A stretch of 62,803 bases of DNA, the filler included, from Phoronis australis (taxonomy: Eukaryota > Animalia > Phoronida): NCBI GenBank assembly GCA_002633005.1. It is 5 parts of 5 records of this genome, joined end to end, with 100 filler letters (N's around TTAATTAATTAA, not from the genome) between each part and the next. Parts side by side here need not be neighbours in the genome. Positions count along the whole stretch, not along the records: positions 21,346 to 41,923 come from NMRA01001426.1; 4 more parts are not named here. One strand, 5' to 3'. Shown piece after piece: positions 1-62,803 of this stretch. The position numbers and the translations under genes are program-made. The notes under the pieces are model-generated. The model was not told the origin of the DNA. It did no database searches and saw only the letters and a program-made list of their open reading frames with translations. Positions within the stretch are counted from its first letter, which is position 1, and the number at the start of each line of letters is the position of its first letter.

Positions 1-1129
1 AATCAATTTATCATTCATCAAATTTCGTATTTTCTAGGCACCGAGGGTACACTACTTTATTTCTAAAAAGTGCTCGTAGTCATGGAATTAGGATACTTAC
101 TACGCAAATAGCAGTAGTTTTGGCAGGACACCTTTTGCGAGAGTCGAAATAAAAATCTCACTGGTTTTACAAAGCTCAGCAATCTTATTTGCACGGCTAA
201 AAACAAAAAAAAAACGCCGACAAATCATTTTCATAACATTTTCCTTCAAAAATCGTGTTGCCCTCTCCCCACTTGCGACGTTCCAAATCTTACAGTGTTG
301 TATGAACAAGATCCTTTATTTGTGGTTTTATCTGTGACTGTCCTGTTTACAAAGATGCTTACTGTGGGTTAGCTGAGGAGTGTGTCTGAACAAAAATTTC
401 TTTATGAATCTTCAAGTGGTTTTGATGCAGGGCGTTGAAAGCGGAGGACAGTGTCAAGGTGAAAGATTCATTGGCAATTACAGGCAATGCAAAACCACTG
501 GTCAGAGTCATTCCGTGGACGTTATATAGCCGCCAATGTCACAATAACTTCACTTTTGAAGTGGTATGGCTGGCTAATGTTATCATATTGTTATCTGCGC
601 GCAGTTTGCTGTGATTGACACAAGTGAAAAATGGGAGGCTTTCGAGTAGCAATGGGGCTGACAACATGGAACCAGCTACCAGAGAGAAGATATTTCACCT
701 GAGCAGTGGGAGGCACAGAGGAATGTACTTGAATAAGTGTGTGTGACTAGTTGTGAGAAGTCTAAAGAAGTGAATTCAAATTACTTCCCAGTCCTCCAAA
801 GGGCAAAGATACATGTATCCTGTTCCAGGTGATCACCTATTACTTTACTATATAAATGCCTCATGTTGGAAGCATGATCCACTGCAGAGGTCATGTGAAA
901 GAAGTGAGGATGATAAAGGCTGCTTTCAGTATAAAGTGCATAAGTACACAAGTATTGTATTGTAGCTCATGTTTTTCCATGACTTCTCAGCAGACAAACA
1001 ATATACAGCATATAAACTTTGAAACTCAGTTCAAAATATAACTTCATGCACATTGGGTTCTAACTGCTAATTAGTCTTCGAGGTGCTTTAATAGCAAAAC
1101 TACCAACTTTCTATGGCAAAATCACATCA

Positions 1130-1685
1130 GAGATGTCTAAATGTGGTGTTTGATCTAGGTGCTAATGGACTGGCTCAAATAAGAGACTCCTGTGTTAGTT
1201 GTTCAAAATACTGGTGATGTCGCTTACATGTACCTCCTCATCCCATACAGTACACGTAACTCCCCAGTCGGTATATGCAATGTTGGACCACTTTAAAGTA
1301 AAAAGTGACATTAATGCGACCAGAAGCTCGTTTAACACTCATTGCCTGATTAATTTATACAAACTACCATGGCAAACATGAGATGTCTAAATGTATTAAA
1401 AGATCTAAATACCAGTGAATAGGCTCAAACATGACACTCCTGATGTTAACAATTCAGAATACAGGTGACCTCGGCACCTCCCTTAACTCATCATCACATA
1501 CCATATAAATAACTCTCATTCTGCAAAAACAATGTTAGAACAGATAAAAGTCAAAATGATATTTAATGTGACTGTAATCTGGTTTAACACTGGTCATCCA
1601 GTTAAGTGGTACAATGTAGCATGGAAAAACGAGATATGTAAATGTGTTCTTTGATCTAAATGCCAGTGAATTGGTTCAAGTATGC
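1130..1685. repeat. Imperfect tandem repeat, ~250-bp unit, about 2.2 copies
   Basis: GAGAT(G/A)T(C/G)TAAATGT...GATCTA...GG(C/T)TCAA recurs at ~1130, ~1380 and ~1631, with further matching blocks at the same spacing. Confidence 0.75.
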
Positions 1686-2008
1686 CTAAGTCACCACCTT
1701 TCCTTAAGCTTGTACACAAGTTAACACTCAGATAAGGCTTCGCTTTTTAGTTAAGATAGATTGGGTGTAATATGAATTGGACAGCAAAGTTTCAACAAGA
1801 ACACTGACTAAACATCCTAAATTTTACTGACAAAATCACAGCAAGTGTTGCTATATTGCATTTACTTCCGTTTCTACAATATCACATCAATAACAACTAG
1901 TTAAATCAATCAGACAACCCAACAGATTGTATAATTTTTGAACAAAGATGAAATCCGGAGTATTACTGGACATCACTGACTGTCAAGTTCATTATCTCCC
2001 TCATTTGA

Positions 2009-2240
2009 TCATTTTCCAGCGCGGTTCAAGGCAGCCAAGCGTGAAAAGAAATCTTTATCCTGTTTTAGCGTCAGCCAGCCTTCCTCCCGAAACTGCTCAT
2101 CCGTCTTCATCGCCTGTGCAGTTTTTTCGGGGTCTGCTTTGTTGCTGTACTTTCTGAAAAATGACAGGAAGGTTGTAACACTCTCGAATTATACACTTTT
2201 TGCAGAACTCTGCAGAGCCCAGCCACTACACAGGTGTAAC
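2009..2240 (-). pseudogene. C-terminal remnant of an invertebrate DNA-transposase-like protein (family uncertain, possibly Sola-related)
   Basis: Hand translation: LCSGWALQSSAKSV*FESVTTFLSFFRKYSNKADPEKTAQAMKTDEQFREEGWLTLKQDKDFFSRLAALNRAGK*. The GWAL...KADP..A..M...F...WLT..Q...FFSRL pattern is one I recall from transposase-like proteins of marine invertebrates. One in-frame stop. Confidence 0.5.
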
Positions 2241-5200
2241 TGCCGCTGAGTGATCCAATGATTTTAGCTGAGATAATTCATTTGACCCATGGGGTGTAAT
2301 ATGTAAAACAACCATAAGTACAACAAGACAAAACACTGTGAGTACTTGATTTATTTTTGCCAGTTTGATTGGATTCCTTTGGACATCAAATGAATATCAT
2401 ATCCAGACAACAAATGTCAACATAGTGGTACTCATAAAACATAACGACACGCTATGATTTCCAGAATTACACAATTCACTGATAGCTGAAGTGAAAAGAA
2501 ATTCCGGCATGCAGGTTTTCAGTTAAAATTGGAATTTATAATGCTATAACCACAGCATTCATCAATATATCTATAGAAAAAATACTTCCTGTAATGAACT
2601 ATTGAAAAGTGAAAGTCAATGAGATATTGCATTTTCCGCTTGCAACAAGTACAGGCCACTAGATAATCTCAGACTAAACTTACAACTAACACAAGATGCT
2701 ACTAGTAAGTGGACTGAATAGCTCTAGGCTAGCCTAGACTCCAACAACGGCGACAGGGCAGGTATATCACTGATTTGCCCTTAGGAACACAAGACTGTTA
2801 ATCAGTTATTTACAGTGATGCAGGCATAGGACTACTAAATTTCATCAGTGTGTACAATAAAAAGCTCTGTCTATACTACATATTCAAAAACAAGTACTGT
2901 TGTTACATTTTTGTGGTACATGCATGGTCGCACAGTTTGTGATCTTCCTGATAGGAGGATCAGTAACTTGCATTGCAGGGTACTGTATTAGAATAACATC
3001 TGTTGTTTCTAGCGGTGTTAACTGGTTCTCGAATCATGTATCCACAAAACTGACTATAACCGCCACAATGCTATCGTGATAACCTCAAATTCAAACAAAG
3101 CAGTAGTAGTACTCACCAGATCCAACAGGAAAGACCACAAATGCATTTGCATTGTTGAGTTCCTGTGAAAGTAAGTTGACTAGACATTTCAACCAGCATC
3201 CCCACTTCAGGCTTGGCACGCGAGCTACCACTAATGAAATGGGTGTTTGCAGAGTCTACATGGTTTCCACAGAATTCCAAGATGAGCCCGCAGTCTTGCC
3301 CTTGCGTTGGACGCAGTCGCACAGGCGTGACACGGGTCCGGTGAACACGCATTTGTAAATTGTCCGACTCTCGCCAAAATCAGTTGCCGCACAGTCTAGG
3401 TGCGGTGGTTGGGTACTCACTTTATGCCGCATCAAGATTTCACACATGTGCAGAGGACATTTTTTTGAGGTTCCATACACTTCATCACACTCCATCATAC
3501 TAGCAGATAACACAGCAAGTCAGGATCAACCATTTTGTCACCACTAAAGTGACACCTGTTGTTGGACACTGGGTTCACGAAAAACGCGGAATTTTAATTA
3601 AAAAGGAAAAATACCTTAAACAATTGCGCCTGACTTAATGAAACTTAACTAAATAGTAATAAATCAACTTTTGAATCAAAACTGTGCACTTTACTGGTGT
3701 TGTAATGTTCCAAACAGGTATCGGTATTGAAGGTAATTTCTACTCAGGTGGTTGTTGCAATCTTGAAATTTGTATAGAAAAATGCTCAGCGTCAGAAAAT
3801 TTTATTGTATTAATCAACAGCAATAAGATAGAAACGTCTTGTGTAAAAGTCTGGTGTTGATCAGTGTTGTGCCAGCTGAGATATACGGGCTCAAAGTGTG
3901 GCGAAATTGCAATGCCTTGTTAACTTCTGACCCCTCTATACTTTATGCCTGAAATTTTTAACTCAGCGGCAGAGTTAATTAGTATTGTTTAACATCTTTG
4001 TAAAGCCGAAGACTTGCTTTACTTAAAAATTACAAACAATGATCTCGAGCGCCGATATTTTTTATTGTGCAGTACAAATAAGGTTTTTTCGGCGAGTTCA
4101 TGGCATGGCATACCCCCAAAATAGAGGCTCCCTGATTTCTCCCCTTAAACATTGGACTTAACTGTTTTGTTTATCATCCCAAAGGTAACTAAAATGCATA
4201 GTATGGTTCGAATTGGTGACATTGGGTTTATCACCCCTCTGGGCATTTTTGCCTGCTGTGAGCCGTACTTCACTCTTAATCATTTTCAGGTCACGGGGTA
4301 CTAAAATTAACAAATAAATGTTTGCTTAGTGTATTTGTCCTTGTTTTTTCCGACCACGCATTTTACCAAATCTACGCCGACGTCGCTGACTTTGTTAGTT
4401 GCCGCGGTCGCATCGCAAAGGCTTTCCCCGATAACGACAACGCAATTTTGCTCACTAGAAATCTGAATAACCATCATAGAGTCCGCGACTTTGCGTCATT
4501 CACCAAACGTATCGACTTAGTTTTCAGCGCAGAACTGAATAATGTGGTTTGCCGACAACTACCGGAGTTTGACGAGCCCTGAAGGCTTTCGTACGCGTAT
4601 CTCATACCCGAGGGGGTCCTTACAAAGGCGGCGTGTACGGTACATGCCGCTCAGAAGGGTGGGTTTGTCACGACCTGATTCACGACTAAAGGGTGCCTTT
4701 TTCTGGACAGATTTCCCTTCCAAACTTTCTCGTTTACCTACGCTTTACACCAGTTTCTCCTACAAAACTCACCAGTTGAAAGCGCACACTTCAGGTGGGG
4801 GCGTTTATTTATTTTTTATGTTGGCAATGAATTGAAATTTCTGACTAAAAAGATGGTTTTGTCTTCGATCGGTGAAGATTCCTACGAACTGGGATGCAAG
4901 GTGTATGTAAACTTGCAAATTAAAAAAAATCATATAATCCTGTATAGCACCGGAATGAGATCCCCGCAAAATACTGTAAGCCGAACTAAAATGATTTTTT
5001 GTGCAACAGAACAGCAGATGGACGACGAAAAGCGCACTCTTACGTAGGTAAAACGTTCCTCTGCTCATCGGGATCATCAGCCAAGACTCCACGTGCAGTT
5101 ACGGTTCACGCAATCTGTCAGTAAATTCAAAGTCACATACCTACATGCATGATTGGAGATTTTTTAAGTGAAAAAAGTTATGCGAGGTAAAAAGGGGGAG

Positions 5201-5300
5201 GATTGGGTCAATTGTTCCTCAAATTTTCTCTGAGTTAAGCGAAGATCCGACTTAAACGTAGGACTTTATTAAGGAATAAATGATAGTTCAACCGTTCCAC

Positions 5301-5335
5301 CATAGATTATATACATGCATGTGCTATAGTCTATG
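5301..5335. mobile_element. 35-bp micro-MITE with CATAGA termini and 7-bp TSD
   Basis: CATAGATTATA...TATAGTCTATG (10/11 inverted match) flanked by GTTCCAC at 5294-5300 and 5336-5342. Confidence 0.7.
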
Positions 5336-5528
5336 GTTCCACGGTCCGAATTGAGCGAAGATCCGACTTAGAAGTGCCGACCAAACTGATGTTTACTGTA
5401 CACCGTTCATGCATGCATGCACACACGCATACATAAGTAGGCCTACGTACGATACTGAAGGAAAAATGGACATCAACAGAAATTCAAATTAAAATCTTGA
5501 CGAACAATCCGTAAAAATACCTGTTTAA

Positions 5529-7613
5529 AAGGGAACTGTATTTCATTCTGAATAAATTTTAGATAGTTTTCTATGAATTGTTGATTAATTTCACAAATAA
5601 TTCAACAACAAAAAGTAAACTTATATTCTCTAACGAAGCTAAAAAATTACCGGCTTGGAGAGCTGTTTCTCGTGACGTATTTGGCGGGGGCAAAGTCACT
5701 GTCTTGTGTTAGCGTGCGTTTTTCATATTATCGGAATAAGAAATTAGTGTGAAATGTCGGGTCACTAGGTATACCTGTTGGAGCCGAGGCAACACAAAGT
5801 GATACCCAGTGGTCGTCATCGGCAGACGAAAATTTGCTGGTGCAACCAGCCCGTATCAACAATTTACACTGGTGTGACTGTGCCGTGGGCAGCGTGGACT
5901 CTAGCCAGCCAGTCGGCCAGCTGCCAGCCAATACTCAGCTCTGTAAACTTGAAGGGTTGGTTAGTTACCGACTATAGCTGTATGAAGACTATTGTACCTC
6001 TGTGTGTGAGCTCTGTTAACCCAGAAATTTCAGACAGCCGTTGACTACCCGGGTATAGTTTACTTATGCTCGTCACATCGTCGTAAAACTTAGGCTACCT
6101 CAACATATAAAGATAACGGACCGGCGGGGGCGCATCTCGTAGTCAAAACAATCAAATAAACGTCATTTGGTAGCCTAATTTGCCGCCTTTTGTAACAAAG
6201 AATTGTGTAGTCCGTTTCAAAAACAGCAACTCGTGACACGGCGCACGCGCCATTTCATAAAAATTTGAGACGTCCTTCGGGACAATGACAGCTTCACAGC
6301 ACCACGGTTGTTCTAAAATTCGGTTTGCTGGTATAAAAATACTAAAAACGTGTAACGACATGAAACAAGCATTACGGCATTTTCCCATTGCTCCCAAATT
6401 GTTCGATTCTATAGCACAACAACAAGTTGGGAAGTTTACCCCCCCAGCCAATATCTTACACGACTGATTAACTCCTTTCTGGCATTTATGCTTGGAGGGC
6501 CAGCTCTCTTTTGTTCGATAATTGCTCTAATCCTCAATAAGATCGTATCTAGCCTCACTGGGCTGTGCTGTTAAAGATAGAAGTTAAGTTATAACATATT
6601 TGAACATAAACCAATAGCATTTCTGAAATCCTCGTCAAATGGTAATCATGTGTAGTTTTTGAATCGCCAAAGTCGCCCAACTGCAACCGAAGTTACGATA
6701 ACCTATTCTTTTAATCTGGGTTTGACGGTGTTCACACGTGGTCTGTAATAAGCCTGGTAGATAATTGGCCTGCCTGTTGTCATAACAGACAAAAGACTAT
6801 GCTTGGCAGTTAACAAAGAAGCTAGATGTTATCACACGCTCACAACCCCCTTCGTCTGGTAAAGTCACTGAACGGGAAAATGCTGTCATCTTCCGATAAT
6901 TTGTTGTAACTTGTACGCAAACTAGGTACCGGCAGCGACGAAGACTCGATAAATGAATGGGGAAAAGAAACTGGTAAACGCCAAGTGACGTAATCGCAAA
7001 AAGCCGACTCAAGAGAATACATCACAATTTTAGCAGCAGCCGATGAACGGTCCCTAACATTTCCAACGCCGGTAAATACTGAAGTTAGTTTACTCTAGCA
7101 ACCTGCTTCCTAGGTTTACCCAAGGATGAGATTAGTTTGAGTGACATTAATTTTGAGTCAGATTTTATTTGTCCATTTACTACCCAAACCTGTAGGCCTA
7201 TATTTAGTATACAGCTTTGGGCCAAGGCTTGGGTAACCCGGCGATGGTATGCGATGACCATCCATTTAGAAGACACCTTTTTGAAGAGCTTGAGCAACCA
7301 GGTGCCATACAAATAGGCATAGCGAACCTTTTACAGCACTGCAGCAAACAATAAAAATAAGGGGGATTGATACAATGATAAATTTCGATGTAAACTTTTC
7401 AAAATATGACACAAGCAATGAATGTGTAAAGCAGCCGATACCCCGCCATTCACGTCACTGACACATCAGCCAATCACCGAGAGCTTTCAGGATTCAGTGT
7501 TTTAACCATGAATACGAATCGGCTTTTGTTTGGCACGCAAGTTAGGCAAATGCGAGTTTTATTTGTATGCTAGAACCGATTAACTGGAGCATTATTTTGA
7601 CTACAGTCCCCTT
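5529..7613. mobile_element. Putative non-autonomous Kolobok-like DNA transposon (TTAA TSD)
   Basis: TTAA|AAGGGAACTGTA (5525-5540) and TACAGTCCCCTT|TTAA (7602-7617), 11/12 TIR match. The internal segment ~5960-6210 resembles 36510-36810. Confidence 0.45.
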
Positions 7614-7851
7614 TTAATTGGCAGAAAACCACATTGAATAATGGAGTTGTCTGTTTTTTGGGTTCGCTTCCACTTGAAACGTTACTAAATATGTGGTCCT
7701 TTTTTCATGCCCGATTTTTTTCTCATTTTTGCGAGACTTTTATCGCACCTTTGTCCCCCTACTAATAGGTGTGCATCCATGGAGTTCGAGGGCACTGATT
7801 TGACTGGGGTGCTCATAAACATGTTAAGACGCACGGCCATTGTTAACTCAC

Positions 7852-8081
7852 CTGTTCGATTACAAATATCCTGTAGTGGAGCTTTTGCCTCCGTAAAAAT
7901 GGATGGAGATGGGCTAGCATCTGTATCAAATGTGACTCTCTGTCGCGGTATGATACTATGATTGCAAGTTTCTGCAGCGCTTTACAGTCTGGGGGAGACC
8001 ACTCGCCTCCCACCTTAACTTCTGGATTGCGCAACTCAGCAGTTCGAACGTCTTTGCATTCCACGACAGGAATGTTTTCCA
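7852..8081 (-). CDS. Beta-1,4-galactosyltransferase/GalNAc-transferase (GT7, B4GALT/bre-4 family), coding exon 2
   Basis: NPEVKVGGEWSPPDCKALQKLAIIVSYRDRESHLIQMLAHLHPFLRRQKLHYRIFVIEQ matches the GT7 N-terminal catalytic region. Acceptor tttcag| at 8082, donor |GTGAGT at 7851. Later exons were not found in the window. Confidence 0.92.
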
Positions 8082-11000
8082 CTGAAATAGCGTAGACCAC
8101 ACAAACTTAATTGAGTCTAAACAATACTTGACTTTGTAACTGGGATTTAGGCTGCAGATACACACAGCTTTGAAGCAGCGATATCTCATGCTTGTGACAA
8201 TAGTAACGAGAAAATGGCATTTGCAGAAATTATTTTTATTCTGTGGATTCTGGCTACCGAACTTCGTTTTTAATAGATCATTCGGATGAAGATTCTTCAG
8301 TAGACTGTTGGCGCCAATGTTCTTTGGTCATATCGTAAAACGCGACGTGTTTTACTATTACCGCTTCAACTGTTGGAATCGACAACGCTCTTACCCACTT
8401 CAGTACGGACAGGGTGTTGACAAAGCGCCCACTTTCATCCCAGTCATACAAGTGGTCAGTTACATGGGCATGTCAGCACCTGTTGACCTAAGGCATCTCA
8501 CAGTCGAGAGGCTCTTTAATTTGCAGAGAGGATAATATTAGATCAAGGAAAATATCTGAACACATGTAAACTCTGCTTATATGCACAATGCTTTTCCTAC
8601 ACTCAGCATCAGACACATGCTGCAGTTGTCGGGTGAATTTGTTTGTAACATATAACGCATATGGAAACAAAATGCTAGTGATGTTTTACAATGTATTATG
8701 TAATCAAAATTTCGTGCCACAACCAAATAGATTTGCACCAAACTATCAACGCCGGAATGTTAGAGCGAACGATCATAAATCCAATCCACCTCGAGAATAA
8801 ACCTGTGCCGAGAGAAAGTCAAATGGAAACAGTCTACAACAGGAAACTATTTTGCACTTCGCTTCGATAAATTGTTTGATGACATCTTCTACGTTAATGT
8901 TTCTGAAGACACTGATCTCAACATCTAGGATACATAGCGCGCTCGTTGAAACGCCACTAGCGTCACCTTGTGACTGGTCTTTTCTGACACGCGACGAGTG
9001 ATTTCTAACACCCGCTGACGTGCCAGTGATGCTGTCGGTGTTCTTAAAGAACCAATCAGTGTTAAGTTTATAAAGCGTGTTGACCAAACCGATGAGATAG
9101 TCATGTTCTGACGTGACTGACAATTACAAAGCTGAGCATTTGACACAAAGAAAAATATAAGAATGGTCAGCACTACTTCACATAAAAACACAACCTACAC
9201 AATAGCACTGAGCAAGACTAGTACATCTTCACTGATTAAGCAAATAGAACCTACAAAGATTCAACAGCTGCTGGCACAGCACGGAGAAAATCATCCAAGG
9301 TCACAGACATCAAGTCCTCGTCACTCACAGCGTTGCCCTCGTTTACTGGGATAAGCAATCTTTCGTTAATGACATTTTGACTGTACATGCGACTCTAACC
9401 CAGAAGCCACCGTTGTACTTTTGCAGGGTGCTACACTCCACAGAGGTGGATTATGATTCATTCAATTAATACGAGTGTGAATGTAGGCTAAACTTGTCCC
9501 TTGTTGGTCAAATGCAAAGTGGGAGGGCTTATGACCTTTTAGGCTAGTCAGATTCGGGTCAGTTGGGGCGTAAATTAATTGACATCGAAGCATACGTCAT
9601 CGCTGACTAAATCATAACGTCTTATTGGTCGCACAGTAATTGGGGCGGTAGCTTGACACACTTGGGAAGTACATTTCGAGTCAACTCTGACGCGCTTCGA
9701 CGACTCGTAACGTGTCAGAAAAGACCCGTCACAGGGTGACTCTAGGGGCGTTCCATACACTCAGTGAGTCACGCGTAATTCTGGGATGATTAATATCTAG
9801 CGCCAGTTTGCTGAATGACCGCTCCTCTGAAAGCTCGTTACCAACGACCTATTTAGTCCTACACGTATCACAATGTAAAAAATGTCATTTCTAAATCTCT
9901 GCCATCGTTCTTACTGACCCGTTTCATGAAAACGGATCAATACGCCTGACGAACTGAACAATCCTTACCCAGACGTGAAACCATGCGTGTATGTCAGTGT
10001 CGACTACACAACATGTTAAAGAGATTTGGAACACGAAAAAACAGACTAAATTGCTTTATTCAAAGTGCTTCACTGCCACACTAAAACAGAATTGAACCTG
10101 CTTACGGTTATTACTTTTGCGGGTTTTTCGTAAAGATTTTGAATTTCCACTGATATTAAAGCATTTTTCTTTTAGTTTCAAATTTCAAAAATAATACGCC
10201 AACTGCTCGCCACTTTGTTGATTTTCTCCCACAAGGCAAAGAATGTCTCCTAACTTGGTTTGGCAAGATGCAGACGTAGCACATTTTCCTTAGTATGGAA
10301 AATGTGACCTTTGACATTTGATGTAAACAAAACAATGATGACTTCAAGCAACTGCAATTGATGTTGGTTTTCACTGTTTAAAATTAGTCATAAAAATATC
10401 GTAGCATTCAAATATATTCTAAAATGCACTAGGGAATTATTTTTGGAAAATTTCTTGCTTCACTGGCTTTCCTTATACTGTGGTGTCGACTAGATAATTA
10501 GCCATTAATATCCATCTTGTCAGTCAGATGTTTGTCGAAATACTGTGAGCGCATACAAGCATATATAATAAGTGGGAGGGAGATTAGAAAGTACGTGGTG
10601 TCTACAAAGTTTTTTCTTCGCACATATTTCAAAACTTTTTTCTAGAAATTCCCTCACAGAAAAATTATGCAGACACAAATTATGCACGTGAATCAAACAA
10701 TTGTAATTAATTACAAAGTATCCACAAGTCATGCAATTCATTAGTATTTTCACAAATGACACTGTTCACGTAATTACTGAGTCTCTTGTTATCATGACCA
10801 TGAAAACACTATCTACATGTATACAAGCATCTCTTAATTACAATTATGATATTCATACATCAATCACAAATATACTGCTAAGATTTTCGTAAAAATTTCT
10901 AATTTGTGCGTACCGTAATGTAGAGGAATACGACTGCTATTTTGTACAAGAATACCTTATGTTTTGCGTGTTGACTTGACATAGAAACCAAATTTAAGAC

Positions 11001-11549
11001 TAATCCGAAATCCTAACATCGTTTTTGGGGTAAGTAATGAAGTTTTCATTTAAAAAGGGCTTCATAAAAATAGATTGAGGGGTTATATTGCTATTAATGT
11101 ACCCACTCTAAAAATGAAATTTTGACTTAAAAATATGGTAACGTATCAATAATAATAGCACATATTATAATTCCATGTTTCTTCTTTCTGAAAATGTGTA
11201 ATTGTACTTGTTTACATAGCCTGTTCGAATGGAGTTAAGGTTTGAGAAAACCTTAAGCAGCAGCCTAATCAGCCGACTACAATATACATGTCAACACCTG
11301 TTGCCTGAGACAAAGCTCCTTATAACGAGCCTGTCTACCATTTCGTTTCACGGTTTTCATACAGCTTTTAGTATGATCTGTTTAATGTGTGCAAAAATGT
11401 TCGATGGATCTTCAGCTCTGAGGTGATTTATTGACTATTTGAGCTTAGTGTGGAACCTTGAAGAAAGCAGGTTCAAAAAGTTGAATAGTATTTGTCAAAC
11501 TTGAATAAGAAACCTTGTGAAGTTTTGACAATTAATTCTGGAGACTCAC

Positions 11550-11871
11550 ATAGACTAGACGGTCTTCGAGAACAGTCTTCTAATTCCCGAAGCCTCGTGG
11601 AAGAAAGCGTCGTGTTCTCGGTATGCATGTCGGCAACAGTCGAAAACGCGGAGACAGGAAGCACCGAAGATAGCTTTGATGAATTATCCCCAGACTTGAC
11701 TTGATGGTGAATTGCGTGCTTAGAACCAATCGCCATCTTATGAATTTTGAAGACCACCTCATAACCTTGTTTTAAACGCAATCTATCTTCCACGAGTAGA
11801 GTACTGATATTGTTGAGGACGGCAAAGCTTGCTACCAATAGAACAATCTTGATAATGGCACTCCTTTTCAT
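11550..11871 (-). CDS. GT7 glycosyltransferase coding exon 1 (type II signal anchor + stem), copy 1
   Basis: MKRSAIIKIVLLVASFAVLNN is a short basic tail plus TM helix, followed by an S/T-rich stem ending LEDCSRRPSSL. The phase-1 donor |GTGAGT at 11549 splices in frame to the 8081 exon. Confidence 0.8.
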
Positions 11872-12011
11872 TGCAATTAGCTTGACCTGAAATTCCGAGT
11901 AACCACAATGTCATGTTAGCATTCGCCAGCCAGCTAGTTGTATGATGACTAGCGCCAAAATACATGTAGAAATCGATGCGTGAAAAGTTTGCATTCACCT
12001 ATTTCACGAAA

Positions 12012-12034
12012 GCGCCATCTTCCCGCGCCATCTT
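12012..12034 (-). promoter_or_regulatory. Tandem YY1-like motifs (AAGATGGCGC x2) upstream of the GT7 ATG; second copy at 16986-17008
   Basis: GCGCCATCTT occurs twice, 140-160 bp upstream of the start codon, and matches the YY1 CGCCATNTT core. Confidence 0.4.
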
Positions 12035-14134
12035 TAAATACTGATCGAAAACGAGGCACACTGATAAAACCTCGTGAGTGATCATCAGCTGGCCATGGTG
12101 TACTGTGCAGTGCCTGAACGTACCAATTCCAGTGATATCTCGTCGGTATCCTTCCCAGGGATATACTTAGCCATTNCCAAATAGATTTGCACCAAACTAT
12201 CAACGCCGGAATGTTAGAGCGAACGATCATAAATCCAATCCACCTCGAGAATAAACCTGTGCCGAGAGAAAGTCAAATGGAAACAGTCTACAACAGGAAA
12301 CTATTTTGCACTTCGCTTCGATAAATTGTTTGATGACATCTTCTACGTTAATGTTTCTGAAGACACTGATCTCAACATCTAGGATACATAGCGCGCTCGT
12401 TGAAACGCCACTAGCGTCACCTTGTGACTGGTCTTTTCTGACACGCGACGAGTGATTTCTAACACCCGCTGACGTGCCAGTGATGCTGTCGGTGTTCTTA
12501 AAGAACCAATCAGTGTTAAGTTTATAAAGCGTGTTGACCAAACCGATGAGATAGTCATGTTCTGACGTGACTGACAATTACAAAGCTGAGCATTTGACAC
12601 AAAGAAAAATATAAGAATGGTCAGCACTACTTCACATAAAAACACAACCTACACAATAGCACTGAGCAAGACTAGTACATCTTCACTGATTAAGCAAATA
12701 GAACCTACAAAGATTCAACAGCTGCTGGCACAGCACGGAGAAAATCATCCAAGGTCACAGACATCAAGTCCTCGTCACTCACAGCGTTGCCCTCGTTTAC
12801 TGGGATAAGCAATCTTTCGTTAATGACATTTTGACTGTACATGCGACTCTAACCCAGAAGCCACCGTTGTACTTTTGCAGGGTGCTACACTCCACAGAGG
12901 TGGATTATGATTCATTCAATTAATTCGAGTGTGAATGTAGGCTAAACTTGTCCCTTTTTAGTCAAATGCAAAGTGGGAGGGCTTATGACCTTTTAGGCTA
13001 GTCAGATTCGGGTCAGTTGGAGCGTAAATTGATTGACATCGAAGCATACGTCATCGCTGACCAAATCATAACTTCTCAGTGGTCGCACAGTAATTGGGGC
13101 GGTAGCTTGACACACTTGGAAAGTACATTTCGAGTCAACTCTGACGCGCTTCGATGACTCGTAACGTGTCAGAAAAGACCCGTCACAGGGTGACTCGAGG
13201 GGCGTTCCATACGCTCAGTGAGTCACGCGTAATTCTGAGATGATTAATATCTAGCGCCAGTGATCGCTCCTCTGAAAGCTCGTTACCAACGACCTATTTA
13301 GTCCTACACGTATCACAATGTAAAAAATGTCATTTCTAAACCTCTGCCATCGTTCTTACTGACCCGTTTCAAGAAAATGGATCAATACGCCTGACGAAAT
13401 GAACAATCCTTGCCCAGACGCGGAACCATGCGTGTATGTCAGTGTCGACTACACAACATGTTAAAGAGATTTGGAACACGAAAAAACAGACTAAATTGCT
13501 TTATTCAAAGTGCTTCACTGCCACACTGAAACAGAATTGAACCTGCTTACGGTTATCATTTTTGCGGGTTTTTCGTAAAAATTTTGAATTTCCATTGATG
13601 TTAAAGCATTTTTCTTTTAGTTTCAAATTCAAAAATAATATGCCAACTGCTCGCCACTTTGTTGGTTTCTCCCACAAGGCAAAGAATGTCTCCTAACTTG
13701 GTCTGGCAAAATGTAGACGTAGCACATTTCCTTAGTATGGAAAATGTGACCGTTGACCTTTGATGTAAACAAAACAATGATGACTTCAAGCAACTGCAAT
13801 TGATGTTGGTTTTCACTGTTTAAAATTAGTCATAAAGATATCGTAGCATTCAAATATATTCTAAAATGCACTAGGGAATTATTTTTGGAAAATTTCTTGC
13901 TTCACTGGCTTTCCTTATACTGTGCTGTCAACCTAAGATTTGGAGTGTGATTACACTAGATAATCTGCCATTAATATCCATCTTGTCAGTCAGATGTTTG
14001 TCGAAATACTGTGAGCGCATACAAGCATATATAATAAGTGGGAGGGAGATTAGAAAGTATGTGGTGACTACAGAGTTTTTTCTTCGCACATATTTCAAAA
14101 CTTTGTGATTTTTTTCTAGAAATTCCCTCACAGA

Positions 14135-15626
14135 GGAAAGTGAATAGTTCTGTGTTAGACGTTGGGATATTGTAATTTTGTCAGACATTGTTCAAAGGAT
14201 ATTTTTGACGAGCATTCGCATTTCGTGCCTCTTTAATTATTGAAAAGTATGCATAGCAGAGAAAAACCAAGAAATCCGTGGGCTGAGGAAGTTTTCACAA
14301 ACAGAGAATTGGTGTAGAGGATCTGATTGTAATACTTTCCGTATCGGGAAACATGCTACTGTTTTTTGTTTTTTGCTTTCAAAAGAGCGGTTGTCATCCA
14401 TGCCAAACTTCAGCAAGAAAGAAGGTTTCTCCACTTGGATAAGGCGAACCAGTGAATACCTGACCACAAGAAAAGCCCATGTCATAAAGATGCATGAGGG
14501 AACATCTAAACCTCGAAGTTCGACTCCACTATAGATAGATGCTGATCTAAGTTCAGTCAACAACTTATAAATGTCTGCTGAAATGAAAGACTGCAAACCT
14601 GAATGAGTTCGGTTCTCAACATTATATTATTTCTGGCAGAACAAAATTTAGAATTTTTGTAATAAAAACCCATCTCAGATCTGTCGTGTCACAAGAGCGA
14701 CTGACCAACCAGGCTTCAATCAGTGAAAAAGAATTTCCCACACCTGCTGTAAAATATGAGGTATTTCAAATTTTTGACGACAGCAGATCTCATTTGGGGA
14801 CGTAAAACTGGTTATTGTGACTCGATTTGCAATTAAATTGAATAAAATTCCTTGCAGTATAAGATTTGTTGATTGTTTAATGTTGAGGTGGTCACCTGAA
14901 GCATTTCGTCTGGGTGTTTATCTTGACAACATAGAGCATATTTTTCAATACGAAAATTAAAGGCTAAATCCAACGGAATTTTGTTACTTTAGACGTATTA
15001 GGCTAACCAGAATGTCCTTGCAAAGATTCTCGCGGTGACGTAGACAAAAACAAGCCAACACGCCTAACAGTTCGTTACATTTGGCAATTTATGGCACAAG
15101 TGGGCTCAGAGCGATGCTCCTAACATACTGTAGGAACCAAATTTACATGTGCTACCGTTGAAGGTAGGCTTTAAGATCACCATGATGCAAAGCTCTGTTA
15201 ATTTTCGTATAAATTCATTATCAAGCGCCACAGGTAAACTATTTCGATGTTTCAACTATGTTTCCAAGGTGAATGAATTCAATCAAATGGAGCAACTTTA
15301 CAGATGGATAAATCGTGAATTTGCACATTTTATGCTAGTTATAACCGGAATACAAAGCATCACTGGTGAATGATATTTTGTGCATACCCTTAACTTAATG
15401 AAACCAGGTTGTACGCTGCTGCATGATAAATTTGTCCAATTTATACAAATAACCCCCAGCATTATTCAAAATGCTGTTGCGGCTCGTAACTTCCTTCTTG
15501 GACACGTCATGTAGATCATCTTGGTACATGTCTTTGCACCCATGAATGAATTTAAGGAAACCAATTTGCATAGCTAATTATTATTTATGGAAATACAGTT
15601 GGACATTATTTAGTTAGAAAGCCCCC
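14135..15626. other. 1492-bp segment present only in the second haplotype copy, flanked by CACAGA direct repeats
   Basis: Copy 1 reads ccctCACAGAaaaattat (10651-10668). Copy 2 has CACAGA at 14129-14134 and 15627-15632 around the extra sequence. No TIR seen. Confidence 0.75.
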
Positions 15627-16523
15627 CACAGAAAAATTATGCAGACACAAATTATGCACGTGAATCAAACAATTGTAATTAATTACAAAGTATCCACAAG
15701 TCATGCAATTCATTATAGTATTTCCACAAATGACACTGTTCACGTAATTACTGAGTATCTTGTTATCATGGCCATGAAAACTCTATCTACATGTATACAA
15801 GCATCACTTAATTACAATTATGATATTCATCCATCAATCACAAATATACTGCTAAGATTTTCGTAAAAATGTCTAATTTGTGCGTACCCTAATGTAGAGG
15901 AATACGACTGCTATTTTGTACAAGAATTCCTTATGTTTTGCGTGTTGACTTGACATAGAAACCAAATTTAAGACTAATCCGAAATCCTAACATCGTTTTT
16001 GGGGTAAGTAATGAAGTTTTCATTTAAAAAGGGCTTCATAAAAATAAATTGAGGGGTTATATTGCTATTAATGTACCCACTCTAAAAATGAAAATTTGAC
16101 TTAAAAATATGGTAACGTATCAATAATAATAGCACATATTATAATTCCATGTTTCTTCTTTCAGAAAATGTGTAATTGTACTTGTTTACATAGCCTGTTC
16201 GAATGGAGTTAAGGTTTGAGAAAACCTTAAGCAGCAGCCTAATCAGCCGACTACAATATACATGTCAACACCTGTTGCCTGAGACAAAGCTCCTTATAAC
16301 GAGCCTGTCTACCATTTCGTTTCACGGTTTTCATACAGCTTTTAGTATGATCTGTTTAATGTGTGCAAAAATGTTCGATGGATCTTCAGCTCTGAGGTGA
16401 TTTATTGACTATTTGAGCTTAGTGTGGAACCTTGAAGAAAGCAGGTTCAAAAAGTTGAATAGTATTTGTCAAACTTGAATAAGAAACCTTGTGAAGTTTT
16501 GACAATTAATTCTGGAGACTCAC

Positions 16524-16845
16524 ATAGACTAGACGGTCTTCGAGAACAGTCTTCTAATTCCCGAAGCCTCGTGGAAGAAAGCGTCGTGTTCTCGGTATGC
16601 ATGTCGGCAACAGTCGAAAACGCGGAGACAGGAAGCACCGAAGATAGCTTTGATGAATTATCCCCAGACTTGACTTGATGGTGAATTGCGTGCTTAGAAC
16701 CAATCGCCATCTTATGAATTTTGAAGACCACCTCATAACCTTGTTTTAAACGCAATCTATCTTCCACGAGTAGAGTACTGATATTGTTGAGGACGGCAAA
16801 GCTTGCTACCAATAGAACAATCTTGATAATGGCACTCCTTTTCAT
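16524..16845 (-). CDS. GT7 coding exon 1, duplicate (haplotype) copy
   Basis: Protein identical to 11550-11871, with the same donor site. Confidence 0.7.
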
Positions 16846-17129
16846 TGCAATTAGCTTGACCTGAAATTCCGAGTAACCACAATGTCATGTTAGCATTCGC
16901 CAGCCAGCTAGTTGTATGATGACTAGCGCCAAAATACATGTAGAAATCGATGCGTGAAAAGTTTGCATTCACCTATTTCACGAAAGCGCCATCTTCCCGC
17001 GCCATCTTTAAATACTGATCGAAAACGAGGCACACTGATAAAACCTCGTGAGTGATCATCAGCTGGCCATGGTGTACTGTGCAGTGCCTGAACGTACCAA
17101 TTCCAGTAATATCTCGTCGGTATCCTTCC

Positions 17130-18870
17130 CAGGGATATACTTAGCCATTTGCCCAGTCGCCAATGCGAGTAAAAATGGTGCTGGGCGAGTAGAAGTTGAC
17201 TTGCCGGTCGCCCGGTGGCGAGCGAATAAGAGCGCAAAAGCGCTATATATCGTTTCCCAGATGAATATGAATAATTTTCCTCCTCCTTGTGCTGTTTTTA
17301 TCATGAATTTAAGGTTCAGTCGATGCTCCGGCAGTAAAAAACATCGGCGCAGTGCGACCCTACCGATTCAGTACATGTCACCCGTTACGCGATTCGTCAA
17401 AAAACACAGTGTGTGGTCGTGCACAAAGAATTTGTGGACTAGTCCGAAACGAAGAAAAAGGGAGAAAGGAAGAAGACTGGTCCATGTGCTCATACCAAAT
17501 AAAATACCATATTTCTTGGAAGTGATTTCTTATTGTAATGTACAATGTCATTTTAGCCAAAATTATTTTTATAACATTCGTCCTGATAAGCGTCCATGCC
17601 CCTATAAGCGTCCCCACTCGTTTTCAGACTTCGCTAAAATAAGCGGCCAGTCCATGAATGTGTATATATCAGTGCGAAAAATGTCTTACCTAACAGTTCT
17701 AAAATTCTACAGTAAATGTATTCAATTTATCAATAATATCCGACAGTTCTGAAAAATCATTGTGCGCGTAATTTCTAGTAGACCACGAGCCTCGCCGCCA
17801 TGTCGGTATTTAGCCGTGGCTGTACACTTCAAACCATTCCGCAGTGCTTCAAAAAGAACGCAAAAGATTTGCTGATCTTGCGCGGAGGAAAGTGTCACAC
17901 TACATGGTCTGGCCCTGATCAGAACAGACGCAGCGAACTCAGGTCAACGGGATTGGTATTGTATCTTTCCCGTACAGATCTTCTCCCACAACAGGAATCC
18001 AGATTGTTTGTACACGAAAAATTATAAAAACCGCGAATCGAAACTTGGCCAAGAAGCGCGCGCTAGGACCCACATATAACATGTGGTCCTGCTCAATGAG
18101 ATAAATGGGGTGACATTGTACAGCTCATTGGGCCTGCTACTCTGGCAAATGAACACTGATGACACGCACGCGCTAGCTCACTCGGTGCACACCAGCTGAA
18201 TTACTTCAATACAAACGTCACGTGACAACAACATATGTGTTCGTCCAGATTTTTCTCGTTGCGGGGTGCGATCTAGCGCAGATTTTGACTTAATCTGCGG
18301 TTAATCCCGACTCCGAGTCCACAGGAACTTAAGAATCTTAGGAAAGACTATTTGGGAGGATTTCAGGTAATTTGAGTCGAAACTATTTTTACTCAAGAAT
18401 TCAAGTTGTCCTATCGACGATCGCGAAGCAGCGACGCATCAGTCGGCAAGTTTTCGCCCTGGGATTTCAGCACATTTTTTTAAAAAGATCGTAATTTAAC
18501 AACAGAGTTTGATAGCAATGCACCACAGTTTTGTAGCTAGTCTGTCATAGGTTACACATACGTCACAGCGCGTAAATTTGATGAATCCTAGCTTCCGATT
18601 TCACCCATTTCGGAGACCAGGTTTTAACTGCCGTAGGCTACAAAAAGAGTCTACCTGTGCGCTTATTAGAGCGAATACGGTAGCCCTAATAGATGGTGAC
18701 ATCAGTGCACGAAACGATGATTTTTATTTAAATTAGCAGCAAGTTTGTGGTGACTGGCGCCAACGGCCGGGTGACCGAACTTCGGGCTTGGCGAGCAGAT
18801 TTTCTGGCTCCGGCACTCGCCCAGCTGGCGAGCAGGGTTTTTCAAGACTAAAAGCCTGGGTATATCCCTG
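17130..18870. mobile_element. Non-autonomous hAT-like element, 11-bp TIR CAGGGATATAC
   Basis: CAGGGATATAC at 17130-17140 and GTATATCCCTG at 18860-18870, with subterminal TCGCC/GGCGAG motifs at both ends. The TSD is only partial (atccttcc vs acttccac). Confidence 0.65.
17572..18682. mobile_element. Tc1/mariner(pogo)-type MITE nested in the hAT-like element
   Basis: Right end GCGCTTATTAGAGCGAATACGG|TA (reverse TA|CCGTATTCGCTCTAATAAGCGC); degenerate left end ATTCGTCCTGATAAGCGTCC...CCTATAAGCGTCC. Confidence 0.5.
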
Positions 18871-21207
18871 ACTTCCACACTTTTTCAAAAGAGGGAAAAC
18901 TACTAAGGAATGGCTGAGGAGGTTAAAAGTCTAGTTGCCGTAAGTATTGGTATGTTTTTTGGAGATCGATTCAACATCAGACAACTTGATTTTTGGTAAC
19001 GTTGATAAGTCTTTTGACCACAACACCTTGCAGGACGATGCCATGTTTGTCAAGGCGCCTCGTTTTCGATCAACACGACAGCAGCGCCCCGCGTTCGTGA
19101 ACGAGGGTAGTGAATAGACCTCGAAATTTTACATTGTTTGGGTTGTTTTGCCCGTCATGAAGCTTTTATCAATACCGTACAGGGTGCATGGAGAACCTGG
19201 GACTCAATCGACAACTACCTGCCTGCTACAACCGTTTACGTGAAAAACGATCTGGCATTCTCCATAGCCATCCTGACAAAACCTGAGAAGTTTCCGAAGT
19301 AAAAAATCGTCAGACTCAAACTACACCTTACAGAAACGGAATACTGTTTGGTGGGGACGGGGGGCTCAAAACTACAAATTATTAATACGTTCTCACGCTT
19401 TAAATCGACCTTATTTTGTTTAAGATCACCTTATGGTAAAGAGATACCGAAGAAAGTCTTTTTAGGTCATTGTGAAAGCAACACTCTCATTGGTTAATGA
19501 TTGGCTAATATGGTTTGCACTAGGAAATGAAAAGATAGGTCACAAGAAGAGTCCAACTGCCTGCTTGTCCTCGATAAGCCAGTCTCGGTAAGAGGTTGGT
19601 GACGACTGCATGATGAAAACGTGTTTGCAACCGTGGGGAAGGGGTTCAAAACCGCGACCGTGGTGACATCATTATTTTCTGCCCGCGGAGAAAACAATCC
19701 GAGGTACAACAATTCTTATCACAAATACATGTTGATACAGGCGTGTGACAAAGAAGTTACACCAAACATATTTTCCTTATCAGCCCATGGGCTCCTGATA
19801 AAGTTTTGACATATTGACTAACAAAGATGTATTTATAGCTTCACGAATTCCCATTACTCTGTACTGATGTTCTAAGCAAATGCAAAACGAAATAGGCCTA
19901 CTGAATAACAAAAAAAACGAAAACAAAAAACGAAAGAAAAACTCAAAATATGTATCAATAGACGCTAATTTACTCCATCGCCCACGTTATTCTTTCTGAT
20001 ACCAATAGTGACTTTGGACAAATATGCTGAAATTAATTCACAAACTCTAGCTAGTTATTCCCGTTCGCTTCGGAATATATCTAAACAATGCATCCATTGT
20101 CAAAATTGGGATGTTTTGACACGAAATATGGAAAAATCCTGTTTTGCATCAACAGGTACCACCTGATTAGTCTACTGCAGCTTTTTGAGAAAAACCAGCA
20201 ACGCTACGAAGTCCTCAGATCAAAGGTCATATTACAAGCATTCAGCTGCGTAGACACATGCACTAAACTAAACCTGGATGGGCAAACTTAATAACTTGCA
20301 TAAATTCAACGACAATGTGCGATAAATCGGCAATTAAAACTTAAGTTGTGCACTTACGCGAGCTCACATTTCTCCACGTCGTTACCGTCCGTGTGACAAG
20401 ACTGGATGTAAAAAAGTAGGTCAACCTGTGTAGGATAACCAAACAACGCCGATATGTCATGTTCGTGTTCCCGTTCAAGGTATTGCCTCAAATCAGGTGA
20501 TTCCATTCGTATTTGTCAGTTAACTTAGGTTTTCGGATTTCACTACATTAATATTTGTTATTCAGTCTCACGAACCAATTTTGACCAACTGTTACACTAC
20601 CATGTATAGAATTTTCTGACGGCACTCATCTCAATCGATATCATCTGACTGCAACAAGTCAGAGGCTGATAAGGTTTGTATTTGACTTTAAGATCACATC
20701 AATTCTTTGAATACAAGGCCAATCGTTATTTAACTTGTGTTTCCTGCCACTAGGCCATGATAAGGCGACTATCAACATTAATAAAGTATTGAGAGACTAA
20801 AAACGTTCCTTAAAAATATTGCCTTAGATACAAAACAGCACGTTTTGCACAGTTTGAAATGACCAACACAGGTGTGTGAGTCCAGAGAACATTTAAAACT
20901 ACATGGTCTTATAACCGACTTTAAGCCCATAAGCTCATTAGTGAGAATTTATGACACGCACATTGTACATGTAGTGCTCTGACTCTGGCAAGCTGGAAAT
21001 TTTTGAGTGACCTGGGTATTAGAAAATGACTCCTAAGTAATTCTGAACTTTTTATTGGCGACAGCAAACTATGAATGACCGTACACTGAAAGAACAAAGA
21101 CAGGGGGTAAGTATTAGGTCTCTGATATATGAAGTGTGGTTATAATAGGTTAACGATGCTAGAGATGTGCTAACGAGTGAATCTTGCCGCTGATTAAATA
21201 ACGGCCT

Positions 21208-21208
<1 letters not shown>

Positions 21209-21238
<30 letters not shown>

Positions 21239-21245
21239 GGAGGGA
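21209..21245. repeat. (AG)n microsatellite at contig end
   Basis: Direct reading. Confidence 0.95.
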
Positions 21246-21345
21246 NNNNNNNNNNNNNNNNNNNNNNNNNNNNNNNNNNNNNNNNNNNNTTAATTAATTA
21301 ANNNNNNNNNNNNNNNNNNNNNNNNNNNNNNNNNNNNNNNNNNNN
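21246..21345. other. Artificial contig-join spacer (N44-TTAATTAATTAA-N44); also at 41924-42023, 56519-56618 and 59518-59617
   Basis: The identical 100-nt construct with a six-frame stop linker occurs four times. Confidence 0.95.
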
Positions 21346-23579
21346 ATAATTTTTTCCTTCCTACGGTCCTGTAGTATCTGGATTGAATTTTCCGGGTACG
21401 ACGAATTGCCAACCACGTGCCTCGCTTGTAATAAATGGCGATATCTCGCGAAGTCTTTCCCGATTGTGCGTTTTCACGTGGTTCTTGCGTCTACAGAACG
21501 CACTCCTGGTGTAAGTTCAGAAAAAACGATCGAAATCATACCGTGAAGAATACGCTTACAAGGATGTCACGCATTTCTAAAGATAGGCGGGAAAATTCAC
21601 CGCTCGTCCTTCTGTTCTGAGCGGCTTATACCAGGATCAAAGAGAGTGTACAATTGTGATGACCGCATTGCCCGATGCGAGCAAGACTCAATTAAATGCA
21701 ATTAACAGACCATAAACTGTATTAAACATTTCTGACTGTACATAATGGCGAATTTTCAAAATGCATTAACTACTAATTTTCGTTATAAACGAACACCACG
21801 GCGGTATTCAGCTGAAATTCGCGCCTTGTGCCGTCTGAGGTACAACAAGCTGGACTCCATGGTATCCCGAGATTAAGATGAATCCCGACAAGGACACCGG
21901 GACCCTGTCTGCGGCGACTAAGAAAATCATCCACCAATCATTTCGAAAAATGACAAGTCAGTTGAATCAGATTTGGTAGTCGTTGCATCTTGTGGCCGTA
22001 GGGGTAGGCTAACAAGAATACAGGACCTGGAGTCCGATGCAACGGGCCTGGAACCTGATAGGTGTTTCCGACCCGGAGTTCCATATCTACTTTCCACAGG
22101 ACCTTGTCTTCTTGTCCATGTTACCGCCTTCAGTTGATAGTTATGAGACAAAAAAGAAACGTGATCTTAAACTACAGACCATGCTCTTTGTATTACTTAA
22201 GATAGTTTTAGAGGCATTCAGCTGTAAGTGTATTTAACTGTCTTTGATTCGAAAGAGATGACTGTTACATTGCTAATTATTATTCTTCTGTTTTTACCCG
22301 AGGTGATGCCTTACTTGCAGCAAGGGTAAATAATTTTGGGAAGTATTACCAGCGATTTCCGTATACAAGTTCGGGAAACCAAACGCCTTATGTAAAAATG
22401 CATCAGGGCCTATACTCGGCAATGCCGAATACACGAACACAGTATAAATACTCCAGCTCACCCTAAGTATATTCTACCATTATTTTTAGATTTCAAGCAT
22501 GCATTTTTATTCTCAGATATGCATCTCAGATATATTTTAGGGAAAAAATTTAAGGTACGCAAATTGGGCATATATTCTGCTGGACTTGTATACGGAAATC
22601 TACGGTGGATCTTCTTAAACCTGGTAACCATGAAAATTTCATTGGAACAGTTTTGTTCTACTAACAAGTTCAGCTAACATTCCGTTAATGCAAGGCGGTC
22701 AGTACGTTCGCGTTTAAGGCGTTATTGCAACAGGTAAGTGTTATTTTGATTTTTGTTTAGTGTTTCGATATTTAATTTGTTATGAATTCCCCTCTTCAGA
22801 TAGTCACTCTTATTCTTCAACAACATTTCTGTACTTATAATGAGACTTCAGTAAACTCGCGACTGTTCATACTTTTAACATTTAAAAATGTTAGCAGAAG
22901 TGTGTAGTGTCCATCAGCAGAGACCTGTGAGAAGAACTATTTTCCGTAACTGTAGCAAATATATGACGCAATGAAATGAAAACGGTCGACATAGATGAAT
23001 TGTAATTGGTTGCATGTATATTAAGAAAGAAAATTAAGTATATAAATAGTAGACCGGTTCTCGAATTGCCTGGTTTACGTCCTTCATGAGTTCACCTGTC
23101 CCAAATTGAGTGCTTTCGTTTTTCTTTTCAGGTCGTCACTAGTCGATTCTCCCGACTGTTGTGATCTGCCCAGTAGCCTATTGTATCAACGTGCGCAACG
23201 GTCTTGGCAGGGGGGTGCACCTAGCAGACTCCCTTAGAATTAGTGGAACAAACTCGACATTGGTGTGCAGCAGGAGGCCGGGGGGGGGGGGGGGTTTGCG
23301 NTGCGGCGTAAATTAGTAGTGACTGAGTGAGACTGAGGTGCGCGAATGACGACCGTGGACGGCGTTAAACTGGTGACGATCAGAAGAAACGGCCCTGTTA
23401 TCTTCCACGCATATTATCAGAAAATGTTAAAGATTATCAGTTTCATTTCATCCACAAACTATGCATGGATACGTTTAACAAACATAAATATATACTATGT
23501 TCTCGTCATTGTTCATCACTTTCCTCATTGAACTCTTTCCCACATCCATTACTGTTACGTTTAATGCAAAATTCGTTAA

Positions 23580-24030
23580 AATTGAGAAAGCGCATGTTTT
23601 GATGGTCGGGAACCCCCTTTGTGCGTCGAATACGCAAGTCCAGCATTTTATTGGGAAACCATGCGTTGACAGCGCAAACTCGACATTTTTTATTGAGAAA
23701 ACGCATTTTTACAAAAGAGAATCAGTTGTCTGCAACATTTCATGTGCGTCAACAACGCAAACCAGACTCTCTCGTTGGAAAGCCCATGTTTGTCACCAGG
23801 AAGACTCTTTCATCACAACGCAGCCCGATATTTCAAGTGAGATAGCGCATTTTTGAAAAAATTCCGTCACTCGCCGAAAACGGTTTTTGAGCATCGGCAA
23901 TGCCAGCCGAATATTTCATATTGAGAAAGCGCACCTTTGAAAAGAAGAACCAACACTTGTCGGGAACGGTCTTTGTGTGTCGACAACGCACATTTCTTAT
24001 TGGGAAAGCCAGATTTTCAAAAATTAATCG
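23580..24030. repeat. Degenerate tandem repeat (~110-120 bp spacing), probably internal to a transposon
   Basis: TTGAGAAAGCGCA-like blocks at ~23582, 23693, 23838 and 23921; GTG(C/T)GTC...ACGCA...TTGG(G)AAA blocks at ~23621, 23743 and 23976. Confidence 0.55.
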
Positions 24031-24371
24031 CGCAGACCATTTGAGTCTCACTGACCTGCAATTATACTGCTATCAAATGACCGAGCCAGCAATGTTGATA
24101 CTACGACCGCTCATTGAAATAATGTACACCCACGAAATTCGGACACTAGCGCGGAAATCCAAATTAGTGGAGGTCCGCCAAATTCGGACACCACAAAAAT
24201 GATGTTTCGCGAGATTCGTCCAAGAATGATTTTTTTCTATTGGAATTAATCTTCAGTGTCCGAAAATCACGCGACTTTACCGTAGTTAATATCGTTGATC
24301 TCCCGAAGGTTTGGCTGATGGAAGATGTGTGTGCATATTACTTTGCCGCAGTCCTGGTCTCGTGCTTGGTC

Positions 24372-24591
24372 CAGTGGCGGATCTAGGATATCACAAGGGG
24401 GGGGGGCCCAACATTTTGTCCGGCTGGAAGCATTTGCGCAAACTGAACCACGATTGTAGATGCGCATAGCACCGAATGGGGGGAGGTTTGCCCCCCTCCC
24501 GCCCAGGAAATTTTTCTGTTTTTACCTCTAAAAATCAAGCATTTTCCTTGATTCCTGAAGTATTATTCAAGAAAAAAAGGCAAAAAAAAAA
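24372..24591. mobile_element. hAT-type MITE end (CAGTGGCGGATCTA family), truncated or interrupted
   Basis: The same terminus recurs at ~42032-42046, ~52295-52309, 55228/55526 and 62775 (CAGGGGCGGATCCAG). Confidence 0.6.
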
Positions 24592-24613
24592 CACGGAGAA
24601 CGTATCAAACAGG

Positions 24614-24695
24614 AAAAAAATGCAAGTGTCAAGACTCGAACTCACGACACAGCGGGTTAAGCGCGCGTACGATACCACTGGCACTACACCACCAC
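24614..24695 (-). ncRNA. tRNA-derived Pol III promoter-like sequence (not a functional tRNA)
   Basis: Minus strand: A-box-like TAGTGCCAGTGG (24686-24675), B-box-like AGTTCGAGTCT (24642-24632), then a T7 terminator-like run (24620-24614). The acceptor stem does not pair well. Confidence 0.45.
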
Positions 24696-25562
24696 GCTTT
24701 TACTACAACTTCTACACTAAAAGACTTACTTGTTTATGGGCCACAGCGTTTGCGCGCGTAACCTACTTCTTTTTGTAATGTTTATTATATGTTTTATATT
24801 TTGTGCCATCAATTCTTAACAAATTTGTCGTATTTGAAATAGTCTTCAAATGCCCAAAAGACCAAATCCATTTTTCGTGTTGGCAATAATGACGGGATTG
24901 CTTTGGAAACCGTCTTAAGATAAGGTTTGACANNNNNNNNNNNNNNNNNNNNNNNNNNNNNNNNNNNNNNNNNNNNNNNNNNNNNNNNNNNNNNNNNNNN
25001 NNNNNNNNNNNNNNNNNNNNNNNNNNNNNNNNNNNNNNNNNNNNNNNNNNNNNNNNNNNNNNNNNNNNNNNNNNNNNNNNNNNNNNNNNNNNNNNNNNNN
25101 NNNNNNNNNNNNNNNNNNNNNNNNNNNNNNNNNNNNNNNNNNNNNNNNNNNNNNNNNNNNNNNNNNNNNNNNNNNNNNNNNNNNNNNNNNNNNNNNNNNN
25201 NNNNNNNNNNNNNNNNNNNNNNNNNNNNNNNNNNNNNNNNNNNNNNNNNNNNNNNNNNNNNNNNNNNNNNNNNNNNNNNNNNNNNNNNNNNNNNNNNNNN
25301 NNNNNNNNNNNNNNNNNNNNNNNNNNNNNNNNNNNNNNNNNNNNNNNNNNNNNNNNNNNNNNNNNNNNNNNNNNNNNNNNNNNNNNNNNNNNNNNNNNNN
25401 NNNNNNNNNNNNNNNNNNNNNNNNNNNNNNNNNNNNNNNNNNNNNNNNNNNNNNNNNNNNNNNNNNNNNNNNNNNNNNNNNNNNNNNNNNNNNNNNNNNN
25501 NNNNNNNNNNNNNNNNNNNNNNNNNNNNNNNNNNNNNNNNNNNNNNNNNNNNNNNNNNNNNN

Positions 25563-26050
25563 AATCCGCCTATGTGGTCTTTTGTAGGAGTCAAAGAGGA
25601 TTTTGTTAGAGTAATTGTTTATGTTGGTTAAGACTTTGAATGTATACATGGACAGGTGGAGTTTACGACGGGTTGCTAGTTTGATCCAGTTGAGACTATT
25701 TAGAACCTTGATTGTGCTGGACCCTTCGTATGACCCTGTTATATGGCTAAAGCTGCTCGGTATTGTAGTCTTTTTAATTGAAGAAGTATGCCAGCGTTTG
25801 CCGATTGATAGATTATGTCACAGTAATCTAGACGTGGAAGCACAAAAGACTTGAACAGAGTTTCAAGATGCATGGAGTTGAGATGACGAGGGATAATTCT
25901 AATTGGATTAATTAATTTTTGTACTTCATGAACGAGTTCGCGACAGTGAGGAGTAAATGTAAGCTTATGGTCTAGTAGCAAGCCAAGATGTTTGTGCGTG
26001 AACTTGTTGGGAATAACTTCCCATTGAGTGATAATTCCAGTAGGAAAGTT
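25563..26050 (-). mobile_element. Non-LTR retrotransposon (CR1/L2-like) RT C-terminal remnant
   Basis: KHLGLLLDHKLTF..H...TLFKSFVLPRLDYCDIIY...LKRLQYRAALAI, then LNWIKLATRRKLHLSMYTFKVL in a shifted frame. This is a typical post-RT region. Confidence 0.85.
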
Positions 26051-27608
26051 CCCCTGGTCTCACAATTTTCAGCCCTTATCATAAACAAAATCTAACCTTA
26101 ATAAACACCAGGCTAATTGTTGACAGACACACCAGTCCCATACTCCAAAACCACAGTTGAATGAATGGAACTACTTTTCAAGACCAGCTGCATCAGTGTA
26201 ATAAACAATTTGAGGGATATGACCCTAAAGGACACCGAGTTTATAACCTTCTGTGACAAAGCCAGTGGGAATGGATGTACAAGTGAGACAACTGGGAGCA
26301 CATTTTTATGTTATTCTTGATACAAACATTAAGCAAAGCATTGCAATATGCCAATGTACAAATTTCAAAACCAAGATATGAAATCACTGCTCAGAAAGGT
26401 CCAAGAAATGACAATAAAATCAAAGACCACTTGCATTTCTATCCAAGTAAGCCTAAATAAAATAAACAATCAAGGTTTCTCCACTAGTTTATTCAAGAAA
26501 TAGTTTGCAAACAGCAATGATAGACAATTTGATGGACACGTTGGAGGAAAAGAGTACATTATAAGACTTCAACATGCAGTGGAGTTAATTGAATACAATA
26601 ACAAGAACATCATGAATCAAAATGAACGATTCTATTCCATGTATTTAGAAGTCACAAGCAAGGTGTGATGGCTCAAGCTAGACACGTAAGCGATGCAAAC
26701 ATTGTGAACTTCTCTTGAAGCATAACTTGGGCTAGACAGCGAGCATGATATCATTTTCAAACTTACTCCTGATAAAACAGCATAGAGTAAATGCCCTAAA
26801 ATTTTACTGTAGAAAAACAAAGCATTTACTTAAACAAAACAACAAATTGGCTTAATTGAGCCAATCGTGACAAGTGTCAACAGTTATATATATGGTGTTA
26901 GTGTAATGTATACACACATCAGAAACATGTCGGAGTTACTCTTTGAATAAGATCAGTTTTACAAAAAATACAAGTCTTCAAAACTGTGTCATTCAAACAC
27001 GAATTAGATAGAATACAGCATGTTAATATTCTTTCTGCGCATTCTCACTTGTGCACTGTCAAACAGAAAGCAAATGCTACAATATTGGTGTGCCTGCCAT
27101 TCTGTTAATGGTCATCTGCCTGCTGCAATGGTTCTATGAATGAGTGAGCAACATGCCAGCCTGTTTACTACATAGATAAACAAAACATCATATCGATACC
27201 AGAAAGCCACTGGAAGTTACTAACTGAACAGATAAACAAAACACTTAACACACAAATTATCTGAAATCTGTCAGCCACTTACATGTAACACTTAATGCTA
27301 GCATAAAAGTAAATTCAAAATGAACAAGGTGATTTCATGACAGCATTTACCAAATTGTATATCTATCTCAGTGGGCCTTTTTTGCTTAGATAACCTGATT
27401 TGTTCATTGACAAACTACAAGAAAACAAGAACTTAGAAAACCTGTCATGCTGGGCACCAACACGCGGGCTGAGTGATTTTAGGGTGAATTCAATCAGATC
27501 AATAGATCAAAACAAACTTAAACAAAAAATTATGCTGATAAAATTTATAGTACTGTTGTGCTATGCAAATTTGATTTAAATGCAAAAGTTCCTGATCTAT
27601 TGTACATC

Positions 27609-30600
27609 TCAACGGACTTGTTTTTTTTGCTTATATAACCTGATTTGTTCATTAGCACTTTTATATAGAGTGGCGTATTCTGCTTTCTCTTCAACAGTAA
27701 GATTTTTAAAAGATTTTTGTAGCTTATTAAATGTCCGTCTTTTGCTTTCAAAGTTACCGCTTGTTGATACATGGAGCTTGTCCAGGTTGAGCATAGCATA
27801 GTAGGTACATATATTGTTTGGTATTTTGGGAATTTTGCCTTTTCTTTTCTGTTTCTGTTGTTTTAGTTTCATTAATGAAATGAATTTTTTGCATGACCAA
27901 AGTGTTTTTTATTTATAGAAGGCTCTTTAGAAACTTCAGAATTCAACTTTTCCAGACAAATGTGATAGTTCTTGAGATTTTTAGTCGTGTTTTCTTCAAT
28001 AGAATCGTAAACAAAGGAGTAGGAAACAATCGGACGACCACCTCGAATTGTCACTTTTAAGGCCAGGGGATACTTTAATTTGCTTTTATGGTAATCAAAC
28101 ACAACTACGATTTTTTTAGTTGATCTTGAGTTAACGAGAGATGGTAGAGTCTTGCGAACTTTGCCACCATTTCCTGTAATCATTGAGTGGACCTCATTTT
28201 GCGTTACCTTTTTCCCATTAAACCGAGAAGCACTGCCTACTAAAAAAAAGCTTAATCCTTTAAAACAGTTCTGAAAATCAAGTTCTTTTGAGTGCTGACT
28301 ATCATGAATGCGTGCCGAAAATGCTTTCCCTGCATGCTTAAGAATAGCAATGATTCCGTCTGGATATGAATGATTGTCAAGCAAGGGTGGTGGGATTTTT
28401 AACTTTGTCCTGACAAGATAACCACGCCATGTCTTTTGGATCAACGATGCTGACTTGTGTTTTTTAACATAGAGGTGAAACTCAATAGTAGCATCCGAAT
28501 TTTTTTCTTGGATGCCATATGCAAGTTGCTTATACATATTACACAAAATATTGAGAATGGGATCTTGCTTTGTTTTATCTCCATGGCGCGTGGTGTGCTG
28601 AAAATAAAGACAATTATGGACGTAGTTTAGGTGCTCTCCAGCCTCAGCATGAAATCTCGAAAGTGGAAAATCTAGTCGTCGAAGAAACACTGGGCCATAA
28701 TCTATGAATTTGCACATATATGGGGTGATGTTCCGCCATGTGTATCATAAACAACACAGCTGGTAAAAACGCTCAGCGTGAAATATGTATTTTTCAATAA
28801 CTTCGTCGTCATATCCAAAGACATAGTCCTCTACTTTCTCCAAACCCACGACTCTTCCTGAAATCAGTGTTGGGTCAGGGTCACTTTGTAGAATTACAAA
28901 CATCTTATAGAGGCTTTCAAAAATCATTTCTACCAACTGAAATTTTGTGATTACTTCGGGTAGGTTAAGGTAGTTCTTAACATTTTGTGGAAATGTACAA
29001 TTCACTTGTCTGTCTGAAACCACGTTTTCCAAGACATGACAAAAATGCATTCCTGGAGGAGATGAAGCAATAATAGCTAGTGCTGAGCCTTTATTAAGAA
29101 AAACAGGTTCTGCCCGGCCAGTTTTATCAAACAAAATTCTAAAATTGCCTTGTCGTACATGTCTTGCGTTAATGTTCGCCTGCAAATTTGAAATGAGGTC
29201 ATTGCTGGAAATGTTGATTTCTGTTTTATCTTGATTCAATTTATTAGCTTCAGAAAATATCAATTCAACTTCTAAGTTAACAAGTTTCTCGACAATTCTA
29301 ATAATACCATGAAGAACACAGAATAATATGTGGTCTAGAGGGATTGATGGGAAAATACTATTCGGCAGGTTGCGATCAAACCTAACAGGCAAGTCAGTTC
29401 TAAAACCAGTAGATGCAACTACATGTACACTCTTTTCAATAAGCTTTGACTTAGAGTAAAGATTCGAACCATCATCTGAAGTGGGACTCATTTCAATGTT
29501 ATCTGATATTATGTTTTGAAGGAACATGTGGTCCCCACACAAAAATAGTTGGGTGGAACCCGGGAGATTTTTCGCAAAAGTTTCAATAAGAGGGGGCTTG
29601 GTTAAATTTTCTTCTAAATTATCACGTGAATCAGACTCGTAACAAATAACTACGGGAAAAACAGCTCGCGGATCGTGATAGGATATGTTCTTCAAAAGCA
29701 AATCATGATTGATCACCGAAATACCTATAACAAAACTTTGTCTCCCACCTATTTGACGACCATCGCCCCAGAGCCTCAAGGCAAAACCACTTTCTTCCAG
29801 TATGAATGGGTACTTGTATTTAAGTAATTCAAAAAGCCTCCCAGGATCAATAGTCCAACCTGTAGCCGTTCGCCGTGGAAGTAATACTGAAGTAAATGCT
29901 TGTTGGTAATCTTTTTTACAAATTGCCTCTTCTTTCCATGAGGGCATTAGGTCTTTAAATTTTGATCGAAAGGCACTAGTCAACCTTTGGCCAGATACGT
30001 TCTCTTCAAAATAAATCAAATCTTGGGCTGAAAACTTTATTTTGTTTTTTAAAAAAGCATTCATGGCAGACATTAATATTTTCTCTTTTGAAGCACAATC
30101 AGAGATAATAGTAAAAAGCTGATAAAGGTCAGATGTATCAAGAATGCCATCAAATTCATTGGTGTCTTTACTCTTTTTGCGAACATCCACCATTTGGCTA
30201 AATGCTTTGAAAAATTTGGAACTATGTTTAAATTCGTTATTAACAAAAGTAACAAGTCTGTTTTTGACGAATTATATGTACCGGTTGTTTGCACCTTTTC
30301 CTGTATGTAATCACCAACTGCTATCTTCTCAAGAACTGACAGTAAGTTAGACTTCAAAATTATACTACTATTTTTGCTGCCAAGCTTACTTTTTTCAGAT
30401 ATATGTAGAAAAGCCATTATCCAAATGTGAGAAATTGTTTTATCAATGATTGATATGCAGTCATTCAAATCAAAATTGTGCTTTCTAAAAATTTTTTCAA
30501 CGCTCTTATAACCCTGCCGCTTCACATGTTGCACTAAATCAGGATATAAATCAATCGGAATGAACAACTTCTGACTTTGAAGTTCCACAATACAGTAATG

Positions 30601-30839
30601 TTCCCAGCCATTTAGTGTCACTAGCCTGGTTATGTATGAAGTGTTGTCGGTTCATTCTGACGCTGTCTTGGGCTGAAGTTCCANTGCACTAAATCAGGAT
30701 ATAAATCAATCGGAATGAACAACTTCTGACTTTGAAGTTCCACAATACAGTAATGTTCCCGGCCATTTAGTGTCACTAGCCTGGTTATGTATGAAGTGTT
30801 GTCGGCTCATTCTGACGCTGTCTTGGGCTGAAGTTCCAT
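27609..30839 (-). pseudogene. RAG1/Transib-like DDE transposase with C-terminal IQ motif, BRCT domain and HMG box (disrupted)
   Basis: Collinear ORFs 30073-30621, 28745-30193, 27872-28717 and 27609-27872, joined by two frameshifts and one in-frame TGA (28745-28747). Motifs: LRLWGDGR (D 29762-29764), LCGDHMFL (D 29531-29533), FCVLHG, YIFHAERFYQL..*YTWRNITPY...AEAGEHLN (E 28634-28636). IQKTWRGYLVRTKL at 28400-28441, BRCT-like ~27960-28270, HMG-like 27609-27840. Confidence 0.78.
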
Positions 30840-30859
30840 ACTTATTTCTCCTTGTTATA

Positions 30860-31967
30860 TCTACACTGTCACATATGAATCAGTCCCAGTTCCTATTTAA
30901 AGTGCCTAACCAGCTTTCAAGTGAGACATGCAGGGTGCAGTATTCTAAACATGGAATTCCAGGACCTAACTGCGGTCTTGAAGCAATATTATACAGCTGT
31001 TACCATATGGCTCATGACCCTTATTTCACTTGTTTACTTCAACCTAGTTAAACAAGGATGTTTCGGAAGTTTAATTGCACATAGATATAACCAAAGAAAA
31101 GTCTAAGTGGGAGAAAACACAATGATGATGACAGCAAGAAAACGTCCAAAAAAGCTACAAATAGATTCCTGCTATTATTCTATTAGTTGGTCACACGCAT
31201 TTTGATAGTTGCGCAATGAAAAAAGTTGCATTTTAGCATGAGAAACTTGGAATATATCATAAAAAATGCATTTNGACCCTTATTTCACTTGTTTACTTCA
31301 ACCTAGTTAAACAAGGATGTTTCGGAAGTTTAATTGCACATAGATATAACTAAAGCAAAGTCAAAGTGGGAGAAAACACAATGATGATGACAGCAAGAAA
31401 ACGTCCAAAAAAGCTACAAATAGATTCCTGCTATTATTCTATTAGTTGGTCACATGCATTTTGATAGTTGCGCAATGAAAAAAAGTTGCATTTTAGCATG
31501 AGAAACTTGGAATATATCATAAAAAATGCATTTTCCCAAGCTGTACGTTCCTCTCGGTTAGCGTCAGTCTCATTTTTGGATGTATATAGCTTTTTCACCA
31601 ACTTTAATTACCTAAAGTGCACAACAAACCTATTGAGGGTGTTTATTTTTATAGTTGTGCCAAAGTGGGGAAGTGATTGAATTTATAATGAACAGGAAGT
31701 TTACAAATCAAAATGAAAAACTTAGTCAAAACTGAATACAACGATAATCACATTGACTCATTGGGTTAACATCATCTCCTCCATGCTGATAACCTACAAA
31801 CACTGAATGTGATACCACTGAGTACAGGAGTTATGTAACTTAAACTTCCCAGAAAACAGCGTTCCATCAACTTTAATCATTTCCTCTTGCCTCCCACAAA
31901 CAAGATCAAAATAAGATGACTGTGGTTTGAAATTATTAATAACGTTCAAAAGTTTTAACAATGCTCT
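30860..31967 (-). pseudogene. Two degenerate PHD-finger-like remnants upstream of the transposase ORF
   Basis: From a tgtag| acceptor near 31967: ...LVCGRQEEMIKVDG...SCTQWYHIQCL*, then DYRCIQF in a shifted frame. At ~30860-30955: CLEY-(fs)-HPACL...NWD*FICD-(fs)-CR. Several ligands are missing and frameshifts are needed. Confidence 0.4.
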
Positions 31968-32865
31968 CTACAGAAGGAAAAACAATCATCACACAATGGC
32001 AATTCCCAATCTCTCTGAGAAAACTGCGCCACAGCCTAGTTTAACTGTATATGATATCAACTGTCCTAGGACCACTAATGCTCAAAAAGTATCTTAGTTG
32101 ATCAAAAAAAAGTGTTGAGACATTGTGGACAAAATTATAAATATTCTTATCTAGATCATTAAGGTACCTTAAATATAAAATCTATTATGGTACATGTCTG
32201 TCAAGAAAACTCATTTCCATCCTGTTCCATTTAACACATGATTTAACTTAACACATGATATTACTTCATGATAGAAAGAGCAAACCTACGTAGAAGGCAG
32301 GCTGATACATTATGAATAACTTAGGCACAAATTATACTAGATTGCTCATTAATTTAAGAAAAATGCGGCTATTTGAAAAAATGAAACTAACTTATGTAGT
32401 GATTGAAATACTTTTGTTCATATAGACCTTTGTTAAAAATAATATTAGATATGGCATTGTGACGTTGTGGACCCAGACAAATAAAATTGAAATACCCCAA
32501 TTAAAAACACGAATACCAAATATACCAAATATTCGTAGCACTTTGAAAATTATTAACAACCTATAGACTCCATCAATCTCAACCATTCCTAACTCTTCGG
32601 GCGTACACAGTCGCTACAACCGTTGTCAGTGAACGCTGAATAATCTCAAGACGTAATATTTGTAAAATTTCCAAATTGTGAAATCCCAAGTGGCTACCTG
32701 AATGGGAAAAATGTGAGGCAAACTATACACTTCTATTTTTATTTACGGATTCAAATCGCGTCGTAATACTGGCAGATATATCATCACTANTTCTAGGTTA
32801 TAAACAAAACCTGAGTATGAGGGCTTTGCTCATGTAGCTGGAGACCAGGCGAGCTTTTCTCATGC

Positions 32866-34785
32866 AACTTTGAGGCTTAATAACTCCAAATTGGTTGCAG
32901 GTACGGTCTTTAAATTCAGCATATAACTTTTCACAGTATATAAATTTTGATTGGTTATATAAACATATTTCATATTGCACCGGAAGAGGTCGTTTGGTGC
33001 AAAGGTCATATAATTTTCAAAATGCTACTCCTTCAGTTTTAAAGCTATTTTTTTCAAGTTCGGTGCACAGGTATAAGTCAGCATGACGATTAAAAAAATT
33101 ACTTTTCTAAGTAATCGGGTCATCCGATCAGGTGAAATAGGTCAAAGGTCATTAGGTGCAAACTGAAATTTTGAGCTAGACACTTCCAATTGACAGGTCT
33201 GATTGCCACTGGTAAATCAAATCGGAATCCAAAGTTTCAGGTCATTTAGTGCAATTCTGGGGTCATTGGGTGCATTTTTCTTCTGAAAATTTGACCTTTT
33301 CAATCAGCAAGTATTCTGATATGTCAACCGTTAGACAACTGTGATTCTCAGCGTTAAACACGTTTTTCATGGGCTTTGCAATAATTCTCCTAAAGATGCT
33401 TAAAATGCACCGGATCAGGTCAATTAGTGCAAAGGTCATGTAACGTTCAAAATGTTATATCTCTTACGTTTTTCAAGGAATTCTTTTCAATTTCAGCACA
33501 CTGGTGTAAGTCAACATGCCAATTGAACAACTTACATTACTTCGCAATAGGCCTAACCAATCAGAAAAAATAGGTCAAAGGTCATTAAGTGCAAACTAAA
33601 ATTTTGTGCTAGAGACTTCAAAATTACATATCTGTTTACTAAATGCGATTGAGTTTGAATTCTAATTGTTTGGGTCATTTGGTGCACCCATGGGGTCATT
33701 AGGTGCATTTTTCTTCTGAAAGTTTGACCAATTCATTCATGTTGTATTCTTAAGTGCTTAAAGCAAAACATTTGTGATTCTTAGCATTAACCACACTTTA
33801 AATTGGTTTTACAATTATTCCCTCATCGGGGTTCATAATGCACCGGAAGAGGTCAGTTAGTGGAAAGGTCATCAAAATATTAACATGTAATTTCTCATAC
33901 AATTTTAAAGAATTCCTTTTCGTATTTGTAAACGGGTTGCTATCAGTAACTTCCCTTAACAATTCCTTTAATACACACGCGCAGAGTCCATTATTGTCAC
34001 GCGGTGACAATAATCTTTCTAGTTCTTCTTATTCTTCTTATTCTTATTCTTCTTCCGACCAAATTTGAGGCTTAATAACTCCAAATTGGGTGCAGGTACG
34101 GTCTTTAAACTCAGCATATTACTTTTTACAGTATATAAATTTTAATTGGTTATATAATCATATTCCATATGGCACCGGAAGAGGTCGTTTGGTGCAAAGG
34201 TCATATAATTTTCAAAATGCTACTCCTCCTTCAGTTTTAAAGCTATCATTTTGAAATTCAGTGCACAGGTATAAGTCAACATGACAATTTAAAAAATTAC
34301 TTTTCTAAGTAATCGGGTCATCCAATCAGGTGAAATAGGTCAAAGGTCATTAGGTGCAAACTAAAATTTTGAGCTAGGCACTTCAAATTGACAGGTCTGA
34401 TTGCCACAGGTAAATCAAATTGAAATCCAAGGTTTCAGGTCATTTAGTGCAAACATGGGGTCATTAGGTGCATTTTTCTTCTGAAAGTTTGACCAATTCA
34501 GTCATCTTGTATTCTGAAGTGCTTAAAGTAAAACATCTCTGATTATTAGCATTAACCACACTTTTAATCGAGTTAACAATTACTCCCTCATCGGGGCTCA
34601 TAATGCACCGGAAGAGGTCAATTAGTGGAAAGGTCATCAAAAATTAATAGTAATTTCTCCTACAATTTTAAAGAATTCCTTTTCACATTGGTAAACGGGT
34701 TGCTGTCAGTAACTTCCCATAATAATTCCAGTAACATGCACGCGCAGAGTCCGTTATTGTCACGCCGTGACAATAATCTTTCTAG
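32866..34785 (+). mobile_element. Two head-to-tail Helentron-associated (HINE/DINE-1-like) elements: ~32866-34022 and 34023-34785
   Basis: Each ends with subTIR CGCGCAGAGT, hairpin (A/G)TTATTGTCAC-N3-GTGACAATAAT (33990-34014; ~34753-34777) and CTTTCTAG|TT. Internal ~430-bp repeats are rich in GGTCAAAGGTCA, and a TCT/TAT microsatellite lies near the 5' end of the second copy. Confidence 0.75.
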
Positions 34786-35024
34786 TTCTGATTATTATTA
34801 TTATTATTATTATTACTATAATTGTTTTTGTCATTCTTCTTGTTGTTCTAATTCTTCTTATTATTATTTCTAGTATTGTTCTTCTTATTATTATTAGTGT
34901 TATTATTATCATCATTACATTTTATTCTTATTCTTATTCTTGTTATTATTCTTGTTGTGGTTGGTTTCTTAGTTTCTTGTTTTCTTGTCCTTGTTATTTA
35001 ATGATAGTAACATGTCTTTTCCAG

Positions 35025-35315
35025 TTCCAGACAACATAATTGCAGCACCAGCTATAAGTGATGTCAAAGCCAGGCAATTCATAGTGTCATGGAACATAGT
35101 CTTGTGTAAAGATATGAATGGAGAGTTCACCAATTACAGAGTCATGGTAACTGATCTGACAAACAATGAATCAGCTATTTACAGCAATGACACAACTAAC
35201 GTGAATGTGATTGGACGGCGACCATACACGCACTATTCAGTAGTTGTTAAAGTGTGCAATGTCATTGGCTGTTCCAGTTATGGGGATGCCAGTACCATCA
35301 CAACTGACCAAGCAA
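35025..35315 (+). CDS. Fibronectin type III exon A of a receptor-like protein (RPTP/RTK-type ectodomain)
   Basis: PDNIIAAP...FIVSWNIVLCKDMNGEFTNYRV...GRRPYTHYSVVVKVCNVIGCSSYG...ITTDQA. ttttccag| acceptor, |GTAAGT donor, 291 bp, phase 1-1. Confidence 0.88.
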
Positions 35316-35420
35316 GTAAGTTTTGACGTGGTATGTCATGAAATTTTGTTGTGCACTTTCGTACATATACATGGTACAATACACACTAAAAATAAGCAGA
35401 GTGTCACATTTTCCCAAGGA

Positions 35421-35668
35421 TTGGTGGGCACATCTCATCACTGACTATTGGTAATAGCTATTGGTGTGTACATCTCATCACTGACTATTGGTAATAGTTA
35501 TTGGTGTTCACATCTCATCACTGACTATTGGTAATAGCTATTGGTAAGTACATCTCATCACTGACTATTGGTAATAGCTATTGGTGTGTACATCTCATCA
35601 CTGACTATTGGTAATAGCTATTGGTGTGCACATCTCATCACTGACTATTGGTAATAGCTTTTGGTGTG
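35421..35668. repeat. 40-bp minisatellite, 6 copies
   Basis: CATCTCATCACTGACTATTGGTAATAG(C/T)T(A/T)TTGGT starts at 35431, 35471, 35511, 35551, 35591 and 35631. Confidence 0.95.
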
Positions 35669-37699
35669 ATGATGAACTAAAGACTGGTTTGAGTTAAATC
35701 ACTTTATCGATCTCGACTGACCATACTGGTAATATCTGCTTTAATCTCTGATGCTGCTACTAATTGCTTCAAAACCTTGACTTGTGATGAACTCTTGTGT
35801 CAACAAATGTCCGACTCGTTGGTACATTAAACATCTGTATGCTATAAACATTCCCACTAAATAAAATTGGCCCAAACCCTGCCTATAAGGGTAAACGGTG
35901 GTGTTTGGCAGATCGAACTAGACCGTATTTAGCCACCTTGGCTGAGTCGCGCTCTGCTCACGATCAAAGGGATGCTGCCAAGCTGCTCTATTCATCGAGT
36001 CACGAGCGAGGATAATTGGCTTCGCTCACGTGGATATGATCAGCTGATTACAATCTAGCGTAGAAGACTGTACTTTTTATGGAGAGAGTTTTACGTTTTT
36101 ACTGTTATATCTTAAAAGAGGAGCGAAAACAAATATGAGTACAACTTTGAATTTTTCAAATCGGCCCAGGATAAGAGATTTTGCAACACAGCAACAATCA
36201 CGATTACTTTCATTGGGCGCGCACGAATACAAAAATATAGGACCCAAGTTATTTAGGTTTTGGAACACATGCATTGCAATATTCAAAATATGTTTATTAT
36301 GAATCTTACACGCTGTAAAATGACGTTGTTTAATTTCATTGTGCTCATTCATTGTCGTCCGTCAAATCGGAAATTTCCGAGATGTGAGTCTGCGGCGTGC
36401 GCGTATGTGTACAAAACACGTGATGTTATGTTCCTGAAGTACGAACATTAAGAAACTTTAGCATGCCGTTATTATTGACAGGGACACGATAAAACGAATT
36501 TGGATTTTTGACTATAGTCTTGATACAGCGAGCTGGCTGACCACTGCATCAGTGTCTCCGTTAGACCCAGAAATTTCACACAGCCCGGGTCATTCAGCTC
36601 GTCACCTCGTCCCCAACATGTAGATCGAGCCTTGGACTATTAATGTTTCACTTCGCGGTAGAGCTAACGACTGTCGGCCTGTGCACACAAAATCTGTGAG
36701 TTAATCGGCACTCTGACCTTGCACGTTGCAGCCGTTTAAGTGAAAAACAATCTAGTAAACGGTATTTTCTTGCATAATCCTCCGCCTTTTGTAACAAAAA
36801 AGTCTATCGTCGATGACCCACACATGCACGCTCCGGCACTCACTAGTGGTATGTGCTTCCTAAGTGGGTCAAATTCCAGGGAGCATAAAGTTACATGTGA
36901 CGGGAATTTGGTTCATTAGGGACAGGTCTAAAACGATTACTAGTTGATCCATCCCTACAAATATGTCGGGTTGATCCATTTTCTTGACTTGAGAGTGGTT
37001 ATAGCTTTCCCTACAAATATGGTGGCTTGCTGAGAGGGAAATTTTTGCACTGATTGCGTAATTATGCTTTGTTGATTGGATTAATATTTAAGTTGTAATC
37101 TCAAGTTCACTCTAGTTGAAGTACATGGTCTCCGTGGAGCGCACTGAATATCAATTCAAGCAATTTCGCTGACACACAACTGTTTCATAACTGTTCAAAC
37201 CCAGTCACTTTCCTTCAACCAAAATGTGGAGGAGTTTCAGCTTGAATATATAACAGTCTGCTTGGAACTCAATTTCATTCTCGTTGAGAGTTGCGGATGT
37301 ACAAGTCATCTAATCGAGCTTGTTTATTACAAAGTTCATCCATTTCCATGTGATAATGTCCTATACTAACAGCTTGAGCAATGAATTTCATGGCAAGCCA
37401 TATTTTGGAAAATATATTAAAATAGTTAGGCCATCCCATTACACTTGGAGTCTGTTTGATTGGTCGCTTACACCTTGGCAATTGTCTCCCTCACATTGCT
37501 TGTTCATTTAAGTCCGTATTCGTCTCAAATAGTCGAGTTCGCACACTTTGAACTAAAAACTCGTTGAGTGGCAAAGTTTCTTAATTGTGCTAGAACTGAA
37601 ATAACATTTTATTTCAAGATCAGGTCATTTTGCGTCCACGCCACTTTGACTTGATGTCCTCCAGTTGATACTAGATGGATCTCTCACACTCTCAGATGT

Positions 37700-38655
37700 A
37701 ACTTCCTCCTGCATAATCCACACTCCTGGCTGACTGTTAACGAGTTGTGTAAAGAGAGACCGATCATTTGCTAACTAGTTTAGTGATGAACACAAAGCTA
37801 AACACTCTTACATCGACACTGAGCATACAGAGAACTGAAGTGCAAGGACACCTGGCAGTGTATATGTAAACTATACTAGCTATAAATATCCCCTTTGCTA
37901 AAAAGAAGAAAACTCATGTAATATCAGTTTTCATTCAGTCCATGAAACGAGAAAATCTTACAACAAATTAAAGTAAATATCTAACATAGTCCTTGAAACG
38001 AACTGGTTCATGTTGTCCAGAGGGTCGAGTGTGAGTACTGGTATCATTTGTAGTAGTCGAATTTTCACACGCATCGGTTTCCGGGATACCTAGAGCGATC
38101 GGTTCCTCGAAATGCTCTTTAGGGGATTGCTCAATGTCCAATCGGATATGATGATGGTTTCAGACATAATCGGCTCGGAGGTGGCTACGAATACGGTACG
38201 AGCGATCCTTTAGTTGTTTGGCGTCTACTCTTCTGTCCCAATATTTACTGTTGGTATGCTGAAAACGCACTGGTTGACCTTCATCACGAACAGTTAAATC
38301 CTTAGCATGCCTATCATATTGTGAACACTTAATACGGTCGTGGTATTTTCATTGCTTTCCCACATTGACATTGGGTTTGCCATCACCATGCAATGATGGA
38401 ATATGCGACCTGGTTTGTCGACCGAAATCATTTCTGCCGGACTTTGGTTGGTTTGTTGCCACGTTGTATTGCGCAGTTCTAATAATGTAAGGTATTGGTC
38501 GGAACCATCTTGAACACATTTGTTATGAGTCTTAATGATTTTAACTCTAGATTCCGCCTTCCCGTTAGCTTGTTGGTGTCCATGGTGCATTCCCCTGGTC
38601 GTAGCAAATTGACGAATTTCATAACCCGTGAACTGTGTACTGCGGTCGGACACAA
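37700..38655 (-). mobile_element. Gypsy/Ty3 LTR retrotransposon 3' remnant (integrase end, PPT, probable LTR)
   Basis: SDRSTQF..YEIRQFA...HQQANGKAESRVKIIK...DGSDQYLTLLELRNT...SPAEM is an integrase core. Terminal PVRFKDYV at ~37985-38008 and purine tract AAAGGGGA near 37890. LTR limits are uncertain. Confidence 0.85.
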
Positions 38656-39136
38656 TGCGTGCTAAATGTTTCTTGCAATTGTATTCCTACTTTGGTTCTT
38701 AATGGCAATTTGTTTTTTTTTTTACGTTTACCTTTGTATCTTTGAAATTTTGAGATGGATTTTCTGAAATTTGGCAAATAGCTTTGAGAAACGACGACAG
38801 CTTCCCATTTTCAGATGGGTTCACTGTATTTTGTGCCCTCTAATGGCCAGTTTTATGACTAAAAACTCTTCTAGAGGCACACCGTTTGCGGTGCAGTCGT
38901 GGGTGCATTTCAACGCTCGATGTTCCTCTTGGTCATTTTCTTAATGATTAAGTGATTCACATGAGATCAGAGTTTGAAATGTCAGATATAGTAAGTACCA
39001 GGGAAGGGCTATATAGACATGAAATTTTGAATGCTTTGCCTGGTGCACATTCGCCTTAACATATGTTATAAACGTGAAATTATCGTAAATCATTTTATGT
39101 GCATCTGGCACTAAAAGTTTCAGTAATGTGTTCTGA

Positions 39137-39457
39137 TGAGGAACGCTGTATATATGAATTCATAATTTGAGTACCAGGACCTGCCGAGGAACACTGTAGA
39201 TATGATATGAAACAAAATTTATGCACAACCCCCTGTCAAGGAACACTGTATATATGAATTGATACACACTTTAAGTACATGCCCTGTTGAAGAGCACTAC
39301 GTATGAATTGATTCATTATTTCAGTTCTGGGACATGTTGAGGAAGTTGTTTTTCAGTAATTGATACATAATTTCAGTATGATGCTCCTTATACACGAACT
39401 TATTCTGGTGCTGGGTCCTATTGAAGAACACTGTATTGTGTGAATTTATAATTTCAG
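39137..39457 (+). repeat. Degenerate ~50-bp tandem repeat derived from the FN3 exon B splice-acceptor region
   Basis: GA(G/A)GAACACTGTA...TGAATT...TAATTT(C/G)AGT..C.GG..C.GTT units are repeated immediately before the true acceptor at 39457. Confidence 0.6.
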
Positions 39458-39772
39458 TGCCTGGCCCTGTTGGAAATCTGGAAGTCATTTTACAGAGTGC
39501 CAATTCAATTATAGTATCCTGGAGTCTCCCAGATATTCCAAATGGTGTCATCACAAGATATCAAGTTGAACATAAGTTGGTTAAAAGACTGTCCTGCCCA
39601 ACCATCGTAGTCGAAGACAGTTATGATATTAGTGAAACACCAAATGCAGGAACATTTCAGAAGGTTCTTGGATCACTTGAGTCGAACGCTTACTATAGGA
39701 TAAGAGTCAGAGCTTTCACGATTAAAGGTGGAGGGAGCTACCAGGTGATACAGAGACATACGTCAGCAACAG
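39458..39772 (+). CDS. Fibronectin type III exon B of the same receptor-like gene
   Basis: PGPVGNLEV...SIIVSWSLPDIPNGVITRYQVEH...LESNAYYRIRVRAFTIKGGG...HTSAT. atttcag| acceptor, |GTTTGT donor, 315 bp, phase 1-1. Confidence 0.9.
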
Positions 39773-40029
39773 GTTTGTATGAGAAGTGAATGATGTTGAG
39801 TTGAGGGAACAGTGAAGTAAAACAATGTCAGTTCACTTTGTAATGTTATTGAGAAATCATCCTACATAAATGTATGACTTAAGTTGACTTCAAATAGAGA
39901 AACATTGTTCCCATGCTATTTGCCACCCAAAGCGTTTAACCCGGGAGCACAAAAATCAGAGGGTGAGCGTTTGTTGAACAAGGGTATTTAAAAACAATAT
40001 ATTTTAAAGTTATGAGCACGTACTCCAAC

Positions 40030-40133
40030 GGTCAAACATTCTCATCCCTATTCTTATTTTTATTGTTCTTATTCTTATGCTTTTTGTTCTTATTGATATT
40101 CTTATTCTTGTTGTTATTCTAATTGTTATTCCG

Positions 40134-40176
<43 letters not shown>

Positions 40177-40346
40177 TTATTCTTACTATAATTGTTTTTG
40201 TTCTTCTTCTTCTTCTTGTTCTAATTCTTCTTAGTATTATTGTTATTAGTATTGTTCTTCTTATTATTGTTAGTGTTATTATTATCATCATTACATTTTA
40301 TTCTTATTCTTATTCTTGTTATTATTCTTGTTGTGGTTGGTTTCTT
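40030..40346. repeat. (ATT/TCT/GTT)n low-complexity microsatellite; related tract at 34786-34990
   Basis: Direct reading. It generates spurious poly-Ile ORFs. Confidence 0.9.
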
Positions 40347-40719
40347 NGAGGGAGCTACCAGGTGATACAGAGACATACGTCAGCAACAGGTTTGTATGAG
40401 AAGTGAATGATGTTGAGTTGAGGAACAGTGAAGTAAAACAATGTCAGTTCACTTTGTAATGTTATTGAGAAATCATCCTGCATAAATGTATGACTTAAGT
40501 TGACTTCAAATAGAGAAACATTGTTCCCATGCTATTTGCCACCCAAAGCGTTTAACCCGGGAGCACAAAAATCAGAGGGTGAGCGTTAGTTGAACAAGGG
40601 CATTTAAAACAAAATTATCTTAAAGTTATGAGCACATACTCCAACGGTCAATCATTCTCATCCCTATTCTTATTTTTATTGTTCTTATTGTTATTCTTTT
40701 TCTTCTTATTGATATTCTT

Positions 40720-41923
40720 ATTACTCTGCGGGTCTAAGCGCAGAGTACTGTTGTTCCTGGGTTTTCTTCAATTTTATTCTTATTGCTCTGCGCGTGTAAG
40801 CGCAGAGTACTGTTGTTCCTGGGTTTTCTTCAATTTTGTTCTTCTTATTCTTCTTTTTCTTATTCTTCTTCCGACCAACTTTGAGGCTTAATAACTCCAA
40901 ATTGGGTGCAGGTACGGTCTTTAAATTCAGCATATGACTTTTGACAGTATATATATTTTGATTGGTTATATAATCATATTCCATATTGCACTGGAAGAGG
41001 TCGTTTGGTGCAAAGGTCATATAATTTTCAAAATGCTACTCCTCCTTCAGTTTTAAAGCTATCTTTTTCAAATTCTGTGCACAGGTATAAGTCAACATGA
41101 CAATTTAAAAAATTACTTTTCTAAGTAATCGGGTCATCCAATCAGGTGAAATAGGTCAAAGGTCATTAGGTGCAAACTAAAATTTTGAGCTAGACACTTC
41201 AAATTGACAGGTCTGATTGCCACAGGTAAATCAAATCGGAATCCAAAAATTCAGGTCATTTAGTGCAAACGTGGGGTCATTAGGTGCATTTTTCTTCTGA
41301 AAATTTGACCTTTTCAAACAGCAAGTATTCTAATGTGTCAACCGTTAGACAACTGTGATTCTCAGGGTTAAACACATTTTCCATGGGCTTTGCAATAATT
41401 CTCCTAAAGATGCTTAAAATGCACCGGATGAGGTCAATTACTGCAAAGGTCATGTAACGTTCAAAATTTTATGTCTATTACGTTGTTCAAGAAATTGTTT
41501 TCAATTTCAGCACACTGGTGTAAGTCAACATGCCAATTAAATACCCTAATTTACTTTGCAATAGGCCTAACCAATCAGACAAAATAGGTCAAAGGTCATT
41601 GAGTGCAAACTTAAATTTTGAGCTAGAGACTTCAAAGTTACATATCTGTTTACTAAGTGCGATTGAGTTTGAATTCTAAATGTTCAGGTCATTTGGTGCA
41701 CCCATGGGGTCATTAGGTGCATTTTTCTTCTGAAAGTTTGACCACTTCATTCATCTTGTATTCTGAAGTGCTTAAAGTAAAACATCTGTGATTAATAGCA
41801 TTAACCACACTTTTAATTGAGTTAACAATTATTCCCTTCTTCGGGGATCATAATGCACCGGAAGAGGTCAATTAGTAGAAAGGTCATCAAAAAATTAATA
41901 TGTAATTTCTCCTACAATTTTAA
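40720..41923 (+). mobile_element. Third HINE/Helentron-type copy with duplicated 5' head, truncated at the gap
   Basis: 5' subTIR plus inverted repeat ACTCTGCG...CGCAGAGT at 40723-40746 and again at 40785-40808. The body matches 32866-33910. Confidence 0.75.
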
Positions 41924-42121
41924 NNNNNNNNNNNNNNNNNNNNNNNNNNNNNNNNNNNNNNNNNNNNTTAATTAATTAANNNNNNNNNNNNNNNNNNNNN
42001 NNNNNNNNNNNNNNNNNNNNNNNCTGAAAACGTAGATCCGCCACTGGTAAACACTGTGAAATACTTACTTCGATTTGAGAGTCAAAGACATTTCTGTAAT
42101 GTCTATGTTCTGCTAGGCACA

Positions 42122-42580
42122 CACGTGATAAAACGGAAGTAAACTTTTACGCAGCGATCCTGTTGGCAATCAAGTTTGTAGCATTGATGAGTCATTTGGC
42201 AGATGGCTGAATGAGACAAGAAGGCGGAAAGTTTATACAAATCCTTAGAATTTTACAAATGAATGTTTTACTTGCTTTTCTAATAAATATAAATTTTTGA
42301 AGGTTAAGGCCGGAGAATTTTCACTAATCTAAAACAAATTCTCATCGTAGTGATGTCACCCTCCCACGCGCCTGGGGCCGCTGAGCCGCCCACGCCGCCT
42401 CATCGAATTCATAACAACTGAAACAATTAACAACGTGAACTTTTGTTATATATATATATTTTTTTAATATGCTTAATATTCGTGTTCCTCCTTTAAAGCT
42501 ATGCTGACGGATACCGGTCACCATGGAGTAGGGATTTTCCTTGTAGTCTAAAAATAGACTGCGTGACCATGGGAAAAGCC
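42122..42580 (+). promoter_or_regulatory. Putative promoter of the TNFR-like gene with NF-kB, AP-1, ETS and E-box motifs
   Basis: GGGATTTTCC (42531-42540, canonical kB), TGAGTCA (42188-42194), CGGAAGT (42134-42140) and CACGTG (42122-42127), all within ~510 bp of the ATG. Confidence 0.4.
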
Positions 42581-42629
42581 GAGTCTCGAGTCAGTCAAAG
42601 GAGTGGCATGACATTGAGAAAAACCAACA

Positions 42630-42876
42630 ATGGAGGCAGTAAACGCTCCAAAGTTAGCGAGTTCATTCTTTTTCGCTTACTTTTTGCTATCACTAGTGAT
42701 ATTTTGTTCAGCTACATATACTCCGTGTCGTGACGCCACAGAATGTGACCAGTTGACCTACTTCTTCTGTGACACCGGTCTGGAAGTCTGTGTTCACTGC
42801 AGTGGACGATGTAGCCTAGCCAGGCTGAAAACAGCATCACAGACGAGAAGAGACAAGTGTGAACTAGAATGTGCAG
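42630..42876 (+). CDS. Grindelwald-like single-CRD TNF receptor, exon 1 (signal peptide + 8-Cys domain)
   Basis: Hydrophobic leader FFFAYFLLSLVIFCSA, then C-x5-C-x7-C-x6-C-x2-C-x3-C-x15-C-x3-C. Donor G|GTAATT. Confidence 0.75.
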
Positions 42877-43519
42877 GTAATTATGATTGGATACATATTC
42901 AGAGCAAACGTATTATATTGTTCATTAAAATAAGTTCAAGATCAAAAGGACTCTTATACCCTGGTCCGCGATGCAGTGACCCGGCAGCCAGTGTGGTCGG
43001 CGGGTCGTAGAAAATGTTGTAGCATATTGTGACACACAGATGAGAACGATATTACTGTTCAATTTGGTTATGAAACATTAGAAATGTGCTGCATAGTTTT
43101 TGACAAAAGTGTCAATAAAAACTTTGAAACAGTGCATATAACGCCGAAAAAGAAAATAGGTTATTTTCGAAAACTATCACAGAATTTTTAAAATCTCACT
43201 TTAAACATTTGTATCAAATAAAGCTTGATCATGTTTGTGATACCGTTGTTTTCCTATCAATGTGTCGTTTTTTGCTAAATTTAACGAAAAAGACATGTTT
43301 AGGAGACCCAATTAATAACAGATTGGTGAAAAGTCAATAAAATCTATAGTTTTGTGGATATTTGGCTGAATGCATAGACATAGCATATTCATCTCAGTAG
43401 AAAACAATTAGCCTGCCAATATAAGCTGAGAACAGCTGTCTGGTGCTGAGCGTGTAATGTGCCATGAACAATAAGGTGCGCGTAACTTGCCTAGAAAATT
43501 ACCAGCATTGTGCGCAGTT

Positions 43520-43573
43520 TGTCTGTCCGTCCGTTTGTCTGTCTGTCCGTCTGTCTATCTATCTGTCTGTCTA

Positions 43574-43608
<35 letters not shown>

Positions 43609-43610
43609 TT
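43520..43610. repeat. (TGTC/TATC)n microsatellite
   Basis: Direct reading. Confidence 0.9.
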
Positions 43611-43980
43611 TAGTCTGTTAGTCTCTCTGTTTATCGGCGCGCCTGTCCTTATGTCTGTCTCGATCGGTTTATGTATCTATCTATCTATCTTTCGCTGGCT
43701 ATTGATTTGTAAAATAAACCACACCGGAACTGCACATAAATACTGCAATTCTTGATCTCTGTCTCATCACTTGCCCAAAATTGTTCCCGTCAATTTCCTG
43801 TGAAGATGTGCGAAATAATAAAATGGTTGTTTTTGCCATTTTCCTCTCATTGCATAGTATAGTATGACCTTTCGTAGGAGACTATTCGGTCGGCTAACTC
43901 AGTGCACCTGGTGAAAAATAGACATCCACTTGCATTTGACGCTCAGTTCAGTTGATTTTTAATGTCATTCTTTTTTTCAG

Positions 43981-44073
43981 ATTACATGAATGAGCAGCGC
44001 AAAGCGACAACGTCTGTACCATCAACAATCGTGACCCAACTGAAGGCTGGACCACGTTCTTCGAATCTCAAGG
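43981..44073 (+). CDS. TNFR-like gene exon 2 (S/T-rich stalk)
   Basis: tttttttcag| DYMNEQRKATTSVPSTIVTQLKAGPRSSNLK |GTGAGT. 93 bp, phase 1-1. Confidence 0.7.
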
Positions 44074-44439
44074 GTGAGTCACACGTCATCTATGAGATTT
44101 TTTTGCGTTCATAGTGCCCTAAGTCGTAAATATCAGTATACATGTAGTATACAAGCCACGTGTGACTGATCCAACCACGCGATCAACTAAATCAATACGT
44201 CAACAACTGAAGCTTAGACGTTTACGTAGGCGCAAAATATGTCAAACTGCTTCCTCTCTGTGCGTCATTGTCGATTTTTTAAGTGATTATGATCATCAAA
44301 CGTCCACAGGGCGTTGGACAAAAGCAACACTCGTCTCCAGGCAATGCTTATGTGAATCAAAAACAAAATAAGGTCAAAGCTTTATCAATGCAAATTTGGG
44401 ATGTGCCTAGTAATGTTGTGTATGAACTTGGAATCTTGC

Positions 44440-44801
44440 TTAATCTCAAGAACGCCTGAGCGTGAACTTGGAAAACGGGGAAATTTGTAAAGTTCACTCG
44501 GTCTAATCACGTTCATGCTGATAAAAATTTGCACTGCACTAAATCAAATTATATGTTAAAAAATAACGTAAAATACTTTTTCCAATCTTTTTTCAACTAT
44601 TGGCAATCTTATTCACCGAAATATAATTAATTTAACCATTCACATATTTCTCTGATTCTTTGACACAAGTCACGCTAAAGGAGAAAATGGGTGATCGTGA
44701 AGCCAATAATTACAAAAACTTTACGCTGTACACAAATTTTTACCTGATTGCCCAAATGAATATTTAACTCCAAGTTCACAAATACGTGATCTTGAGATTA
44801 A
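44440..44801. mobile_element. MITE with ~31-bp imperfect TIR
   Basis: TTAATCTCAAGA...GTGAACTTGG (44440-44471) versus CCAAGTTCAC...TCTTGAGATTAA (44770-44801). Confidence 0.5.
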
Positions 44802-46888
44802 ACTGAGCTGCCTGTCTTAAGTGAATCCTAACTCAGGTAGTCAGCGGCTAGCCGAGGTCCAATTTACATTTTCACTCCTTTAGTTGGTGTGAGATGTCAG
44901 CTTACAGATATAGCTCACTTGGGGCAGACAGCCCAACTGTACGTCGGCGCTGGCCCTAAGGCTTCATTTTCACTCTCCGTGAACTTTTGTTGAAACATGA
45001 GCACTCAAGTTCTGATGGCTGCCTCCACGAGGTTTACCCCTACGTATGACGGGATGGTGCTTCGGTATAAAATGGGCGCCATTCGGAAAAGGGGGCATGG
45101 GGCAAAATTTGACGAAGTCTAATTGGTTTGTGCTCCTCCCCACCCCNNNNNNNNNNNNNNNNNNNNNNNCCCCCCCCCCCCCCTCGGGGGGCCTGTTACT
45201 GGTATATTTATATTAGTCAATCATAATCTCATCCTCATCAGTTACAAAGCTTGGATTATCGTGGGCGGACATGGGTATTTTCATGGCCAGGGTTGGCAGT
45301 GTCGAGACATTACACACAGCCTGGTCAATAGCAACTGATCGATACATTTGCAATTGACCATTGCTTGGCGCCAGCGGCCTAATAAGAGGTGACAGTGCAA
45401 TTTCCCCCGCGGAGTGCCTAGATGATGGGCAAGACGGCAGGCCCTCAACAAATTAAAGTGGACACAACTAAGTGAAGGGTGGTTTTCTTTAGTGCGACTT
45501 ACGAAGAAAATAGGAATACACCTCTGTCGACACCAAGGTCGTCAATCAACGTCTGTGGCATTGGTTTTATCGTCCTCGTTGTCGGCCTATAGTTAAGTAG
45601 TACTGTCGGTGTCAGCTCAAGTTCTGTTGTTGGAGTCAGCGTGTAGGTCGTTGCACGTTTGTCTGCATCGTCTGTGCCATAATTTATGCCAATGGTACCG
45701 GCCGGTTCGCAGCGAAGCCCCCTTGCCGGTGGCTTCGTCGAAGTTAACTTAATTCATTGTTGTCAGCGTTCACTTTCCAAAAACTTTTGGGTGGCAATGT
45801 ATTTGGCGGAGTCTTGGTCTTCCATGACATCTTCAGTGTCCAATTATGAAAGTCAGCATTGTGATCTTGGTGTCGCTACCATCGTGGCTGAAGTGACTTT
45901 ACTTCTTCGGTCGATTTTCCCAAGTGTCGCTCCTCAGGGCGCATTTCTGCTCTGTATTACTGACATATACTCACTAAGTAAGCAGTAGGTATTGAAGTTT
46001 TAAGTCAGACTACACTGAGGTTTTCATATTCGCCCCTTAATTATTACGATATCCCGCAGAGATCCACTAGTGTGACGTGCTCGAGCAATTGGTTTATTTT
46101 TGCCTTTTTATCCGACCACTAAAGCTATTTCGTCTTATTTCGTCGTTTGTTACTATTACTTTTCATGCTTTTCCTGTTTTGGTATCCTAGTGCCGTCGTC
46201 TGCTCTGTCTCTTAGACTATGAAATCGTCTACATCGAATAATAAACATACCCACAGATAATGAATTCGAGAAATTCCTCGTTAGTGAATTTGTGAATGTG
46301 TTTCATAATGCACTTACACTGATTTCTGCCATGCTCTGAAACGCTACTATTCCAAACAGTCACTAAAAACGACTTTCTTGGTAAATTCGCTACCCGACAT
46401 CAGAATTTTCAAGGGATGCGCGGCTCCACGAGCTAGTGAATTCAAACGTACAGTTCAGGAATAGTCGGCAATCGTATGAAAGGATTGACATAAAAATACA
46501 ACACACGGTGAATTATCAGAAAGTTCATGTGGATTCCTCAGGTGAAAACGAAAATATCCTGAGTCTAAAGATCAGCCGATTTGATTTATGGATTATAATT
46601 TATTTCTTATCTCCTCTAAGTTTCATGAGCCAGCGAGACAAGTAAATGACATAAAATCTTGATTCCATCAAAAATCATATAGGATAATGCTTGACTCGAC
46701 AATGATGCCGTATCTCACGTGCTTAATCTAAACGTCGAACAGAGTACAGATCAACTACAAAACACTTGTAGCAGTAGAACTTGTAATTTCACATAAAAAT
46801 CAACATGTCAAATTTAGCATCATTTTTGGAATCTGTTTTTGGAAGTCATTTTGACAAAGAACTGAAGCGTATTCTTTTGCTTTTGCAG

Positions 46889-47191
46889 CAACGGAAGACA
46901 GTGGTGAAGCATTAGCAGTACGCTATCTAGTGTACGGAATAGCTGTAGTTGTTGTAACGATACTTGTGTTACAAGTATACTATATGTTCTTGAGGAAACT
47001 CTGCTGCAAACCCAAACTGCCACTACCGCAGACAGCAACTAAAAACAACAGCAACAGCAGCAGTAGAAGTAGCCCAGAGACCAAATACCTATTGCCTACA
47101 AAAAACAATGACTCCATTCGTTTAAAAATGGACGAAGTGACCCATCCGCCTTCCTACCACAGCGAGCACACACTCGATGAAAATAACGAAG
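46889..47191 (+). CDS. TNFR-like gene exon 3 (transmembrane helix + cytoplasmic tail)
   Basis: ttttgcag| ...YLVYGIAVVVVTILVLQVYYMFL-RKLCCK (TM, basic stop-transfer, Cys pair)...HPPSYH...NNE G|GTAGGT. 303 bp. Confidence 0.78.
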
Positions 47192-47763
47192 GTAGGTATT
47201 TTCAGGAAGAGATCTCTTCCTGGTATTTTGTGTCTCTGAGGTCCTGTGCAGCACACGGTTCAGATATTACGAATTCGATGAAATGAAAGTTTCCTCTCAA
47301 CGGTTCTGAAACTAGTCAATGTCAGCATTTAGTTTGCACACAGAACTAGAGCCAACTTCTCGTTTTATAGTTTGTAGATCAGTGAAATATTTTGCCGGTG
47401 GGTGACCGGCAGAAAGTACCACAAGATGACTTTTTGCTCAGTAGTGACGAGTCGGAAATGGCAGTCGCCTAAACTAACTATACCATCCCCGGTTCATGGG
47501 CGGCGCACCATAGTGGGCTGGGGGGGGGGCTTTAGCCCCTCCACTTTTTTCGGTGCTGCGCCGCCCATGCCGTTGGCAACAACTGGGTATATGCATAACG
47601 TTTCAGTGTCCAGCCTAACACCTCCAACGATCCTATCGTGAACTCTGGTCTTCTCTGCAATTTTTGGAACTTGTGTATCCCTTCAATGCGTCACACTTTA
47701 TTCAAAAGAGACTAGGCTATATCTTACGGTCGCCATGTACATTGCTGTGTAATTTATTTTCAG

Positions 47764-47945
47764 ATGATGACGCTGATGCTTTTCCGTTACCTACCGGTAG
47801 ATCCGCGCAACCATTCGTCAGCCGAGCCGAAGCAAATGAATCTCCGGTTCCATCTGGATCACGCACTGACGAAACCGAGCTAAAAACTATGTCGGGCGCA
47901 CGATTTATGAGTTGCGCACACGACAAGGACGAGTTGGCAGTTTGA
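47764..47945 (+). CDS. TNFR-like gene exon 4 (C-terminus ...DKDELAV*)
   Basis: ttttcag| acceptor in phase 1. The four exons total 825 nt, giving 274 aa plus stop with no frame break. Confidence 0.7.
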
Positions 47946-50054
47946 ACCAGACGCTTTAACCTCAGAACTCTAGCCTAGCTGTACTAGAGTTCTATGCGTG
48001 AACGAACAGTTTTTAGCCTGGTCCTTCTTTTGGCATTTTTCCAACCAGCCATTCTCAACGATACCAACTGAGATCCTTTTTATTGAGTTCACGTCATCGA
48101 ATGAACTTTTGTACTGTGTTGACGTCTATCTCGCTTTTTAATACATGTAAAACGACGAAATATTTTAGGCGAAATGGTGAAATGTCTATTTCCTCGGCAT
48201 GTTGTTGGCCGGTAAGCCGATTTGGTGTTCGCCAGGCAACATGTCGTAAATGCGCGACTCGGACCCAAAAATACTTAGGCAACAACTTTAAATCGGGTTA
48301 AAGGGTTTTGCAACTTTATNATGTAAAACGACGAAATATTTTAGGCGAAATGGTGAAATGTCTATTTCCTCGGCATGTTGTTGGCCGGTAAGCCGACTTG
48401 GTGTTCGCCAGGCAACATGTCGTAATTGCGCGACTCGGACCCAAAAATACTTAGGCAACAACTTTAAATCGGGTTAAAGGGTTTTGCAACTTTATGTAGA
48501 AAGTCACTTGAGCGGTTCTGACGTACGGAGATTGGAACCTGGGCCTAGCTAGGAGATTACGTTATTGTTGTGTATTAGAAACAGGAGTGTTAAGTTATGT
48601 TAGTTTGAGCACATGTGAAACGATAATAAGTGTTTTGAATGTTTGCAAGGTATCCAATACGAATGTTCTTTGATGAAATAGTCATAACAATGGTATCACG
48701 AAGTATCACTTCCGTTTTAAACCTGAAACACAGATGCTGAATGCTGGCTCTCCAAGCGTTGTCATCACATCAGAAATCATCGGATCCACTTTGACCCTAA
48801 ATCTAGAAGAGGCATTCCACAAGAAAGTTAAAAGAAACAAAAAAACCACTCTAGGGATCATCTTTCAGATTCAGTTTAAAGTTTGTGTATGTGACCGTGG
48901 GGTGGCTCTGATACAAAAATGACCAATTTTGCACTTACTGGCCTGTTAATTTGTACTTATAGACCTCCAAAGGTGTGAGAAGAAAATGACACGTTTTTGC
49001 ATACCGAAAACAGCAATTTTCCAAAATCAAAAGCCGGTAAATTGCATGCAATGAGAAACAAGACATTACAACATAAAAAAGTGGTACAGAAGGACTCCCA
49101 AGTAAAATTGATACAAATAATTTCGCTGCATCCATCACGTGACAGGGAAAATAAATCTGGGAGCACATTTTTGTTGTGTTGAATGTGGGTGTCACGTAAG
49201 TGCTTCTACAACCCAGTTTGCAGAGCTGTGGACATTGAGAGACGTGTTTATGGATAGATTTTGGACATGTGAACAAATTTAAATCTCTCGAACGTTTTTT
49301 TTCATTTTTATTCTAAAAATTTTCTAATAATACTTCGGGAGCAAGTTTTCCGATATGCAAAATTGATTAAATGCTCGACACTGGTCGTTATTAACAGTCT
49401 TTATTCCGTTCGGTTCGTATGCTCGGAATGAAGTTCTACACTCCACAGAACATTGGTGAAGCAACTGACCAAGAGACATGATTAAAAGACACACGATATT
49501 TCGAAACATACTTATTTCATTCTGAAGTGGAAAAAATGACGCAGTAATTCCACCACAGAGCATAAGCTGGAGACAAACATGGTATGAAATACTGCAAAGA
49601 ATGACAAATGAAGGGAGGTTACAAGGAAGTCACGCAAACAAGTGTAACTTAGAGAAGAATTTTATTCCGAACCTATGAACGAAACGGAATACAGACAGGC
49701 AACAACGAAAAGTGTCGTGTGTTTAATCAATNCCCTCCCATTAAAAACCCTTCTCGATTTTGTCACATGAACTTGGCTCATGAGTTTCGTTGTGCAAACC
49801 TGGGTTTGAGTCACACCACCAGCAAACATTTTTGTTGTAACATCTGCTTACACACACCTTTTTTAGCATACACTGAAAAAAGTGTGGTGTGTATACAGAG
49901 GTTTGGACAACTACCAAATATTCAAGAAGGAGCACCGACGGGGAGTAAAAACTTGAATATCAGATGATGGCAACAGCCTCAAGCTGTTTAAGAAAGAAGA
50001 CCTGTGCTGTTAGTCCGGAAATAAACGTGTGTTCTGTCTCGTTACGAGAAAAAC

Positions 50055-50130
50055 TGGCGAACTATGGTGCTCTTGGCGAACTATGGTGCTCTTGGCGAAC
50101 TATGGTGCTCTTGGCGAACTATGGTGCTCT
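50055..50130. repeat. 19-bp perfect tandem repeat x4 (TGGCGAACTATGGTGCTCT)
   Basis: Direct reading. Confidence 0.95.
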
Positions 50131-50949
50131 CAGCTCATAGTGTAATATTAAAAGCGACAATAAACAGTTACGTGTCACTTTATTAAGCTGAATCACGTTG
50201 ACAACAATTGAAAAACGTCAAATGCATCAGGAAACAAATCATCTGAAAACAGTTTCACGAAACCAAAACATTCTGTGCACCGCTGCGAAAAGATAACAGG
50301 ACCAGTTCGCAGAGGGATCAGATGTACACTGAGAGTACACAAAAACTCTGGCCTGGTCCGTCACGAGAGCAAAAGTACACCTGTGCTTATTATCCCTATG
50401 AAAATAGTCGATTTGTCGCGGGAGCAAACGGTACAGACTGAGATAAATAGTTTTACAAAGCACACTTTGGTAAAAAAACATCACAAGACTAGTTCATCGA
50501 GGGACCAGAAGTACATTGAAACTCAATATCTACACAAATCAAGCTGGCCTGGTCCGTCGCGAGACCTAAACTGTACTTTGCAAAAACTTTGAATTGAAAA
50601 CTTCTCTCTAGACACTTTTTAATCCCCAGTGGTTGCTTATACGTTTATTTTACACATTAGGTGGTCAACTGCTGCGAGAGGTTGTCTAGGAAGGGTTTTC
50701 GCACCGTTCTGTAGTACTCACTGGAAGAAACAAGTATTGAGTACAGATTCAACTACGCACTACGTGAAATAGATTTTGGATATAAAGCAGATAGACTCAA
50801 GTGGAATTACAAACCAGAATCAGTTTCTGTGCGCTCGTAGACCCTTTGCTGTACTGGGTAAATTTGGCATGTCCAAAAATATCTATTTCGTTTTCATTGT
50901 ACACAAGCATAAAAACCGACATTATATACAAACTGTGTAGAATTATAAC

Positions 50950-51462
50950 TTATTACCTAGGTGTTTCTCCAGGAACGTTGGTCCTATCTTCTGTTGTCTT
51001 AACTGACGAGGAATCTGTATATCGGATCCAATGGTTTGCTCGTCTTGGAACCATTCCCAACACTTGCACTTCGTCAACTGCTATGTCAATGAGCTTGTAA
51101 GCCTCTACAATGCCAGCATCTCGTTTCGCAGCTCAGTTGGCACTAAGACCCCTGAGGTTGCCAAGTCCATTCAAAAGACTTACAGCATGCGCAACTAAAT
51201 TTGATCCGTTCATCATGGACTACTTCAAACCTTGACGATGTATCCCAGGACCTATTTGCATCTCTTGCAATTTTCGAAGTAAACGTCCCAATGTCGAGAA
51301 CGGTTGAAACCCGAAGTACTAACATCAAATAAATGCCCATAGGCATGCGCGTTTCGTCGGGTGGGCCTTTCTGCGGAAATTCCCAGTATAGAAAACGGCA
51401 GTGGTGCATATTGCAGGTAGAAAGACGGTAGGTGTTGAGGTCGGCACTAGGGCTCCTTAGGA
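50950..51462 (-). pseudogene. hAT transposase remnant (THAP12/P52rIPK-like clade)
   Basis: Fragments DETRM (cf. CxTRW), NRSWDTSS, LRGLSAN*AAKRDAGIVEAYKLID and DRTNVPGETP, with stops and frameshifts. Confidence 0.6.
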
Positions 51463-54300
51463 NNNNNNNNNNNNNNNNNNNNNNNNNNNNNNNNNNNNNN
51501 NNNNNNNNNNNNNNNNNNNNNNNNNNNNNNNNNNNNNNNNNNNNNNNNNNNNNNNNNNNNNNNNNNNNNNNNNNNNNNNNNNNNNNNNNNNNNNNNNNNN
51601 NNNNNNNNNNNNNNNNNNNNNNNNNNNNNNNNNNNNNNNNNNNNNNNNNNNNNNNNNNNNNNNNNNNNNNNNNNNNNNNNNNNNNNNNNNNNNNNNNNNN
51701 NNNNNNNNNNNNNNNNNNNNNNNNNNNNNNNNNNNNNNNNNNNNNNNNNNNNNNNNNNNNNNNNNNNNNNNNNNNNNNNNNNNNNNNNNNNNNNNNNNNN
51801 NNNNNNNNNNNNNNNNNNNNNNNNNNNNNNNNNNNNNNNNNNNNNNNNNNNNNNNNNNNNNNNNNNNNNNNNNNNNNNNNNNNNNNNNNNNNNNNNNNNN
51901 NNNNNNNNNNNNNNNNNNNNNNNNNNNNNNNNNNNNNNNNNNNNNNNNNNNNNNNNNNNNNNNNNNNNNNNNNNNNNNNNNNNNNNNNNNNNNNNNNNNN
52001 NNNNNNNNNNNNNNNNNNNNNNNNNNNNNNNNNNNNNNNNNNNNNNNNNNNNNNNNNNNNNNNNNNNNNNNNNNNNNNNNNNNNNNNNNNNNNNNNNNNN
52101 NNNNNNNNNNNNNNNNNNNNNNNNNNNNNNNNNNNNNNNNNNNNNNNNNNNNNNNNNNNNNNNNNNNNNNNNNNNNNNNNNNNNNNNNNNNNNNNNNNNN
52201 NNNNNNNNNNNNNNNNNNNNNNNNNNNNNNNNNNNNNNNNNNNNNNNNNNNNNNNNNNNNNNNNNNNNNNNNNNNNNNACCCCCCCCCCCCCCCGTAGAT
52301 CCGCCACTGAAAATCACTCTTCAAGAGAGAAATTGTGGATAACACATCATTTCGGTACGTAGAGCACGATGTGCACGTTACACTTGTTTTCGTGACTTTC
52401 ATGTCCAACCCCCACCACCCCCCCGCCCCCTTCATTGGTCAATACACTTTTCAAACCCGGCTGCCGTGGCCACTGTGTCATTTTATTTCCACTCGAGAAT
52501 GAAACAAGTATGTTTCGAAATGCTGTGTCTTTTAATCACGTCTCTTGGTCAGTTACTTCACCAATGTTCTGGGGAGTGTGGAACCTTAATCCGAGTATAC
52601 GCACGGAACGGAATAAAGACTGTTATGACTCCCAAGTGTCGTGTATTTAATAAATTTTGCAAATTGCATGTTGAACACTTTTTAAAAAAATTTTTCACAA
52701 ATTCATTACATTTAAAATGGTTTCAAGCTGAAATTATTAATGAGAATCAACATTTTAGGGACCATAATCCTGTCTGATAAATCCATTCACCATTTCAAAA
52801 TTGAGCTTTGAAACTGACTGTGGGTAAGAAGTTACGTAGACATAGGTGATGACATAATTGTATGGTGCTTATACCTCAATGGTTTACGCCCTTGGAGACA
52901 TTTTTTAGGCTGATATGAATATTTCATGTGATCTTAAATGAAACATTCGTATTTATGTACTATTTAAAGGCGATTTAGCTTTTATTGATAGCAATTTTTC
53001 AACTACGGTTTCTAGACTATACGAAGCGAACGAAACAAAAATTATTTTTTTCAGATTGAAGACAAAAGCCTGAAGTATAGGAAAAGTGTCTTTTATGTCA
53101 AATTTCGACTCACTTTTTGATGGGTCGGCCATCTAACTTTGACAGCGGCATAGTTTACAAATGTAAAAATGCTTAAAAATTCTTTACACAAATATTCCAA
53201 TAGTAAAATTTACTGACACATATCCTTGTCAACCATTCTGTACAGTCCAAAAATTTTTACCAGAATTTGCTGGTGCACATGTAATTTATTGAAAGGTTCA
53301 AGTGCTTAAACTTTACTGAGCATGGCGTTGACAACATGGCAACTCTTGCAGTTCTGAAAGGCATGTTCAACCTGTTACTTTGTCATCAGTGAGCATCTAC
53401 GTATGAAACGTTTGTAGAGACACTGCTACAAAAAGCAGTTTTGCCCAACCAATTGTGCTCCAAGTTTTAAACTCGTGGACCTGTACTTGAAAAAAACAGC
53501 AATAGTAGACTGAAAAACGGCAGTTTTACCGAAAAAAACGTACAAACAACAAATGACTAGCCTCATGGAATTCTGGGTGAACGTCCTTCCATTAACAGTT
53601 TAAGAGTTACCTATCAAAACACTGAGACAGACATTCTTTATCTTAAACACGTCATTTTATTTGATTGCAAGCTAAACAGGTTCAACACGAGATACAACAT
53701 CAACATACAATTTTCAGCATATCTCAAATTTTATTTACAACTCCAAACTTATTCAGTAACAGGATACAAGACTCGGAAACCACAGCAGAAGAATGAAATG
53801 CACATTTTCCACTAAGCAACAATTGAGCTGAGGGACATTTTGCAGGAATTTCTCAGTTGACCTGGACAATAGTCTAATTCTGGCAGCACCAATGTCAACT
53901 TCAAAGCACAAATAAACCAATGTTTTGTTACATGATATGACAAGCAAGCCATAAGGCAAAGGTGGCGAGTCATCTTCCTTTGTAACTAAACTTAGGAAGG
54001 ATACAGGCATGGTTTTTTGAGTTACTGATAGAAAAGACAGCCCATTTACAGACTGAAAATTCTGTGGTCTCTATTGTGAAAAAAATTACTGACAGCCATA
54101 TAACTGTTACAGAACAACAATTACACAATTTTTCTTTAACCTTTAGGAGACATAACTAATGTTAGGAAAGGAAACTGCCGATCATCTCCATGGGTATCTC
54201 AGTTGGTCAATCTCTCTAAGCGTCAATAGCCCTTAATTAACGGTTTTGAAACTTGCATCCAGCAGTACAACAAAATCACAATCACAAACATGCTGATGCN

Positions 54301-54690
54301 TCAAACCTTGACGATGTATCCCAGGACCTATTTGCATCTCTTGCAATTTTCGAAGTAAACGTCCCAATGTCGAGAACGGTTGAAACCCGAAGTACTAACA
54401 TCAAATAAATGCCCATAGGCATGCGCGTTTCGTCGGGTGGGCCTTTCTGCGGAAATTCCCAGTATAGAAAACGGCAGTGGTGCATATTGCAGGTAGAAAG
54501 ACGGTAGGTGTTGAGGTCGGCACTAGGGCTCCTTAGGATCAGGCCTATTGAACATCGCACCAGTCCCGCAAGACTTTGTTGTGAAAGTACAGCCTCCCCG
54601 CAACTTCCGGTACTGTACACTGTTCGCGAATGCGGTCACATTGTCAATGTGAGTGCCCCCTTGGTCAGTCCTCATAAAGACATAACTTTT
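54301..54690 (-). pseudogene. Second (probably haplotype) copy and upstream extension of the hAT transposase remnant
   Basis: 54301-54538 is identical to 51225-51462 and starts right after a single N. Confidence 0.55.
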
Positions 54691-55227
54691 TAGAGTGCAT
54701 CTTTAAACGGATTCGCGGCCAGACCACGGCGCCCGCTACAATAGCAATTCTTCGGAAAACGATTTTTTTCAAAAATATTACATGTACATGTACACTGTAT
54801 GATATTGCGCAAGACAACTTTACTATATACCAGTCAAATTAGAGTTACAAACTTGTGGAGTGTAATAGGATGACACGGCATGACAGATGAGGTAAAAACA
54901 TTGCACGTCAANGCAGTGCATCTTCAAACGGACTCGCGACCAGACCACGGCGACCGCCGCAATAGCAATTCTTCGGAAAACGATTTTTTCAAAAGTATTA
55001 CATGTACATGTACACTGTATGATATTGCGCAAGACAACTTTACTATATACCAGTCAAATTCGAGTTACAAACGTGTGGAGTGCAATAGGATGAGGTATAA
55101 ACGTTGCACGTCAATTCGCCTGAATATCAGGGTTGCGGCACCACCGCATTTCCCGTAATCAAATCAAAACATATCTTAGAGTAAAGAAGCTAGTTACCTA
55201 AAGAAATCAAGTATAGAGCTGCTCTTT

Positions 55228-55526
55228 CAGCGGTGGATCCATTTAAAATGCTTGGCTACTTCAGAAGTGTCGACGGAAGCGCGCGCAAAATTGGTCTCTG
55301 CGCGTTTTGCCGATGAGCCACGAAGACTCGAAATCCGTTGATTTTCATAACAGCAATTCACAATGCAAAAAAATATATTTTTCCTCAATTTTTTCCAAGT
55401 TGGTTTACTTGGGGTTTACACACGCTGGCGATGCCGTTGTTGTTTTACTGGAGACGTTTTTTTATTTTTGGGTCCTGTCCCAAGGGGGGGTTAAACCCCC
55501 TGAACCCCCCCGTAGATCCGCCACTG
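55228..55526. mobile_element. hAT-type MITE (CAGTGGCGGATC family)
   Basis: CAGCGGTGGATCCA ... TAGATCCGCCACTG. No clear TSD. Confidence 0.55.
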
Positions 55527-56729
55527 TACCCGGATACCCCCATTCAGACAACATACTGGAACGCTTAATGATTCACAAAATCGCGGAAAAGGTATTTTTT
55601 GCAAATAGAAGCACATAAAAGGGGTAATTTAAAATCATAATATCCTAGAAATGCAGAAATACTTTGGATTTCATATCACTGGAATTACATGATCCTCTAA
55701 TTGGAGTCTAAAAATACGGTATCGCTCATCTGGTCATCTGCATATTAATGAACTTTCGTGAAACCTGTGAAAGGAATCTTTTATTCTCGGAAATTCTTTG
55801 TTTTTTGTCTAAAAAGGTACAAGAACCTTAAAAAACTTTGTTTAAGGTACTATTTTACAAACATGGAACCATCATAAACGACACTCATTTTACGGAGTGG
55901 GATTGGGGGGGGGGGGGGGNAAGACTACGGAACGTAGCCCGGGACTGGAATAGGAACAATAGAAAATGTAATTGCGATCAGTAAATATTTGAACAGTGAT
56001 GAAAATCAGAGGGAAAAGTTAAAAAATCTGTAGCCGGATGAAATTCTTGTTCAATGAAGACAGTGTGGAAATTAGGGGGAAAACATTCATTAACATCGCT
56101 CATCAAAATACTAAATTCAAACAAATGAGAAGAACTAACTAACTAATTATTTGATGGAGCGTTCTCAAAACGTTTCGCGGGAACTGGAATTGGTACATGA
56201 ACATCAAAAGAACGATCGGATTTAGTTAATGACGTCATGTTGACAACAGACGTTTTTTCGGCGTCCTTTCAGAGATGTAAAAAACGGAAAGCAAAAGTTT
56301 TACTCAGTTACGAGAAGTTTCGACAAATTGACTTTGCTTCAGTTGGTTTGCGTATCTTTCTGGGTGTTCCAATTTTAAAAACCGAGATTTTTATTAATTT
56401 TTTTAAACGATGCCTTTCCGGTTCTGCGCAGCATGAATTTGGTAAAGAATAAACAGAAAAGTTCAAACTGGAGCAAATCAAGTTAATGGAATTGAATGTT
56501 GCCCTTGAATTTTATTCGNNNNNNNNNNNNNNNNNNNNNNNNNNNNNNNNNNNNNNNNNNNNTTAATTAATTAANNNNNNNNNNNNNNNNNNNNNNNNNN
56601 NNNNNNNNNNNNNNNNNNATATGATGTGGTAAACATTTAATGCTGTAGTGTAATACAATTCAATGCAATGTAATATGTATGGGAATAATGTAATGCAGTG
56701 TTGATACTATGTAATGTGATGTAACACAG

Positions 56730-56786
56730 GATGAGGAAAGTGATGACATGGATGGATGGGAAGAGGAAGAGATAGTGCTGGAGAGA
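56730..56786 (+). CDS. dlg1: Discs large exon preceding PDZ1
   Basis: cacag| DEESDDMDGWEEEEIVLER |GTAAGT, comparable to DLG1 YEYEEITLER. Confidence 0.75.
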
Positions 56787-56896
56787 GTAAGTACCAGCTT
56801 GTTGGAGGTAAAGGCGTTGGAGATTTTGAGAAATGAATTCAAAAATCTTGCCTGCCTGGTTAACACAAAATTAAGTTTTTAGAGCCAAGTAAGTAA

Positions 56897-57683
56897 GGGC
56901 TGTTCCAGTAAAATCTGTGTGGGAGGGGGGGGGACGGCAGTAGAAATATAAATTCATGGGCGGTGGTCTTCAGAAAAAAACTCAAATTATGGGTGGTCGT
57001 TCCTGTAAGAAGTGATGCATTAAAAATGGGTGGTATTTTTTGACCTCTTAATGTCAATAGGTTGGTTACTTCAGCTGTAAAAACTCAAAAAAAATGCAAT
57101 TGTCCTAACTTATCCAAATACAGAAAAGCCCATATTGCCAGTGAACAGAGTGCAATATGTTCACTAAGCCATTAATCAAGTCATGGGCAACTTGATTAGA
57201 GCCAACTGTTTGTCTGCAGTCCTATTGAATTGAAAAGTTATGCAACACTGAACTGGTGTTAACACATATAAGAAAATTGATGATTTTTAAATAAAAAGTA
57301 TGAGGAGTAAGATAAACAAGTTCCAATATTCACTTGACATAGAAGTATANAGATCCTTATAAATGAAAAAATGTTCATTGAAATTATAGACACATGGTGA
57401 ACAGAGACACCTGGTGGCTGCCAAAAGTATTGCTCACAGGCTACTTTAGTTTTTGACAATATTGGACAAGACAACTAGTTCTTGTCTGTCAGTCATCTAA
57501 GTTCTTAACAGGTCCTCCTGGAGGCAATTTGTTTGCAAGTGTTGGATTTTATATTTTAACCTATTAAGAATAATTAAAAAATTATGGGTCATGGGTTGGA
57601 GAAATAAATGAAAAATACGGGCGGTGGGTACGAAATAAAAGTGCCTTCCCCCCCCTCCCATACAGATTTTGCTGGAACAGCAA
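56897..57683. mobile_element. Intronic MITE with ~35-bp TIR and TAA TSD (Zator/Harbinger-like)
   Basis: TAA|GGGCTGTTCCAGTAAAATCTGTGTGGGAGGGG ... CCCCTCCCATACAGATTTTGCTGGAACAGCAA|TAA. Confidence 0.7.
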
Positions 57684-58147
57684 TAAGCGACAGTCTTTGT
57701 TTTTGGTGGCTTTTTTAAGACTCATTTTGTTGGTTCATTGAGTCACTCAGCGCTAGCTAGGTCAAACCAACATTGCCAAGTTTAAACTGGAATAAGTCGA
57801 GTTAACGGCAGTGATTCATTACGCTTAATCAATCATTGGATTACGATGGAATCCATGATGTAATCATTTGTAATTGAGAATGCTAACTTGCCATATGAAA
57901 AATGAAAACGCGGGATTCTACACTAAAACACGAACCAAAAGACCTGTTTTCAAAGTTGATACTAAATGAGACTTTATGGGCATAAATGGGGTTCTTAAGG
58001 TCGAGAATATTTTTGTTGCAGAAAAAATAGATTTTGTGTATAATTCTTTGCATAGAAGTTGTTAGATAGTCCTCTCGTGGCCTTTTCTTAAATACCCTTG
58101 AATGCACATGCAGTCAATCTTAAGCACCTTGATGTCTATGTCTACAG

Positions 58148-58272
58148 GGTGGTGCTGGCCTAGGGTTCAGCATTGCTGGCGGTACCGACAACCCGCACAT
58201 TGAGGATGACCCCAGCATATTTATCACCAAGATTATACCTGGAGGTGCTGCCGCTGTTGATGGGAGGCTGAG
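58148..58272 (+). CDS. dlg1: Discs large PDZ1 exon
   Basis: [42 protein letters not shown] is nearly identical to DLG1/PSD-95 PDZ1. ctacag| acceptor and |GTAACA donor. Confidence 0.96.
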
Positions 58273-59302
58273 GTAACAATGGACTGTGTGTTATGACATG
58301 TTTTGCAAAAAGTCTGAAAGTGTGTTTTTTGCATTAAAAGGTGAAAGAGATGAAGTTGAAGACTTTCTTTGAATAATATATTGAGTGAGTGGTTGCGTTT
58401 CACTGGAAAATGGACTGTAAGACTTGGCTTGAACCCTACAGAACCATTTTTGGATCATTTATTGAAAGTGAAACTCTTGAGATGACATGTCGAAATATGG
58501 AATATCACTCACACGCGCACACACACACACCCACCCACTTACCCACACACACACAATTGCACCATATCCCACCTATTAACTGTCCCAACTTTTATTTAAA
58601 GGTTAACATTACTTGTAATGAGTTGCAGACTCTATTTTCCACTGTAGTTGTAGTTATCCCTTTTTGAACTTTTATAATACTTAATCATACTTTGTGGCGA
58701 AATTACTTAGCATTGGGACTGGAGGAATTTTGTCTTTGACCAGGTAGTCGTACTTAAGTAAACCTGCATCTACAAATGTATGAAAAATGTTGTGTGTCTG
58801 TTAAGGAGATTCTTGTCAAAGCAAAATAGACAATTGTATGCGCTTTCACTTGTGTCAAAGTTTGTTGTCACGATTCTCTTTTGAACATCGCCGATTCTTT
58901 CCAATAGTTTCATCTTTAAATGTGTCATTTGTTATGTCCTTCGCTTATTCTGGTAATTTATAGTCCCAACCTTTCAAACTTTTTTATTTCGACTCATTTT
59001 GTTTTGACAAATTAACAAATGCACTGGTCACCTTTGTCAGTGGAACTCTTTACAATAACAGGACCACTTGTTTTCAGACTTAACCAGAAAGTGGTACAAA
59101 ACTGCCATCTTGAGGCATAACCTTGCATAAGGTCATGATGAGGCCTTGCAAACCTCAGGCAATTTCCCCCTGTGCTGTAACTGGGTAGCTCCATGACACC
59201 AGCTGATGTGAGACAAAAATCTCTTGCAAAAGGCCCATTACACACTCGTTTTCTTTTCACTTTGATTAACATTTTGAGAGACCGTTCGACACTCTGTTAT
59301 AG

Positions 59303-59472
59303 AATCAACGATATTATTGTGAGTGTGAACGGCGTGAATTGCATCAACGTCACCCACACGCAGTCCGTGGAGGCGCTAAAGAAGGCAGGCACCACCGTCC
59401 GTCTGCAAGTGAGGAGATCAAAGACACCGGGGGAAATTATTGAAGAAATTTTATTGGTTAAAGGCAGCAAAG
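59303..59472 (+). CDS. dlg1: Discs large PDZ1 end / PDZ2 start exon
   Basis: INDIIVSVNGVNCINVTHTQSVEALKKAGTTVRLQVRR...EEILLVKGSK. Phase is compatible with the previous exon. Confidence 0.95.
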
Positions 59473-59702
59473 GTATCGTGTTTGTTTAGTTATTAGTGTG
59501 TGATGAGAGGAGACATTNNNNNNNNNNNNNNNNNNNNNNNNNNNNNNNNNNNNNNNNNNNNTTAATTAATTAANNNNNNNNNNNNNNNNNNNNNNNNNNN
59601 NNNNNNNNNNNNNNNNNGTACAGTACAATGCGGTTTGTTGAACGTGCGATTATTGCGCGTGCTCATTTAAGTATTCTATTTTCACTCTTGATGATGTCAG
59701 TC

Positions 59703-59772
59703 GCTGCGTGGTGTAGTGGTAAAGTCGGCGACCAGCGATATTAGGGTCCCGGGTTCGACCCCGACCTCGGTT
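59703..59772 (+). ncRNA. tRNA-derived sequence (SINE head or tRNA pseudogene)
   Basis: A box TGGTGTAGTGG and B box GGTTCGACCCC at tRNA-like spacing. The acceptor and anticodon stems are imperfect. Confidence 0.55.
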
Positions 59773-60381
59773 TCCCGCCAAATTGTTATCTCACTAGTGA
59801 GATAACTTTATGGGTTATTACACGGTTGTATCTGCCATTTGAGGCTTATATTGTGGTATAAAAAATGGTTACGTAAATGATATCCAGTGTCCCGTAAGTG
59901 ATTTGTTCTATTTTCACTCAAATTCATTTCATTTTTAAGTAGTACTTAAATTATTATCTGTGACGATACATAACTTAATGCAGCTGACCTTGCAAAAATA
60001 ATAATGACATCTTTTATTTTATTTAATACCTATTAATTAGAGTTTGTCACTTTGGTCTGGTTGCAGAATGCCAAAATCCAAGTTTCAGGGGATGAAGGAA
60101 TAGTCTAGAGAGCCCGTAAAAAGGCACAACTCGGTCACGAATGGCTTAGAAGAGAAAGTGAACGAGTTACGGGTATTTCGTACCAGTGACAGAACTGACA
60201 GAAGTACAAAAAGTCGGAAGACAAGAAACCAACAGAGTGTTAGCTGAGACCAAAGAAGTCAATATATAANTGAACGAGTTACGGGTATTTTGTACCAGTG
60301 TCAGAACTGACAGAAGTACAAAAAGTCGGAAGACAAGAAACCAACAAAGTATTAGCTGAGACAAAAGAAGTCAGTATATAA

Positions 60382-60565
60382 GTGAAGCAAGGCAATTTTG
60401 TTTGTAAATATGAAGGTCGCCGATATCTCGGACAAGTCGTGGACACAGATGATGTCGACTTGCCTGTGGAGGTCAACTTCTTGCAGCCGTCCAGTAAAAT
60501 GAGTGGATTGTTTACGTGGCCGGCCGAAGGAAGCAAGATTTGGCTACGGAAAGATGACATCCTGA
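60382..60565 (+). pseudogene. Tudor/SH3-like C-terminal module typical of DNA transposases
   Basis: VKQGNFVCKYEGRRYLGQVVD...VEVNFLQP....LFTWPAEGSKIWLRKDDIL. No upstream catalytic region is visible. Confidence 0.45.
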
Positions 60566-62803
60566 ACCCCTCCTGGACCTCGCACCTACTGGGAAAGCTG
60601 CAGAGCGTACAAGGCGTCAGATGAATTGCTGGACTATCTTGATTTTTCCTAATGACGTTTAAAGCCCAGTTAAAATTGCCGTTAAACGGTTTTTAACCTT
60701 AGCAGTCTTTAGCCCAATTGTCAACGCTTAAGTTGTCATTTACGGGACGTGACATGTGACGTGTTATATGTCAGGCACAATTGTATAGCAAATGTTGTAA
60801 AAATGTTGAATGCAAACTTTTGGATTTACCCTACACGTACATGTGAGTTGTGTTACAAATGTCTCCACGTGCCTTCTTGCATCACAGACGGTTGAATTGT
60901 TATCTGTTGTCATTTTCATTGCGGAATTAGTTACATCAACTCATACAAGTGACAACAAATAGCCTTCAATACGTATACTATCCGTCATTATTTCATACCA
61001 GTTTTTCCTGAAGTGTAGGTGGTCAGAAATAATTTCCACCGACACAATATCACTTGCCCCTCACTTACGAGACATGTTGTGTCATTTACGAGACGCCTTT
61101 AAATTCACTTAAGGATTTTTTAGTCATCACATTACCGGATATTGGATACCAGTTTTTGAATGATCGATAGTCGCTAATGAAAATTAAGACAAGTGCAAAC
61201 ACCACGGCACCTGTTTTGATAAAACACATTTATAATCAAACGACGTGTTTTAAAAAAGTAAAAATTTAGTTCAAAAGTTAAATTTTTATATGTCCACGAA
61301 AAATACACAAGAAAGTAGAAAATACTAAGAGCTGTTTTTCTCGATTTTAACAAGCATGCTGATTAATAAAATTGCCCAATGAGATTGTTCGTTGTCAATG
61401 ATAACAAACTAGACCGAAAATTAACCCAACGAACGCGTTTTTATGTTTTCAAATAAATTATCCAGTTGCTCTAATAAAACAAAACGTTAAACTAAGAAAA
61501 AATAATACGTTAGCTCCAGATGAAGATACTTGAAAATCGAGTGTCTCAGGTGTCGAATTGTCGCGATTCATTGAGAATGGCTCAATTAATCTCATTGGAA
61601 AGAACATACTTAAAGACCCCAAATAACTGACAAATGACTTTTGAGCATGACAAACCCTTATGGTTGTCAACATGAAGCAAAAGACATGACACAACATCGA
61701 GGGAAGTCTGGAGACAGGTCAGACATATTTTCCCCGGACGTTTTAGGATGATTACTTCAATCTGACATGGTGGAATGCTGGACAGAGCGGGTAGGGAGGG
61801 AGGGGGGTAGGGATGGAGGGAGGGAGGGTGACGTTTATTTGAGAGGTCAAAATATTTCAGAACATTAAGTCGATAGGAGATTCTTGGAATTTTCTTAAGA
61901 ACCACTAAAAGCCAGAAACCACCTCACAATGAATAAAGTACCGGATCACATTGTGCCCCGCGGTACTGAACTATCGTGCACACCAAGAAGTTAAAGATAA
62001 GAAACTCAAAATAATCAGTAGGTCTACTTACAAGATGCATCTAGTATCCTCAAAAATGTGCATGTATCTATCTAAGATATAAATGTATACAGGCACAGAA
62101 AATAGGCCTAACTACCTACCGGTCGTACAAGAAAATAGAGGATAAGTTNCGCGGTACTGAACTATCGTGCACACCAAGAAGTTAAAGATAAGAAACTCAA
62201 AATAATCAGTAGGTCTACTTACAAGATGCATCTAGTATCCTCAAAAATGTGCATGTATCTATCTAAGATATAAATGTATACAGGCACAGAAAATAGGCCT
62301 AACTACCTACCGGTCGTACAAGAAAATAGAGGATAAGTTGTTGGTTCAGTACCGAAAAAATGGAACAAAAGAAGGAACGAAATTAGAAACCTAATCGTGT
62401 TCGGCATAACATGGCAAGCAAAGCTCAATTAATTTATGTATTTTGCACTGCACAGATGAGCATAACAACGATTAAGAAGTGAAAAGTATAATATATCTCC
62501 GAAAAAAAATTCAACGATTCTGGAAGGCACAAATTCTGCAGTTAGTATTAAACAATATCCCGAATAGTTTTGAAACATGTGAATTTTGGCAGCTCATGTT
62601 GATACGGTGTGTATGGAAGGAGTAAATGTCTTTTGATTTATGTTTAGTGGAAAAGCATGACAATTAATAACTGTTGGTTTTAGTCAGCGGTATCGGTAAC
62701 GAATTGAGCGGTGGAAGTGCCAACACAAAAATCGCTATACGCCTCTGCCGCTGTGATAAATCAAGACTGGCAGTCAGGGGCGGATCCAGGATTTTGAGTT
62801 GGG

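Follow-up and report, generated by a model that had tools for sequence, protein, structure and literature searches.

RAG depends on host HMGB1 for DNA bending and on host end-joining factors for sealing the breaks. A ubiquitin/SUMO protease or an HMG box is fused to the DDE transposase in Zisupton/KDZ, some CACTA, MuDR and Ginger, and the isopeptidase-fused transposons of these groups carry Ulp1- or OTU-type proteases. In the Transib/RAG1L/CMCT clade a C(2)C zinc motif follows the second catalytic Asp (PMC12730594, PMC1131882), H795 of RAG1 has been named as an active-site residue (PMC7204232), and the second gene of AanRAGL is encoded on the same strand (PMC9435367).

The window, that is the whole stretch of 62,803 nucleotides of Phoronis australis DNA that was analysed, holds a gene that the initial annotation described as a pseudogenised RAG1/Transib-like transposase fused to IQ, BRCT and HMG-box modules. 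Our preferred reading, to which we give a probability of roughly 0.8, is that the window copy is a 5'-truncated, recently broken member of a multi-copy family of DNA elements; its enzyme is predicted to have a RAG1/Transib fold, with the zinc ligands missing and IQ, BRCT and HMG modules fused, and the element is likely a cut-and-paste mover whose own HMG box bends DNA. That the element is a transposon is very probable.

The gene in the window and its alleles

Four collinear ORFs are present on the minus strand as claimed (30651-30073, 30271-28745, 28744-27872 and 27908-27609), the in-frame TGA lies at 28747-28745, and all the motifs quoted in the initial annotation were recovered in the window sequence. 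The features are as follows, with residues in the numbering of P0001.

27545..30651, minus strand: transposase gene, 5'-truncated relative to the family and broken in the window haplotype
30286..30645, minus strand: small domain, one copy here and repeated 1-3 times before the core in relatives (weak tblastn matches, E 0.001-0.86)
28493..29995, minus strand: catalytic core of predicted RAG1/Transib fold, residues 92-592, aligned to mouse RAG1 476-1007 (AF2 model and Foldseek)
29762..29764, minus strand: D169, predicted first catalytic Asp, in 63/67 rows, on the first RNase H strand (E163-173)
29531..29533, minus strand: D246, predicted second catalytic Asp, in 70/71 rows, at the end of strand E240-245
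29309..29311, minus strand: H320 of the C/DxxH motif, in 74/77 rows
28634..28636, minus strand: E545, predicted catalytic Glu, in 91/94 rows, on helix H542-558
28397..28459, minus strand: IQ motif, continuing the long helix out of the core (H592-622)
27962..28267, minus strand: single BRCT domain
27615..27863, minus strand: HMG box, nearest to the non-sequence-specific class (family profile against PDB sequences)
27545..27620, minus strand: C-terminal tail, out of frame here through an extra base at 27621, with a YN motif common to relatives
28745..28747, minus strand: premature stop (TGA) in the window haplotype, where the DNA contigs and 7/7 X6 RNA reads have a sense codon
30530..30839, no strand: 155-bp tandem duplication around the N at 30684
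31015..31533, no strand: 260-bp tandem duplication around the N at 31274

The extra base at 27621 is a further lesion of the window haplotype and shortens the C-terminus. A TGA at 30809-30807 sits ten codons past the ATG at 30839, and none of the contig variants listed falls there. Both tandem duplications are assembly artefacts, since DNA contigs of the species skip them (X1, X3 and X4 at 30684, X1 and X4 at 31274).

The stop and the frameshifts of the window are missing from X1, X3 and X4, same-species DNA contigs that all come from one sample (S1), in which 1,033 codons are open at about 1% divergence from the window haplotype; the description of the gene as pseudogenised thus holds for the window haplotype but not for the S1 contigs. 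At 13 of the 14 amino-acid differences between the two the family favours the residue of the contig (p 0.002), and the synonymous share of the changes is neutral (5/20 codons, expected 0.28), so that the decay of the window copy reads as recent from these sequence comparisons. In RNA, X6, from another sample, has its own 2-base deletion at 28754 in 7/7 reads and X5/X6 carry four more amino-acid changes, from which it follows that independent null alleles exist.

The open frame in S1 would also suit a RAG1-like host gene, domesticated and single-copy, that has lost its ends, peptidase and partner gene, the window holding a null allele and the intact allele being functional. Read depth on contig X1 is equal at the locus and in its flanks (22.3-22.5 against 22.3-25.4), searches of the window found no peptidase and no second gene, no element ends stand out there, and RNA at the locus is low and apparently sense, the first mates lying mostly on the + strand, as expected of sense RNA in common types of stranded library. 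We regard domestication as improbable nonetheless, as the independent null alleles count against it, RNA covers the flanks as deeply as the ORF, X7 lacks reads over the core, and neither a splice joint nor a start codon was established. The S1 contig is moreover almost without private changes, even silent or flanking ones, and this is better matched by a majority path through several haplotypes, or by a young copy, than by purifying selection over a long time.

The family comprises 315 representatives at E<=1e-3 (50% identity clusters), 77 of them at E<=1e-30, and its named hosts are echinoderms and one hemichordate. Clusters of 7-13 members lie on separate Mb-size contigs, and in the three clusters compared the copies within a genome are 96.5-99.7% identical. 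Because Pfam misses the core, named members are entered only as hypothetical, uncharacterised or 'BRCT domain-containing' proteins.

The predicted catalytic core and its active site

The AF2 model of the core (pLDDT 90.8, pTM 0.88) has an RNase H core with a large helical insertion that superposes on RAG1 and Transib. RAG1 was matched by Foldseek with an E of 1.1e-8 and, on structure comparison, with a Z of 16.1 (rmsd 3.8 over 406 aligned residues), followed by BbRAGL and Transib, both at 14.4; in a comparison over 48,161 chains P-element transposase scored 8.8. All Foldseek matches listed above rank 50 are RAG1, BbRAGL or HzTransib, and hAT/Hermes, CACTA and other transposases are absent among the best 50 matches of the 48,161-chain comparison. 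Among named Atlas clusters, DUF1280 and RAG1 lie nearest, at 0.94. The RAG1/Transib-type core of the initial annotation is in this way supported by the predicted fold, the link to RAG1 being based on predicted structure and language-model features; sequence identity to RAG1 is 9-13%, and the core was undetected by Pfam on the window core, by phmmer against the PDB and by profile searches of the PDB. Among the relatives scanned one reached Pfam RAG1, at an E of 0.0024, below the cut-off, and no other did. No CACTA, Chapaev, Plavaka or KDZ transposase occurred among the structural matches. To our knowledge these four have no solved structure, and RAG1 as the best match is therefore compatible with equal closeness to them.

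The candidate triad is supported: D169, D246 and E545 are spaced by 77 and 299 codons as stated, lie on a strand, a strand and a helix of the model, and are complete in 35/35 relatives' rows that span all three columns. The proposed LH motif likewise keeps its His (H320) across the family, and this residue is likely the equivalent of H795 in RAG1. RAG-type chemistry is predicted with good confidence.

Fused modules, partner gene and element ends

Full-length relatives of about 1,500-2,100 aa have the order USP-fold peptidase, repeat region, small domains, DDE core, IQ, BRCT and HMG box. Intact homologues therefore run through the IQ/BRCT/HMG region in the same order as the window copy, and the core-IQ-BRCT-HMG architecture first described stands, although it was incomplete, the relatives being larger by a USP-fold peptidase, a second, Tudor-like gene and CATTAC ends. 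Longer forms, of 1,996-5,000 aa, were looked for and not found, which is weak evidence.

The BRCT-like domain and the IQ motif are both above the Pfam gathering cut-offs on the window ORFs, with E values of 7.9e-9 (BRCT_2) and 1.6e-5 (IQ). BRCT has a Z of 12.7 against a TopBP1 BRCT on structure comparison and a match in 33/41 chosen relatives, and may recruit repair proteins, a role that we propose tentatively. IQ is, judged by conservation, the weakest of the fused modules: the strict motif is found in 33/78 rows and a loose one in 47/78, it is lost in several lineages, and 31/78 rows, some of them incomplete sequences, miss it even loosely; the motif would predict calmodulin binding, of which we are rather doubtful. 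For the HMG-box-like helices the window ORF alone gave no Pfam HMG match, and a relative, L019, matches HMG_box_2 above the cut-off. At the level of the family, a profile (A3) of 20 sequences, the window ORF among them, matched Nhp6A (6.3e-8), Abf2 (2.7e-7), TFAM (7.5e-7), HMGB1 (1.2e-6) and SOX17 (1e-3) in the PDB, so the suggested HMG box is upheld at the sequence level; it is probably a DNA bender acting in cis.

The peptidase of the relatives is modelled with a USP fold (pLDDT 89.5, top match USPL1, E 5.5e-12) carrying Cys, His and Asp catalytic residues; His is present in 12/12 rows and Cys in 10/12, the remaining two rows beginning downstream of Cys. The small domain at 30286..30645 has no significant Pfam match, and its repeats in relatives were seen by eye. 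A Tudor-like second gene was found at 4/25 loci, one element accounting for two of them, in three layouts, most of the loci being short; its matches are weak (Agenet/Tudor Pfam E 0.0018, PHF20L1 Tudor E 0.0055), and kelch gave no match in it.

Relatives have inverted ends of the form CATTAC-N9-12-CATTGA. They are paired at 791 and 10069 in L012, and the same end motif occurs in L013, L021 and L001, all four with termini of the CA..TG type; five end sequences read CATTAC and none is a CAC-starting RSS-like heptamer. At L012, the sole locus with both ends and flanks and possibly a chimeric assembly, no target-site duplication was found. Searches for the ends of the window copy gave 4 and 3 loose matches where shuffled sequences averaged 2.5 and 3.7, not above chance. 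Two other inverted repeats were rejected as ends: a 27-bp pair in the window (26035-26061/32841-32867, 78%), which is unlike the family end, and a 40-bp repeat in L001 (6997-7036/11928-11967), which contains the start of the second gene.

L001 assembles into a 13,083-bp circular path in which the transposase frame is unbroken across the overlap and which carries just the two element genes. Its palindrome at 6369-6409, with 20-bp arms (the best of 30 shuffles had 9), represents two ends head to head; the joint comes from a single contig and the circular closure falls within a tandem repeat. Such a complete circle, together with several intact intronless relatives on stand-alone contigs of 5-13 kb, could suggest that the family is mainly a circular episome of about 13 kb, or a virus-like element, that integrates occasionally. 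We hold this to be very improbable. L001 is explained equally well by two copies in head-to-tail tandem or by the collapse of a repeat, there are no replication or capsid genes among its listed ORFs, and introns occur in some lineages (L012 and L021, against spliced L005 and L015). IMG/VR viral contigs contained neither relatives nor joint patterns of the L001 type, no viral structure matched at E<=0.001, and no relatives were found in prokaryotic genomes. Circles are also known as dead-end by-products of excision (PMC6943129). The end-to-end joint of L001 resembles a V(D)J signal joint.

Proposed mechanism and comparison with known systems

In the mechanism that we propose the transposase would pair both ends, and D169, D246 and E545 with H320 would nick the DNA and hairpin the flank, giving blunt element ends, by comparison with RAG and Transib. 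The fused HMG box would give the bend in cis, in place of the role of host HMGB1 for RAG, the single BRCT would bind at the break, either to DNA ends or to repair proteins, and the excised element may now and then be sealed by end joining as a signal-joint circle. The peptidase might strip SUMO or ubiquitin off the transposase or nearby chromatin, and the Tudor protein might read methylated histones, a role that the PHD finger has in RAG2, with calmodulin control through the IQ motif as the least certain step. Functions that RAG takes from its host cell, DNA bending among them, are likely built into the element itself. With an HMGB-class box and a BRCT in cis on a RAG1-fold enzyme, the contributions of cofactors become addressable by domain deletion or swap, and one may ask whether excision can be steered to signal joints over re-insertion; the intact, young, multi-copy members make the enzyme assayable.

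Membership in Transib, RAG1L or CMC does not hold, as the zinc ligands are missing. Downstream of the second Asp, C(2)C is present in 0/61 rows spanning residues 246-320, H(3-4)H before the catalytic Glu in 4/80 rows and in none at the conserved PYMxKxxD site, and we therefore keep the family outside these groups. An ordinary member of a catalogued CMCT lineage (Transib, Chapaev, EnSpm, Plavaka, ESTA, Lanisha) or of a Repbase family, with acquired domains, would share the RAG1-like fold and the CA..TG ends of CMCT, among which the PlavakaB ends read CATCA (PMC12730594); in Transib both TIRs and TSDs are labile (bioRxiv 10.64898/2026.08.26.747230), and one Atlas neighbour cluster carries DUF1280. 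Against this stand the absent zinc motifs, scans of relatives with no Pfam CACTA, Plavaka or KDZ family, and the main texts of the RAGL/Transib/CMCT literature searched, in which BRCT does not occur. No published description of the architecture was found in the literature, a comparison that did not cover Repbase, Dfam or Repbase Reports. We judge such a membership unlikely, by about as much as domestication. In this family the predicted fold persists without the zinc site that supposedly defines it, and this changes the criteria by which CMCT and Transib elements should be recognised.

Compared with RAG1 and BbRAGL (ProtoRAG), the family has the same core fold over residues 92-592 (Z 14-16), D-D-E on RNase H elements with a conserved His and, like RAG1-like elements, two genes, inverted ends and a varying orientation of the second gene. 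Unlike RAG1, it has no ZnC2/ZnH2 ligands and no CCGHC tail, its C-terminus is IQ-BRCT-HMG, and its N-terminus is a USP-fold peptidase, an eraser, whereas RAG1 has zinc fingers and a RING, an E3 ligase. The partner is Tudor-like and not the RAG2-like kelch-PHD of RAGL, and the ends are CATTAC and not of the CAC(A/T)GTG type. HzTransib shares the fold (Foldseek E 1.7e-6, Z 14.4), DDE, a long insertion between the second D and E, and CA-starting ends, but the D-to-E distance is 299 in the family against 206-214 aa in Transib (PMC1131882), the SxxCxxC motif and the CACAATG heptamer are missing, no TSD was found at L012, and the protein has three to four times the length, with a second gene in addition. 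CMCT (Kojima 2025: EnSpm/CACTA, Mirage, Chapaev, Plavaka, ESTA, Lanisha) has in common the CA..TG termini, a RAG1-related core and an accessory second gene; the family differs in lacking C(2)C and H(3-4)H, the motifs that define that clade, and is set apart by motifs and Pfam scans, its tree, made by a quick method, holding 44 family rows only. Fusions of the Zisupton/KDZ type differ from the USP/USPL1 fold with BRCT, IQ and HMG on a RAG1-fold core seen here.

We tentatively suggest, at somewhat less than even odds, a sister lineage of RAG1/Transib at superfamily level that has not been described so far: two-gene transposons without the zinc site, found widely in marine invertebrates and probably also outside the animals. 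A single polypeptide would combine a bender of HMGB type, a BRCT adaptor for repair, an IQ switch and an eraser of SUMO or ubiquitin; its partner would be a Tudor protein that reads histones, and excised ends would be sealed into V(D)J-type signal joints. If true, such a lineage would be a self-contained analogue of RAG1, the RAG2 PHD finger, HMGB1 and the end-joining machinery together.

Catalytic core and affinities of the transposase

The four minus-strand ORFs and every motif quoted in the initial annotation were found in the window sequence, and reading 30268-27875 with X for the TGA gives a protein (P0001) of 798 aa. Among the window's own ORFs, the IQ motif (E 1.6e-5) and the BRCT-like domain (E 7.9e-9), both previously proposed, score above the Pfam cut-off; neither the core nor the upstream and HMG-like ORFs gave a significant Pfam match. 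The earlier observation was confirmed but needed corrections, and its interpretation was upheld in part and enlarged. For example, the tandem repeats on either side of the single N's (30684 and 31274) are assembly artefacts, which DNA contigs of the species bypass.

An AF2 model of the core, built on 150 sequences, reached a pLDDT of 90.8. The top Foldseek match was RAG1 (E 1.1e-8), HzTransib and BbRAGL appearing in the rows below it, and VIA-align superposed model residues 92-592 on RAG1 476-1007 with a Z of 16.1 and an rmsd of 3.8 Å over 406 aligned residues, so that the predicted fold agrees with the proposed RAG1/Transib-like core. A wider structural search gave 14.5-15.2 for RAG1 and BbRAGL, 8.9 for apo Transib and 8.8 for P-element transposase; independently, the nearest named clusters in the Atlas were DUF1280 and RAG1, at 0.94. 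In the model, the candidate triad lies with Asp169 on a strand, Asp246 at a strand end and Glu545 on a helix, and all three residues are kept in 35/35 rows spanning them; His320 is kept in 74 of 77 rows.

The zinc motifs are missing: CxxC occurs in 0/61 family rows and H(3-4)H in 4/80, none at the homologous site. By predicted fold and triad the element would work like RAG1/Transib, yet, because these motifs are absent, its membership in RAG1L/Transib/CMC was not borne out. CMC-type transposases were not among the structural matches listed and are not known to have a solved structure, so the proximity to RAG1 is relative to the content of the PDB. The family plausibly represents a new superfamily-level lineage.

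A domain fusion shared by the family

A word-based search recovered seven clusters (identity 37-45%), four of which have 7-13 members spread over different Mb-size contigs; within-cluster identity was 96.5-99.7% in the three clusters compared. With an exhaustive search the family grew to 315 representatives at E<=1e-3 (77 at E<=1e-30), 150 of the 315 being listed, and 20 representatives looked up gave Holothuria leucospilota, Glandiceps talaboti and Anneissia japonica as named hosts. A BRCT match (E<=0.1) was present in 33 of the 41 long or C-terminal representatives chosen among the 150 listed. Among 195 family proteins, most of them fragments, the C-terminal profile matches 60 and the peptidase profile 24, counts that include the proteins used to build the profiles. 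Since these matches recur in relatives, the fusion is a family trait and not a frame-joining artefact. The same core, BRCT and HMG recur in a distant AT-rich group of metagenome loci (L016-L019), with Pfam HMG_box_2 above cut-off in L019. These loci are rich in homopolymers (GC 0.25-0.28) and have the gene broken into pieces, and their base composition suggests a non-animal host.

A C-terminal profile of 20 sequences matched Nhp6A (6.3e-8), then Abf2, TFAM and HMGB1 (1.2e-6), including HMGB1 chains taken from RAG complexes, with SOX proteins far behind (1e-3). The proposed HMG box therefore holds at family level, whereas the window ORF alone is without a Pfam match. The BRCT is a single domain; by sequence it comes closest to yeast ligase IV (3.3e-5) and by structure to TopBP1, 53BP1, BRCA1 and Rev1 (Z 12.4-12.7), matches that do not separate DNA binding from protein binding. 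The IQ motif extends a long helix (592-622), is strict in 33 and loose in 47 of 78 rows, and was lost in several branches of a quick tree of 44 rows.

Full-length relatives carry an N-terminal domain with a predicted USP isopeptidase fold (pLDDT 89.5), whose top match is the SUMO isopeptidase USPL1 (E 5.5e-12); the peptidase His is present in 12/12 rows and the Cys in 10/12. Pfam also finds a ubiquitin domain (E 7.5e-9) immediately N-terminal to the peptidase in one member, P0065 of Glandiceps talaboti. Long lineage-specific tandem peptide repeats occupy the interval between peptidase and core in P0010, P0018, P0030 and L008, and several contigs end within such repeats. The peptidase was not found in the window copy when the window was searched.

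Element ends and state of the window copy

Element structure was examined at 25 metagenome loci. L012 lies between two inverted ends (791 and 10069) that begin with CATTAC. Its transposase gene is split by an intron, and a 421-codon ORF convergent with that gene weakly matches Tudor/Agenet. This second gene is found in 4 of the 25 loci (L001, L009, L012 and L013, of which L012 and L013 are one element), either convergent or on the same strand, downstream or upstream; the protein has 41 homologous clusters, with one named occurrence, in the coral Desmophyllum pertusum. No target-site duplication was seen at L012, which alone offers both flanks and may itself be a chimeric assembly, and around the window copy end motifs did not exceed the chance level. 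The right end at L003:7239 (-), 3.3 kb past the transposase stop, is a variant that reads CATTTC...CATTGA. Introns split the transposase gene in one lineage (L012, L013, L021) and most relatives are intronless; L005 and L015 look like spliced forms of the intron-bearing lineage.

L001 is a 13,083-bp circular path with the transposase frame continuous across the overlap. At L001:6369-6409, two 21-bp family-type ends abut head to head, short of one base; the arms are 20 bp long, where 30 shuffles reached no more than 9. The joint looks like a signal joint, but a tandem pair gives an identical picture; excision is known to yield circles as dead-end products (PMC6943129). A 40-bp inverted repeat in L001 (6997-7036 / 11928-11967) brackets the second gene and includes its start codon; the other arm lies shortly ahead of the start of the transposase. 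The repeat could be an inversion relic or an invertible segment.

The window copy had been called pseudogenised, which stands for the window haplotype but not for the DNA contigs of one sample (S1; X1, X3 and X4). These cover the locus at the same depth as the flanks and lack the stop, both frameshifts, the extra base at 27621 and the 6-base insertion at 29420; one X3 contig covering 27624-31020 has, by arithmetic, an open frame of 1,033 codons. The contig sequence may be one intact haplotype or a majority path. Among the amino-acid differences listed, the family residue agrees with the contig's in 13 of 14 (p 0.002), and the synonymous share between window and contig, 5 of 20 codons, is at the neutral level. 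Position 28077 was excluded as deriving from other repeats. RNA reads from two other samples match the contig at nearly every covered site and add their own changes, such as a 2-base deletion in 7/7 reads of the X6 RNA set, in which the base at 27884 was seen in 0/2 reads. We conclude that there are several alleles or copies decaying from an intact ancestor ~1% away. RNA is scarce (32, 59 and 14 records; 17, 20 and 13 of these match just in part) and at the level of the flanks, and no splice joints occur in the RNA records covering the locus. That the locus is instead a domesticated gene is possible but unlikely.

Other features of the window are as follows; the plus-strand fn3 and PDZ exons mark the host, by context, as an animal.

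8773-17367, minus strand: duplicated ORFs of a membrane-anchored protein (8773-9123 = 12227-12577; 11473-11910 = 16447-16884), which may be a tandem or an assembly duplication
32865-34800: very high-copy repeat, contig depth >1,000x that of the locus, 433-bp period, abundant in RNA
34973-39789, plus strand: two fn3 domains, host exons
38294-38686, minus strand: integrase-like fragment with a weak match to Pfam rve (E 0.037)
42618-47286, plus strand: host exons, one cysteine-rich with a signal peptide, then one transmembrane-like; TNF-receptor-like by eye, without Pfam support
59181-59489, plus strand: PDZ host exon

Putative mechanism and comparison with known systems

The architecture, triad conservation, ends, multi-copy state and one end-to-end joint were observed, and the folds are predicted. 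In the scheme that we infer, listed in falling order of support, excision would follow a RAG-type nick-hairpin route, the fused HMG box would bend DNA, the BRCT domain may bind ends or repair factors, the peptidase may de-SUMOylate or de-ubiquitinate, the Tudor protein might read histones and the IQ motif might bind calmodulin.

The literature matches listed, in full text, include no paper describing either the architecture or a CATTAC end. For comparison we used PMC9435367 (Tao 2022), PMC10462144, PMC12730594, PMC1131882, PMC7204232, bioRxiv 2021.09.26.461848 and bioRxiv 2026.08.26.747230; a search for the terms BRCT and HMG gave 0 instances in the main text of five RAGL/Transib/CMCT papers, whose supplementary sequence sets could hold members. 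It is rather unlikely, though a real prospect, that the family is already catalogued, for example in Repbase, Repbase Reports (the source for Lanisha) or Dfam. The distinctive part of the family is the fusion of USP with IQ-BRCT-HMG.
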